A stretch of 32,000 nucleotides of DNA from Gemmata obscuriglobus (GTDB lineage: Bacteria; Planctomycetota; Planctomycetia; Gemmatales; Gemmataceae). Where the stretch lies: the NCBI RefSeq assembly GCF_008065095.1, contig NZ_CP042911.1:3600001-3632000 (forward strand). Direction: 5' to 3'. How positions within the stretch are numbered: the first letter of the stretch is position 1; every line of letters begins with the position of its first letter. The translations under genes were made by a program, and so were the position numbers. The notes beneath the pieces are model-generated. The model worked only from the letters and a program-made list of their open reading frames with translations, had not been told where the DNA came from and did not search any database. Below, in pieces: positions 1 to 32,000 of the stretch.

Positions 1-280
1 CAGCGCGAGGAACTTCATGGGGCGTTTCCTGGCCTGGAGGCCCGTTGCCGGTGGCACTGTTAGCAAGCGACCGCACCACACGACCGCTGGGGAAAATTGA
101 ACAGGACCGACGCGATGAGTGAGATGCGAGGGGCCGGAGGCGGGCCGCTCTCGCTCATCTCTCACCCGTGGATCCGGTCTGCCACCGTCTTCGGTTCCGC
201 CACTGTGCAGCTACAGGCCGAGGGGAACAAGCCCATTTTCATCCTGATTCGTGAACCCATCTGCGGTGTCGCTTTTGTTG

Positions 281-347
281 TTGACGAGCCGCGACCGCCA
301 GGGAGCGGGGTAAGTGGCTCCGCTCCCTGGCGGTCGCGGCTCGTCAA
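281..347. repeat. 28-bp perfect inverted repeat (hairpin or cruciform) with an 11-nt loop
   Basis: TTGACGAGCCGCGACCGCCAGGGAGCGG (281-308) is the exact reverse complement of 320-347. The loop is GGTAAGTGGCT. It lies 41 nt downstream of the stop of the minus-strand CDS 389..943. No U-tract follows it on either strand, so it is not a canonical intrinsic terminator. Confidence 0.85.
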
Positions 348-388
348 GAAAGCGGCCGTGTTACCGGGTACGCGTACGAGTTCAGGCA

Positions 389-943
389 TCAGGGGCGTTC
401 CAGCACCCACACGGGCGGGCCGTCGGGCGCGTCGAACGCCGCCGGGCGCGGGCTCGGGTCGGGCGCGACGACCACCCTGGCGGTTCCGTCCGAGAACGCG
501 TAAATCCCGCGCAACACGAACGCGGACGGCTGATCGTCGGGGCCGATTAGCGCGAGGTCGAGTTCCTTCGGGTTCGCTTCGGGGCGGAGCGTGAGCCGGT
601 ACCGCTTCTGCTCCTGCTCGCCGACGAGGTACACCCACCGGTCGCCGGTGATCCGCACCGTCACCGGGAGCCGGGTCTCGCGCCCGTTCGGGGCGAGGAG
701 CCACACGCCCTGGAGCCGTTCGGCGTCGTCCCGGGGTTCAAGAGACCGGAGCGCGAAGTACCCGACGGCGCCTGCGGCGAGCCCCAGCACCACGAGGCCG
801 ATACCCCAAAACCGCTTTCCGGAGGACGGCCGGGGAGGGCCGACCGGCGGGCGTGCGGAACCGGTGCCGGCTTGCGAAAGCCGTTCTTCCCCCTTCGCTT
901 CGGTTGGGGGTGCCGGGGGTGTCGGTTCTTCAGCCACGCTCAT
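389..943 (-). CDS. membrane-anchored protein with a TIGR03067-like (planctomycete lipocalin-like) C-terminal domain
   Basis: ORF 389..1045 trimmed to the Met at 943, whose ATG overlaps the TGA of the upstream DUF58 gene (ATGA at 940-943). It has a Pro-rich N-terminus and one TM helix (FWGIGLVVLGLAAGAVGYFAL). The C-terminal part follows the pattern LQGVWLL...ITGDRWVY...NPKELDL...GIYAF.DG...RP..F, typical of TIGR03067 domains. Confidence 0.6.
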   Translation of the reverse strand: MSVAEEPTPPAPPTEAKGEERLSQAGTGSARPPVGPPRPSSGKRFWGIGLVVLGLAAGAVGYFALRSLEPRDDAERLQGVWLLAPNGRETRLPVTVRITGDRWVYLVGEQEQKRYRLTLRPEANPKELDLALIGPDDQPSAFVLRGIYAFSDGTARVVVAPDPSPRPAAFDAPDGPPVWVLERP

Positions 944-1830
944 TTGCGTCCCATTTGCAGCCGGCGCACGAGGTATTCCGACAGCGCCACCTCGAGCGGT
1001 CGGTTCGTGAGCATCTTGACGTAGTCTACGCCGGCCCGGTCGCAACCGGCCTGGATGTCCGCGAGGTACCGCTTCACCACCCGCAGGTACGCCGGGCGCA
1101 ACAGTTGCGGGCGCGTCCGCAACTCCTCCGCGCCCTCCAACCCGACGAACCGGATGTTCCCGTCCAACGGGAAATTCACCTCGTCCGGGTGAAGCACGTG
1201 GAACAGGATCACCTCGTGCCCGCGGAACCGCAGGTGGCGTAGCCCTTCCAGAATGGGTTCAAGGTCTTCGAGGCAGTCGGAGATCAGGCACACGATCCCG
1301 CGGCGGCCGAGCCGGTCCGCGACCTCGCCGAGCAGCGGGCCGATGCGGGTACGGTCCCGCGGCTCCGTCCCTTCCAGCGTGTGGGTGATCGCGTTGATGT
1401 GCGCGAGGGACGAACTCGCCGGCAGCTCCGCGACCCAGCCGGTGTTGAAAATGCGGAGGCTGACGGTGTCGCGCTGGCGAACCGTCAGGTACGCCAGCGA
1501 CGCCGCGAGCAGTTTCGCGAACGCCAGCTTGTTCGCGTCCCCGCGGCCGTACCGCATCGAGTTGCTGCCGTCGAGCAGCAGGTGGCACAGGAAGTTGGTT
1601 TCCTGCTCGTACTGCTTGATGGTGTACCGCTCGCTGCGCCCGTAGCCCTTCCAGTCGATGTGCCGGATGTCGTCGCCGGGCACGTACTCGCGGTGCTGCA
1701 CAAACTCGACCGAGAACCCCTTGAACGGGCTCTTGTGGTCGCCCACGCGCAGCCCCTCCACCACCTGCCGGGCTTTCAAACCCAGGGCTTCGGCGCGGGC
1801 CAGGACTCGGGGATCGAGGTAGGTCGGCAT
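940..1830 (-). CDS. DUF58 domain protein (MoxR-associated, vWA-like)
   Basis: 296-aa ORF. It contains the DUF58 signature FKGFSVEFVQHREYVPGDDIRHIDWKGYGRSERYTIKQYEQETN and lies immediately downstream of a MoxR ATPase, the classic pairing. Confidence 0.85.
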   Translation of the reverse strand: MPTYLDPRVLARAEALGLKARQVVEGLRVGDHKSPFKGFSVEFVQHREYVPGDDIRHIDWKGYGRSERYTIKQYEQETNFLCHLLLDGSNSMRYGRGDANKLAFAKLLAASLAYLTVRQRDTVSLRIFNTGWVAELPASSSLAHINAITHTLEGTEPRDRTRIGPLLGEVADRLGRRGIVCLISDCLEDLEPILEGLRHLRFRGHEVILFHVLHPDEVNFPLDGNIRFVGLEGAEELRTRPQLLRPAYLRVVKRYLADIQAGCDRAGVDYVKMLTNRPLEVALSEYLVRRLQMGRK

Positions 1831-1840
1831 TTTAGGATTG

Positions 1841-1943
1841 CGGAATGCGGAGCGCGGAATTCGGAATCAGAAGCACACCGGCGCGGAAGCGAACGCAGTT
1901 CGGATTCCTAGCTTTCGTTCCGAATTCCGTGTTCCGCATTCCG
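1841..1943. repeat. long imperfect inverted repeat in the moxR-DUF58 spacer (26-nt arms, 51-nt loop) built from CGGAAT/ATTCCG units
   Basis: CGGAATGCGGAGCGCGGAATTCGGAA (1841-1866) pairs with TTCCGAATTCCGTGTTCCGCATTCCG (1918-1943). There are two arm mismatches, both G-T when read on the plus strand. Confidence 0.75.
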
Positions 1944-1949
1944 GGTTCG

Positions 1950-2963
1950 TCAGGCGGCCACCGCCTTGGCGGCAGTTTTGACCAACCGACGGATCACCTC
2001 GTCCACCGTGACGCCCTCGCTCTGGGCCGCGAAGTTGAGGATGAGTCGGTGCCGCAGGATCGGCGTCGCCACCGCGACCACGTCGTCGCCGGCGACGTGG
2101 TTCGACCCGCGGAGCAGGGCGTGGGCCTTCGCGGCCAAGATCAGGTTCATGCTGGCGCGGGGTCCGGCGCCCCAGGTGAGCCACTTGTGGACGAACTCGG
2201 CCGCCTCCGGCGTTCCGGGGCGCGACAGCCGGGTGATCCGCTTCGCAAAGTCGAACACCTTGTCCGATACCGGCACCCGCCGGACGATCTGTTGGAGGCC
2301 GATGATGTCTTCCGCGTTGAGCACCGGCTCGACCTTCACCTTCGTGTCCGCGGTGCCCATCCGCATGATCTGTTCTTCCTCGTCGGCGGTCGGGTAATCG
2401 ACCTTGATGAGGAACAGGAACCGGTCGAGCTGGGCCTCGGGAAGGGGGTAGGTGCCTTCTTGCTCGATGGGGTTCTGGGTGGCGAGCACGAAGAACGGGG
2501 CGCGCATCGGGTGGTCGGAGCCGCCGATGCTGACCTTGCGCTCCTGCATCGCTTCGAGCAGCGCGGCCTGCGTCTTGGGCGGGGTGCGGTTGATCTCGTC
2601 CGCAAGCACGATGTTCGCGAAGATCGGCCCGGCCATGAACTTGAACATCCGCTCCCGGGTCACCGGGTCGTCCTGAATCACTTCGGAACCGGTGATGTCG
2701 GACGGCATCAGGTCGGGGGTGAACTGGATGCGCTTGAAGCCGAGATCGAGCGCCTGCGCCAGCGTTGACACCATCAGCGTCTTTGCGAGCCCGGGTACGC
2801 CCATCAGGAGCGCATGGCTGCGGCAGAAGATTGCCATCAGTAGTTCATCGAGCACCTTTTCCTGACCGACCACGACCTTGGCGATCTCACGCTTGAGCTT
2901 CTGGTGCGCGGCGCGGAGCCTCTCGATCATTTCAACGTCGTTTTCCGCACTGTTGGCGCTCAT
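1950..2963 (-). CDS. moxR: MoxR-family AAA+ ATPase
   Basis: ORF 1950..3038 trimmed to MSANSAEND at 2963. Walker A is GVPGLAKT and Walker B is VLADEINR. There is a conserved MoxR C-terminal region (GAGPRASMNLILAAKAHALLRG...ATPILRHRL). Confidence 0.9.
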   Translation of the reverse strand: MSANSAENDVEMIERLRAAHQKLKREIAKVVVGQEKVLDELLMAIFCRSHALLMGVPGLAKTLMVSTLAQALDLGFKRIQFTPDLMPSDITGSEVIQDDPVTRERMFKFMAGPIFANIVLADEINRTPPKTQAALLEAMQERKVSIGGSDHPMRAPFFVLATQNPIEQEGTYPLPEAQLDRFLFLIKVDYPTADEEEQIMRMGTADTKVKVEPVLNAEDIIGLQQIVRRVPVSDKVFDFAKRITRLSRPGTPEAAEFVHKWLTWGAGPRASMNLILAAKAHALLRGSNHVAGDDVVAVATPILRHRLILNFAAQSEGVTVDEVIRRLVKTAAKAVAA

Positions 2964-3585
2964 GTTCACGGGGATCGAGGTTGAGGGGGAGCGTCGGAGG
3001 AGTTCGGGGCCGACGGGCAGGAGCAATCGTACCCGCACCCGGCGGACCGACGCAACGCATTAAACTCCCCGAACGCGCGAAAGTGTCGCGGGTCGAGGAT
3101 GTAGGTCGCGGGGCGTGGGGCTCGCTCGACCCTTGTGAGGCGCTGAAATGCGGACTGATTTTGTGCGACTGAAGCGGGCTGGTCGGTGCTGCGCTGTCAC
3201 CCCCGTTACAGCGCGGCCCGGTCGTCATCCGGCGGGGCGCCGACTGGCCGACCGCTACCAACCGACTGGCGATTCGCTGGGTGATCGCTACCCGCGAAAG
3301 CGCACGGCCCAATCGTCAGATTCGGCAGATGGAGCAACCCCGCTCGGCCGCATCTATGAGCTGGTGTCGTCTTGCAAAACGTTGCAGTGCAGAAGCTTAT
3401 GGGCGCCAACACGCGAGCAGATAGCGCCGATTCGGGGGCGACCATCTGTCTTCGATGGCCCCGCTCGGCGAGGCCGGACAGTTCCAGAACTACCAAACAG
3501 TGAAAATAGGTGCGGAAAATGCCGGATGCGCCGACGAAGCCGCGCGTCGGCGCATCCGGTGACTGCTCGTGAGCCGGGCGTGCCG

Positions 3586-4569
3586 TCACTCTTCGAAGCC
3601 GTTCGGGTGGGTCTTGTGCCACCGCCACGCGGTCTCGAGGATCGCGGTCAGCGTGTCATACTTGGCCGACCAGCCGAGTTCGCGCGCGATCTTGCCGGCG
3701 TCCGCGACGAGTGCGGGCGGGTCGCCAGCGCGGCGCGGCTCTTCCTTGACCGGCACCTTCAGACCGGTGACCTGTTCCACCGCGGCGATCACCTCGCGCA
3801 CGCTGTACCCGCGCCCGAGTCCCACGTTGTACTGCAGTTTCGACCCCGGCCCGATCTTGTCGAGCGCGAGGATGTGCGCACGAGCGAGGTCGTCCACGTG
3901 GATGTAGTCGCGGACGCACGTGCCGTCGGGCGTGGGGTAGTCGGTGCCGAACACGGAGACGTGCGGGATCTTGCCGGTCGCGGCCCGGAACACCAGCGGG
4001 ATCAGGTGCGTTTCCGGGTCGTGGCTTTCACCGATGGTGCCGTCTTCGGCCGCGCCCGCGGCGTTGAAGTACCGCAGGGCGCAGTACCCGAACGGGTACG
4101 CGGCGGCGTAGTCCGCCAGCGCGTGCTCGAACGCCAGCTTGCTGTTCCCGTAAGGGTTCACCGGCCGCTGCGGGGCGGTCTCGGCGATCGGCACCGCGTC
4201 GGGAACGCCGTAAGTGGCACAGGTGCTGGAGAAGACGAACTTCTGCACCCCGTTGCGGCGGCACCGGTCGAGCAGTTGCAGCGAGTAGATGAGGTTGTTC
4301 GTGTAGTACTTGGCGGGGCTGGTGACGGACTCGCCGACGTAGGCGTAGGCCGCGAAGTGGATGACCGCTTCGATCCGGTTCACCACGAGCAGGTTGTCGA
4401 CGTGGTCGATGTCGCGGAGGTTGCCGACCACAAGGTTCACGTCGGGGACGGCCCGGCGGTGACCGTATTCGAGGCTGTCGAACACCGTAACCTCGTGTCC
4501 GCCGGCGAGCAACTGCCGAACGGTGTGCGAGCCGATGTACCCGGCCCCACCGGTGACCAGAATGCGCAT
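3586..4569 (-). CDS. galE: UDP-glucose 4-epimerase
   Basis: ORF 3586..4956 trimmed to MRILVTGGAGYIGSH (GxxGxxG Rossmann motif). The YxxxK catalytic motif is present (PYGNSKLAFE), along with a conserved VRDYIHVDDLA block. Length from this start is 327 aa. An alternative start lies 18 nt upstream at 4587. Confidence 0.9.
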   Translation of the reverse strand: MRILVTGGAGYIGSHTVRQLLAGGHEVTVFDSLEYGHRRAVPDVNLVVGNLRDIDHVDNLLVVNRIEAVIHFAAYAYVGESVTSPAKYYTNNLIYSLQLLDRCRRNGVQKFVFSSTCATYGVPDAVPIAETAPQRPVNPYGNSKLAFEHALADYAAAYPFGYCALRYFNAAGAAEDGTIGESHDPETHLIPLVFRAATGKIPHVSVFGTDYPTPDGTCVRDYIHVDDLARAHILALDKIGPGSKLQYNVGLGRGYSVREVIAAVEQVTGLKVPVKEEPRRAGDPPALVADAGKIARELGWSAKYDTLTAILETAWRWHKTHPNGFEE

Positions 4570-4712
4570 GAGGGGTTTGCCTTTCATCTGTCGGTCTTCG
4601 CTGTCTGTCTTAGCCGCCGGGGCGGAATGCTCAACACCACCTGCGCCACGCACCTTCGCGCCGGGCCGCGGTTCCGGGTACAATCCCGTCGTCAAACACA
4701 GAAGGAACGACC

Positions 4713-6173
4713 GTGCCTGACCGTGCCGCACTGCTGATCGCCGTCGAAACGTTCTTTGAGGCCGGGCCGCTGGTCCAGTACGCCGCGGCCGACTGCGCCG
4801 AACTGCACCGCGCGCTCCCGGCCGCCGGGTACGCGCCGGAGCGGTGTACGCTCTTGGCCGCGCACCGGACCACCAAGGCCGTGATCGAGGCCACCTTGAA
4901 GCGTTTGCCGAAGGTCGCCGGCGACGCCGAGTCGCTGTTCGTGCTGGTGGTGTCACGCGGGTTTAACGTGAAGGGGCGCGGGTACATCGCCTGCGCCGAC
5001 ACCATCGCCCCCGACCCGCTCGAAACCTCCATTCCCGTGGCGGAGTTCCTGACCGCGGTGAGCAAGGTGAAGGCCAAAGAGGTGACGGTGTGCTTCGACA
5101 TCGACCCGCTTCAGTGGAGTGAAAACAAGTTACTTCATCCCGGATTGGACGACGCGGAGCTGGCCGCGCTGTTTGAGAAGTCTCCCAAGTGCGTCGGACT
5201 GACGGCGTGCGCCGAGGGCGAGCGCTCGTTCGAATCGGCCCAACTGCGGCACGGCATCTGGCGGCATCACCTGATCGAGGCGCTCACGGGGAAGACGCGA
5301 ACCGGGGTCGGCAAGGACGGGACGCTCACGGCCGCGGCGCTGCACGAGTTTCTGGCCGATGCCGTCCCCCGGACCCTGCGCCGGACCTACGAAACGCAGC
5401 AAGAGCAAAACCCGACGCTGTACGGCGAGGCCAACGCCTCGGTGACCGTGGCCGAACTGGAAAAGGTGCTCGGACCGGGCGGGGACCTGCTCGACCCGGC
5501 ACGCATGAAGCGGGTGGTGTTCCGCTCGGAGAGCCTGAGCGAGGTGAAGAACCTCGACGGCTACCGGAAGGGGCAGCCCGTTCCCGACCGCGCGAACGAG
5601 TGGGCCCGGAAGTACGTGAACCGCGTCGCGGCGCCCGACATCAAGCTCGACCTCGACAACACGTTCGAAATGGTCCGCGAGATGTTCGGCTACAAGCGGA
5701 AGGACCTGGACGTGTCTGCGGAGCGCGACGGGCTGGGGTACATTCGCACGCCGGACTTCGAGTACACCGTGACCGTGAGCGTGAGCGAAGAGGACCCGTC
5801 GGAGGTGCTGTGGCGGCGGGAGGTGAGCCGGCTCTCGGGGCCGGAGTTCGTCCGCAGCGAGGGGTTCCGTAACGTGTTCGGGACGATGTTCGACCGGCTG
5901 GTATTCGAGTTCGCCAGTGCGGTCGATGTGGCGGACTTCGTGGACCGGATCGAAGACGCGCCGCCGGAAGGCGTGAAGGTGACGGTCGCGAGCGACTCCG
6001 GCGCCGCGGTGATCGCGCTGGCCGGCTTCGGGGGCAAGATCAGCGTGAACCGCGACGCGGTGGTGATCCAGGGGCAGACGGGGAACCCGTCGAGCCTGCT
6101 GGAGCAGTTCCTGGTGTTCCTGCGAAAGTTCGGCGCGCTGGGGGAGCCGAAGGCGCTCACGAGCGGCGGGTGA
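4713..6173 (+). CDS. caspase-fold (peptidase C14-like) domain protein, apparently without the catalytic His/Cys, plus an uncharacterised C-terminal domain
   Basis: GTG start at 4713 preceded by GAAGGA (4701-4706). The N-terminal 230 aa follow the bacterial caspase-domain layout: ALLIAV...Y..A..DC..L...L...G, then LFVLVVSRGF where FSGHG is expected, VTVCFDID where LDxC is expected, then LTACAEGERSFE...HGIWRHHLIEALTG...DGTLTAAALHEFL. Confidence 0.6.
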   Translation: MPDRAALLIAVETFFEAGPLVQYAAADCAELHRALPAAGYAPERCTLLAAHRTTKAVIEATLKRLPKVAGDAESLFVLVVSRGFNVKGRGYIACADTIAPDPLETSIPVAEFLTAVSKVKAKEVTVCFDIDPLQWSENKLLHPGLDDAELAALFEKSPKCVGLTACAEGERSFESAQLRHGIWRHHLIEALTGKTRTGVGKDGTLTAAALHEFLADAVPRTLRRTYETQQEQNPTLYGEANASVTVAELEKVLGPGGDLLDPARMKRVVFRSESLSEVKNLDGYRKGQPVPDRANEWARKYVNRVAAPDIKLDLDNTFEMVREMFGYKRKDLDVSAERDGLGYIRTPDFEYTVTVSVSEEDPSEVLWRREVSRLSGPEFVRSEGFRNVFGTMFDRLVFEFASAVDVADFVDRIEDAPPEGVKVTVASDSGAAVIALAGFGGKISVNRDAVVIQGQTGNPSSLLEQFLVFLRKFGALGEPKALTSGG

Positions 6174-6174
6174 C

Positions 6175-6633
6175 TCACTCCGGCGCCCGGCGGTGGTAGA
6201 CGATGAGCGGCCCGTCCTTCGGCACGAACGCGGTCGGGCGCACGCTCTCGACGCGCTGCACCTGCCCGCCCCGCAGGACCAGCGGGGGGGAGCCGATGCA
6301 CACCCGCATCCGGTTCGCGCTGCTGAGTTCGTAAATGGCCCGCACGGTGAGCCGCATGCCGTCGCTGTTGGTGTACGTCAGGTCCAGGTGCTTTGGGGAT
6401 TTCGTTTCGTCGAGCGCGTACTCGAAGTCTTCGAACGTGTCGCCCTGGAACTGCTCCGACCACGTGCCCTCGGAGACCAGTGCGTGCTTGCGGCGCTGGC
6501 TGCGGTCCTCGGTCGCGGTGGGCGACTCGAAGTCGACCACGACCCACTCGCCCAGGACCTGCTCGGCGTCGGGGGCCGGCGGTTCACCGCAACCGCTCAT
6601 CAGGGCCGCGGTGATGAGAATGACGCGCTTCAT
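6175..6633 (-). CDS. lipoprotein with a TIGR03067-like domain
   Basis: Signal peptide with lipobox (MKRVILITAALMSGC). The domain pattern is LGEWVVV...SPKHLDLTY...AIYEL..N.MRVC...RPTAF, paralogous in architecture to CDS 389..943. It is convergent with CDS 4713..6173, with 1 nt between the two stop codons. Confidence 0.65.
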   Translation of the reverse strand: MKRVILITAALMSGCGEPPAPDAEQVLGEWVVVDFESPTATEDRSQRRKHALVSEGTWSEQFQGDTFEDFEYALDETKSPKHLDLTYTNSDGMRLTVRAIYELSSANRMRVCIGSPPLVLRGGQVQRVESVRPTAFVPKDGPLIVYHRRAPE

Positions 6634-7275
6634 GCGTGAACACTAGAGCGCGGTTTCACTCCTGCGGGGGCAGAATGTCGGGCTCAACTTGGTAATCGTT
6701 GGCGGTTGCACTGGTACTGTTGAAAAGTGCGCTTCCGGCCATAACTCCGTCCGCCAACCCAGGTGGCGGTATGTGCTTTTAAGTTCGATCTGCCCTCGGT
6801 AGACGGTCCGGATCAGACCGATGGAGAAGAGCAAATTGCTCACCTGGCCCGCTCGAACCGTAACGGGCGTGACGGTCAATTGATCCCGTAACTGAGTCCG
6901 CGTCGGCCATTGGTTCCTTCTCGCTCGCCGTCTCCGGCCCGACAGTGTTGTTCCTGTGAACCGACCAGGCACGCGACTGCTTATCTGTGAAACGTGTCGG
7001 TGCCGTCGGCCTCCTTGGCCGGGTCGTGGTCCGGGTTTGCGGCGTGCTCGATCCGATGGCGTCGATGACATCAGGACGGTCCGCCGTTGGCTCCCGAGCA
7101 GGACGTGAGGCTCTGAGATCAATCGTCGCTATGTGTGAACGTGACCGCGAACACGGCTATTGGTCACACCAACTCGTAGGTGCAGAGGCGATACCGTGTG
7201 GCACAAGAGGGCAAGACCGCCAAGTCAAAATGATGGGTACGGTAGCGGGATTGAGGGGGGCGAACAAACGCGCTC

Positions 7276-7343
7276 GTGGGCCGCATGGCATTTGCCGCAA
7301 TGGAGGTGGTAACCACCATTGACCGGCAACCCATGCGGCCCAC
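7276..7343. repeat. 68-nt imperfect hairpin (about 25 bp paired) inside a 780-bp apparently non-coding, lower-GC stretch
   Basis: GTGGGCCGCATGG (7276-7288) pairs with CCATGCGGCCCAC (7331-7343). Inner helices are TTGCCG (7292-7297) with CGGCAA (7324-7329), and CAATGG (7298-7303) with CCATTG (7316-7321). Confidence 0.7.
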
Positions 7344-7416
7344 ACTCAGAAGACGTGCTGAAAAGAATAGCCTTCGATTTCCGGGACCAGTCAAGGTAAC
7401 AGATCAGTGTCGCGAT

Positions 7417-7806
7417 TTAGTGGGCCGGTGCGACCGGTGCTGGCGCGACCGGCGTAACCGGTACTTGTTGTGGTGTGACCGGTACCGCCGGTACGCTCGG
7501 TGCTACCGCAGGTGCGTGTGCCGCCGCTGTTTGCTGGATCGCCGCTTCCGCACTCAGGGCCGCGGACGGGGGAAGTTCAGCTTGTCGAGCGACACGTCCC
7601 AGCGGACCCAAGATCAGGCCCAGGAACACGAAAGTGATACCGGTTAAAAACAGTCCAGCAAGCCAGAACCAATCCGTGTGGTCCAACGACCGGTCCTGAC
7701 CGCGGGTAAAGTACCACACGAGTGTCCACACGCACAGCAGGGCACCGCCGGTGACATAACCGAGTGCCGTTTTCGGCCCGAAGGCAGGGTGCGAGAGAAT
7801 GGGCAT
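7417..7806 (-). CDS. small membrane protein (2 TM helices) with a Pro/Ala/Val-rich C-terminal tail
   Basis: ORF 7417..7845 trimmed to MPILSHPAF at 7806, with GGAG 9 nt upstream. The hydrophobic helices are ALGYVTGGALLCVWTLVWYF and FWLAGLFLTGITFVFLGLILG. The C-terminus is a low-complexity PAV repeat. Confidence 0.5.
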   Translation of the reverse strand: MPILSHPAFGPKTALGYVTGGALLCVWTLVWYFTRGQDRSLDHTDWFWLAGLFLTGITFVFLGLILGPLGRVARQAELPPSAALSAEAAIQQTAAAHAPAVAPSVPAVPVTPQQVPVTPVAPAPVAPAH

Positions 7807-7978
7807 CGTCGTGACTCCGTAACGTCTCGTTTGGGTGAGGCGCAATCAGCCCCTTTCAAGGACGCGTGTGCAAATGCAACACCCGTGCCAGCGGATGTGA
7901 GATGTCTGGCACAGCGGTTGCGTGTAGCACCTTGCCCGACACTCCTGTCGGTGAAAGATGGATTCTGAAAGGGACGAA

Positions 7979-8389
7979 ATGCGGCTCACATACCTCGCAA
8001 CTGCGGCTCTGGTGGCTTTCGCGTTCGGTTGCAACAAGAGTCCTGAGGGCGGGACGCCGAACACGAACGCGAGTTTCAAGTTGTCGCTTCCCACCGCCAA
8101 AGACGTGAAGCAGGGCAACACTGAGAGCTACGATGCCAGCGTCGAGCGTGGGTCCGATTTCAAGAAAGACGTGAAGCTGTCCGTGGAAGGCAAGCCGGAG
8201 AAGCTGACGGTCAAACTGAGCAAGGATGCCATCAAGGCGGGTGACGGGGACACCAAATTCACCATTACCGTAACGCCGGACAAGGACGCACCGATTGGCA
8301 AACACGACGTCAAGATCGTCGGGACGCCGGACGGCGGCGGGACGCCCACGAGTCAAACGTTTTCGGTGACCGTGACCGAGAACAAGTAA
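7979..8389 (+). CDS. lipoprotein, beta-rich (Ig-like) mature domain
   Basis: ORF 7958..8389 trimmed to MRLTYLATAALVAFAFGC (signal peptide plus lipobox), with an AAAGGG SD upstream. The mature part has alternating beta-strand-like K/T/V repeats. It is followed by a strong terminator. Confidence 0.6.
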   Translation: MRLTYLATAALVAFAFGCNKSPEGGTPNTNASFKLSLPTAKDVKQGNTESYDASVERGSDFKKDVKLSVEGKPEKLTVKLSKDAIKAGDGDTKFTITVTPDKDAPIGKHDVKIVGTPDGGGTPTSQTFSVTVTENK

Positions 8390-8409
8390 GTGTGGATGGC
8401 CGTTCGCCC

Positions 8410-8442
8410 GCCCGCAGACTTCAACCGTCTGCGGGCGTTTTT
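8410..8442 (+). terminator. rho-independent terminator
   Basis: GCCCGCAGAC (8410-8419), TTCAACC loop, GTCTGCGGGC (8427-8436), followed by GTTTTT. Confidence 0.8.
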
Positions 8443-8460
8443 GCCCAAAGGAGTTACACC

Positions 8461-8922
8461 ATGCTGAACGCCGAAACCCACGAAGCGCTGGCGAGTGGCA
8501 CCGAGGTGATGAACGGGCTGCTCCGGCACGCTCTGTCGGCGGTCGAGACGTACACGCACGCGATCGGCCTGATCGAGGACCCGACGGCAATCATTGAGCT
8601 ACAGAAGATCCGTGACGGGCACCGGCGTGCCGAGCGCGAACTGCGCGAATGCGTGGTCCTCATGGGCGCCGTGCCGTCCCAGAACCCGGGGCCGTGGCCC
8701 GCGTTTAGCGCGACGGCCGCGCCGGGCACGAAGGCCGTGGGGTGCGCGTCCGTGCTCGCGGCGCTGCGGCAGTGCGAGGAGTACGCCATTGCCGTGTACG
8801 AGGACGCCGTGAACCACGAGGACATCCCCCCAGACGGGTACCGGCTCATCAGCGGGGAACTGTTGCCCGAGGTGAGGAAACACGTGGACGAGTTGAATCG
8901 GCTGCTCGGCGGCACGTGCTGA
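8461..8922 (+). CDS. PA2169/DUF2383-family four-helix-bundle (ferritin-like) protein
   Basis: ORF 8392..8922 trimmed to MLNAETHE at 8461, with AAAGGAG 6 nt upstream. The helical pattern (LLRHALSAVETYTHAI...IRDGHRRAERELRE...LRQCEEYAIAVYEDAV...EVRKHVDEL) matches this family. Confidence 0.65.
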   Translation: MLNAETHEALASGTEVMNGLLRHALSAVETYTHAIGLIEDPTAIIELQKIRDGHRRAERELRECVVLMGAVPSQNPGPWPAFSATAAPGTKAVGCASVLAALRQCEEYAIAVYEDAVNHEDIPPDGYRLISGELLPEVRKHVDELNRLLGGTC

Positions 8923-8934
8923 CCGGCGTTCACC

Positions 8935-8968
8935 GGCCGCCGGCACCGAAGTGCCGGCGGCCTTTTTT
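8935..8968 (+). terminator. rho-independent terminator
   Basis: GGCCGCCGGCAC, CGAA loop, GTGCCGGCGGCC (12-bp stem), followed by TTTTTT. Confidence 0.85.
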
Positions 8969-9000
8969 ATTGGAACCCCGCGCCCGAAAGGACTCCCATC

Positions 9001-9516
9001 ATGGCTGCTCTCACGGGGCGAGTACGCTTTCAAGAATTGAACGTCACGCCCGGGTTGATGGGGGTGGCGGTCATTGTGACGGCCACAACGTTAGTCGCGG
9101 CAGTCGGCGGCGCGGTGACCGCGCCGAACGTCGGCAGTTGGTACGAGCACCTCCCAAAGCCGGATTGGACCCCGCCGAACTGGGTGTTCGGTCCCGTTTG
9201 GACGGTGATGTACGCGCTAATGGCTGTTGCGGCGTCAATCGTGTGGGTGTCTCGGGCGTGCGACGACATCTGCTGCCCGCTCAGCGCGTTCGGGGCTCAG
9301 TTGGTGTTGAACTTGGCCTGGAGTGTTTGCTTCTTCGGACTGCACAGCCCGCTGCTCGGCTTCCTGGACGTGTGCCTGCTCTGGGTTCTCGTCGGTGTAA
9401 CGGTGGCGGAGTTCTTTCTCGTATCGCGGGTCGCCGGGCTTTTGCTGATACCGTACTGGCTTTGGGTGACATTTGCGGCGATACTGAACGCTGCGATCGT
9501 GATGAAGGGCAGTTGA
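9001..9516 (+). CDS. tspO: TspO/MBR family tryptophan-rich sensory protein
   Basis: 171 aa with five TM helices. Conserved blocks are WYEHLPKPDWTPPNWVFGPVWTVMYALMAVAA, LNLAWSVCFFGLHSP and IPYWLWVTFAAILN. Confidence 0.9.
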   Translation: MAALTGRVRFQELNVTPGLMGVAVIVTATTLVAAVGGAVTAPNVGSWYEHLPKPDWTPPNWVFGPVWTVMYALMAVAASIVWVSRACDDICCPLSAFGAQLVLNLAWSVCFFGLHSPLLGFLDVCLLWVLVGVTVAEFFLVSRVAGLLLIPYWLWVTFAAILNAAIVMKGS

Positions 9517-9533
9517 GCGGAATTGTGCTTGTT

Positions 9534-9579
9534 AAACGCGGCGGCCCGCTCGAATGTTTGAGCGGGCCGCCGCGTTTTT
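9534..9579. terminator. bidirectional hairpin terminator between convergent genes
   Basis: AAACGCGGCGGCCCGCTC (9534-9551), GAATGTTT loop, GAGCGGGCCGCCGCGTTT (9560-9577), then TT. An A-run/T-run flanks an 18-bp stem. It lies between tspO (+) and the DUF2934 gene (-). Confidence 0.85.
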
Positions 9580-9588
9580 ATTGCAACT

Positions 9589-9843
9589 TCACGAACCGCG
9601 TTGCGTCAGTTCCTGTTCGGCGCGGAGCCAGAACTCGCCCCCGTCTCCCGCCGGACGGCCGGCGCGCTCCCACAACGAGTAGGCCAGCGCACGAACCTTC
9701 TCATCGTCCACCGCTGCCGGCTCCGTGGAGGGTTGAGCCGGTTGCAGAGAAACGGCGTCAGAAGCTTCCGCCGGGTTTAATCGCTGTGAGGTGGGTGTTT
9801 TGTTCGCGTTACGCCCTTGTGTGGGGGCAGCATTTCTTGCCAC
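9589..9843 (-). CDS. DUF2934 domain protein
   Basis: The C-terminal block VRALAYSLWERAGRPAGDGGEFWLRAEQEL is the DUF2934 signature. The start (GTG at 9843) is uncertain and a shorter product is possible. Confidence 0.6.
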   Translation of the reverse strand: MARNAAPTQGRNANKTPTSQRLNPAEASDAVSLQPAQPSTEPAAVDDEKVRALAYSLWERAGRPAGDGGEFWLRAEQELTQRGS

Positions 9844-10337
9844 TGTGACGTTCTCCGGAGATGTACGTTGGCTCGGGCGCCGCCAGGGTGTGATCGAAAC
9901 ACGTCAGTAGAGAGCACAATACGTTCCACACCGTTACTGTGGCTCGCGTTGGGGCTGTAAAGCATCGGTTCGTGCCGGTGCTACGTGTGTGAGGCACTGT
10001 TCCGATTGATGAATGAGAACTTGGCTGCGCTCTAGTTTTGGTGCTCGGTGGACCTGTTTCGCAACGGTCCCAAACGGCCATGTTCCGGGGGCTTAAAAGC
10101 GTCACGGACCGCTCAATACGACCTGCGGCATTGATCTAAGTGCTTTGATCCCGAATTGGCACGCTGTCTGCATTTCTATCACTCACCGCGGCAACGCGGA
10201 TCGGACAAAACAACTGCCGGAGTATCACTCCGGCGAAACAGGCTGCTCCGGCCTGGTGCTCGTGTCAACCTGTCGCACCGCGAAACGGGCGGCGGATCAC
10301 ATACCGATTGCAACGATTCTCTTTCGGAGGGTTTACC

Positions 10338-10511
10338 ATGCTCCGCTGGGCGCTCATGTTCCTGGTTATCGCGCTGATCTCCGCTCTGTTCGGATTCACT
10401 GATGTGGCCGGTACCTCAATGGTTGCCGCCAAGATCTTGTTCTTCGTCTTTCTGGTGATGTTCGTTGTGTCCCTGATCATGGGGACCCGGTCCACCAGAG
10501 ACGTCGTTTGA
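10338..10511 (+). CDS. DUF1328 (UPF0391) small membrane protein
   Basis: ORF 10308..10511 trimmed to MLRWALMFLVIALISALFGF...AKILFFVFLVMFVVSLI at 10338, with GGAGGG 6 nt upstream. Confidence 0.8.
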   Translation: MLRWALMFLVIALISALFGFTDVAGTSMVAAKILFFVFLVMFVVSLIMGTRSTRDVV

Positions 10512-10539
10512 CGGCAAATCCACTCCCGGCAGTCCACAG

Positions 10540-10575
10540 CGACCCACCCGTAAATCGGGTGGGTCGTTGTGTTTT
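10540..10575 (+). terminator. rho-independent terminator, followed by a second short hairpin at 10577-10595
   Basis: CGACCCACCCG, TAAAT loop, CGGGTGGGTCG, followed by TTGTGTTTT. Then comes CGTGCCGA-TTT-TCGGCACG. Confidence 0.8.
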
Positions 10576-10627
10576 GCGTGCCGATTTTCGGCACGTGACT
10601 TGCTTTGTGCGACGTAACCACGAGGCG

Positions 10628-11560
10628 ATGGCAATGAAAATGAAGCCGCAGGACGTATGGGCGTTGTTGAAAGATTCCGCGACAAAGTTCATCGACGATA
10701 AGGCCATGCGACTCAGCGCCGCGCTCGCGTATTACACCACATTGTCACTGTCGCCACTGTTGTTAGCTGTCGTAGCCATCGCCGGGCTCGCCTACGGTCC
10801 TGAGGCGGCGCGCGGCGAAATTGTTGCGCAATTTCGCGACACGATCGGCGTGGAGGCCGCGAGCTTCGTCGAACAACTGATTATTAAAAGCTCGTCCAAG
10901 TCGGACGGCATTGTGGCCGCGATCGTTGCTGGCGGCGTGCTGCTCTTTGGGGCTTCGGGTGTGTTTTCGGACATGCAGAGCGCCCTCAACACGATCTGGA
11001 AGGTCCCGGGGCACGAGGTCAAGGGCGGCATTTTGAGTATCGTGAAGGACCGGCTCCTTTCGTTCTCGCTCGTGTGCGGGGCTGCGTTTCTGCTGCTCAC
11101 CTCGTTGGTAGTGACCGCCATCCTGGCGGGGATCAATAGCCGTGTGGCCGGATGGCTCCCTGGCATGGACGCCCTCGCACAGGTCGTCAACTTCGTGTTC
11201 AACTTCGTCCTCACGGCTGCGCTGTTTGCGATGATTTTCAAATGGCTTCCCGAGACGACGTTGTCTTGGCGCGACGTGGGGATCGGGGCCGCGGTCACCG
11301 CACTTCTGTTCTCGCTCGGTCGGTACCTGATCGGATTGTACCTGGGAAAAGCCGCGGTCGGCTCGACCTACGGCGCAGCAGGGGCGTTCGTTGTGCTGCT
11401 GGTGTGGATCTACTACTCGACCATGATTCTCCTGTTCGGGGCCGAGTTAACGTTCGTGTACGCGCAGCGGTTCGGGTCCGGTGTCCGCACCCCCGATGGC
11501 GCGCTGGTCGAGCCGCGTGCGGCGAGTGCGCCGGGGCTCCCGTCCCTGGCGAGCCAGTGA
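10628..11560 (+). CDS. YihY/virulence factor BrkB family membrane protein
   Basis: ORF 10508..11560 trimmed to MAMKMKPQDVWALLKDS. The family signature is RLSAALAYYTTLSLSPLLL and FGAELTFVYAQR, with multiple TM helices. The start could also be 10634 or 10640. Confidence 0.85.
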   Translation: MAMKMKPQDVWALLKDSATKFIDDKAMRLSAALAYYTTLSLSPLLLAVVAIAGLAYGPEAARGEIVAQFRDTIGVEAASFVEQLIIKSSSKSDGIVAAIVAGGVLLFGASGVFSDMQSALNTIWKVPGHEVKGGILSIVKDRLLSFSLVCGAAFLLLTSLVVTAILAGINSRVAGWLPGMDALAQVVNFVFNFVLTAALFAMIFKWLPETTLSWRDVGIGAAVTALLFSLGRYLIGLYLGKAAVGSTYGAAGAFVVLLVWIYYSTMILLFGAELTFVYAQRFGSGVRTPDGALVEPRAASAPGLPSLASQ

Positions 11561-11634
11561 GCGCCTGTGAAAAGTTCGGTTTCACGCGGCGAGCGCCAGT
11601 GGCGCTCGCCGATTTCATCAAGGAGTTTCGTCTG

Positions 11635-13518
11635 ATGCCTGCTATGAAGCCCACGAAGCCCGTTTCTCGCGTTCGCCCGTACCCCGCCGCAGAAATCAAA
11701 CACGGTCGGCACTCGGCCCCGGCCCCCGCAATCCACGCGGGGATGGGCGCGATTCCGCACGCGAACGGGGTCGCGTTCCGGGTGTGGGCGCCGCACGCCG
11801 AGAACGTCGCCGTGATCGGCACGTTTAACGACTGGGATAAGACTAAGAACCCGATGACCCGCGAGAACGCGGAGGGCTACTGGTACTGCGATGTGCCGGG
11901 GGCGAAGATCGGCGCGGAGTACCGGTATTCGTTGCAAACGCCCGCAGGCGAACTGTCCAAGATCGATCCCTACGCTCGCGAGGTGACCAACTCCGTCGGC
12001 AACGCCGTCGTTCACGACCCTAACTTCGACTGGGGCGAGGAGTTTCATAAGACGCCGGCCTGGAACGAGTGGGTCATTTACGAGTTGCACGTCGGCACGT
12101 TCAATGACCAGAACCCCGACGACCCGCGGCCCGCGACGTTTGAGACCGTGGTCCACCGCTTCGACCACCTCAAAAAGCTCGGGGTGAACTGCATCCAGGT
12201 GATGCCGGTGGCGGAGTTCGCTGGCGACCGATCGTGGGGCTATAACCCGGCGCACATGTTCGCGGTGGAGGGCGCTTACGGCGGCCCTAAGAAGTTTAAA
12301 GAGTTCGTCCGGGAGGCGCACCGGAACGGCTTCGCTGTCATTCTCGATGTGGTGTACAACCACTTCGGACCGTCCGACCTCGACTTGTGGCAGTTCGACG
12401 GGTGGAGCGAGAACGGCGGCGGCGGCATCTACTTTTATCAGGACTGGCGGAGGGAGACGCCGTGGGGAGACACTCGCCCCGACTACGGGCGCCCCGAAGT
12501 ACGCCAGTTCATCCGCGACAACGCGATGATGTGGGTTGAGGACTACCACATCGACGGGCTGCGCATGGACATGACGCTGTACATCCGGAGCGTCCGCGCC
12601 GACGGCGAGCCGAACCTGCCGGACGGCTGGAGCCTGCTCCAGTGGATCAACGGCGAGATCCGTGAGAAGCACCCCAACACCCTGACCATCGCCGAAGACC
12701 TCCAGCACAGCGAATGGATGACGAAGCCGGTGGGGGAGGGTGGCGCGGGATACGGCGCGCAGTGGGACGATCAGTTCGTTCACCCGATTCGCGAGGCGGT
12801 GATCGCGGCCGAAGACGATCACCGGTCGATGGGCGCGATCGCCCATGCGCTGGCGCACCGCTACAACGGTGACGCGTTTCAGCGCGTCATCTACAGCGAG
12901 AGCCACGACGAGGTCGCGAACGGTAAGGCGCGGGTGGTTCACGAGATCGCCCCGGGCGATCCGAAGAACTGGTTCGCACAAAAGCGATCCACGCTCGCGG
13001 CGGCACTCGTGTTCACAGCCCCCGGCATCCCGATGCTGTTCCAGGGACAGGAGTTTCTGGAGGGCGAGTGGTTCCGGGACACCGTACCGCTGGATTGGGA
13101 CAAGTCGTCCGAGTTCCGCGGGATCGTGCGACTGTACCGCGACCTCGTTCGTCTCCGGCTCAACCGCGGCGGGCAGACCAAGGGACTCACGGGACAACAC
13201 ATCCAGGTGATTCGGGCGGATGAGACGGCAAAAGTGATTGCTTTTCACCGCTGGATGGACGGAGGGCAAGATGATTCGGTGGTTGTAGTTGCGAACTTCC
13301 ACCGGGAAGCGCGGGAGAACTTCCGGATCGGATTCCCGGAATCTGGGGCATGGAAGTTGCTTATCAACTCAGACTGGGCAGGGTACAGCGAGACGTTCGG
13401 GAACTACCCGTCGTCCGATGTGACCGCCGAACCGGGTGAGTGTGACGGGCTGCCGAATCACGGAGCCGTCAACATCGGCCCGTACAGCGTGCTGGTGTTC
13501 GCCCGCACGAGCTTATAA
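11635..13518 (+). CDS. GH13 alpha-glucan branching-enzyme-like glycoside hydrolase (CBM48 + catalytic + C-terminal domain)
   Basis: ORF 11152..13518 trimmed to the ATG at 11635, with AAGGAG 9 nt upstream. The CBM48-like block is VAFRVWAPHAENVAVIGTFNDWD. GH13 regions are DVVYNHFG, DGLRMDMT, TIAEDLQ and YSESHDEV. Assignment to GlgB versus a TreZ-like subfamily is not resolved from sequence alone. Confidence 0.85.
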   Translation: MPAMKPTKPVSRVRPYPAAEIKHGRHSAPAPAIHAGMGAIPHANGVAFRVWAPHAENVAVIGTFNDWDKTKNPMTRENAEGYWYCDVPGAKIGAEYRYSLQTPAGELSKIDPYAREVTNSVGNAVVHDPNFDWGEEFHKTPAWNEWVIYELHVGTFNDQNPDDPRPATFETVVHRFDHLKKLGVNCIQVMPVAEFAGDRSWGYNPAHMFAVEGAYGGPKKFKEFVREAHRNGFAVILDVVYNHFGPSDLDLWQFDGWSENGGGGIYFYQDWRRETPWGDTRPDYGRPEVRQFIRDNAMMWVEDYHIDGLRMDMTLYIRSVRADGEPNLPDGWSLLQWINGEIREKHPNTLTIAEDLQHSEWMTKPVGEGGAGYGAQWDDQFVHPIREAVIAAEDDHRSMGAIAHALAHRYNGDAFQRVIYSESHDEVANGKARVVHEIAPGDPKNWFAQKRSTLAAALVFTAPGIPMLFQGQEFLEGEWFRDTVPLDWDKSSEFRGIVRLYRDLVRLRLNRGGQTKGLTGQHIQVIRADETAKVIAFHRWMDGGQDDSVVVVANFHREARENFRIGFPESGAWKLLINSDWAGYSETFGNYPSSDVTAEPGECDGLPNHGAVNIGPYSVLVFARTSL

Positions 13519-13534
13519 CTTCTGGGGACGCACC

Positions 13535-14047
13535 ATGAACATCCTCAACGGCACCCGCAAACTGTGCGCGAACCAAGTGAATTTGGAACAGCGCCTGGCG
13601 TGCCTGGCGGATGCGGGTCCGCAGGCGATTACCGACCGCATCGCTCAGCTCGACCGGGAGTGGAGTGCCGGACGTGCGACCAAGGCTCTTATCGGTTTGA
13701 TGATCGTGACCGGGTTCGCCCTGACCGCTTTGCTCAACCCGTGGTGGCTGATTCTGCCGGCCGTGGGCGGGGTGTTTTTACTTCAGTACCTGTTCGGCCG
13801 GTCGTCGTGGCTCGGCGCAACGTTCCGCGAAATGGGGTTCCGGTCGGGTCAGGACATCGACCAGGAGCGGTTCGCTTTGCGGGCACTGCGGGGCGATTTC
13901 AAGAACCTCCCAACGGTTCATGAGATCGAGAGCAAGGACGATATTTCGCGGCTCGAAGGGGAGGGCGGGATCGCTCTTGATCCCGAAGAGTCCAAAACCG
14001 ACGCCCGAGACGCGGTGAAGGTTGTGATGCAGGCGGCGAAGAGCTGA
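13535..14047 (+). CDS. membrane protein, possibly DUF2892/YgaP-like
   Basis: ORF 13436..14047 trimmed to MNILNG at 13535, with GGGGA upstream. Two adjacent hydrophobic helices (LIGLMIVTGFALTALL and WWLILPAVGGVFLLQYLF) precede an acidic tail. The family call is tentative. Confidence 0.5.
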   Translation: MNILNGTRKLCANQVNLEQRLACLADAGPQAITDRIAQLDREWSAGRATKALIGLMIVTGFALTALLNPWWLILPAVGGVFLLQYLFGRSSWLGATFREMGFRSGQDIDQERFALRALRGDFKNLPTVHEIESKDDISRLEGEGGIALDPEESKTDARDAVKVVMQAAKS

Positions 14048-14068
14048 TTCAAGTGAGTCCGACTCGCA

Positions 14069-14106
14069 GGGCCGACCGGGAGGATTCCGGTCGGCCCTTT
14101 CGTGTT
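14069..14106 (+). terminator. rho-independent terminator
   Basis: GGGCCGACCGG, GAGGATT loop, CCGGTCGGCCC, followed by TTTCGTGTT. Confidence 0.75.
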
Positions 14107-14326
14107 ATGGGTCGTGATCTCGTGGTAAGCGTACCAAACCTCTCAGTTCATGCCGATCGGTGAGAAGACGGTTGCGCGGCCTGAAAATTGCAATTCGCGG
14201 CTTGGTTCAATTAACCCGCTCATCTTGCGCATCTCACACTTCGCGAAGTGGCTTCGGTGTGGCTCGGCGTCCTGGCACGCAACGTGCTGTGTACAAGACG
14301 CAGATCCCGTTTCAGGAGTCACCCCG

Positions 14327-14767
14327 ATGGCAACCGCTGAAGCCGCTCCGCCGCTCTCCTCTTACGACGCGACGAACACCCCACCCGGCCCCCCCCCACA
14401 GACGGTAACCGGGCTCGTGTCGGGCATCATTAACGATGCCCAAACGCTCCTTCGTCAGCAGGCCGACATGCTGAAGTCGGAAGTCCGTGAGGACTTCAAA
14501 CGGTCGAAGCGGGCCGCCGAGTTCGGCGCGATCGCGGTCGTTTGCACGACGGTCGGCGCACTCGGCGTGATCACCGCTGCGGCGTACTTGTTGCACGAAC
14601 AGTTCGGGTTCAAGATGTGGGCCTCTTGGGGCATCGTGAGCTTGGCGTTCCTTCTCGTGGGCGGGGGGCTGGGCTGGATCAGCTACAACCTCCTCGAACG
14701 GTTCAACCCGCTGCCGGATAAGACCTTCAACGCGCTCAAGGAGAATGTCACGTGGCAGACCAAATGA
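14327..14767 (+). CDS. phage-holin-family (PF07332-like) membrane protein
   Basis: ORF 14150..14767 trimmed to MATAEA at 14327, with CAGGAG 8 nt upstream. The pattern is LVSGIINDAQTLLRQQADMLKSEVRED...KR, followed by two TM helices. Confidence 0.6.
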   Translation: MATAEAAPPLSSYDATNTPPGPPPQTVTGLVSGIINDAQTLLRQQADMLKSEVREDFKRSKRAAEFGAIAVVCTTVGALGVITAAAYLLHEQFGFKMWASWGIVSLAFLLVGGGLGWISYNLLERFNPLPDKTFNALKENVTWQTK

Positions 14768-15438
14768 ACCAACCGGAGAAAACTCCGGAAGAGATCGAAC
14801 GCGAGATGCTTCAGACTCGCGAGGCGCTGACCGAGAAGGTCGCGGCCCTGGAGAACCAGGTGGTCGGTACGGTGCAGACGGCTGCCGACACGTTCACCGG
14901 CACTGTTGAGGCGGTCAAGTCGTTGGTGAACCACGCGCCGGAGCGGGTGTCAGAGACCGTGCGGCAGGCCTCTGCCGCTATGAGTGACGCCCTCAAGGGC
15001 ACGTTAGACATCTCCAGCCACGTGCGCGAGCACCCCTGGGTCGCGGTCGGTATCTCGGCGCTGCTGGGTGGCGTTGTCGGGGCGATGATCGCCCCGCGCC
15101 GCGGTGCGGGCGGGTCGTTCAGTCCGTTCGCCGAAGCGAGTGGGCCGATTCCGGCGGCTGCGCATCCTGCATCAACTTCGTCACAACCGGTCGCTGCGGT
15201 TGGGGGAACTGCACACCCGGGCATCTTTGACGAAGTGCGTAACGCCCTCGGTGCGAAGGTGCGTGAGCTTGCGGACACGGCTCTGAACGCTCTCTCCACC
15301 TCGCTGAAGTCGACTCTCGAAACGACCGTTCCGAAGCTGGTCGATCAGGCTGCTTCGCATTTGACCGAGACCGAGAGCAACGACGTTCCGGAAACGCTCG
15401 CTGCCCGGTTCGACGCCCGTCGCACTCAGGGCTCGTAA
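14764..15438 (+). CDS. DUF3618 domain protein
   Basis: The start ATG at 14764 overlaps the upstream TGA (ATGA). The N-terminal block PEEIEREMLQTREALTEKVAALE is DUF3618-like. There is one TM helix (WVAVGISALLGGVVGAMI). Confidence 0.6.
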   Translation: MNQPEKTPEEIEREMLQTREALTEKVAALENQVVGTVQTAADTFTGTVEAVKSLVNHAPERVSETVRQASAAMSDALKGTLDISSHVREHPWVAVGISALLGGVVGAMIAPRRGAGGSFSPFAEASGPIPAAAHPASTSSQPVAAVGGTAHPGIFDEVRNALGAKVRELADTALNALSTSLKSTLETTVPKLVDQAASHLTETESNDVPETLAARFDARRTQGS

Positions 15439-15518
15439 GAGGCGGTGTGTTCCGACTGCGCTGACCGGTGCCCGGAACACACCTCGGCATCGGCAGGAAC
15501 AGGGGTGGGGGGCTGATC

Positions 15519-15728
15519 GTGCGCATCGTAGGCATCATCCTCGTCATTTTGGGCGCCCTCGGGCTCGGATGGCAGGGCCTGGCTTCCGGGGCAACCGAGC
15601 GGCCCGACACTGCTGAAACGACCCGCGAGGTGCAGCAGACAATCTGGGTGCCGCCGACAGTGAGCGGGATTGCGGTGGTGAGCGGGCTGCTTTTGTTGGC
15701 GAGCGCGGGCCGACGTGAAGAGCTGTGA
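15519..15728 (+). CDS. small two-TM membrane protein (DUF3185-like, tentative)
   Basis: GTG at 15519 is preceded by a purine-rich AGGGGTGGGGGG. The helices are VRIVGIILVILGALGLGW and VSGIAVVSGLLLLAS. The start is uncertain (the ORF opens at 15468). Confidence 0.45.
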   Translation: MRIVGIILVILGALGLGWQGLASGATERPDTAETTREVQQTIWVPPTVSGIAVVSGLLLLASAGRREEL

Positions 15729-15744
15729 CTTTGGAATCCTTGAA

Positions 15745-15784
15745 CGACACGGCCCTCGGAACTATCCGAGGGCCGTGTCGTTTG
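15745..15784. terminator. hairpin terminator between convergent genes
   Basis: CGACACGGCCCTCGGA, ACTA loop, TCCGAGGGCCGTGTCG (16-bp perfect stem), then TTTG. Confidence 0.75.
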
Positions 15785-15791
15785 CCGAAGG

Positions 15792-16838
15792 TTACCGCCA
15801 GCGGAAAATTCGGAGCGCGAGCGCGAAACTAAGTACCCCCCACACGCCGAGTACGAGTAGCGGGTACGGGAGCGCTTCCCAACCGGCGCCGTCGTTCATC
15901 ACCGCCCGCAGCGCATCATTCAGAGCCGTCAGCGGCAGCAACTGCACGAACCACTGCATCCCTTCGGGAAAGCGCGACGACGAGAAAAATACTCCCGACA
16001 GAACGTACATGGGGAGCATCACGGCGTTCACGAGACCGGCAATCGTTTCCATCGTGCGGGCGCGTGAGCCGAGTAGCAGCCCGATTCCCGCGAAGCTGGC
16101 CCCGCCTAGAGCGACCAACCCCACGAACACCAGCGGGTTGCCGCGGACCTTCACCCCGAAGGCGAGATACGCGAACCCCAGTAGCAGTCCGATGTCGATG
16201 AGTGTGAACACGAGCCGGCTGATCATTAGGCTGAGCATGAAATCGGAGCGGCGCATCGGGGTCGCCTGGAACCGCTTGAGCAACTTCCGGACGCGCAGGT
16301 CGCCGACCGCGAAGCCCACCCCGAACAGCCCGCCGCCGAGCAGGTTCATTCCCAGCAGCCCGGGAATGAGAAAATCGATGTACCGGCCCCCGGGCTCAGT
16401 CGTTGCGGTTTCGGCCGGGGGATTCGGTGTCGGGTGTGTCGCACGAAGCAGCGCACGGTCGGCCGCGTTTCGGGCCAAAACGCTTTCCGACCGGGTGGCG
16501 TCGAAAAGGTATTCGTACCCCGACGCCGTTTCGGGCCGCGGTATCACGACCGCGTCGGTTTTCGACGTGCGGAGGCGCTTGCGGGCAACGGGTTCGTCGA
16601 GCACTTCGACTTTTACCCCCGGATCGGCGCTGAGGTCGGCCCGCAACTTCTCGGTCACTTCAGGGTGCCGCGGATCGGCGACCACGTCCACGTTCGCCGC
16701 GGGCACCGGCTTCTCGCTGAACGCGAGCCCGAGCACGAACGCCAGGATCAGGGGGAAGCCGTATACCCAGAACAGCGCCGCCGGCTCGCGGTAGAACTCG
16801 CGGAACCGGGCCAGCGTCAGTTGCCAGAGAGGACTCAT
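15792..16838 (-). CDS. ABC-2 type transporter permease
   Basis: 348 aa. An N-terminal TM helix is followed by a large loop and then five C-terminal TM helices, typical of ABC-2 permeases. It lies directly downstream of an ABC ATPase. Confidence 0.85.
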   Translation of the reverse strand: MSPLWQLTLARFREFYREPAALFWVYGFPLILAFVLGLAFSEKPVPAANVDVVADPRHPEVTEKLRADLSADPGVKVEVLDEPVARKRLRTSKTDAVVIPRPETASGYEYLFDATRSESVLARNAADRALLRATHPTPNPPAETATTEPGGRYIDFLIPGLLGMNLLGGGLFGVGFAVGDLRVRKLLKRFQATPMRRSDFMLSLMISRLVFTLIDIGLLLGFAYLAFGVKVRGNPLVFVGLVALGGASFAGIGLLLGSRARTMETIAGLVNAVMLPMYVLSGVFFSSSRFPEGMQWFVQLLPLTALNDALRAVMNDGAGWEALPYPLLVLGVWGVLSFALALRIFRWR

Positions 16839-16891
16839 AATCCCGTCCCTAGTCCGAAGGTTGTGGCGTTACGACTTTCGACCTTCGGACG

Positions 16892-17836
16892 TTAGGCCCC
16901 GTCTCGCAAGTGCCGGCCGGTGAGCGTGACGAACACGTCTTCCAGGGTCGCGGTACGGGTGGTGAGCCCGGCGAGCTTCGCGCCCCGCGCGCGCAGAAGG
17001 TCCAGTAGCGCGGGGAGCGCCCGGTGCGGCTCTCCGGCGGTCAGGGTGATTCGGTCCCCTTCTTCACGGACGGCGTTGACCGTCGGGAGCCCGCTCAACT
17101 CGCCGTGGGTCGGGCGGGTGGGCGTCGTCGGGTCGAGGTCCAGGTCGATGACGTGTTCTCCGCCGACGCGGGCGATCAACTCGGCCGGCGTTCCGAGGGC
17201 GATCACCTGCCCGTGATCGACCACCGCGACGCGGTCGCAGAGCCGCTCCGCCTCGTCCATGTAGTGCGTCGTGAGGACGACCGTGCGCCCGCGGCCCTTG
17301 ATCGCGCGGATCACGTCCCAGAGCTGCCGACGCGATTGCGGATCAAGGCCGGTGGTGGGCTCGTCGAGGAACAGCAACTCGGGGTCGCCGACCAGCGCGG
17401 TCGCGACCGCCAGCCGCTGGCGCTGCCCGCCCGAGAGCTTGTCCACGTAGGCGTGCTGCTTCTCTTCGAGCGACACCCGTCCGATGGCTTCGTCGGGGGT
17501 GATACCGGCCGCGTAGAACGACCGGAACAGGGTGACCGTTTCGCGCACCGTGAGCTTGTCGGAAAGTCGCGTCTCCTGGAGCGAGATGCCGATCTTGTTC
17601 CGCAACTCGGTGTCGTTCTGACCCCATTTCAGTCCGAGGATCTCGACCTCACCCGCAGTGGGATCGAGCAGCCCTTCGATGATCTCAAGGGTGGTCGTTT
17701 TGCCGGCGCCGTTCGGCCCCAGCAGGCCGAAACACTCGCCCGAGTGGACGTCGAGATCGAGCCCGCGGACCGCCTCGACGGGCGGCTTGGCGGGGTACGT
17801 CTTCACGAGGCCGCGCACGCGAATCGCTTGGGTCAT
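16892..17836 (-). CDS. ABC transporter ATP-binding protein
   Basis: ORF 16892..18457 trimmed to MTQAIRVRGL at 17836. Walker A is GPNGAGKTT, the signature is LSGGQRQRL, Walker B is LLFLDEPTTGLD, and the H-loop is LTTHYMDE. Confidence 0.9.
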   Translation of the reverse strand: MTQAIRVRGLVKTYPAKPPVEAVRGLDLDVHSGECFGLLGPNGAGKTTTLEIIEGLLDPTAGEVEILGLKWGQNDTELRNKIGISLQETRLSDKLTVRETVTLFRSFYAAGITPDEAIGRVSLEEKQHAYVDKLSGGQRQRLAVATALVGDPELLFLDEPTTGLDPQSRRQLWDVIRAIKGRGRTVVLTTHYMDEAERLCDRVAVVDHGQVIALGTPAELIARVGGEHVIDLDLDPTTPTRPTHGELSGLPTVNAVREEGDRITLTAGEPHRALPALLDLLRARGAKLAGLTTRTATLEDVFVTLTGRHLRDGA

Positions 17837-17880
17837 GCGTACACTATACGGGGTTGTGCGGGAACGGGCACCCGGGGCGG

Positions 17881-18732
17881 TCAGATCAGGCCGCGCCGCG
17901 CCAGACACGCGAGGTCCATGCCCCACGCGACCGCGATGTGCAGGCTCGCGCCGAGCCACACCGACCGGGTCGCCAAGCTCATGAAGCCGAGCACCACGCC
18001 GGCCACGATCGACGCGCACGTTTCGGGCCACGGTTTGCCGAAGTGGATCATCACATACGGGAACGTCATCACGAACACCGAGTAAACACCGAACCGGTGT
18101 TTGGTGCCGTGGACCACGAACCCGCGGAAGAAGAATTCCAGCGCCACGAACTGGGCCGCGTAGGAAAGCTCCCACTTCCACAGCTCGGCGCGCACCTCGG
18201 CGGGCGACTGGAACCGCATGAACGGGTACGTCTGTTGGAACCGCTCTTCTCCGGAACAGAACCACACGAGCGGCACCATGACGAGCACGAACACCGCATA
18301 CAGCGGCCACGCGTTGAAGACGCCGCTGAGCTTCAGGCCGTAATCTTTCAGCCGCGCGCGGAACCCGAGTTTGAGCACGAGCACGGGGATCAGAGCGTAA
18401 GTTGCGACCGACGCCCAGGCCCACCACACGCGGGTCGAAAGCGGGTCGGCGCTCCACCGGCGCAAGGTCGCCTCCGCTGCCGCCGCGGCTTCGGGGCCGC
18501 CGACGGCGTTCGCGATGAGGGTTACTACCTCAATGAGCGCGGCCGGGCCGCCGGTGTAGTTCTGAACCGTGAGGCACGCGGCGGCGGTGAGGAGTACGAT
18601 CGGCGTGCGCCAGTCGATCCGGCGACCTTGATCGGAGAGCCGGTACGCGAGTGCGTCCGCTTCCACTTTGCGGATCGGTTCGGCGAGCCACGTGTCCCAG
18701 AGGCGCAGCAGCCCAGACATTGCTGGTTTCAC
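17881..18732 (-). CDS. CPBP-family intramembrane protease (CAAX protease-like)
   Basis: Polytopic membrane protein with CPBP-like motifs: ALEFFFRGF (a variant of EExxxR), FPYVMIHFGKP, and VVLGFMSLATRSVWLGASLHIAVAW. Confidence 0.65.
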   Translation of the reverse strand: MKPAMSGLLRLWDTWLAEPIRKVEADALAYRLSDQGRRIDWRTPIVLLTAAACLTVQNYTGGPAALIEVVTLIANAVGGPEAAAAAEATLRRWSADPLSTRVWWAWASVATYALIPVLVLKLGFRARLKDYGLKLSGVFNAWPLYAVFVLVMVPLVWFCSGEERFQQTYPFMRFQSPAEVRAELWKWELSYAAQFVALEFFFRGFVVHGTKHRFGVYSVFVMTFPYVMIHFGKPWPETCASIVAGVVLGFMSLATRSVWLGASLHIAVAWGMDLACLARRGLI

Positions 18733-18874
18733 CGCAGGACGGAATGGATGCGTTCGCGGCAGTGTACGAGGTCTGCCTGCTGCCAGCTACGGCTTTCGCG
18801 TGTCTATGGGGCGTGCCGGCTCGGGTGCAACTCGGACCTTTACGATTGCGAACCGGTTGCCGCGGGCTCGTCGG

Positions 18875-20926
18875 TCACGTCGCGGATGCCTTGCGCTTGG
18901 CCGCCGGTTTGGTGGGAGGGGGATCGGTGGGCATTCCGTCGATGAACCGGGCGGCGTCGGGCAGGGCATCCAGAAACACGCGACCGTAGGGTTTGGTGAT
19001 GACGCGCGGGTCGAACAGCACCACGATGCCGGTGTCCGTGGCCGTGCGGATGAGCCGGCCGAAGCCCTGCTTGAGTTTGATGGCCGCTTGCGGCACCTGG
19101 TACTCCATGAACGGGTTGCCGCCGCCGGCCTGGATCGCCTCCAACCGCGCCTCGGTGAGCGGGCGGTCCGGCACCGAGAAGGGGAGCTTCGTGATGATGA
19201 CGTTCGACAGCGCCTCGCCGCGCACATCGACCCCCTGCCAGAAGCTGTCCACCCCGAACAGCACGGCCTTCTTCGCCTCGCGGAACTGGTCCAGCAGCTT
19301 CGCCGCCGGCAGGCCGGTCCCCTGCGCGAGCAGCGTGTACCCCTGCTGCACGAACCACGGCATGAGCTGCTGGGCCGCTCGGTTCAGGAACCCGTAACTG
19401 GTGAACAGCACGAACGCGCGGCCGTTCGTGCGGGTGACGTACTCGGGGATCTTCTTGAGCACCTCGTCTTCGTAGCGCGCGCTCTGTGTCGACGGGTCCG
19501 GCATGGAGCGGAACAGGTGCAGCTCGACCTGCTTCTGGTAGTCGAACGGGCTGCCCAGTTGGGCCGTTTTTGCGGTGTCGAGGCCGAGCCGTTTCTGGAA
19601 CAGCTTGAACCCGGTTTCGCCGCCCGCGGACAGCGTCGCGCTCGCGAGAACGACGCTAGGCACCTTGTCGTAAAGCTGCTCCTTCAGGGCCGGTCCGACC
19701 TCGATCGGGGCACTGGCGAGCGCCACCCGCGGGATCCGACCCGGTTTGGTTTCGACCCAGTACACTTGGCCCGGCAACTCTTGACCGAGCCACTCCTTGA
19801 CGCTCTTGGCCATCGCGTACAACCGGTCCCCGCGGCTGACCAGTTCGAGCTTCTCCTCTTCCGCGTCGCGCCCCTTCGCCAGTTCGTGCAGGGTGTCGCC
19901 GAGCCGGCCCAGCTCAGTGCTCAGCGTGTCTTCGACGATCCACCGCTCGCGCACCCGCCCGGTGCCGCCGGCGGCGTTCGGCCCGGTGCCTTTGGGCTGG
20001 TTCAGTTGCCACTGGTGGACGGACAGGAAGAACTTCTCCGCGGCCTGGCGGGTGGCGTCGAGCTGCGCGACCGCGTCGCCGTCGCCGAGGGTCGCGAGGA
20101 TGCCCTTTTGCGTGCGCGGCGCGAGGAGCTGGCTCATGAGGTACTCGACCCCGCCCTGCGAGAGCCCGATGCCGAGGTGGTCGGCCGCGACATCTTCGAG
20201 CGTGTGGGCCTCGTCGAAGATGACGGCGTGGTACTCCGGGAGGATGCCGCCGCCGGTGCGGCGCAGCGCGAGGTCGGCGAAGAACAGGGCGTGGTTCACG
20301 ACCAGGATGTTGGACCCGAACACGGTCTTCCGCGCGCGGAAGTAGAAGCAGTCCGCCTGATGGGGGCATTTCCGCCCCAGGCAGTTGCTACTGTCGCTGT
20401 GGACCAGGTCCCACACGGGTTCGTAGGGTTGGACGGGCAGGTCGGACTTGCTCCCGTCCTGCGTTTTGCGCGACCAGCGGCCGATCTGGATCATCTGGTC
20501 CACGGCGCCGGGCGTGTCGAGGAGCGAACTGGCTTTCGATTGCGCCACGCGGAGCCGGCGGAGACTCAGGTAGTTGCCGCGGCCCTTGACGAGTACGGGC
20601 CGGTAGTCCCCGGGCAGAACCGATTGCAGGAAGGGGAGGTCTTTGCGGATCAGTTGCTCTTGGAGCCCGATCGTGTGCGTCGAGATGACGACGCGGAAAT
20701 CCTTCTTCGCGCTGACGGCCAGAATCGCGGGCACGAGGTACGCGAACGACTTGCCGACCCCGGTTCCGGCTTCGACCAAGAGCTGACGCTTCCGGCCCAA
20801 CGCCTCACCGACGGCCTCGGCCATGTCGAGCTGTTGCGGGCGCGACTCGAACCCGGGGAACTTCTTGGAGATGAGCCCGTCCGGGCCGAGAACTTTGCGT
20901 GCGTCCATACCCGGAATTGTCGTCAC
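18875..20926 (-). CDS. dinG: DinG/Rad3-family ATP-dependent DNA helicase (Fe-S type)
   Basis: 683 aa. Walker A is [13 protein letters not shown] and the DEAH box is IFDEAHTLE. There is an Fe-S Cys cluster ([13 protein letters not shown]) and a C-terminal helicase block ([23 protein letters not shown]...QGFGRLIR). Confidence 0.9.
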
Positions 20927-20976
20927 TGCCGGAAAGGGTGTAAAGGCCGGTTGGCGGTGGCCGTTCGAGCGCGGGC

Positions 20977-21040
20977 GAAGCGAGCCACGCCGGGTTCCTT
21001 CAACTCAGTGAGTTGGGGGTAACCCGGCGTGGCTCGCTTC
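20977..21040. repeat. 20-bp perfect inverted repeat with a 24-nt loop that itself contains a small palindrome
   Basis: GAAGCGAGCCACGCCGGGTT (20977-20996) is the exact reverse complement of 21021-21040. The loop contains CAACTCA-G-TGAGTTG. It lies between the BON gene stop (21059) and the dinG start (20926). No U-tract is present. Confidence 0.8.
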
Positions 21041-21058
21041 ACATTAACCGCGGGTGGC

Positions 21059-21772
21059 TCACCAGAACTTCACGCGCCAGTAGTCGTGCGGAGCGGACTT
21101 GCGACCGAGGTACCAGTGCCCGTCGTCCCATTCGAGGGTCACTTTGCGCCAGCCGAGCGGCACCTTCGGGAACGGGTAGTACGGCCCGATGAACGGGAAC
21201 GCGTTGTACGGGTAGGATTCCGGGTAAGCGACGCGGCTGAGGTTGTTGTAGGGGGCGTAGGTCGGCCACGCGTACGGCGGCAGGTTCGGGGCCTGCATGT
21301 CCGGGGCGGCCTGACCCGGAACGCCCAGCGGGGCGGGTTCCACGATCGGGTTGAACCCGACGGGGCCGGGGGCCGGGGCCAGCGGTGCGCCGGTGAGGCC
21401 GAGCGGGGTCGGCGCGACCGGGGCGAGCCCGATCGGCGGGTCCTGCACCTGCACCACGCCGGTCGCGATCGACCGCATGTTGTCACGGACCACAACGACA
21501 CCGGTGACCGACTTGGCGTCCGCCACGAGCTTCGCCTTCTGGGCGGCATCTTTGGCGAGACCGCTAAGGGTCACGATGCCGTCTTGTGCCACGATGGCCA
21601 CATCGGCGCCCGTGGCGTTGCCGCCCGAGCGGATGCGGGTGGCGACATCGTCGGCGAGGGTTTGATTCGGGTTGACGGCTGCCACGGCAGGCAGAGCGGC
21701 CGGGGGAGTCGCGAGCGTCTGACCGGCGAAGCCGGCCGCGACGGCGAGAGAGAACAGGGCACGCACCTTCAC
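21059..21772 (-). CDS. secreted BON domain protein
   Basis: Signal peptide MKVRALFSLAVAAGFAGQTLA. The BON domain is ADVAIVAQDGIVTLSGLAKDAAQKAKLVADAKSVTGVVVVRDNM. The Pro-rich C-terminus (YAWPTYAPYNN...WRKVTLEWDDGHWYLG) is seen in planctomycete BON proteins. Confidence 0.8.
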   Translation of the reverse strand: MKVRALFSLAVAAGFAGQTLATPPAALPAVAAVNPNQTLADDVATRIRSGGNATGADVAIVAQDGIVTLSGLAKDAAQKAKLVADAKSVTGVVVVRDNMRSIATGVVQVQDPPIGLAPVAPTPLGLTGAPLAPAPGPVGFNPIVEPAPLGVPGQAAPDMQAPNLPPYAWPTYAPYNNLSRVAYPESYPYNAFPFIGPYYPFPKVPLGWRKVTLEWDDGHWYLGRKSAPHDYWRVKFW

Positions 21773-22002
21773 GGGGAACCTCCTTGTTCGGATGCAGACC
21801 TAGCGGTATTCATCCTGAGCAAAGTTATCATTGCCCCGGGTCCGGGGTCGGTCAAATTCGTGGGCCGGCGGTTTCGTCTCTTCGTGCGGCACGGGGGCGG
21901 CGCGTTTGGCAGAATTGCGGGAACAATGCGAACCGGCACAACCTTCAAACTCGGGCAGCCCGCGTTGCGGTCGCGGATCGAAATTGTTCAAGGCGGGAAA
22001 CG

Positions 22003-22031
22003 TTGACGCTGGGCGGGACGGGCCATATGAT
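22003..22031 (+). promoter_or_regulatory. sigma70-like promoter of tRNA-Arg
   Basis: TTGACG (22003-22008), 17-nt spacer, TATGAT (22026-22031). The mature tRNA 5' end is 13 nt downstream. Confidence 0.6.
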
Positions 22032-22043
22032 TTGCTTCGGCGA

Positions 22044-22117
<74 letters not shown>

Positions 22118-22124
22118 CTGACAT

Positions 22125-22156
22125 AACCCCGTGCGACGCACGGGGTTGTGTCTTTT
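22125..22156 (+). terminator. rho-independent terminator after tRNA-Arg
   Basis: AACCCCGTG, CGACG loop, CACGGGGTT, followed by GTGTCTTTT. Confidence 0.8.
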
Positions 22157-22216
22157 ACAGACCGTGCCCGATAACGGCCGGTGGTAACGCGGTGGCAACG
22201 ACGGACCGAAGCGGTT

Positions 22217-23302
22217 TCAGGGCTTAACTGGCGGGTTTAGAAAGCCTTCCATCACGGCCGCCGCCCGCTGCTGGTCGCCCGGCATGACGTGGGCGTAGTG
22301 CTTCAGGGTGGTCATCACGTCCGCGTGCCCGAGTCGCTCGCTCACCACCTTCAGCGGCACGTGTGCCCGGAGCAGGAGCGTCGCCATCGTGTGTCGCATG
22401 GTGTAGGGTGTAACCCATTCGAGGTCGGCTTTTTTCCGGATCGGGCCGAAGGGGCTCCGCAGGAAGTTCGACTGCCACCACGCCCCGCCCCGGCTGTCCG
22501 GCATCACCAGTTTCCCGGTCCACAGGGGCGGCCGTGCGGCCAGCATGGCGGCGACGGTGGACGGGGCCAGCTCGATCGTCCGCACCTTCCCCGTCTTCGT
22601 GTCCTTCCGCTCGTTGGTCACCCCGTCCTGTGCCCCGCTCACTTTGATCTCGCTCTTGTCGGGGTGGAAGTCGTCCCAGCAGAGGGCGAACATTTCCGCC
22701 GGCCGCAATCCGGCGTCGAGCCAAAGGCGGAAGGCGTAGCCGAGTTGGTGGAGCGATTCGGCGGCGGTCAGGAACGCCACGCACTGGTCCGGTAGCATGG
22801 CCCGCTTCTCGTCACGCTTCGGGTTGGGGAGCTTCAACTCTGCCATCGGGTTCACCGGGATGCGGCTGAACGCCACAGCGGACCCGAGGGCGTTCCGCAG
22901 TACGGCCCCCGCTTTCTGGCGTTCACTGTCGCTCTGCCCGTCGGTCGCCATCTGGGCGAGCATCAGCACGATCTTCTCGCGGGTGAGGTCGCGGAGCCGG
23001 GTCGAGCCGATCCGCGGTTTGAGGTGCGTGTCCACCCGCCACTTGTCGTGGCTGTAGGTCTTGTTCGAGATGTCCGGCTTCCGCATCTCCATCCAGGCGT
23101 CCAGCCACTCTCCGATAGTCCCGGCCGCCGCGGGCTGGTCCTGCCCCTTCAGCCAGTCCTGAGCGTCCTTTCGCGTGTCGAACGTTTTTGACGACCGCAA
23201 CAGTTCGTTGCCGACCTGCTTTGCCTTGCGGGCGAGGTACTTGCCGTTCGGCTTCTTCGTGATCCCGCCCTCTCCATTCCCCCGCTTCTGGCCTTTGGGC
23301 AT
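22217..23302 (-). CDS. int: tyrosine-type site-specific integrase
   Basis: ORF 22217..23389 trimmed to MPKGQKRG at 23302, with AGGAG 6 nt upstream. The catalytic region is LWLDAGLRPAE...TPYTMRHTMATLLL...LGHADVMTTLKHYAHV (R, HxxR, H and Y positions). The upstream in-frame extension runs through palindrome copy 1 and has poorer third-position GC. Confidence 0.9.
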   Translation of the reverse strand: MPKGQKRGNGEGGITKKPNGKYLARKAKQVGNELLRSSKTFDTRKDAQDWLKGQDQPAAAGTIGEWLDAWMEMRKPDISNKTYSHDKWRVDTHLKPRIGSTRLRDLTREKIVLMLAQMATDGQSDSERQKAGAVLRNALGSAVAFSRIPVNPMAELKLPNPKRDEKRAMLPDQCVAFLTAAESLHQLGYAFRLWLDAGLRPAEMFALCWDDFHPDKSEIKVSGAQDGVTNERKDTKTGKVRTIELAPSTVAAMLAARPPLWTGKLVMPDSRGGAWWQSNFLRSPFGPIRKKADLEWVTPYTMRHTMATLLLRAHVPLKVVSERLGHADVMTTLKHYAHVMPGDQQRAAAVMEGFLNPPVKP

Positions 23303-23314
23303 GTCGGGCTCCTG

Positions 23315-23338
23315 CGTGGTGGTCGCGCGACCACCACG
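23315..23338. repeat. element palindrome copy 1 (24-bp perfect palindrome CGTGGTGGTCGCGCGACCACCACG)
   Basis: Read directly from the sequence. On the minus strand it is followed by GCAGGAGCCCGAC and then the integrase ATG. Confidence 0.95.
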
Positions 23339-23402
23339 GTCAAAAAGAAACGCCGGTGCGATCTTGCACGGCGTCTTTAGAATGCGCACAATTGTCCACT
23401 AT

Positions 23403-23621
23403 TCAAGCTTGCTGATCCGGTTCGCGGACGCGAAACTCTTCGGTGCTCACACCCAACGCTGTTGCGAGTTGAACGATGGCAGACCACTTCGGTTCGTTGC
23501 GCCCCTGCTCCCAGTTCTCGATGGACCGGAGGGTGAGGTTCGCCAGTGAAGCAAGTTCCGTTTGCGACAAATTCCTCGCTTCTCTTAATTCCCGAAGTCG
23601 TTTTGCGAATTGATCTTGCAC
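23403..23621 (-). CDS. XRE-family HTH transcriptional regulator (candidate immunity repressor)
   Basis: ORF 23403..23690 trimmed to the GTG at 23621, with GGGGGAG 5 nt upstream. The HTH_3 pattern is FAKRLRELREARNLSQTELASLANLTLRSIENWEQGRNEPKWSAIVQLATALGVS. It is divergent from the rightward gene set. Confidence 0.85.
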   Translation of the reverse strand: MQDQFAKRLRELREARNLSQTELASLANLTLRSIENWEQGRNEPKWSAIVQLATALGVSTEEFRVREPDQQA

Positions 23622-23625
23622 GAAA

Positions 23626-23745
23626 ACTCCCCCAAAATGGGGATAATGGGCTTGTACTCCCCACATGTGGGGAGTATTCTTCCTACACACAGTGAACGTG
23701 CCATGTGTAGTGCTTCGTGCGTCACACTACCCGATTTTGGGGAGT
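23626..23745. promoter_or_regulatory. three related 20-bp dyad operators (7-6-7 architecture, consensus ACTCCCC-N6-GGGGAGT)
   Basis: O-a is 23626-23645 (ACTCCCC CAAAAT GGGGATA). O-b is 23656-23675 (ACTCCCC ACATGT GGGGAGT), the core of the perfect 22-bp palindrome TACTCCCCACATGTGGGGAGTA at 23655-23676. O-c is 23726-23745 (ACTACCC GATTTT GGGGAGT). Centre-to-centre distances are 30 and 70 bp. Confidence 0.65.
23652..23680 (+). promoter_or_regulatory. candidate rightward early promoter overlapped by operator O-b
   Basis: TTGTAC (23652-23657), 17-nt spacer, TATTCT (23675-23680). The spacer is almost entirely the O-b palindrome. Confidence 0.5.
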
Positions 23746-23840
23746 TACAAAACTCGACGCGTGTTCACTGAGTGCCGAAAGGGTCTCGCGTTTTTCAACG
23801 TGCCGGTCAGTGAAGCCAGATCGCCCAAATGAGTCGGAAC

Positions 23841-23856
23841 GTGGTCGCGCGACCAC
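23841..23856. repeat. element palindrome copy 2 (GTGGTCGCGCGACCAC)
   Basis: Perfect 16-mer. It lies 16 nt upstream of GTG 23873, with an AGGAG SD in between. Confidence 0.95.
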
Positions 23857-23872
23857 TTGGTAGGAGCCAACT

Positions 23873-24112
23873 GTGTCGAAGTTCACGCCCACCGCAGCCG
23901 ACGTGACGGAACTGCGGGACCGGTTGCAAGCGTCCCGCCCTGAACTGTCGCTGTCCCGATCGTGCGTGCGGGGCATTCTCGAAGGCTACATGCTCGAACG
24001 TGCCCTGTTCGGCCGTGCTTTGACGAACCCCGTTACCGGAGCCTCGCAATGTCCGCGACAAATGCCCTCGCTTACGAAGCCGGACTCACCAGCCCCGGCC
24101 CCGACGACGTGA
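23873..24112 (+). CDS. hypothetical small protein, first rightward gene (Cro-like position)
   Basis: GTG start at 23873, with AGGAG 6 nt upstream. Third-position GC is high through about 24040. The stop at 24110-24112 is followed after 1 nt by palindrome copy 3, the same layout as at other gene ends in the element. No family recognised. Confidence 0.5.
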   Translation: MSKFTPTAADVTELRDRLQASRPELSLSRSCVRGILEGYMLERALFGRALTNPVTGASQCPRQMPSLTKPDSPAPAPTT

Positions 24113-24113
24113 C

Positions 24114-24133
24114 CGGTGGTCGCGCGACCACCG
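24114..24133. repeat. element palindrome copy 3 (20-bp perfect palindrome CGGTGGTCGCGCGACCACCG)
   Basis: Starts 1 nt after the TGA at 24110-24112. Confidence 0.95.
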
Positions 24134-24141
24134 TCGCGTTC

Positions 24142-24516
24142 GTGTCGCCCCAGATGCGGAAGGCGGTGTTTGACTGCCGGTACGGTCGCCGGCTCACCGT
24201 GATCGTGCCCCGGTCCGCTTCGGCGGCGTTCGTCCACCTCGACGACCCGGACCGCACGAGCGACTTTCTCGGGTGGCGGGACAACCCGAGCCTGACGCTC
24301 GAAGCCGAAGACCCGGCACTGGTCCGGTTCTGTCGGCTCTGCGTCGAGGGGAGCATCAGCCCCAACGACCTCAGCTACTACTTCGAGCACCGCTGCCCGG
24401 TGGTGTCGGAGAGCGGGTGGCGGCGGACGCTCCTGCACGAGTGGTGCTCGAACGCCCGGCCGGTGGACCCGGTTTCCGCCCTCGCGGTCGAGTTGAACGC
24501 CACGGGAACGATGTGA
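24142..24516 (+). CDS. hypothetical protein
   Basis: This is the 3' part of ORF 23962..24516, and the start is uncertain. GTG 24142 and ATG 24154 lie after the palindrome but lack a clear SD. ATG 24049 has GGAG 7 nt upstream, but it would overlap the upstream ORF by 64 nt and place palindrome copy 3 in frame as GGRATT. No family recognised. Confidence 0.45.
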   Translation: MSPQMRKAVFDCRYGRRLTVIVPRSASAAFVHLDDPDRTSDFLGWRDNPSLTLEAEDPALVRFCRLCVEGSISPNDLSYYFEHRCPVVSESGWRRTLLHEWCSNARPVDPVSALAVELNATGTM

Positions 24517-24608
24517 GGCCATCAGGGCGGTTAGCCGGTGTAACTCCGGACCGGTCAGCCGCGGTTTCACCGCTCTGGCACCGTAGCGGGATGGGAACGG
24601 TGCGACTT

Positions 24609-24675
24609 GGTTCCTGGCTTGGTGCCGTGCGGCGGTGAGCGACGCCGCACCCCCGTTCGATTCGGGGCGGAACCT
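24609..24675 (+). other. tRNA-like cloverleaf (non-canonical) in a 263-bp non-coding gap
   Basis: Acceptor GGTTCCT (24609-24615) pairs with CGGAACC (24668-24674) for 6 of 7 bp. There is a canonical T arm CCCCG-TTCGATT-CGGGG (24651-24667) with the G53-C61 equivalent, and a mini D arm GGC-TTGGT-GCC. The central arm has an 8-bp stem and an 8-nt loop (GTGCGGCG-GTGAGCGA-CGCCGCAC), so there is no standard anticodon loop. Confidence 0.3.
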
Positions 24676-24779
24676 CTGGGCGGGCCGGGTAGACCGGCGG
24701 TGATAGGGCTCCACCGCCGGCGACGCGTGACGCATGGGCCACGCGCCCCGGCCCGCCTCCTCGCAAGGAGTTCGACGAC

Positions 24780-24989
24780 ATGCCTACCGTCCCCCAGATC
24801 CCGTTGCCCGCGGGCGACCGCTGGATGCAGACCCGCGAGCTGGCCCAGTTGTTCGGGCTCAACGCCGAGACGATCAACCGCTGGCGGCGGACGGGCAGAC
24901 TCAAGGGCTACCCGGTCGGGAAGATGTTCTGGTACAAGCGGTCCGACGTGAACGTCCTGCTCGAAGCGATGAAGCTGCCCACCATCTGA
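24780..24989 (+). CDS. excisionase/AlpA-like helix-turn-helix DNA-binding protein
   Basis: 69 aa, with AAGGAG 9 nt upstream. The pattern TRELAQLFGLNAETINRWRRTGRLKGYPVGKMFWYKRSDVNVLLE matches the excisionase-family (MerR-like HTH_17) domain. Confidence 0.75.
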   Translation: MPTVPQIPLPAGDRWMQTRELAQLFGLNAETINRWRRTGRLKGYPVGKMFWYKRSDVNVLLEAMKLPTI

Positions 24990-24990
24990 A

Positions 24991-25006
24991 GTGGTCGCGC
25001 GACCAC
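24991..25006. repeat. element palindrome copy 4 (GTGGTCGCGCGACCAC)
   Basis: Starts 1 nt after the TGA of the excisionase-like gene (24987-24989). Confidence 0.95.
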
Positions 25007-25039
25007 CCGCGGGCCTTCCATAAGTAAGTGGCGGCACCA

Positions 25040-26227
25040 ATGGCACGAACCGAAGAGAGCCAGCGGCGGGAGGCCGACCGCAAGGAAGGCTGGAACGCCC
25101 GCCGGTGGTACGAGGGGATCATGGCGAAGCAGAAGACGCACATGGGCGGGGCGGTTACCGAAACCGAACTGCTGATCGCGAACATCGACCGGTCCGTGAC
25201 GCAGGAGGTGCGGTCGGTCCTCGATCAGGCGACCGTGGACCTGTACGCCGAGACCGAGGACGAGTGGTCCGCCACGGCCCCCGTGGACGTGTGGTGGGAC
25301 GGGGCCAAGGCGTGCTACGCCAGCGACGGCGGGCACCGGATCGCGGCGAAGGAGAAGAACGGCCGCAAGAAGATCCTGTGCCGGGTCCACCGGTGCGACG
25401 ACGCCGAATCGGCCCTGACGCTGGCCCGGCTCCACGCCTTCGGCCCGGCGAACCACGCCCACGGCCGGGCCAGGACGCCGGAAGACAAGCGGAAGACGGT
25501 CCGGTCGTGCATCGCACTCCCCGAGTACGCGGGCGAGAGCGACCGCCGCATCGCCGAGATCTGCAAGGTCGGCAAGTGGCTGGTCGGGCAGGTGCGGGCG
25601 GAAATCGCGGGGGCTCCGAAGCCGGCCCCGCGGACGGTCAAGGCCGATTCGCCGCCGAAGCCCGCCCCCACGCCGGCGAGTGGTCGCGCGACCACTGCGG
25701 AAGAACGCGTCATCGAGTCCCTCACGAAACCCGGTGTCGTCGAGAAGCTGGTCGAGCGGCTCGAATCGGAAGACATCGTTGAGTCGCCGGAGGTGGTCGC
25801 GCGGCCACCGGCCAAGGAACACAAGGCCCTGACGGATGCCCGCGGGCGGGTGGTTCCCGAGCCGATGGTGTCGCTGTTCCGGCTCGGGCGGGCGTTTGCG
25901 GCGGACTTGCGGGGCGTGCTGCACGAGGCGGCCGACGGGGTCAAATCGGCCGCAGAAGAGTCGTGGGGCATCGGGCTGGCCCAGATGGTGCCGACGCTCG
26001 AGGCGGACTTGAAGAAGGTCGCACAGGACGCAGCGGCTTCTCTTCCGTGGTGTTGCTGCCCGCACGTCGATCAGGCGACCGGCGAACACCTCGTCGAGGG
26101 CAAGTGCCGGGTGTGCATCAACAACCGGGGCTGGCTGACCCGCCACAACTGGCACCAGCTCGGCGACCCCATCAAACAACTGATCGACGAGCACGCGGAG
26201 CCGGACGCCGAGCGCGAAGACGCCTGA
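25040..26227 (+). CDS. ParB-like N-terminal (ParB/Srx) domain protein with HTH, Pro/Ala-rich linker and Cys-rich C-terminus
   Basis: ATG at 25040, with an in-frame GTG alternative at 25028. The ParB-like core is ASDGGHRIAAKEKNGRKKILCRVH. The HTH-like segment is ESDRRIAEICKVGKWLVGQVRAEI. The C-terminus is WCCCPHVD...GKCRVCINNRGW. It contains palindrome copy 5 (read SGRATT) and decayed copy 6 (read VVARPP) in frame. Confidence 0.65.
   Translation: MARTEESQRREADRKEGWNARRWYEGIMAKQKTHMGGAVTETELLIANIDRSVTQEVRSVLDQATVDLYAETEDEWSATAPVDVWWDGAKACYASDGGHRIAAKEKNGRKKILCRVHRCDDAESALTLARLHAFGPANHAHGRARTPEDKRKTVRSCIALPEYAGESDRRIAEICKVGKWLVGQVRAEIAGAPKPAPRTVKADSPPKPAPTPASGRATTAEERVIESLTKPGVVEKLVERLESEDIVESPEVVARPPAKEHKALTDARGRVVPEPMVSLFRLGRAFAADLRGVLHEAADGVKSAAEESWGIGLAQMVPTLEADLKKVAQDAAASLPWCCCPHVDQATGEHLVEGKCRVCINNRGWLTRHNWHQLGDPIKQLIDEHAEPDAEREDA
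25679..25696. repeat. element palindrome copy 5 (18-bp AGTGGTCGCGCGACCACT), intragenic
   Basis: In frame in the ParB-like CDS, read as S-G-R-A-T-T. Confidence 0.95.
25792..25809. repeat. element palindrome copy 6, decayed (GGTGGTCGCGCGGCCACC, one A to G change at 25804), intragenic
   Basis: In frame in the ParB-like CDS, read as V-V-A-R-P-P. Confidence 0.8.
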
Positions 26228-26273
26228 CCTCGGACGGACCAGTGGCTAATCGGGTCGAGCAGGAGCAGAGCAG

Positions 26274-28109
26274 ATGATTACCCCGCGCCCCTACCAGAAG
26301 CAGAGTGTGGACCGGGTGTTCGGGCGGTTCGACGCGGGCGAGCCGTCCACGCTCGTGATCCTGCCGACCGGCTGCGGCAAGACGGTCGTGTTCGGGCTGG
26401 TGTCGCAGCAGTGGGCGCGAGAGTGCCGGCCGGGACGGGTGCTGGTGCTCGCCCACCGGGACGAGTTGATCCAGCAGGCGGCCGAAGAGCTACAGGGCAT
26501 CACCGGGTCCGCCCCGGCGATCGAACAGGCGGACCGGTACGCGGTCCCAGCGGGCGGGAGCATGGGGGACGCCCCGTCGGTCGTGGTCGGGAGCGTCCAG
26601 ACGCTGTGCCGGGACCGCCGGCTCGCTCGCTGGCCGAAGGACGAGTTCGGGCTGATCGTCACGGACGAGTGCCACCACGCGACCAGCCCGAGCTACCGGA
26701 AGATCTACGACCACTTCGGGGCGGCGAAGCGGCTGGGCGTGACGGCCACGCCGAAGCGGGCCGACGACCTCGCACTCGGGCACGTGTTCGGGTCCGTGGC
26801 GTTCGACATGGGCATCTGCGACGCGGTGGACGAGGGTTGGCTGTGCCCCGTCGAGCAGCGGTACGTGACGGTCAACGGGATGGACCTGTCGGCGGTGAAA
26901 ACGGCCGGCGACGACTTCTCGGACGGGGCGATCGGGGCCGTGCTGTCCGGCGACTCGGTGCTCGATCAGATGGTCGCGGCGACCATCGAATTGTGCGGCG
27001 ACGAGCCGACGCTGATCTTCACCGCCCCGCGGCCCCCGGGCGAGCAGGTGAGTCAGGGCGATCTGTTCGCGGACGCCCTGAACAAGATCAAGCCGGAGCG
27101 GGCCGTGTTCCTATCCGGCGAGACGGACAAGGACGTGCGGCGGCGGGAGATCGAGCTGTTCGAGCGGGGCGAGCGGCAGTTCCTGGTCGGGTGCAGCTTG
27201 TTCACGGAGGGGTTCAATGTTCCCAAGATCAGCCGGGTGGTCATGGCTCGTCCGACGAAATCGAACGCTTACTACACTCAGGCGATCGGCCGCGGCACAC
27301 GGACTCTACGCGGCACTCTGCATCCTGACCTCGCCACGCCGGAAGCCCGACGGGCGGCGATCGCCGCGTCCGCCAAGCCGTCCGTCCTCGTGATCGACTT
27401 CGTGGGGAACAGCGGCCGGCACAAGCTCATCTCGGCGGTGGACATCTTCGCCGGCAACCACCCGCAATCGGTGGTGGACCGGGCCAAGCGGAACGCCGCG
27501 AACGACGCCGCCAAGGGGCTGCACCGGGACGTGAAGCAGGTGCTGGACGAGGCGGCCCGCGAGGAGCGGAAGGAGGCGGCCGAGCGGCGGCGGAAGGAGA
27601 AGAAGGCCCGGGTGAAGGTGAACCGGGTGGACATGCACCAGCAGACCGTGGACCCGTTCGCGGCCAGCGACGCCCCGGGCCAGCGGGACCGGCTCGCCAG
27701 CGGCAGCGGTCGCGCGACCGCCACCCAGATCGAGTGGATCCGGACCCACGGCGGGTACTGCTCCGACACCGTGACGGCGAACGATGCCGGGGCCATCATC
27801 GCGGACATGAAGGACCGCTGGTCCCGCAAGCTGTGCAGCCCGAAGCAGGAGCGGACACTGAAGCGGGCGGGCGTGGCGGACGGCCCGGTCCCGAAGGACC
27901 ACGCCAAGGCCCTGCTCGACTGGCTCGCGGCCCGCAACTGGCGATCGACCGGGCGGCCGACGCGGAAGCAGTTGGGGATCCTGCGGAGCGAGTCGGGCGA
28001 CGGGTTTCAGCTCACGATCGACGGGCAGCGGGTCGGGCAGGTGATGCGGAGCGTGGACGCGGTGCGGGCGGCGTACCGCGGGCTGGCGGCGGAACCGGTG
28101 GTGGCGTAA
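26274..28109 (+). CDS. SF2 DEAD/DEAH-box helicase (type III restriction Res-like) with a C-terminal extension
   Basis: AGGAG upstream. Motif I is LPTGCGKT, motif II is VTDECHH, motif III is GVTATP, and motif VI is YTQAIGRGTR. A charged low-complexity segment (EERKEAAERRRKEKKARVK) is followed by palindrome copy 7 in frame (SGRATAT) before a 130-aa tail. Confidence 0.85.
   Translation: MITPRPYQKQSVDRVFGRFDAGEPSTLVILPTGCGKTVVFGLVSQQWARECRPGRVLVLAHRDELIQQAAEELQGITGSAPAIEQADRYAVPAGGSMGDAPSVVVGSVQTLCRDRRLARWPKDEFGLIVTDECHHATSPSYRKIYDHFGAAKRLGVTATPKRADDLALGHVFGSVAFDMGICDAVDEGWLCPVEQRYVTVNGMDLSAVKTAGDDFSDGAIGAVLSGDSVLDQMVAATIELCGDEPTLIFTAPRPPGEQVSQGDLFADALNKIKPERAVFLSGETDKDVRRREIELFERGERQFLVGCSLFTEGFNVPKISRVVMARPTKSNAYYTQAIGRGTRTLRGTLHPDLATPEARRAAIAASAKPSVLVIDFVGNSGRHKLISAVDIFAGNHPQSVVDRAKRNAANDAAKGLHRDVKQVLDEAAREERKEAAERRRKEKKARVKVNRVDMHQQTVDPFAASDAPGQRDRLASGSGRATATQIEWIRTHGGYCSDTVTANDAGAIIADMKDRWSRKLCSPKQERTLKRAGVADGPVPKDHAKALLDWLAARNWRSTGRPTRKQLGILRSESGDGFQLTIDGQRVGQVMRSVDAVRAAYRGLAAEPVVA
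26971..26985. repeat. possible degenerate copy: 15-bp odd-centred palindrome TGGTCGC-G-GCGACCA, intragenic
   Basis: It uses the same 7-nt half-sites as the family but has one extra central base. It lies in the helicase CDS, read as M-V-A-A-T-I. Confidence 0.5.
27706..27721. repeat. element palindrome copy 7, symmetric variant (GCGGTCGCGCGACCGC), intragenic
   Basis: The core GGTCGCGCGACC is intact. The second and fifteenth positions changed together (T to C and A to G), so the 16-mer is still a perfect palindrome. It is read S-G-R-A-T-A in the helicase CDS. Confidence 0.9.
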
Positions 28110-28129
28110 AAGTGGTCGCGCGACCACTT
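28110..28129. repeat. element palindrome copy 8 (20-bp AAGTGGTCGCGCGACCACTT)
   Basis: The 16-mer starts 2 nt after the helicase TAA (28107-28109) and ends 16 nt before ATG 28144. Confidence 0.95.
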
Positions 28130-28143
28130 AGGGGAGAGCACCA

Positions 28144-28359
28144 ATGAAGACGGCTGAACAGATGATGGCCGAGTTGAACGCCACCAGAGCCGCACTCGGT
28201 TTGGTGCCCGTCACCCGGCCGAACAGTGGCTATTGCCATTCCGGACGCGATGGCGACTGCAACGACGGTGAGTGTCCTCAACTGAGAGACGGCGAACCGG
28301 AGAAGACCGGTCGCCACTGCCCGCTCGATATGCACGACGACGAACGCGGTTACCAGTAG
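28144..28359 (+). CDS. small Cys-rich hypothetical protein
   Basis: 71 aa with a GGGGAGAG SD. It is bracketed by palindrome copies 8 and 9. The Cys/His pattern is YCHSGRDGDCNDGECP...GRHCP. Confidence 0.55.
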   Translation: MKTAEQMMAELNATRAALGLVPVTRPNSGYCHSGRDGDCNDGECPQLRDGEPEKTGRHCPLDMHDDERGYQ

Positions 28360-28360
28360 T

Positions 28361-28378
28361 AGTGGTCGCGCGACCACT
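28361..28378. repeat. element palindrome copy 9 (18-bp AGTGGTCGCGCGACCACT)
   Basis: The 16-mer starts 2 nt after the TAG (28357-28359) and ends 16 nt before ATG 28394. Confidence 0.95.
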
Positions 28379-28393
28379 TCGGGAGGGCTCCGG

Positions 28394-28765
28394 ATGCCGT
28401 GCTTCTGGTGCGACCGATTCGGGGTGCGGCTCACCCGAGACCACGTGAAGCCGCGGTGTGCGGGCGGCGGGGACGAGGACAACATCGTCATGGCGTGCGA
28501 CGGGTGTCAGGCGTCGCGGAACCAGATCCAGCAGTACTACACGAACGCCAAGGTGTTGCGGTTCAAAGTCGCGATCCGGTGGCCGGACGCGGGCCGCCGC
28601 CACAAGGAGCAGATCCGCCGGATGCGGGCGACGCTCCTCAAGCAACTGTCCGGCGTCCTCACTCTGGTGGCGTTCTGGACCCAGCGGGAAACGGACCGCT
28701 GGGGGAGCAGCCCGACCGCCGCACTCGACCTGACCGTTCCGGACCTGCCGAAGCGGAGGGCGTGA
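28394..28765 (+). CDS. HNH endonuclease
   Basis: GGGAGGG SD 6 nt upstream. The HNH core is CFWCDRFGVRLTRDHVKPRCAGGGDEDNIVMACDGCQASRN. Confidence 0.8.
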   Translation: MPCFWCDRFGVRLTRDHVKPRCAGGGDEDNIVMACDGCQASRNQIQQYYTNAKVLRFKVAIRWPDAGRRHKEQIRRMRATLLKQLSGVLTLVAFWTQRETDRWGSSPTAALDLTVPDLPKRRA

Positions 28766-28768
28766 CCG

Positions 28769-29317
28769 ATGGATCGTGAGGCGTTGCTGCGGGTGATTGC
28801 GATGCACCCGCACGAGAACACGCCACGGCTCGAGTACGCCGACTGGCTCATGCAATACGGCTCTTGCGACCGCGACGCCGCAACTTCCGAGTTCATTCGG
28901 ATGTCCTGCTCCGTCGGGTGCCGGCAGAAGCGGATGCCATACGAGGTGTACGGGTGGCTGATCAAGAACTGGCACCGTCTCGTCCCGAAGTCTCTGGCGG
29001 TCGGGGTGCCGGTCGAGAGCGGGCCAACGCCACAACAGGGGTGGCGGATCAACTGGCACAACGGGCGGAAGAAAGAGGTTCTCATCCGTCTGGCTCGCCT
29101 CCCGCCGAAACGTGGTGGTTACCGACCGTTCAAGGTAGTGTTCGACTTCGCCTTCGGGTTCTTGGACCGGTGCGAGACGTGGAGCCCGGTTTCTTTCGGG
29201 CAACTGAAGCAGCCGCTCCTCGCCGACCAGCCGCTCTGCAAGGTCATGTGTCATGGCACGACGAGACATCCCCAACGGGTTCGGTCACTACTCGGCGGTG
29301 CTGGAGCGGATCTGTGA
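28769..29317 (+). CDS. TIGR02996-domain protein (Gemmata-type repeat-companion N-terminal domain)
   Basis: GGAGGG SD 8 nt upstream. The N-terminus (REALLRVIAMHPHENTPRLEYADWLMQYG...SEFIRMSC) matches the TIGR02996 pattern (L..I...P.DD.PRLVYADWLEE.GD..RAEFIR.Q). The 3' end overlaps the next ORF by 65 nt. Confidence 0.65.
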   Translation: MDREALLRVIAMHPHENTPRLEYADWLMQYGSCDRDAATSEFIRMSCSVGCRQKRMPYEVYGWLIKNWHRLVPKSLAVGVPVESGPTPQQGWRINWHNGRKKEVLIRLARLPPKRGGYRPFKVVFDFAFGFLDRCETWSPVSFGQLKQPLLADQPLCKVMCHGTTRHPQRVRSLLGGAGADL

Positions 29318-30260
29318 GTACCGCCCGGCGGGCCGGTGGGTCCAGTTCCAGTGCCTCCTGCCGCACCGCCACAAGAACGGCGACGCCCACTGGTCGGGGC
29401 TCGCGTGGATCGGCGACAAGGGCGAACTGGTCGCCCGGTGTCAGGGGTGCGGGGCCGGGTTCAAGGAGCTTGTGGACGCCGTCGGGCTCCCCCAGACCGA
29501 GTGGTTCCCGGACAAGGGTCGCAGGTACGAGTTCGCCAACAAAGGTGGTCGCGCGACCACCGCAAAACAGGAGCCGGAGCCCGTGTCAGACCCCGTCGCA
29601 ATCTACCAGTACCGGGACGAAGCGGGCGAACTGCTGTTCGAGAAGCTGCGGTACGAGCCGAAGCGGTTCCAGTGCCGCCGGCCGACGCCAGCGGACGTGC
29701 GGCGGCGGGCGGACATCTCGGACGGGGTCGTGTCGTGGGTGTGGGGCGTGAGCGAGGGGATCTACTCCCGGCCGTCGCGGGACGGGGCGTGGGATCTGGT
29801 GCCGGCCCGCCACGACCACCAGATCGCGGTGAAGGTCGATGAGTGCCGGCGGGTGCTGTACCGGCTCCCGGAGCTGCTCGCCGCGAACAAGGAAGCCCCG
29901 GTGTTCCTGGTCGAGGGCGAGAAGGACGTGGAAACGCTCAAGTCGCTGGGGCTCACCGCGGTCTGCACGTGGGCCGGGTCGGGCAGCGTGGACCCGGCGT
30001 GGCTGCTGCCGCTGGTGGACCGGCGGGTGGTGGTGGTGCCGGACAACGACGAGGTCGGGCGGTCGCACGCGATGCGGTGCGTTGGGTGGCTGGTGTGCGG
30101 GGGCGTCCGCTCGGTGCGGGTGCTGTGGCCGGGCGAGTGCGGCTACGACCCGGCCCCGGGCGGCGACATCTCCGACTGGCTGGCCGCTCAGGACCCGGAC
30201 GGCGGCGGGGCGAAGGCGTCGCTGATCGAACTGTGCAAGCGGGCTCACGAGTACAAGTGA
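29253..30260 (+). CDS. DNA primase-like protein (CHC2-type zinc finger + Toprim domain)
   Basis: The Zn finger is FQCLLPHRHKNGDAHW...ARCQGCGAGF. Toprim motifs are VFLVEGEKDVETL and VVVVPDNDEVGRSHA. Palindrome copy 10 lies in frame (KGGRATTA) between the finger and the core. The start is uncertain because of the overlap with the upstream ORF; an alternative GTG is at 29298. Confidence 0.75.
   Translation: MARRDIPNGFGHYSAVLERICEYRPAGRWVQFQCLLPHRHKNGDAHWSGLAWIGDKGELVARCQGCGAGFKELVDAVGLPQTEWFPDKGRRYEFANKGGRATTAKQEPEPVSDPVAIYQYRDEAGELLFEKLRYEPKRFQCRRPTPADVRRRADISDGVVSWVWGVSEGIYSRPSRDGAWDLVPARHDHQIAVKVDECRRVLYRLPELLAANKEAPVFLVEGEKDVETLKSLGLTAVCTWAGSGSVDPAWLLPLVDRRVVVVPDNDEVGRSHAMRCVGWLVCGGVRSVRVLWPGECGYDPAPGGDISDWLAAQDPDGGGAKASLIELCKRAHEYK
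29544..29561. repeat. element palindrome copy 10 (18-bp GGTGGTCGCGCGACCACC), intragenic
   Basis: In frame in the primase-like CDS, read as G-G-R-A-T-T. Confidence 0.95.
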
Positions 30261-30262
30261 AC

Positions 30263-30276
30263 TGGTCGCGCGACCA
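30263..30276. repeat. element palindrome copy 11 (14-bp TGGTCGCGCGACCA)
   Basis: The 16-nt window 30262-30277 starts 1 nt after the primase TGA (30258-30260). The outer pair is mismatched (C/C). Confidence 0.9.
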
Positions 30277-30302
30277 CTTTGGATACGGGGAGAACGCCAC
30301 CG

Positions 30303-32000
30303 ATGACGAGCGACTACGGCGAGTTTTTGCGGTCGAAGGTGCGGGCGGTCGAGCCGGCGGGGTTCGAGAACGGGCGGCTCCCGAAGGGCCTGTTCCCGCA
30401 CCAGCGGGCGATCGTGAAGTGGGCGTGCCGGATGGGCCGCGGGGCGGTCTTCGCCGACACCGGGCTCGGCAAAACGCTGATGCTGCTCGCGTGGGCGGAT
30501 CAGGTGTACCGCCGCACCGATCGGCCGGTGCTGGTGCTGACGCCGCTCGCAGTCGCTGAGCAGACGGCAGAAGAGGCGAAGAGATTTGGGATCGAAGGCG
30601 TTTTCCGAACCGACTCGCCCGCCGGCTACGTCGATTACTCCCGGGTCGTGGTCACGAACTACCAGAAGCTGCACCGGTTCGACCCGTCCGCCTTCGGTGG
30701 CGTTGTTCTGGATGAGAGTTCGATCCTCAAGAGCCACGACGGGGCGTACCGCAAGGCCCTGACGGAGGCGTTCGCGGCCACGCCGTACAAGCTGTGCTGC
30801 ACCGCGACCCCGGCCCCGAACGACCACACCGAGATCGGCACCCACGCCGAGTTCTTGGGCGTGATGAGCCGGACGGAGATGCTCGCCACCTACTTCGTTC
30901 ACGACTCGGGCGACACGTCGGAGTGGCGGCTGAAGGGGCACGCGGTCCGCGACTTCTGGCGGTGGGTCGCGTCGTGGGCGGTGCTGTGCCGGCGGCCGTC
31001 CGACCTGGGGTTCAGTGACGAGGGGTACGAACTGCCCCCGCTCCGCGTCCACGAGGTCGAGATCGAGACCGCCGCCCAGGCGGGCGTACTGTTCGCGACC
31101 GCGGAGACCACGCTCGCCGGCCAGCGGGCGGCCCGGAAGGAGTCGATGGATGGTCGCGCGACCACGTCCGCCCGGATCGCGAACGAGCCCGGCCCGTGCG
31201 TTGTGTGGGCGGAACTGAACGCCGAAGCCGACGCGGTTCAGGAACTGATTCCGGACGCGGTGCAGGTCGCGGGGGCGGACAAGGACGAGGACAAGCTGTC
31301 GCGGCTGAAGGGGTTCGCGGCTGGAACACACCGGGTGCTGGTCACCAAGACCACCGTGGCCGGGTTCGGGCTCAACTGGCAGCACTGCCGCCGCATGGTG
31401 TTCGTGGGGCTGTCGAACAGCTACGAGCAGTTCTATCAGGCGGTTCGGCGGTGCTGGCGGTTCGGCCAGACGGGGCCGGTGGACGTGTACCTGATCGGCA
31501 CGGCCCGCGACGCCGGGGTGTGGGCGAACATCGCCCGCAAGCAGCGGGACCACGAGGCGATGGTCGAGGGGATGCTACAGCACACCCGGGACGTGAACCG
31601 CGAACAACTGGGGGCGACCGTGAAGCAGACCGACGAGTACCGGACGGGCCGGACCGGGGGCAAGACCGACGCGTGGATGATCCACCTCGGGGACTGCGTG
31701 GAAACGCTCCGCGGGTTCGACCCGGAGTGCGTCGATTACAGCCTGTTCTCGCCCCCGTTCGCGTCGCTCTACACGTACAGCAACTCGCCGCGGGACATGG
31801 GCAACTGCGGCACCTACGCCGAGTTCGCGGCCCACTTCGGGTTCCTCGTGGCGGAACTGTACCGCGTGCTGAAGCCGGGGCGGCTGGTGTCCTTCCACTG
31901 CATGAACCTGCCGACCACGAAAGAGCACCACGGGTACATCGGGATCCAGGACTTCCGCGGCGACCTGATCCGGCAGTTCCAAGCCGCGGGGTTCATCTAC
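30303..32000 (+). CDS. SNF2-family helicase fused to an N4/N6 DNA methyltransferase (partial, continues past the window end)
   Basis: Absent from the supplied ORF track because no stop is reached; translated by hand from the ATG at 30303 (GGGGAGA SD). Helicase motifs are FADTGLGKTLMLLAWA, VVLDESSILK, CCTATPAPND, LVTKTTVAGFGLNWQ and FYQAVRRCWRFGQ. From about 31680 the beta-class amino-methyltransferase start is HLGDCVETL...VDYSLFSPPFASLY. Palindrome copy 12 lies in frame (DGRATT) between the two helicase lobes. Confidence 0.8.
   Translation, partial: MTSDYGEFLRSKVRAVEPAGFENGRLPKGLFPHQRAIVKWACRMGRGAVFADTGLGKTLMLLAWADQVYRRTDRPVLVLTPLAVAEQTAEEAKRFGIEGVFRTDSPAGYVDYSRVVVTNYQKLHRFDPSAFGGVVLDESSILKSHDGAYRKALTEAFAATPYKLCCTATPAPNDHTEIGTHAEFLGVMSRTEMLATYFVHDSGDTSEWRLKGHAVRDFWRWVASWAVLCRRPSDLGFSDEGYELPPLRVHEVEIETAAQAGVLFATAETTLAGQRAARKESMDGRATTSARIANEPGPCVVWAELNAEADAVQELIPDAVQVAGADKDEDKLSRLKGFAAGTHRVLVTKTTVAGFGLNWQHCRRMVFVGLSNSYEQFYQAVRRCWRFGQTGPVDVYLIGTARDAGVWANIARKQRDHEAMVEGMLQHTRDVNREQLGATVKQTDEYRTGRTGGKTDAWMIHLGDCVETLRGFDPECVDYSLFSPPFASLYTYSNSPRDMGNCGTYAEFAAHFGFLVAELYRVLKPGRLVSFHCMNLPTTKEHHGYIGIQDFRGDLIRQFQAAGFIY
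31151..31164. repeat. element palindrome copy 12 (14-bp TGGTCGCGCGACCA), intragenic
   Basis: In frame in the SNF2-methyltransferase CDS, read as D-G-R-A-T-T. Confidence 0.9.

Follow-up and report, generated by a model that had tools for sequence, protein, structure and literature searches.

We found that a short perfect palindrome, GGTCGCGCGACC, recurs throughout a prophage of Gemmata obscuriglobus, and sequence comparison indicates that it is a lineage trait of this prophage and its uncultured relatives, with 138 copies in 162 kb over thirteen independent phage contigs. Our preferred, still tentative, reading is that the palindromes are duplex-DNA recognition sites for a symmetric (homodimeric) sequence-specific phage protein.

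Occurrence and confinement of the palindrome

The analyzed stretch of DNA (hereafter the window) comprises 32,000 nucleotides of the G. obscuriglobus chromosome, and the palindrome-bearing part of it belongs to a prophage of roughly 38.6 kb at tRNA-Arg, the left boundary of which is marked by an att core within this tRNA gene (Table 1). LR593888.1 contains an attP-type junction identical to the window from 22072 onward, and a 38.6-kb Logan contig begins at window position 22090. An exact search for the 12-mer revealed exactly 11 matches in the window, all within 23321-31163, as compared with an average of 0.02, and never more than one, in 100 dinucleotide-preserving shuffles. The first-pass annotation had likewise reported 11 core copies and far less than one chance occurrence, and its 11 coordinates match exactly the starts of the full perfect-palindrome spans. 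A one-mismatch copy and an odd-centered relative, which it had placed at 25792 and 26971, were recovered as GGTCGCGCGGCC and GGTCGCGGCGACC, respectively; GGTCGCGGCGACC had one match versus 0.01 expected. GGTCGCGCGGCC stands midway to the GGCCGCGCGGCC variant. A reverse-oriented 59-aa gene has a palindrome copy on either side, and AT-richer palindromes that differ in sequence lie at the 5' end of the XRE repressor gene.

The motif runs on through the prophage at about 1 per kb. Copies with 0 or 1 mismatch were absent from window positions 1-22000, where only five 2-mismatch matches (chance level) were observed, and in another G. obscuriglobus assembly no copy was present in the 6.5 kb of non-phage DNA past the end of phage homology. 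The motif is thus confined on both sides, which bears out the earlier claims that the chromosomal side is free of copies and that the family belongs to the integrated element.

Table 1. Window coordinates of the palindrome copies and of the genes and sites associated with them
Feature	Position	Start of 12-mer	Strand	Size	Description
tRNA-Arg(ACG)	22044-22118				
att core	22072-22118		+	47 nt	3' 47 nt of tRNA-Arg(ACG); left boundary of the prophage
Tyrosine integrase	22217-23302		-	361 aa	Pfam Phage_integrase, E = 2e-16
Copy 1	23315-23338	23321		24 bp	Perfect palindrome; intergenic, between XRE stop codon and integrase start; on the minus strand followed by AGGAG, 7 nt, ATG
XRE/Cro-CI type helix-turn-helix repressor candidate	23403-23690		-		Pfam HTH_31, E = 6e-16; NCBIfam RstR-like
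Copy 2	23841-23856	23843			Intergenic, 5 nt upstream of ribosome-binding site AGGAG and GTG at 23873
Copy 3	24114-24133	24118		20 bp	Within 155-aa gene (24049-24516), read G-G-R-A-T-T
HTH_17 (excisionase/MerR-like) small DNA-binding protein	24780-24989		+		Pfam HTH_17
Copy 4	24991-25006	24993			Intergenic; core begins 3 nt past HTH_17 stop codon
ParB/Noc/KorB-like protein	25040-26227		+	395 aa	Predicted fold
Copy 5	25679-25696	25682			Disordered linker of ParB-like protein, read S-G-R-A-T-T
One-mismatch copy GGTCGCGCGGCC	25795-25806				Also in the disordered linker of ParB-like protein, read V-V-A-R-P-P
Odd-centered GGTCGCGGCGACC	26972-26984				In helicase gene; family membership uncertain
Copy 6	27706-27721	27708			Helicase C-terminal linker, immediately before conserved QIEWIR segment
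Copy 7	28110-28129	28114		20 bp	Intergenic; abuts helicase stop codon, followed by 5 nt, GGGGAG, ATG
Copy 8	28361-28378	28364			Intergenic, immediately past stop codon of 71-aa gene; upstream of ribosome-binding site and ATG of HNH gene
HNH endonuclease	28394-28765		+	123 aa	Pfam HNH_5/HNH, weak match
Copy 9	29544-29561	29547			Primase linker, read G-G-R-A-T-T
Copy 10	30263-30276	30264			Intergenic; core begins 3 nt past primase stop codon; upstream of GGGGAG and ATG at 30303
Copy 11	31151-31164	31152			In SNF2 helicase-methyltransferase fusion gene, read D-G-R-A-T-T

Conservation and selection in related phages

Comparison of the phage contigs revealed that motif variants stay symmetric (GGTCGCGCGACC, GGCCGCGCGGCC, GGCCGATCGGCC and GGTCG(TG/CA)CGACC), with a consensus logo symmetric to ±10. 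Copies are identical within one genome, one-mismatch copies number 0-4 per contig (near-zero degeneracy), and the variant shifts in concert between lineages. The variant with an asymmetric center (TG or CA) was found both ways round relative to transcription, and inter-site spacing was more even than random in nine of ten contigs (p 0.001-0.02 in four). Other relatives of the prophage, e.g., L147, L149 and L180, had zero copies.

Positions were conserved as well. Orthologous sites in the helicase, SNF2 and ParB-like linkers and at the junction of terminase and portal were kept between phages just 45-70% identical in protein, so that orthologous junctions carry the motif, in answer to the concern in the first-pass annotation that related elements might lack it there. 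For instance, copy 6 has a counterpart at the orthologous position in three related phages, and the position of copy 11 is kept in L154 and L185. In genes 73% identical at the nucleotide level, a block of 15-16 nt was 100% conserved, and GRATT at copy 9 formed an invariant island in the hypervariable, indel-rich primase linker of four phages. In terminase, copy positions differed between L128 and L005. Because coding copies are accompanied by no insertion or deletion relative to orthologues lacking them, they appear to have been selected in place and not inserted. Thus, the intergenic placement, the use of tolerated coding linkers and the orthologous positions across diverged phages give good support for purifying selection acting on a symmetric nucleic-acid site.

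The same data bear on the idea of a selfish or self-homogenising mini-repeat that insertion or gene conversion has spread without benefit to the phage and that survives only where tolerated, i.e., in intergenic gaps and permissive linkers. Such a repeat could account for the uniformity of copies per genome, the concerted change between lineages, the unshared terminase copies and a distribution resembling tolerance filtering. However, the coding copies are not insertions, and many orthologous copies have been retained at that protein divergence while their flanks are saturated with changes. In addition, no transposase or RAYT-type gene was present in about 160 kb, and the host chromosome beside the prophage has no copies. 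We consider this explanation very improbable.

Placement relative to genes

Analysis of gene context showed that 36 of 90 copies (40%) were intergenic, although intergenic sequence accounts for 5.6% of bases (p = 6e-22). At same-strand junctions, the core began 2-6 nt past the stop codon in 25 of 32 cases and the next start codon lay 12-45 nt further on, the intergenic copies preceding the ribosome-binding site of the next gene. The other 60% were located within genes, in variable or disordered linkers, and mostly read G-R-A-T/A-T. Coding copies are followed by neither a ribosome-binding site nor a start codon (for the ribosome-binding site, 7 of 32 cases versus 3 of 32 in the mirror control). 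A start-associated signal of the Cluster K SAS type fits the intergenic 40% only and fails for the coding copies.

Several features of the intergenic copies would suit a hairpin, formed in RNA or else in DNA (single-stranded or cruciform), that punctuates polycistronic transcripts. Past each stop codon, it could make the 3' end of the upstream cistron more stable, shield the 5' end of the downstream one, attenuate transcription or be a site of processing, and would be recognized by a trans-acting factor needing a common sequence; REP elements, T7 RNase III sites and Cluster K ESAS inverted repeats offer parallels. The intergenic excess and the proximity to stop codons agree with such a role, as do the longer arms of intergenic than of coding copies (mean 8.7 versus 7.75), extended with differing complementary bases, and the A-rich 5' side and ACTT(T) 3' side of the intergenic copies in the window. 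The 20-22 bp perfect palindromes of L157 and L164 differ from each other symmetrically at ±10, with A:T in one and G:C in the other; their RNA folding energy is -17.7 kcal/mol, and TTTTTGT follows one of them. On the other hand, the majority of copies lie inside genes at conserved orthologous positions, where processing or termination would do harm, which weakens this reading. Sense-strand G.U pairs were not in excess (32 versus 35 A.C pairs), and the flanks at ±7/8 in L152 and L154 mix independently, with no co-variation; only 12 bp are therefore palindromic there, giving a 4-bp stem of -5.9 kcal/mol. A structure-only role would also leave the uniformity of one sequence per genome unexplained, and the copies had no Rfam match. 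Overall, a hairpin role seems unlikely.

A terminator scan flagged one copy only, on the antisense strand, and the intergenic copies are followed by only ACTT or ACTTT, so that the earlier remark that no U-tract follows them was essentially right. The earlier dismissal of a CRISPR array, of intrinsic terminators and of REP- or MITE-like elements was also upheld, and its assignment of the host to Gemmataceae proved right.

Candidate binding protein and possible enzymes

Among the three functions proposed in the first-pass annotation, our results favor the first, binding by a global DNA-binding protein as at KorB OB sites or stoperators, because of the strict symmetry, the presence of both orientations, the conservation in coding linkers and the occurrence of a ParB/Noc/KorB-like gene in every site-bearing replication module. 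The 395-aa protein encoded by this gene is the leading candidate for the binder. Its AlphaFold2 model (mean pLDDT 74.7) comprises a ParB/Noc/KorB-like N-terminal domain with a helix-turn-helix, a disordered linker (residues 198-260 disordered) and a Cys-rich C-terminal domain, and the best Foldseek PDB matches, spanning about 150 residues, were Noc (7ng0/7nfu), ParB (6sdk) and KorB (8qa8/8qa9), with E = 6e-6 to 1e-4. PF02195 is annotated on homologues, and in nine of the ten closest homologues the linker itself has the GRATT or GRAAT signature. Homologues were present in all five site-bearing replication-module contigs (the window and four others), a co-occurrence of gene and palindromes that is not phylogenetically independent. 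We infer both the binding of this protein to the palindromes and the effect that binding would have.

Several observations count against this candidate. It carries DGGHR in place of the GERRxRA of canonical ParB-type CTPases. The co-occurrence of HTH_17 with the palindromes is equally good, since it accompanies them in all replication-module contigs, with homologues in L060, L182, L183 and L185. The helix-turn-helix of the 395-aa protein showed no visible co-variation with the T/C difference at ±4 between GRATT-type and GRAAT-type phages. With 244 clusters at E < 1e-30, the wider family is large, and most of its members have no such linker signature. As for the DNA-site reading in general, the near-zero degeneracy is stricter than usual for operator sets, and the long perfect palindromes of L157 and L164, which are mostly intergenic, suit a hairpin role too.

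Near-perfect sequence fidelity resembles restriction- or homing-type specificity, and the sites could instead be substrates of a phage enzyme that nicks or cuts them (the HNH endonuclease or the nuclease-type domain of the ParB-like protein), modifies their bases (the SNF2-N6/N4 methyltransferase fusion, the C5 methyltransferase in L005, or Mom in L182 and L185) or recombines copies. L183 and L185 have conserved homologues of the HNH protein (57-65% identical), and methyltransferase genes occur in several members. Since any two palindrome copies are mutual inverted repeats, recombination could invert the segment with the 59-aa gene. Moreover, the prophage has about five times fewer GCGC sites than expected (18 versus 95), a deficit not seen in the host (240 observed, 256 expected), and palindrome centers make up 11 of the 18 remaining prophage sites, which suggests that the central GCGC is kept against a general purge; the L182 and L164 variants have lost the GCGC center in genomes also avoiding GCGC. 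However, the depletion is also found in the palindrome-free relatives L147, L149 and L180 and is thus probably an independent restriction-avoidance signature. No methyltransferase or nuclease common to all contigs was seen, and N6-adenine methylation is ruled out within the core of the GGCCGCGCGGCC variant, which has no adenine. We also know of no precedent for an enzyme that has a palindromic specificity of 12-16 bp and acts on about 40 sites in one genome. An enzyme substrate is accordingly a doubtful explanation.

Returning to recognition sites for a dimeric protein, the half-site would be R-R-S-Y-G-G-Y-C-G and the site for candidate binders may be written as GTGGTCGCGCGACCAC, the central 2 bp, which differ between lineages, being probably not contacted. 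Sites are maintained at about one per kilobase genome-wide. An intergenic gap, where there is one, is filled by a site that directly follows the stop codon and precedes the ribosome-binding site of the next gene; within long genes, sites are written into disordered linkers, in the frame that gives tolerated residues (G-R-A-T-T).

Comparison with known systems

No comparable system has been described for this phage group, and the closest described analogues are the 17-bp repeats of Cluster O mycobacteriophages, stoperators and KorB OB sites. The Cluster O repeat, TGTTCGGNNNCCGAACA, is an invariant inverted repeat with 30 or more copies per genome, many in short intergenic gaps and about a third coding, with very few degenerate copies and no orientation relative to transcription; its function was stated as unknown by the authors (Cresawn et al., 2015, PMC4351075). 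The Gemmata palindromes share the multicopy inverted repeat, the intergenic and coding placement, the low degeneracy and the freedom of orientation, whereas the Cluster O sequence is unrelated, with a 3-bp spacer, and comes from another host phylum and phage type. Coding-frame bias, lineage-specific symmetric variants, orthologous conservation at about 45-70% protein identity and an associated ParB-like protein, all found in the prophage and its relatives, were not reported for Cluster O.

KorB-OB (IncP plasmid RK2), Noc-NBS (Bacillus) and ParB-parS resemble the phage system in having 13-16 bp palindromic sites, which for KorB and Noc are dispersed over the replicon and also lie within genes. 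These sites are bound by dimeric ParB-family proteins with an N-terminal nucleotide-binding domain and a helix-turn-helix, the best structural matches of the predicted 395-aa protein. In contrast, the Gemmata sites are far denser (about 1 per kb) and are on a temperate phage, and the candidate protein differs in its CTP-binding motif (DGGHR, not GERRxRA) and has a distinct Cys-rich C-terminal domain.

Cluster A stoperators (L5 gp71) are concentrated in short intergenic spaces beside stop/start codons, with a consensus common to related phages, both of which are features of the Gemmata sites. Tens of these sites are likewise dispersed throughout a temperate phage genome (also discussed in PMC4351075). 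However, stoperators are asymmetric 13-mers oriented with transcription and bound by a monomeric immunity repressor, whereas the Gemmata sites are strict palindromes and the XRE repressor gene of the prophage adjoins different ones. In Cluster K, many genes have a SAS element just before their ribosome-binding site and start codon, and the extended form, ESAS, is an inverted repeat with a consensus that varies among subclusters (Pope et al., 2011, PMC3203893). The likeness lies in the conserved element before the ribosome-binding site and in the group-specific inverted repeat, but SAS includes the ribosome-binding site, has one orientation and is tied to start codons, while 60% of Gemmata copies lie within genes. 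Uptake signal sequences (Neisseria DUS, Haemophilus USS) also occur at about one per kb, with many coding copies strongly biased in reading frame to tolerated peptides and intergenic copies as inverted pairs after genes. In contrast to the phage-confined Gemmata motif, which is absent from host DNA, they are asymmetric, cover the whole host chromosome and serve DNA uptake.

Taking KorB with OB sites, Noc with NBS sites and the mycobacteriophage L5 repressor with stoperators as models, the likeliest effect of binding by the 395-aa protein would be genome-wide control or organisation of phage DNA, possibly through roadblock or spreading-type silencing of the prophage, or through tethering or partition of replicating genomes.

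The palindrome family and the element that carries it

The palindrome family is real and, judged by the host flanks examined, is confined to the integrated element. The 12-bp core GGTCGCGCGACC occurred in 11 exact copies in the window, all of them within 23321-31163, as against 0.02 in dinucleotide-preserving shuffles. Full perfect palindromes measured 14-24 bp (e.g., CGTGGTGGTCGCGCGACCACCACG at 23315-23338 and AAGTGGTCGCGCGACCACTT at 28110-28129), and the copy coordinates of the first-pass annotation, which are the starts of these full palindromes, agreed with the spans found here. Its one-mismatch copy corresponded to the only 1-mismatch match in a mismatch search of the window (at 25795), its odd-centred relative was recovered at 26972-26984, and its failure to see the motif on the chromosomal side was borne out, the first 22 kb containing 2-mismatch matches only, at chance level. 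No copy was found in the 28.5 kb of host flanks examined (22 kb plus 6.5 kb); on the far side, the palindrome ended where phage homology ended, with 0 copies in the next 6.5 kb. Among the matches listed in a scan of genome contigs, there were chance singletons in GC-rich genomes.

Features of the prophage (positions in the window)
Feature	Position	Strand	Remark
tRNA-Arg(ACG)	22044-22118		element starts within it, at 22072
Integrase		minus	first gene after tRNA-Arg
XRE-type repressor	23403-23690	minus	
HTH_17 protein	24780-24989		
395-aa protein	25040-26227		
DEAD/ResIII helicase			after 395-aa gene
HNH endonuclease			after helicase
TIGR02996-domain protein	28769-29317		E = 8e-18
Primase			after TIGR02996-domain gene
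SNF2 helicase and N6/N4 DNA methyltransferase fusion, 752 aa	30303 to beyond 32000		8214-10472 in Logan contig L128

The exact HNH protein is recorded in GCA_000171775.1 and in a 38,620-bp Logan contig (L128) of the same prophage, which begins at window position 22090 and has 9,911 nt identical to the window; a homologue with 97% identity came from Gemmata obscuriglobus according to its source. Beyond the window, this contig encodes a DnaN clamp, a PAPS-reductase-like gene and an ECF-type sigma factor, and further on the small and large terminase subunits, followed by a 1,365-aa Mu-type portal fusion. Along the element, 18 exact palindrome copies were located in the first 16.7 kb and five in the last 7 kb. 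The complete genome LR593888.1 has an attP-type junction between phage tail genes and the integrase, and its sequence becomes identical to that of the window at 22072; therefore, the 3'-terminal 47 nt of the tRNA are part of the phage. The integrase-to-primase segment of this locus (4814743-4835486) is 99.4% identical to window 22072-29339 with many indels, and is followed by unrelated DNA. This arrangement may reflect an attP-type junction and a truncated second copy, or else an artefact of assembly.

Some other features of the element were observed. The TIGR02996 'repeat-companion' domain, otherwise characteristic of Gemmata chromosomes, is present in a phage protein here, and a related motif lies at the C-terminus of the portal fusion protein P0072. 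The XRE gene has AT-richer palindromes at its 5' end (window 23628-23675), ACTCCCCACATGTGGGGAGT at 23656-23675 and CCCCAAAATGGGG at approximately 23630-23642, which are candidate XRE operators and do not belong to the GC-rich family. L138, a related phage contig without the GC-rich family, contains AGGGGACATGTCCCCT twice (6112-6145) at a distance of 24 bp, and this sequence is reminiscent of the palindromes at the XRE gene.

Distribution among related phages

A scan of IMG/VR with the 16-mer returned one contig, L005, with 15 copies over 14.2 kb and a GC content of 58%; structural genes are present on it, and its terminase shares only 41% identity with the prophage terminase. The GTGGCCGATCGGCCAC and GTGGTCGTGCGACCAC 16-mers gave singletons only in IMG/VR scans. 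Further palindrome-bearing contigs were reached via homologues of the portal and of the 395-aa protein, resulting in a total of 138 copies in 162 kb of 13 contigs; each contig had 0-4 copies with one mismatch. The pooled logo was symmetric (RRSYGGYCG-NN-CGRCCRSYY), and the core differed among the contigs: GGTCGCGCGACC in L060 (a Gemmata MAG), L151, L154, L156, L183 and L185, GGCCGCGCGGCC in L152 and L153, GGCCGATCGGCC in perfect palindromes of 20-22 bp in L157 and L164, and GGTCG(TG/CA)CGACC in L182.

Inheritance of the palindrome together with the structural genes was rejected. Relatives identified by major capsid protein (L132-135), terminase (L136-150) or portal (L155, L162, L163, L165, L169 and L180) lacked an iterated palindrome, and some of them have a terminase 53% identical to that of the prophage, closer than that of L005. 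An abundant 12-mer in L147 proved to be a tandem pentapeptide-type repeat. When gene content was compared between palindrome-positive and palindrome-negative contigs, which are partial, no gene family exclusive to the positive ones was found.

Position relative to genes

We analyzed the location of 90 copies in seven contigs with database gene calls. First, 36 copies were intergenic, as against a 5.6% share of intergenic DNA among all bases (p = 6e-22). In 25 of 32 same-strand junctions, the 12-mer began 2-6 nt after the stop codon; a ribosome-binding site followed 5-7 nt past the palindrome and the next start codon 12-45 nt on. In most intergenic gaps of at least 30 nt, the palindrome and the ribosome-binding site made up essentially the whole gap. 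Second, the other 54 copies (60%) were located in coding sequences, in variable linkers, and 34 of these used the G-R-A-(T/A)-T frame (p = 8e-6). Both copies within the gene for the 395-aa protein, for example, fall in residues 198-260, which are disordered in the AlphaFold2 model.

Several unusual arrangements were also noted. Palindrome pairs 54 bp apart in L060 (2059 and 2113) and 97 bp apart in L152 (4783 and 4880) lie in longer, regulatory-looking intergenic regions, the latter pair bracketing a divergent promoter region; this spacing suggests cooperative binding. In the prophage beyond the window (L128 14041-14267), a reverse-oriented gene of 59 aa is tightly flanked by two palindromes, an arrangement that would be consistent with a cassette having been inverted or inserted between them. 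Mu-type portals in L005 (5550-9866), L152 (136-4458) and L128 (from 16326) are extended at the C-terminus by 800-1,000 residues, in which low-complexity linkers connect the individual domains and 4-7 palindromes occur per extension; portal homologues fuse other domains there, such as 2'-5' RNA ligase-like and ADP-ribosyltransferase-like domains and inteins.

Selection on the sites

The palindrome is an element under purifying selection. Between the prophage (L128) and its relative L154, a palindrome of 15-16 nt was perfectly conserved within the SNF2 gene, whose nucleotide identity is 73%, and was also perfectly kept at two gene junctions, while a third junction had an exact copy in L154 and a one-mismatch remnant in L128. 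In an alignment of the primases of four phages (54-71% protein identity), GRATT was unchanged throughout, as an island in a linker otherwise hypervariable and rich in indels. Orthologous copies were also found before helicase QIEWIR, in the linker of the 395-aa protein and at the terminase|portal junction. The motif recurs at orthologous junctions of related elements, as the first-pass annotation had expected of an element feature. The type of palindrome variant shifted along with the remaining sequence of each genome.

Orthologues with and without a copy did not differ by an indel (e.g., ELVARPPEYP versus EALAGRPAPLP in the terminase). Therefore, sites arise by substitution and not by insertion. 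We consider it very improbable that the family is a selfish repeat. Spacing, which ranged from 113 to 2994 bp, was more even than random in nine of ten contigs. Possible mosaic breakpoints at palindromes were examined at 65-75% nucleotide identity.

Recognition as duplex DNA or RNA

An alternative is that the palindromes punctuate transcripts as hairpins. Predicted RNA folding energies were -8.1 kcal/mol for the 16-mer, -17.7 for the L157 22-mer and -5.9 for the bare L152 12-mer, and the intergenic copies may also have a hairpin role. However, at positions +-7 to +-12 of the sense strand, G.U pairs (32) were not in excess over A.C pairs (35), so that RNA-specific pairing found no support; no Rfam family matched the palindrome copies; and the coding copies are conserved. 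In agreement with the first-pass annotation, the copies are not intrinsic terminators: a terminator scan flagged a single copy, in antisense only, the total was at shuffle level, and the 3' flanks were ACTT or ACC. Hairpin punctuation is an unlikely explanation of the family. Flank complementarity faded past +-10, flanks at +-7/8 mixed independently in L152 and L154, and the asymmetric-centre variant occurred in both orientations. Internal translation starts at coding copies were rejected as well, motifs resembling a ribosome-binding site being present downstream of 7 of 32 copies versus 3 of 32 in the mirror control. Taken with the conservation of the coding copies, these results speak for a symmetric protein that recognises duplex DNA.

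A candidate binding protein

The palindromes may well be dispersed sites for a dimeric phage DNA-binding protein, a reading that we hold tentatively and for which the ParB/Noc/KorB-like 395-aa protein is the first candidate, on the basis of co-occurrence: its homologues were found in all five palindrome-carrying contigs with a replication module, as were those of the HTH_17 protein, and nine of its ten closest homologues carry GRATT or GRAAT in their own linker. The protein had no direct Pfam or NCBIfam match in the scan of window proteins. Its AlphaFold2 model (mean pLDDT 74.7) gave Noc, ParB and KorB as the best PDB matches in Foldseek (about 150 columns, E = 6e-6 to 1e-4), spanning the N-terminal domain and the helix-turn-helix, and PF02195 is recorded for two homologues, P0130 and P0133. 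The CTP-binding arginine motif GERRxRA is absent; seven homologues invariably have D-G-x-H-R (DGGHR) in the aligned position, a motif that resembles the ParB-like nuclease, sulfiredoxin or DndB type rather than the CTPase clamp type. This difference counts against the candidate, as do the large size of the wider family, most of which does not have the linker signature, and the absence of observed co-variation between helix-turn-helix and site variant.

The XRE repressor is an unlikely binder: different, AT-richer palindromes lie at its own gene, and it is absent from the examined part of L060. The PAPS-reductase-like gene was considered as a partner of the ParB-like protein, of the IbrA/IbrB or DndB/DndC type, and was not found in the other contigs.

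GCGC depletion

GCGC was approximately five-fold depleted in the prophage (window 22119-32000; 18 observed versus 95 expected), whereas the host flank (1-22000) showed no depletion (240 versus 256). The comparison also included L154, L183, L185, L152, L177, L182, L147, L149 and L180, several of which were depleted, some of them palindrome-free. Because palindrome-free relatives share it, the depletion would seem to reflect evasion of a host restriction system specific for GCGC.

Palindrome centres account for 11 of the 18 GCGC sites in the prophage. This retention of GCGC in a GCGC-depleted genome speaks for the possibility that the palindromes are targets of a phage enzyme for nicking, modification or recombination, which we nevertheless regard as rather doubtful. 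Less probable still is a specific version, in which the phage purges GCGC yet keeps about 40 sites at palindrome centres as working sites of an enzyme rather than passive operators, to be nicked, modified or clamped at kilobase intervals. Here, the ParB-like nuclease-type protein, the HNH endonuclease or a methyltransferase would act at the palindromes, and the need for sites would be strong enough for them to be encoded across protein linkers, always in one reading frame. In L182 and L164, GCGC is avoided and the palindrome centres are likewise without it.

Comparison with known systems

The palindromes fail the defining features of stoperators, start-associated sequences (SAS), REP elements, terminators and CRISPR arrays. 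Cluster A stoperators are asymmetric 13-bp sites oriented with transcription, whereas these are perfect palindromes whose asymmetric centres point both ways; shared with them are many sites in short intergenic spaces of a temperate phage, here with an integrase and an XRE repressor. Cluster K SAS/ESAS are fixed just upstream of starts in one orientation, in contrast to 54 of 90 copies inside coding sequences. REP elements accompanied by RAYT are extragenic imperfect palindromes across the host chromosome; here, 60% of copies lie within genes, none is in the host flanks, and no Y1 transposase was among the Pfam hits of the examined loci, which upholds the earlier view that the family is not REP-like. 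CRISPR arrays, excluded before as well, are non-coding and regular, their direct repeats alternating with unique spacers of ~30-40 bp, whereas the present copies are 113-2994 bp apart and lie both within and between protein-coding genes.

The family is similar in kind to the Cluster O mycobacteriophage repeats, stoperators, KorB OB and Noc NBS sites. ParB/KorB/Noc systems use a palindromic site of 13-16 bp, in dispersed copies for KorB and Noc, and many palindromes are likewise present here; their replicon also encodes a ParB N-terminal domain with a helix-turn-helix, matched here by predicted fold, but the prophage protein lacks their GERRxRA motif. The 17-bp repeats of Cluster O (TGTTCGGNNNCCGAACA), whose function is unknown (PMC4351075), differ in sequence and phage group, and the resemblance is in kind only.

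None of the papers in the library searched contains the motif. It belongs, as a conserved cis-element with a symmetric sequence, to a clade of temperate phages associated with Gemmata that had not been described before. Hardly any phages of Planctomycetes have been characterised, and no GenBank phage, including the cultured ones, has a terminase sharing more than 30% identity with that of the group. The motif provides a simple signature for the clade, which ties uncultured contigs to it. It is also a clear case of a nucleic-acid signal constraining protein sequence, as in the GRATT island in linkers of unrelated proteins, and its lineage-specific symmetric variants constitute a natural co-variation experiment. 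The system could also help to make sense of the Cluster O repeats, still unexplained. If the ParB-like protein binds the sites, they would represent a phage counterpart of KorB/Noc-style dispersed-site control.

Follow-up and report, generated by a model that had tools for sequence, protein, structure and literature searches.

A 16-nt palindrome recurs at gene junctions in a prophage of Gemmata obscuriglobus, which raises the question of whether the repeat acts at the RNA level, in register with translation signals, or as a site on DNA. The first of these roles was preferred in the sequence-only reading of this locus, with a DNA site placed at module boundaries as its second option.

Palindrome copies in the prophage

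In the window, the whole 32,000-nt stretch of DNA analysed here, GTGGTCGCGCGACCAC occurs 12 times at up to two mismatches versus 0.83 occurrences expected, a number reached by none of 100 shuffles, so the recurrence of the 16-nt motif is real. All 12 copies lie within 23319-31165, inside the prophage; at this threshold, none falls in the 23 kb of host sequence on its left. The prophage is integrated at tRNA-Arg(ACG), its attachment site (22044..22118, plus strand; ARAGORN and Rfam), and the phage/host junction falls at about 22072, where the identity of L187 to the window begins, with phage late genes to its left.

The minus strand encodes the tyrosine integrase (22217..23302; Pfam Phage_integrase, E = 1.8e-16) and a 72-aa cI-like repressor of the XRE/RstR type (23403..23621; identified from its translation, NCBIfam RstR family, E = 1.4e-13). 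Copy 1 (23319..23334), upstream of the integrase, is embedded in a 24-bp perfect palindrome (23315-23338), and copy 2 (23841..23856) precedes the first early gene, orf79 (23873..24112, plus strand, as are all genes that follow). This ORF occupies the Cro position; no homologue of it was found, and its gene call is therefore uncertain. The collection's gene caller proposes 24049-24516 in its place, which would make copy 3 (24116..24131) intragenic. The next gene, orfB (24154..24516), may start at 24049, 24142 or 24154; since homology with its orthologue in L022 sets in only at about 24169, the orf79 version of the sequence-only reading is plausible but unproven. A protein with an HTH_17 domain (Xis/MerR-like; 24780..24989; Pfam, E = 4.2e-8) is followed by copy 4 (24991..25006), a junction that lacks the palindrome in the L031 orthologue and carries a class-C variant in L189. 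Copies 5 (25680..25695) and 6 (25793..25808; one mismatch, GGCCAC arm) are both within the gene for a protein that combines a ParB/Srx-like N domain with a predicted HTH and a Zn-ribbon (25040..26227); copy 5 encodes S-G-R-A-T-T in a linker, and its position is kept in relatives.

The adjacent SF2 helicase gene (26274..28109; ResIII/DEAD and Helicase_C domains, matched exactly by the G. obscuriglobus assembly) contains copy 7 (27706..27721), which encodes G-R-A-T, shows two symmetric, compensatory changes (GCGGTCGCGCGACCGC) and occupies a site conserved in all relatives. Copies 8 (28112..28127, in a 20-bp palindrome AAGTGG...CCACTT) and 9 (28362..28377) flank orf71 (28144..28359), a variable cassette-like gene replaced by another gene in L031 and L022. 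Downstream are genes for an HNH endonuclease-like protein (28394..28765; weak Pfam matches to HNH_5 and HNH, homologue in L031), a TIGR02996-domain protein (28769..29317; NCBIfam, E = 8.3e-18) and a primase-like protein with Zn-finger and Toprim domains (29253..30260; PHROG DNA primase, E = 1e-14), the orthologue alignments of which begin at 29253. Copy 10 (29545..29560) encodes G-G-R-A-T-T in the primase linker, a placement kept in relatives at a relative position of 0.26-0.29. Copy 11 (30262..30277; one mismatch, CTGG...) separates the primase gene from that of an SNF2 helicase/N6_N4 methyltransferase fusion, which leaves the window (30303..32000) and is 752 aa long in L001; copy 12 (31150..31165; one mismatch) is intragenic in the G-R-A-T frame. 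The gene calls for the helicase, HNH, TIGR02996, primase-like and HTH_17 proteins are backed by homologues.

Register with stop and start codons

The stop-to-motif distances that the sequence-only reading gave for five junctions are all correct: the 16-mer begins 1 nt after the stops at 24989 and 30260 and 2 nt after those at 28109 and 28359, and behind the stop at 24110-24112 the 20-bp palindrome (24114-24133) begins 1 nt on, the 18-mer 2 nt on and the 16-mer at 24116. The spacing of exactly 16 nt to the start was likewise confirmed at three genes (23856 to GTG 23873, 28127 to ATG 28144 and 28377 to ATG 28394), as was the same order on the opposite strand before the integrase, with 16 nt from 23319 to ATG 23302 and GCAGGAGCCCGAC lying between them. 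The distance from copy 11 to ATG 30303 is 25 nt. The order of stop, palindrome, SD and start is kept in five related elements. The proposed fixed register nevertheless holds on one side only. In relatives, the upstream stop lies within 5 nt of the palindrome at 24 of 30 junctions (p<5e-6; distances of 0-5 nt), whereas the palindrome-to-start distance is 13-16 nt at 12 of the 30 and ranges from 9 to 97 nt overall, 16 nt being a mode and not a fixed register. The claim that junctions without the motif are packed or otherwise structured stands only in part, as the 46 nt between the ParB-like gene and the helicase (26228-26273) were not mentioned and have no copy, and the other structure suggested for 24517-24779 folds merely marginally better than shuffles (z = -1.8).

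The 16-mer is a lineage-specific palindrome located mostly just 3' of stop codons. Given the intragenic copies, the concerted change between lineages described below and the spread of start distances, it is most likely not a translation signal. The SAS/ESAS of Cluster K mycobacteriophages, asymmetric 13-mers that hold the SD and lie just upstream of the start in one orientation (PMC3203893), are similarly short repeated motifs tied to translation starts; here, unlike there, the palindrome is apart from the SD and registered to the upstream stop.

The directional anchoring could be explained by an RNA hairpin at the 3' ends of cistrons or gene blocks, which would stabilize the mRNA, mark it for processing or act as a weak terminator that depends on a factor, or by a fold that joins the stop and the next SD, so that translational coupling survives insertion; its reader might be an RNA-binding protein or a nuclease of the phage. 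Conserved genes retain their own 3' copy whichever gene comes next, the stop codon is often within the extended stem, the SD follows the palindrome by 4-8 nt, and the predicted hairpin free energies range from -8 to -21 kcal/mol. Stems are longer in intergenic than in intragenic copies (p = 0.013). Complementarity of the flanks within a copy exceeds chance in L001 (p = 2e-4) and L026 (p = 4e-4), with a pooled value of 65.1% vs 60.3 ± 0.8%, a sign of some selection for the ability to form a hairpin or cruciform. We retain an RNA 3'-hairpin role because the anchoring is directional and the flanks covary in these two genomes, and yet regard it as unlikely. About half of the copies (~47%) are intragenic, in conserved domain linkers where they usually read G-R-A-T; one 1438-aa ORF in L162 holds six, and nearly all copies in L030 are intragenic by its gene calls. 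Among variant copies, sense-strand mismatches are C·A in 25 cases versus G·U in 12. The hairpin would have a stem of only 4-5 bp in several relatives, such as L003 and L029; the palindrome of these two seldom exceeds 12-14 bp, a length that would not give a stable hairpin and is sufficient for a dimer site. Neither a U-tract, nor an excess of terminator-like sites, a sigma-70-like promoter or an Rfam family was found. Some copies lie between convergent genes or close to attP, and within a genome the core does not vary, even at the would-be loop, which structure alone does not demand.

Concerted change and a proposed role as a DNA site

Relatives carry the same palindrome or a variant of it (GGCCGCGCGGCC, TGGTCGCACGACCA, GTGACAACGTTGTCAC) at orthologous positions. 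Each genome has a uniform core, which differs between lineages and shifts in concert, loop positions included: GGTCGCGCGACC is replaced by GGCCGCGCGGCC in L003, L029 and L189, by TGGTCG-CA-CGACCA in L188 and by GTGACAACGTTGTCAC in L030, and more distant relatives have other palindromes. Orthologous intergenic copies follow the stops of the helicase, primase, methyltransferase and polIII-beta genes, and orthologous intragenic ones are in the linkers of the ParB-like, helicase and primase proteins, across lineages with ~50% protein divergence. The density is about one copy per kb across the prophage and its uncultured relatives, late genes included (20 copies in 16 kb of L001; 5 in 7 kb of late genes of this phage in L187; 17 in 14 kb of the terminase-bearing contig L162). 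Most genomes show symmetric preferences in the flanks. In L030, three degenerate copies form a tandem array with 35-bp spacing, comparable to an operator, iteron or centromere array.

The uniformity of the core, its concerted change, the intra-ORF copies, and the lack of a G·U bias and of U-tracts favor a sequence-specific DNA site. We therefore tentatively prefer, as a reading that may well need revision, a dispersed dyad-symmetric DNA site, operator- or roadblock-like, for a putative phage protein. A dimeric and most likely phage-encoded protein would read the 16-mer sequence-specifically, and a single factor could then act along the entire phage genome, most plausibly by blocking or silencing transcription or by organizing the genome, on the pattern of phiC31 CIRs, L5 stoperators or KorB OB sites. 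Copies would build up where a fixed 16-bp sequence is free of cost, after stops and in interdomain linkers. A symmetric site alone does not explain the directional anchoring, which counts against a DNA site; we attribute it to genome compaction, from which the observed order may arise, as nothing is required between the stop and the site and the ribosome-binding region must stay intact. From the sequence-only reading, the order of elements and the option of a DNA site at module boundaries, which agrees with much of the evidence, are kept; its preferred RNA-level interpretation is not, apart from a possible RNA or structural component.

The variable gene slot invites a different explanation, in which the palindrome marks recombination or module boundaries (similar to T4 PeSLs or attC cassettes) or is a selfish, REP/RPE-like element that spreads by copy-and-paste and survives in permissive slots only. 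Between the helicase and the next gene, orf71, a dNTP pyrophosphohydrolase or orf81 alternates between two copies, L001 has a minus-strand gene (14056-14235) that shows the same architecture inverted, with copies before its start and after its stop, and a 17-nt unit behind the stop of xis is apparently cleanly present in the window and absent in L031. Units of an ORF with a 3' palindrome, as well as in-frame copies, are known from attC cassettes and Rickettsia RPEs, which the linker copies recall. However, a replaced gene would be flanked by copies by default, because most gapped junctions hold one. The copies (16-24 bp) fall far short of the length of known recombinase sites and MITEs, the regions read yielded neither a RAYT nor an IS200-like transposase, and the perfectly conserved orthologous placement together with concerted change argues for function per site rather than selfish turnover, so that we consider this explanation improbable. 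REP/BIME elements are imperfect, chromosome-wide and extragenic and may stabilize the upstream mRNA, and attC sites (57-141 bp, with R and L boxes) delimit cassettes. Like them, the palindrome is directly 3' of ORFs, here tight to the stop with a variable distance to the start; unlike them, it is 16 bp long, perfect, phage-restricted and half intragenic.

A role in replication, as an ssDNA hairpin or cruciform that is a priming or loading signal for the phage primase and helicases, strand-independent because palindromic and placed about one Okazaki fragment apart, appears highly improbable. The density of about one copy per kb in both early and late regions, the extension of some copies into perfect palindromes of 24-34 bp and the primase-like protein, two SF2 helicases and beta clamp encoded by the element are consistent with it, and TGGTC matches a T7 primase recognition site, which is a lead only. 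Against this, the class C and class N motifs have no GTC at that place, most copies extend little past 14-16 bp, the spacing is irregular, with gaps of up to about 1.9-2.3 kb, and we know of no precedent for an invariant 16-bp palindrome in priming.

Known dispersed sites and the candidate binder

Regarded as a DNA site, the palindrome resembles three kinds of phage repeat. The CIRs of phiC31, a temperate phage of the high-GC host Streptomyces, are highly conserved inverted repeats of ~17 bp in ~18, mostly intergenic copies. They are dispersed over the genome, and repressor sites scattered in this way, numbering 18-30 per genome, are an established feature of both phiC31 and L5 (PMC4557955). 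The Gemmata prophage shares the phage type, the high-GC host and the dispersed conserved inverted repeat with phiC31. It differs in a higher density, in having about half of its copies intragenic and in intergenic copies that abut stops; moreover, binding by the immunity repressor c was shown for phiC31, whereas the binder here is putative and the palindromes of the immunity region are different ones (CCCCA..TGGGG). The cI-like repressor is for this reason probably not the binder of the 16-mer. The stoperators found in mycobacteriophage L5 and elsewhere in Cluster A, with 20-30+ copies scattered over the genome, for the most part in short gaps between genes, stop transcription elongation when the repressor occupies them (PMC4557955, PMC4351075); they are asymmetric, monomer-bound and transcription-oriented 13-mers, unlike the perfect palindrome with symmetric flanks found here. 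The repeat TGTTCGGNNNCCGAACA of Cluster O mycobacteriophages is a 17-bp dyad with more than 30 invariant copies per genome (14 of 34 intergenic, about a third coding) and no assigned function, in phages that also encode ParB-like domain proteins (PMC4351075). Both repeats are dyad-symmetric, dispersed over coding and intergenic DNA and accompanied by a ParB-like protein; that of Cluster O has a 3-bp variable spacer and a host from a different phylum, and neither stop anchoring nor lineage-concerted change is reported for it.

The parS, OB and NBS sites of ParB, KorB and Noc are dispersed perfect palindromes, 13-16 bp long, whose centers are conserved; RK2 has 12 OB sites for KorB. By analogy, the ParB/Srx-like protein, which has a predicted HTH and a gene that itself contains two copies of the motif, is a candidate binder. 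It departs from the ParB family in having a DG-HR motif instead of the canonical GERRxRA CTP-binding box, and, as the element integrates, no partition system is needed. Also against this candidate, the protein is present in many relatives that lack recurrent palindromes, and the recognition helix predicted for it does not change cleanly with the T and C classes of the motif. Whichever protein may read it, the palindrome resembles a kind of dispersed phage repeat known from some actinophages, here in Planctomycetota.

Palindrome copies in the prophage and its relatives

The element that carries the palindrome uses a tRNA-Arg(ACG) gene (22044–22118) as its attachment locus and encodes a tyrosine integrase on the minus strand (22217–23302), a cI-like XRE repressor (23403–23621) and a rightward operon comprising, in order, an HTH_17 protein, a 395-aa ParB/Srx-like protein, an SF2 helicase, an HNH protein, a TIGR02996 protein, a primase-like protein and an SNF2-methyltransferase fusion. 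Gemmata obscuriglobus assemblies contain an identical helicase (L002, ABGO01000282), and a further locus of this species, L187 from assembly LR593888, shows 99.4% identity to window positions 22072–29339. In L187, phage late genes (Gp77-like, S8 peptidase) are joined left of position 22072, which places the att crossover inside the tRNA at about this position and indicates that the element is a complete temperate phage. Positions 1–7032 of L187 are phage late DNA instead of host DNA, and the attP-type junction at ~22072 suggests an excised or tandem prophage form in LR593888, or an assembly mis-join. On its right side, identity breaks at window position 29339, where many genes are frameshifted. 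The prophage protein with the TIGR02996 (rpt_mate_G_obs) domain (28769–29317, E = 8e-18) has a homologue in the metagenomic relative L031; this family is otherwise known as a repeat-companion domain of Gemmata chromosomes. Two helicase homologues of 960 aa, P0014 and P0018, are about 350 aa longer and contain intein/homing-endonuclease Pfam domains (PF05203/PF05204, PF14528), suggesting an intein insertion in this helicase family.

Among deposited phages, none has a helicase more than 35% identical to that of the window. We know of no cultured relative of the prophage and, to our knowledge, nothing is known of gene regulation in Planctomycetota phages. A scan of GTDB genomes with the helicase profile returned only distant relatives (at most 48% identity); helicase relatives at 44–76% identity were found in metagenomes only, and nine of their contigs were retrieved for comparison.

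The motif GTGGTCGCGCGACCAC occurs 12 times in the window at up to two mismatches, against 0.83 expected (0/100 shuffles), with all copies located within 23319–31165 and none in the 23 kb of host flank. A Logan contig continuing the element (L001) has 20 copies in 16 kb, and the late region of L187 adds five more in 7 kb. Four metagenomic relatives with 56–69% helicase identity (L022, L023, L026 and L031) share the same core, GGTCGCGCGACC, in 4–17 copies each. Among the other relatives, the core is GGCCGCGCGGCC in L003, L029 and L189, where a symmetric T-to-C and A-to-G change is present in every copy (class C, as opposed to the window-type class T), TGGTCG-CA/TG-CGACCA in L188, and GGTGACAACGTTGTCACC in L030. 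An IMG/VR scan with TGGTCGCGCGACCA gave 85 matches, 84 of which have one or two copies and are presumably due to chance. The only IMG/VR contig with many copies of the window motif, L162, is also the only true relative among the 85; it has a terminase gene and, within 14 kb, 17 copies, of which a single 1438-aa ORF contains six. Of the more distant IMG/VR relatives, some have palindromes of their own, e.g., CTCGGAATTCCGAG and TCGCCA-N-TGGCGA, and most have none. The conserved part of the motif is a perfect palindrome of 12–18 bp, and its flank preferences mirror each other in seven out of eight genomes.

Several individual arrangements stand out. In L162, one copy, located between the 1438-aa ORF and the gene that follows it, forms part of a perfect palindrome of 34 bp, ATACCGCAGGTGGTCGCGCGACCACCTGCGGTAT (5479–5512), much longer than every other copy. 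In L030, three slightly degenerate copies (GGGGTG-ACAACGTTG-..CACCC) are arranged in tandem with 35-bp spacing (1591–1670); this cluster resembles an operator, iteron or centromere array and may be a primary binding locus. A second repeat, GTCGGCTGCGGA, observed in L026 (12316–12531) and L028, was considered as a related element and rejected, being an unrelated 12/24-nt tandem coding repeat of ~18 copies; it sits at the end of the contig, in the gene that follows the helicase.

Placement at gene ends and in linkers

By the gene calls of the collection, intergenic DNA makes up only 3.5–16% of the total, yet it holds 41 of 78 exact-core copies; about 47% of copies are intragenic. The sequence-only reading had described the intergenic copies as locked to gene boundaries in the order stop, palindrome, Shine-Dalgarno (SD) sequence and start, and the distances behind this description are correct when read from the sequence. 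The palindrome follows the stops at 24112, 24989, 28109, 28359 and 30260 by 1–3 nt and ends exactly 16 nt before GTG 23873, ATG 28144 and ATG 28394, and the same 16-nt distance separates it from the integrase ATG (23302) on the opposite strand. The gene boundaries used are backed by homologues for the helicase, HNH, TIGR02996, primase (start 29253) and HTH_17 genes; the small early gene orf79 has no homologue. The collection's gene caller prefers 24049–24516 over orf79, by which the copy at 24116 would be intragenic. As homology of the gene downstream does not begin until about 24169, the orf79 annotation is plausible, if unproven. For the primase-like gene, the collection's gene calls use a different start.

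The proposed fixed register to the start codon does not extend to the relatives, where the palindrome-to-start distance ranges from 9 to 97 nt; the register is to the upstream stop instead. Among 30 junctions between co-directional genes from five elements, the 16-mer is located at most 2 nt after the stop in 19 and at most 5 nt in 24 (p<5e-6 against uniform placement in the available gap), and the distance to the next start runs from 13 to 94 nt, being 13–16 nt in 12. Junctions lacking the motif had been described as all tight, overlapping or otherwise structured, which overlooks the motif-less 46-nt junction at 26228–26273; the structure attributed to 24517–24779 amounts to a fold that barely improves on shuffles (z = -1.8). 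The latter region is a 263-nt GC-rich gap without a palindrome copy between the small early gene orfB and the HTH_17 gene, with far smaller counterparts in L022 (82 nt) and L189 (110 nt).

In many cases, an extended palindrome has the stop codon at its outer edge, e.g., TGACCGGTCGCGCGACCGGTCA in L026. The helicase, primase-like, methyltransferase and beta clamp genes have a copy straight after the stop in every relative, irrespective of the following gene, and variable genes are flanked by two copies. The intragenic copies recur at the same relative positions across relatives: 0.53–0.58 in the ParB-like gene (also in L030 and L188, whose motifs differ), 0.67–0.78 in the helicase gene and 0.26–0.29 in the primase-like gene. 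These sites are variable Pro/Ala-rich linkers, in which the core is usually read GGT CGC GCG ACC, encoding G-R-A-T. In L188 (13 copies), the motif centre is asymmetric, GCAC versus GTGC. Its stop-anchored intergenic copies have GCAC on the sense strand in three out of three cases and most of its intragenic copies have GTGC, preserving G-R-A-T, the cases being few.

Possible DNA site or RNA hairpin, and candidate readers

The uniformity within each genome, the concerted symmetric change between lineages and the kept positions are, in combination, as predicted by co-evolution with a sequence-specific reader, a protein recognising the palindrome, and would not be given by structure alone or by a selfish repeat. 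A recombination or mobile module-boundary element is viewed by us as an improbable explanation of the motif. The sequence-only reading had left both a DNA site and an RNA-level role open. The leading explanation, which we hold tentatively, is the first: the motif may be a dispersed dyad-symmetric DNA-binding site for one, probably phage-encoded, dimeric protein acting genome-wide. Such a protein could function as a roadblock, silencer or genome organiser, its site being placed wherever a fixed 16-base sequence can be accommodated. The order of stop, palindrome, SD and start would be a packing consequence, as nothing is needed between the stop and the site and the ribosome-binding region would be kept clear. 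As RNA, the site would fold and bring the stop and SD together, which may leave coupling unharmed.

The rival, that the palindromes serve as RNA 3' hairpins, is in our estimate rather unlikely. In its favour, the stop anchoring is directional, the predicted hairpin free energies are -8 to -21 kcal/mol, and the perfect arms are longer in intergenic than in intragenic copies (2.7 vs 1.8 extra bp, p = 0.013). Flank complementarity within copies exceeds permutation in L001 (p = 2e-4) and L026 (p = 4e-4), and pooled flank pairing reaches 65.1% versus 60.3 ± 0.8% of cells (0/500 shuffles). However, five other genomes demonstrate no such flank covariation, L022 has many "hybrid" flanks, and the arms frequently span just 4–5 bp in L003 and L029. 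On the sense strand of variant copies, C·A outnumbers G·U (25 vs 12), the would-be loop varies no more than the stem, half of the copies are within ORFs, and no Rfam family matches, the Rfam scan yielding the tRNA only. A hairpin acting in replication is far less probable still.

The palindrome is not followed by a U-tract, its right flanks being typically TT or ATT, which argues against the RNA hairpin and led us to reject an intrinsic terminator despite the stop-proximal location (24/30 within 5 nt). A scan for terminator-like sites found six versus 4.2 ± 1.9 in shuffles, only one of which coincides with a palindrome, on the antisense strand. A promoter was rejected because the 13–16 nt to the start leave no room for a -10 element plus leader, and no sigma-70-like sites were found.

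As for the reader of the proposed DNA site, the cI/cro divergent region has different palindromes, of the CCCCA..TGGGG type: a 22-bp perfect palindrome TACTCCCCACATGTGGGGAGTA, together with ACTCCCCCAAAATGGGGA and a third related half-palindrome, at 23626–23676 and 23729–23747, with none elsewhere in the window. These are probably the immunity operators, and the immunity repressor is thus unlikely to read the 16-mer. One copy of the 16-mer is found 16 nt ahead of the first early gene.

The 395-aa ParB-like protein has a predicted HTH, placed by alignment, and a Zn-ribbon, and its gene has two motif copies in its own linker. The family profile matches sulfiredoxin, ParB and Noc PDB chains (E = 5e-5 to 3e-3) in the N domain only, and Pfam ParB_N matches 2 of 11 members. 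The canonical CTP-binding box (GERRxRA) is absent from the family, which has an invariant D-G-x-H-R motif (D96, G97, H99, R100). An HMM search placed this protein immediately before the helicase in most relatives, among them ~40 loci without a recurrent palindrome, and its recognition helix fails to distinguish class T from class C: L189 has a class-C motif, yet its helix CGKWLVGDVR is almost identical to the class-T helix VGKWLVGQVR. The protein was rejected as an established binder on these grounds and is retained as a candidate reader only. When elements are ranked by this protein, classes T and C are intermingled, so that the motif must have switched class independently. For the HTH_17 protein, the alignment was uninformative, and phylogenetic profiling of genes against palindrome-positive loci recovered only clade membership (primase, beta clamp, sigma factor).

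Comparison with known repeats and significance

A literature search yielded no paper on palindromes in Gemmata phages. Among described phenomena, the closest are the phiC31 CIRs, the Cluster A stoperators, the Cluster O dyad repeats and the Cluster K SAS. The phiC31 CIRs and L5 stoperators provide a precedent for one protein acting along a whole genome (PMC4557955). L5-type stoperators share with our motif the many dispersed copies, mainly in short intergenic spaces. However, Cluster A stoperators are asymmetric and have one orientation to transcription, whereas the motif described here is a perfect palindrome and therefore no member of that family. KorB OB sites are a further precedent for dispersed sites of one protein, and both ParB-parS and KorB-OB resemble the present motif in having a palindromic site of 13–16 bp in multiple copies; the covariation of site specificity with the recognition helix that marks those systems is not observed here. 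The Cluster K SAS is an asymmetric 13-mer that includes the SD and immediately precedes the start (PMC3203893), and our stop-registered motif is thus no member of that family either.

REP elements are chromosome-wide, extragenic and RAYT-linked, in contrast to a motif with no copy in 23 kb of host flank and ~47% intragenic copies, and no RAYT-type transposase was found in the regions read. The integron attC is an imperfect palindrome of 57–141 bp with R''/L''-L'/R' boxes, which the motif is not. A further proposal, which we consider speculative and improbable, is that the palindromes form the cis half of an undescribed phage "punctuation" system, in which a co-evolving specificity factor would recognise a hairpin-capable palindrome that closes every gene block at its 3' end and also lies in domain linkers, defining exchangeable gene/domain cassettes or protein-dependent transcript boundaries. 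It would be akin to integron attC or factor-dependent terminators, but with a 16-bp site across an entire Planctomycete phage genome.

In the Cluster O mycobacteriophages, functionally unexplained 17-bp dyad repeats occur in more than 30 copies, 14 of 34 intergenic and a third coding (PMC4351075); like them, the present motif is an invariant dyad 16-17-mer with tens of copies per phage genome, partly intragenic (PMC4351075). The motif joins a known general kind of dispersed phage repeats, in a new phylum. The abutment on stop codons, the conserved linker-embedded copies and the concerted compensatory change between lineages seem to have gone unreported so far.

One 16-bp site, present about once per kb, unites conserved orthologous positions, concerted symmetric lineage change and tight stop abutment. 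In practical terms, it delimits this prophage family and is a sensitive probe for relatives. It also offers a clean natural experiment, in which the co-evolution of a genome-wide cis element with its reader, and with the coding sequence of the G-R-A-T linkers, can be followed, and an identified reader could also account for the dyad repeats of the Cluster O mycobacteriophages.

What the first reader, a model, noticed from the sequence alone, without database searches (positions are those of the whole stretch)
25679..31164. Palindrome copies embedded in frame inside four large genes, at apparent interdomain linkers, mostly translated G-R-A-T-T
The motif has no stop codon in any of its three frames (VVARP, WSRDH, GRAT), and being a palindrome this holds on both strands. 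Intact intragenic copies occur at four sites. In the ParB-like protein one lies after the HTH in a Pro/Ala linker, at about residue 213. In the SF2 helicase one follows the charged spacer after the helicase core, at about residue 478. In the primase one lies between the zinc finger and the Toprim core, at about residue 98. In the SNF2-methyltransferase one lies between the two helicase lobes, at about residue 283. All four intact copies use the same frame (GRAT), giving small polar linker-compatible residues. The 18-bp form equals exactly six codons. Because the other copies mark gene boundaries, one inference is that these multidomain genes arose by fusion of neighbouring modules across a boundary element. 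Another is that the motif is a recombination joint for module shuffling. A third is that a DNA or RNA site is tolerated only where the protein can absorb a six-residue linker. This recalls in-frame Rickettsia palindromic elements, but on a far smaller scale.
Basis: partly seen in the sequence, partly recalled or inferred. Interest (0 to 1): 0.8.

Follow-up and report, generated by a model that had tools for sequence, protein, structure and literature searches.

The report
Prophage-wide palindrome array, also inside genes
A Gemmata obscuriglobus prophage carries one exact 12-16 bp palindrome about every 0.8 kb, at most gene boundaries and also inside long genes, and relatives keep such sites at the same places but with different palindromes, so it is a selected DNA site, most likely a protein-binding site, not a protein feature.

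Summary
GGTCGCGCGACC occurs 11 times exactly and once with one mismatch, all in window 23321-31163 (0.94 expected). Four exact copies lie in frame (G-R-A-T) inside the ParB/Srx-like gene, the SF2 helicase, the primase and the SNF2-methyltransferase. The gene models hold.

The window is Gemmata obscuriglobus chromosome with a prophage at tRNA-Arg. The motif is prophage-wide: 19 exact and 4 near copies in 18 kb, reaching the terminase and portal genes.

Related uncultured phages carry the same palindrome or one of three others: GGCCGCGCGGCC, GGCAGCGCTGCC, GACAACGTTGTC. These often sit at orthologous intragenic positions and in different reading frames.

Of 26 GRAT peptides, 24 are encoded by the exact 12-mer (0.6% expected per peptide). 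Spacing is more even than chance. So the DNA is selected, not the peptide.

Only two of the four sites are disordered, hypervariable linkers (primase, ParB-like). The helicase and SNF2 copies are in-place substitutions in alignable segments.

Gene fusion across a boundary copy is supported only for the SNF2|methyltransferase junction in relatives. Domain shuffling is not supported.

Best reading: an operator-like array of binding sites for a phage-encoded dimeric DNA-binding protein, resembling stoperators or KorB/Noc sites. The binder is unidentified.

The parts
22044..22118 (+). tRNA-Arg(ACG), the integration site; left boundary of the prophage
   Evidence: ARAGORN. Host genes lie to the left (GlgB, ABC transporter, DUF58) and the integrase lies to the right.
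22217..23302 (-). Tyrosine integrase
   Evidence: Pfam Phage_integrase; gene call on L178 128-1213.
23319..23334 (.). Palindrome copy; its far edge is 30 nt before the integrase ATG on the minus strand
23403..23690 (-). cI-like HTH_3/HTH_31 regulator (true start probably internal); a candidate binder
   Evidence: Pfam and PHROGs. Orthologues are present in L001, L004, L094 and L175.
23841..23856 (.). Palindrome copy, 30 nt before GTG 23873, the first early gene
24116..24131 (.). Palindrome copy between stop codon 24112 and the probable start GTG 24142
24780..24989 (+). Excisionase-like HTH_17 protein
   Evidence: PHROGs; precomputed Pfam.
24991..25006 (.). Palindrome copy just after the excisionase stop, 47 nt before ATG 25040
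25040..26227 (+). ParB/Srx-like N-domain + HTH + Cys-rich C-domain protein. It is found only in palindrome-bearing relatives and is a candidate binder.
   Evidence: A profile of 12 orthologues hits sulfiredoxin and ParB weakly (E 3e-4 to 0.1). PF02195 is precomputed on P0241 and P0244. It is present in 8 of 10 motif loci by tblastn (and in L175 by alignment) and in 0 of 81 non-motif loci.
25680..25695 (.). Intragenic copy 1 (GRAT) in the hypervariable Pro/Ala linker of the ParB/Srx-like protein
   Evidence: Every orthologue covering that region carries a copy (exact or with one mismatch) in this linker, across motif types 1, 2 and 4; the L176 copy of the gene is cut off by the contig end.
25793..25808 (.). 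One-mismatch copy GGTCGCGCGGCC, a hybrid of type 1 and type 2 half-sites, read as VVARP
26274..28109 (+). SF2 (ResIII/DEAD) helicase with a C-terminal domain
   Evidence: Pfam; homologues; AlphaFold mean pLDDT 86.
27706..27721 (.). Intragenic copy 2 (GRAT, residues 479-482), at the end of the disordered 447-476 linker and aligned to a conserved G-P-A-T
28112..28127 (.). Boundary copy: helicase stop at 28109, next ATG at 28144 (30 nt)
28362..28377 (.). Boundary copy, 30 nt before ATG 28394 (HNH gene)
29253..30260 (+). Zinc-finger + Toprim DNA primase (NCBI start at 29298)
   Evidence: PHROGs DNA primase; P0121; AlphaFold mean pLDDT 91.
29545..29560 (.). Intragenic copy 3 (GRATT, residues 99-103), inside the disordered 92-107 linker
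30262..30277 (.). Boundary copy: primase stop at 30260, next ATG at 30303 (39 nt)
30303..32000 (+). SNF2 helicase-N6/N4 methyltransferase fusion; runs off the window, 752 aa in full
   Evidence: Pfam; L178 8214-10472.
31150..31165 (.). Intragenic copy 4 (GRAT, residues 284-287), between the two helicase lobes. It is an in-place substitution, not an insertion.
   Evidence: it aligns without gaps to GRVS/ARVA/ERCE in L181, L093, L176 and L092.

Best explanation
The four in-frame copies are ordinary members of a prophage-wide array of one cis-acting DNA site.

The site is a perfect palindrome with core GGTCGCGCGACC, usually (G/C)T-core-A(C/G). It occurs about every 0.8-1 kb along a temperate phage integrated at tRNA-Arg of Gemmata obscuriglobus.

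Shown:
- The site is selected at the nucleotide level.
- It sits immediately upstream of the ribosome-binding site at many gene boundaries.
- It is also kept inside long genes, at places where one of its three open frames gives a tolerable peptide.
- Spacing is more even than chance.
- Related phages keep sites at orthologous places but have switched the whole array to another palindrome.

Inferred: the site is the binding site of a phage-encoded two-fold-symmetric DNA-binding protein whose specificity co-evolves with the array.

Such a protein would silence, roadblock or organise the prophage genome. Comparable cases are the stoperators of Cluster A mycobacteriophages and the scattered palindromes bound by the ParB-family proteins KorB and Noc.

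Candidate binders are the ParB/Srx-HTH-Zn protein encoded at 25040-26227 and the cI-like repressor at 23403-23690. Neither is demonstrated.

Under this reading, long genes carry internal copies because the array needs a certain density.
For: Enrichment and restriction to the prophage:
- 12 copies against 0.94 expected, and none in 22 kb of host DNA.
- 19 exact plus 4 one-mismatch copies in 18 kb of the same prophage, including TerL and the portal gene.

Nucleotide-level selection:
- 24 of 26 GRAT and 8 of 10 VARP peptides are encoded by the exact motif. Codon usage predicts 0.6% and 1% (binomial P about 1e-51).
- All three frames are used (16/4/6).

Four array types in relatives:
- The types are GGTCGCGCGACC, GGCCGCGCGGCC, GGCAGCGCTGCC and GACAACGTTGTC.
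- Different types sit at orthologous positions: the ParB-like linker, helicase columns around residues 48-60, the primase linker, and TerL (LVARP/LAALP/GRAA).
- The same holds for the methyltransferase LxxLPD segment.
- Hybrid half-sites exist (window 25795, L093 4355), and type 3 locus L176 retains 2 type 1 copies.

Palindromy:
- All four types are perfect palindromes through the centre, as expected for duplex DNA bound by a symmetric dimer.
- An RNA loop has no need to be self-complementary.
- Flank complementarity fades beyond +/-4.

Position:
- 39 of 116 copies lie 12-48 nt before a called start, with a mode of 30 nt. Random placement gives 5.6 +/- 2.3.

Even spacing:
- The coefficient of variation of gaps is 0.59 against 0.91 +/- 0.06 for random placement.
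- With boundary copies fixed and interior copies randomised it is 0.60 against 0.83 +/- 0.05, and the largest gap is smaller (P = 0.007).

Candidate binder:
- The ParB/Srx-HTH protein co-occurs perfectly with the array in the sampled loci.

Precedents:
- Stoperators: 20-30 sites across the genome, with motif and repressor diverging together (PMC6550527).
- KorB: loaded at palindromic OB sites for long-range silencing (PMC11790492).
Against: - No binding protein is identified.
- The recognition helix of the ParB-like HTH does not co-vary simply with palindrome type. P0243 and P0244 are type 2 but have type 1-like helices.
- The ParB-like protein has DGGHR rather than the GERRxR CTP box of ParB clamps.
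- The primase and SNF2-methyltransferase are almost as clade-specific as the ParB-like protein, so co-occurrence does not single it out.
- Stoperators are asymmetric and oriented with transcription; these sites are palindromic.
- The tight position just 5' of the ribosome-binding site would also suit an mRNA-level role.
- Two interior copies have decayed by synonymous changes while keeping GRAT (L092 helicase, L181 primase), so not every interior copy is indispensable.
Confidence: 0.5

Rival explanations
1. The element acts in RNA. Each copy forms a short GC-rich stem-loop in the polycistronic mRNA (5-8 bp stem, GCGC loop), sitting between the upstream stop codon and the next ribosome-binding site. 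A phage-encoded RNA-binding protein or nuclease would recognise it for processing, stabilisation or translational control of each cistron. Interior copies would be tolerated or used to uncouple domains.
For: - The position is stereotyped: a stop codon, 2-4 nt, the palindrome, about 5 nt, the ribosome-binding site, then the start codon. The modal distance is 30 nt.
- The hairpin is predicted in every context folded.
- A palindrome works for genes on either strand (L066, and the integrase in the window).
- Symmetric changes between types (TC/GA, CC/GG, CA/TG) preserve base pairing.
Against: - The predicted loops (GCGC, ACGT) are themselves palindromic in all types. RNA does not need this, whereas a dimer on duplex DNA explains it.
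- Folding energies are unremarkable against shuffles (z from -2.0 to +0.3).
- There is no T-tract, so these are not intrinsic terminators.
- By my count, one-mismatch variants in the putative stem keep a G:U pair in about 3 of 13 cases, roughly as chance would give (variants listed).
- Copies occur between convergent genes, where no start codon follows (L178 14041).
- 66 of 116 exact copies lie inside called genes and most have no downstream ribosome-binding site.
- Uniformity within each genome would still require a sequence-specific factor.
Confidence: 0.22
2. The copies are targets of the phage's own DNA-modification machinery: the SNF2-N6/N4 methyltransferase, C5 methyltransferases in some relatives, or a ParB/Srx protein plus a PAPS-reductase-like pair resembling IbrAB/DndC. 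The array would be an epigenetic mark for self-recognition, anti-restriction or timing of expression.
For: - Perfect even-length palindromes are typical targets of dimeric or symmetric modification enzymes.
- Every sampled element that reaches that part of the genome encodes an N6_N4 methyltransferase.
- L178 encodes a PAPS-reductase-like protein (phrog_424).
- L091 encodes a Mom-like protein.
- Specificity switches between relatives resemble swaps of a target-recognition domain.
Against: - Twelve or more specified bases is far longer than usual methyltransferase sites.
- Placement at gene boundaries and even spacing are not expected for a modification target.
- No link between methyltransferase type and palindrome type could be tested.
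- PAPS-reductase homologues were not found in the other loci, though sampling is limited.
Confidence: 0.1
3. The copies are short shared homology blocks, or a small mobile or self-propagating element. They would serve as recombination joints for exchange of genes and domains between phages, as with the PeSL cassettes of T4-type phages or the boundary sequences of lambdoid phages. Multidomain genes would arise by fusion across them.
For: - The SNF2 and methyltransferase genes are split in L092, with the motif 32 nt before the methyltransferase start.
- In L093 the same junction is fused and carries a copy in the same alignment columns; L176 and L181 carry theirs about 15 residues further on, in the methyltransferase LxxLPD segment.
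- The L092 SNF2 is only 42% identical to the window's, while neighbouring genes are 52-68% identical. This suggests replacement of a module flanked by copies.
- Nearly every gene is flanked by copies.
Against: - Identities on the two sides of the interior copies are concordant, with no recombinant pair in the ParB-like, helicase or primase families.
- The helicase and SNF2 copies are substitutions in alignable sequence, not insertions.
- No transposase or RAYT-like gene appears in the precomputed Pfam lists of the loci.
- A recombination joint would not need even spacing or in-situ switching of palindrome type across a whole genome.
- Selection for evolvability is weak compared with a direct function.
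Confidence: 0.1
4. The in-frame GRAT(T) peptides are a protein-level feature, such as a conserved linker or a modification or cleavage motif, and the nucleotide palindrome is incidental.
For: - GRAT is retained with synonymously decayed DNA at two orthologous sites.
- The helicase site overlaps a conserved G-P-A-T.
- The GRAT frame is preferred, 16 of 26 interior type 1 copies.
Against: - 24 of 26 GRAT peptides use one exact coding out of hundreds possible.
- Orthologous sites are read as WSRDH, VVARP or RSRDR in relatives.
- Other palindrome types give unrelated peptides at the same sites: GRAA, AARP, LAALP, DNVV.
- About 43% of copies are not translated at all.
Confidence: 0.03

Closest known systems
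Stoperators of Cluster A mycobacteriophages (L5, Bxb1)
   Same: - Dozens of copies of one short site spread over a whole temperate phage genome, mostly at gene boundaries and a few in genes.
- The consensus differs between related phages.
- The consensus diverges together with the genome and the repressor (PMC6550527; PMC9283540).
   Different: - Stoperators are asymmetric 13-14 bp sites oriented with transcription and bound by a monomeric repressor.
- Here the site is a perfect 12-16 bp palindrome and the host is a planctomycete.
- More than half of the copies lie inside genes, at conserved positions.
- The binder is unknown.
Scattered palindromic sites of ParB-family proteins: KorB/OB on RK2, Noc/NBS, parS
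   Same: - These are 13-16 bp perfect palindromes, in multiple dispersed copies, some of them inside genes.
- They are bound by an HTH of a ParB-fold protein encoded by the same replicon.
- KorB uses them for long-range silencing (PMC11790492).
- Site numbers, and the intragenic parS and NBS sites, are from my own knowledge.
   Different: - The local protein has only a weak ParB/Srx signal.
- It has DGGHR instead of the GERRxR CTP box, and a Cys-rich C-domain.
- The site density, about 1 per kb, is much higher.
- The tie to the ribosome-binding site and start codon is not a ParB feature.
Conserved inverted repeats (CIRs) of Streptomyces phage phiC31 and the dispersed C1 operators of phage P1 (from my own knowledge, not checked here)
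   Same: A repressor operator present in many highly conserved copies in intergenic regions across a temperate phage genome.
   Different: No systematic intragenic copies, even spacing, or array-wide switches of type at orthologous positions have been reported for them, as far as I know.
Start-associated sequences of Cluster K mycobacteriophages and the 17-bp palindromes of Cluster O (from my own knowledge)
   Same: A short conserved repeat placed immediately upstream of many start codons or flanking genes in a phage genome.
   Different: - Start-associated sequences are asymmetric and only precede start codons.
- Here 66 of 116 exact copies lie inside called genes, and copies also lie between convergent genes.
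Rickettsia palindromic elements
   Same: A palindromic nucleotide element found in frame inside protein-coding genes, where the protein tolerates it.
   Different: - Rickettsia palindromic elements are roughly 100-150 bp mobile insertions spread over a bacterial chromosome (from my own knowledge).
- Here the element is 12-16 bp and confined to the prophage.
- It is often created by substitution rather than insertion.
- It is positioned non-randomly.

Membership tests
Cluster A-type stoperators | Many copies of one short site spread over the whole phage genome, enriched at gene boundaries | tested here: met
   23 copies in 18 kb of the prophage. 39 of 116 lie just before a start codon, against 5.6 expected.
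Cluster A-type stoperators | [quoted passage not shown] | tested here: not met
   All four site types are perfect palindromes.
Cluster A-type stoperators | Site consensus differs between related phages and tracks the repressor | tested here: inconclusive
   Four array types were found. Co-variation with the cI-like or ParB-like HTH could not be established with 2, 1 and 1 genomes of types 2-4.
Cluster A-type stoperators | Bound by the immunity repressor and blocks elongation | not testable with these tools
   Needs EMSA or ChIP and reporter assays.
ParB/KorB/Noc-type binding sites | 13-16 bp perfect palindrome in dispersed copies | tested here: met
ParB/KorB/Noc-type binding sites | A ParB-fold protein with an HTH encoded on the same element | tested here: inconclusive
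   The orthologue profile hits sulfiredoxin at E = 3e-4 and ParB/Noc at E = 0.04-0.4. PF02195 is precomputed on P0241 and P0244. Pfam and PHROGs give no hit on the window protein itself.
ParB/KorB/Noc-type binding sites | GERRxR CTP-binding box in the N-domain | tested here: not met
   The alignment shows an invariant D-G-x-H-R (DGGHR) at that place. This is read by eye against the ParB motif, which I recall from my own knowledge.
Rickettsia-palindromic-element-like in-frame insertions | Discrete insertion relative to homologues that lack the element | tested here: inconclusive
   The primase linker is about 6 residues longer with the motif than in motif-less homologues. The helicase and SNF2 copies align without gaps.
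Rickettsia-palindromic-element-like in-frame insertions | Element of about 100-150 bp dispersed through the host chromosome | tested here: not met
   The element is 12-16 bp. There are no copies in 22 kb of host flank in the window or in 8 kb of flank in L002.
Intrinsic terminators | GC-rich hairpin followed by a T-tract | tested here: not met
   Only one copy, on the minus strand, meets the pattern. The total of 6 matches compares with 5.4 in shuffles.
REP/RAYT-type repeats | A cognate HUH (Y1) transposase encoded nearby | tested here: not met
   No such Pfam family appears in the gene tables of 12 related loci. Sampling covers only parts of the genomes.

The most novel reading that the evidence does not exclude
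Planctomycete temperate phages may carry a previously undescribed genome-wide system. In it, a lineage-specific 16-bp perfect palindrome must be present about every kilobase, so strictly that it is written into essential genes such as helicase, primase, terminase and portal. The whole array, together with its unknown reader (perhaps the ParB/Srx-HTH-Zn protein), would switch specificity in concert between related phages. That would be a new mode of phage genome silencing or organisation. It would also be a natural example of a DNA code overlaid on a protein code.
Probability: 0.3. Interest if true: 0.8.

Novelty: new variant of a known kind. Interest (0 to 1): 0.62.

Why it matters
Virtually nothing is known about gene regulation in phages of Planctomycetes.

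This array gives a concrete, testable handle: a 16-mer, two candidate binders, and a culturable lysogen, G. obscuriglobus.

It also shows how a nucleotide-level requirement shapes protein sequence:
- It dictates rare codons and recurring tetrapeptides (GRAT, VARP, WSRD).
- It sits at domain borders and in tolerant structured segments.
- It persists while the array changes specificity.

If the binder is found, the four natural site types offer a ready-made series for studying co-evolution of a DNA-binding protein with dozens of dispersed sites.

For annotation, it warns that recurring GRAT(T)/VVARP peptides in these phage proteins are by-products of a DNA site, not protein motifs.

Tried and rejected
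- Megablast of 22000-32000 against the phage collection found no match. tblastn of the helicase found only relatives of 35% identity or less in cultured phages.
- The first genome-contig scan, with the helicase alone, found nothing. The second, with alignment A1, gave 80 loci at 40% identity or less. None has an iterated palindrome, and their top repeats are GC-only background or coding tandem repeats.
- The viral-contig scan for type 1 gave one true multi-copy contig (L066) among 85 mostly chance hits.
- The apparent 'split primase' P0142 is not split. The zinc-finger part is in the same uninterrupted frame, and the gene caller simply chose an internal ATG.
- The 'truncated ParB-like' P0241 is a frameshifted annotation of the same gene.
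- Co-variation of the ParB-like HTH recognition helix with palindrome type looked promising ('CHR' in both type 2 loci), but P0243 and P0244 contradict it.
- An internal translation start after the interior copies is not general. Only the primase copy is followed by a GGAG and an in-frame GTG, and that codon is a conserved Val.
- Long hairpins or cruciforms are unlikely. Flank complementarity exceeds expectation only modestly, and only to +/-4.
- A literature search for the motif string found nothing. No paper on G. obscuriglobus prophages addressed it.
- The third protein search, on the ParB-like protein, returned only 6 homologues because low-complexity words saturated the candidate list.

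Full report
**What is in the window**

Positions 1-22000 are ordinary chromosome, with GlgB, an ABC transporter, DUF58 and a caspase-domain protein.

A tRNA-Arg(ACG) lies at 22044-22118. It is followed by a tyrosine integrase on the minus strand and a cI-like HTH gene.

A plus-strand operon follows:
- two small ORFs;
- an excisionase-like HTH_17 protein;
- a 395-aa protein with a ParB/Srx-like N-domain, an HTH and a Cys-rich C-domain;
- an SF2 helicase;
- a small Cys-rich ORF;
- an HNH protein;
- a 182-aa ORF;
- a zinc-finger/Toprim primase;
- an SNF2-N6/N4-methyltransferase fusion that runs off the window.

The primase is 100% identical to GobsT_30820 of Gemmata obscuriglobus. The window is therefore G. 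obscuriglobus chromosome carrying a prophage integrated at tRNA-Arg.

**Checking the observation**

GGTCGCGCGACC (full form GTGGTCGCGCGACCAC) occurs 11 times exactly and once with one mismatch, all between 23321 and 31163. Shuffles give 0.94 +/- 0.99.

- 25682: ParB/Srx-like protein, residue 215 of 395;
- 27708: helicase, residue 479 of 611;
- 29547: primase, residue 99 of 335;
- 31152: SNF2-methyltransferase, residue 284 of 752.

Copy 25795 is a one-mismatch copy read as VVARP.

The other copies sit at gene boundaries in a stereotyped arrangement: stop codon, 2-4 nt, palindrome, about 5 nt, ribosome-binding site, start codon. The core begins exactly 30 nt before the start codon at 23843, 28114 and 28364. 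The same holds on the minus strand for the integrase.

The gene models are sound. The helicase has more than 100 full-length homologues. Independent gene calls on another assembly of the same prophage (L178) give the same ORFs.

**The array is prophage-wide**

L178 extends the prophage to the equivalent of window position 40260. It carries 19 exact and 4 one-mismatch copies in 18 kb. These run on through a DNA polymerase III beta gene, a PAPS-reductase-like gene and a sigma factor gene. They then reach the large terminase and a Mu-like portal gene.

**Relatives**

Helicase homologues of 45-77% identity come from uncultured phage or prophage contigs.
- L001, L002/L003, L004/L005, L091, L092 and L181 carry the identical 12-mer, with 4-17 copies each.
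- So does L066, an IMG/VR contig of structural and other genes.
- L093 and L175 instead carry GGCCGCGCGGCC, with 10 and 14 exact copies.
- L176 carries GGCAGCGCTGCC, with 11 copies plus two type 1 copies.
- L094 carries GACAACGTTGTC, with 10 exact copies plus 6 with one mismatch.

Eighty more distant helicase-bearing loci (40% identity or less, mostly Planctomycetota prophages) and L177 have no iterated palindrome. The trait therefore belongs to one clade.

No paper in the library contains the motif.

**DNA, not peptide, is selected**

In type 1 loci, 24 of 26 GRAT tetrapeptides are encoded by exactly GGTCGCGCGACC, although GGT is a rare Gly codon (12%). Codon usage predicts 0.6% (P about 1e-51).

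Likewise, 8 of 10 VARP peptides use the motif, including the rare CGA codon.

Orthologous sites are read in different frames:
- The primase linker is GRATT in the window, WSRDH in L001, RSRDR in L002 and GRAA in L093.
- The helicase linker is GRAT or VVARP.

Orthologous sites also carry different palindromes:
- TerL reads LVARP (type 1), LAALP (type 3) or GRAA (type 2) between conserved flanks.
- Helicase columns around residues 48-60 read WSRDR (type 1) or LAARP (type 2).
- The methyltransferase LxxLPD segment reads LVARPD (type 1) or LAALPD (type 3).
- The ParB-like linker carries a copy (exact or with one mismatch) in every locus that covers it.

Types 1, 2 and 3 differ by one step per half-site (TC, CC, CA), and hybrid half-sites exist (window 25795, L093 4355). 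The array therefore seems to change in place and in concert.

**Where interior copies sit**

Of 116 exact copies in ten loci, 39 lie just before a start codon (random placement gives 5.6 +/- 2.3). Eleven are otherwise intergenic and 66 lie inside called genes.

For 51 deep-interior copies, the flanking residues are disorder-prone relative to the rest of the same protein. The median percentile is 0.80 (Wilcoxon P = 2e-5).

AlphaFold results:
- The primase GRATT (residues 99-103) falls within a pLDDT<50 segment, 92-107, between the zinc finger and the catalytic core.
- The helicase GRAT (479-482) falls at the end of a pLDDT<50 segment, 447-476, and forms the first residues of the C-terminal domain. 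There it aligns to a conserved G-P-A-T.

The SNF2 copy aligns without gaps to GRVS/ARVA/ERCE in relatives that lack the motif. It is therefore a substitution in an alignable segment, not an inserted linker.

The primase linker is about six residues longer in motif-bearing homologues than in motif-less ones.

So the 'six-residue linker insertion' holds for the primase and probably for the ParB-like protein. It does not hold for the helicase or the SNF2 gene.

**Spacing**

Gaps between successive copies are more even than chance.
- The mean coefficient of variation is 0.59, against 0.91 +/- 0.06 for random placement.
- With boundary copies fixed and only interior copies randomised, the observed value is 0.60 against 0.83 +/- 0.05.
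- The largest gap is also smaller, 2249 against 2645 +/- 189 nt (P = 0.007).

Interior copies therefore fill what would otherwise be long site-free stretches. This argues for selection on site density.

Fusion. L092 has separate SNF2 and methyltransferase genes, with the motif 32 nt before the methyltransferase ATG. L093 has the fused gene with a copy in the same alignment columns. The fused genes of L176 and L181 carry one about 15 residues further on, in the methyltransferase LxxLPD segment. That junction fits fusion or fission across a boundary copy. None of the four window sites does.

Shuffling. Identities of the N- and C-terminal parts flanking the interior copies are concordant, with no recombinant pair.

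Two apparent split genes, P0142 and P0241, are artefacts of gene calling or a frameshift.

**Mechanism**

I favour a binding site in duplex DNA for a symmetric dimer, for four reasons.
- All four types are perfect palindromes through their centres (GCGC or ACGT), which an RNA loop does not need.
- Copies within a genome are uniform while genomes differ, which calls for a sequence-specific, element-encoded reader.
- Flank complementarity fades beyond +/-4.
- Copies occur between convergent genes and, mostly, inside genes.

The RNA hairpin is predicted, but it is not unusually stable for this GC content, and there is no T-tract.

Closest precedents:
- Stoperators: 20-30 sites across the genome, with motif and repressor diverging together (PMC6550527).
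- The dispersed palindromes of ParB-family proteins such as KorB (PMC11790492).

Candidate binder:
- The ParB/Srx-HTH-Zn protein is found in every palindrome-bearing locus that covers that region and in none of 81 other loci.
- The primase and SNF2-methyltransferase are nearly as specific to the clade.
- Its recognition helix does not track palindrome type cleanly.
- It lacks the ParB CTP box.

The cI-like repressor family is also conserved, and a copy lies at or near the 3' end of its gene in several loci. The binder and its action (roadblock, silencing, compaction or modification) remain inferred.

**Verdict**

It is a selected nucleotide element overlaid on coding sequence. The 'tolerated site' reading is right in spirit, the 'linker insertion' reading is only half right, and the fusion and shuffling readings are mostly unsupported.

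It is a new variant of a known kind: genome-wide operator-like arrays in temperate phages. Its unusual features are:
- perfect palindromy;
- even spacing;
- conserved intragenic positions;
- concerted switches of type.

These deserve experimental follow-up.

Noticed in passing
L094 1590-1671: Three one-mismatch copies of the type 4 palindrome sit in a 35-bp tandem repeat, inside a doubtful 56-aa ORF next to an integrase-sized gene. It looks like a cooperative operator or iteron cluster.
   Followed up: no
window 25795-25806; L092 4413; L093 4355; L176 3100: Hybrid copies have one half-site of type 1 and one of type 2. Two intact type 1 copies lie inside the type 3 genome L176. These are possible intermediates of array switching.
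   Followed up: partly
L178 12096-13082 (window-equivalent 34185-35171, beyond the window): A PAPS-reductase-like protein (phrog_424, E = 2.5e-39) lies in the same prophage as the ParB/Srx-like protein. The pairing recalls IbrA/IbrB and DndC-type DNA-modification modules; that comparison is from my own knowledge.
   Followed up: no
P0014, P0018 (helicase homologues, about 960 aa): Two helicase homologues carry Hint and LAGLIDADG domains (PF05203/PF05204, PF14528). These are intein insertions in the same helicase family.
   Followed up: no
window 23691-23872: The divergent region between the cI-like gene and the first early gene holds other inverted repeats (CTACACA...TGTGTAG; GTGAACG...CGTGTTCAC) besides the single palindrome copy. 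These may be the real operators of the cI-like repressor.
   Followed up: no
L004 3069 and 3114; L175 4087; L094 2911: Palindrome copies lie inside the 3' part of the cI-like repressor gene itself. In L175 the copy sits between the HTH and the S24 peptidase domain. This hints at autoregulation.
   Followed up: no
L178 16326-18171 and L066 5550-9866: These are very long structural ORFs. One is a 1365-aa product with a Mu-type portal domain. The other is a 1438-aa ORF carrying four palindrome copies.
   Followed up: partly
L099 7736-7964; L102 4335-4767; L103 564-690: Distant helicase-bearing loci contain coding tandem repeats of 21-24 nt periods. They are unrelated to the palindrome.
   Followed up: no
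window 28144-28359: A 71-aa Cys/His-rich ORF between two boundary copies has no family match. It may be a small zinc-binding protein.
   Followed up: no
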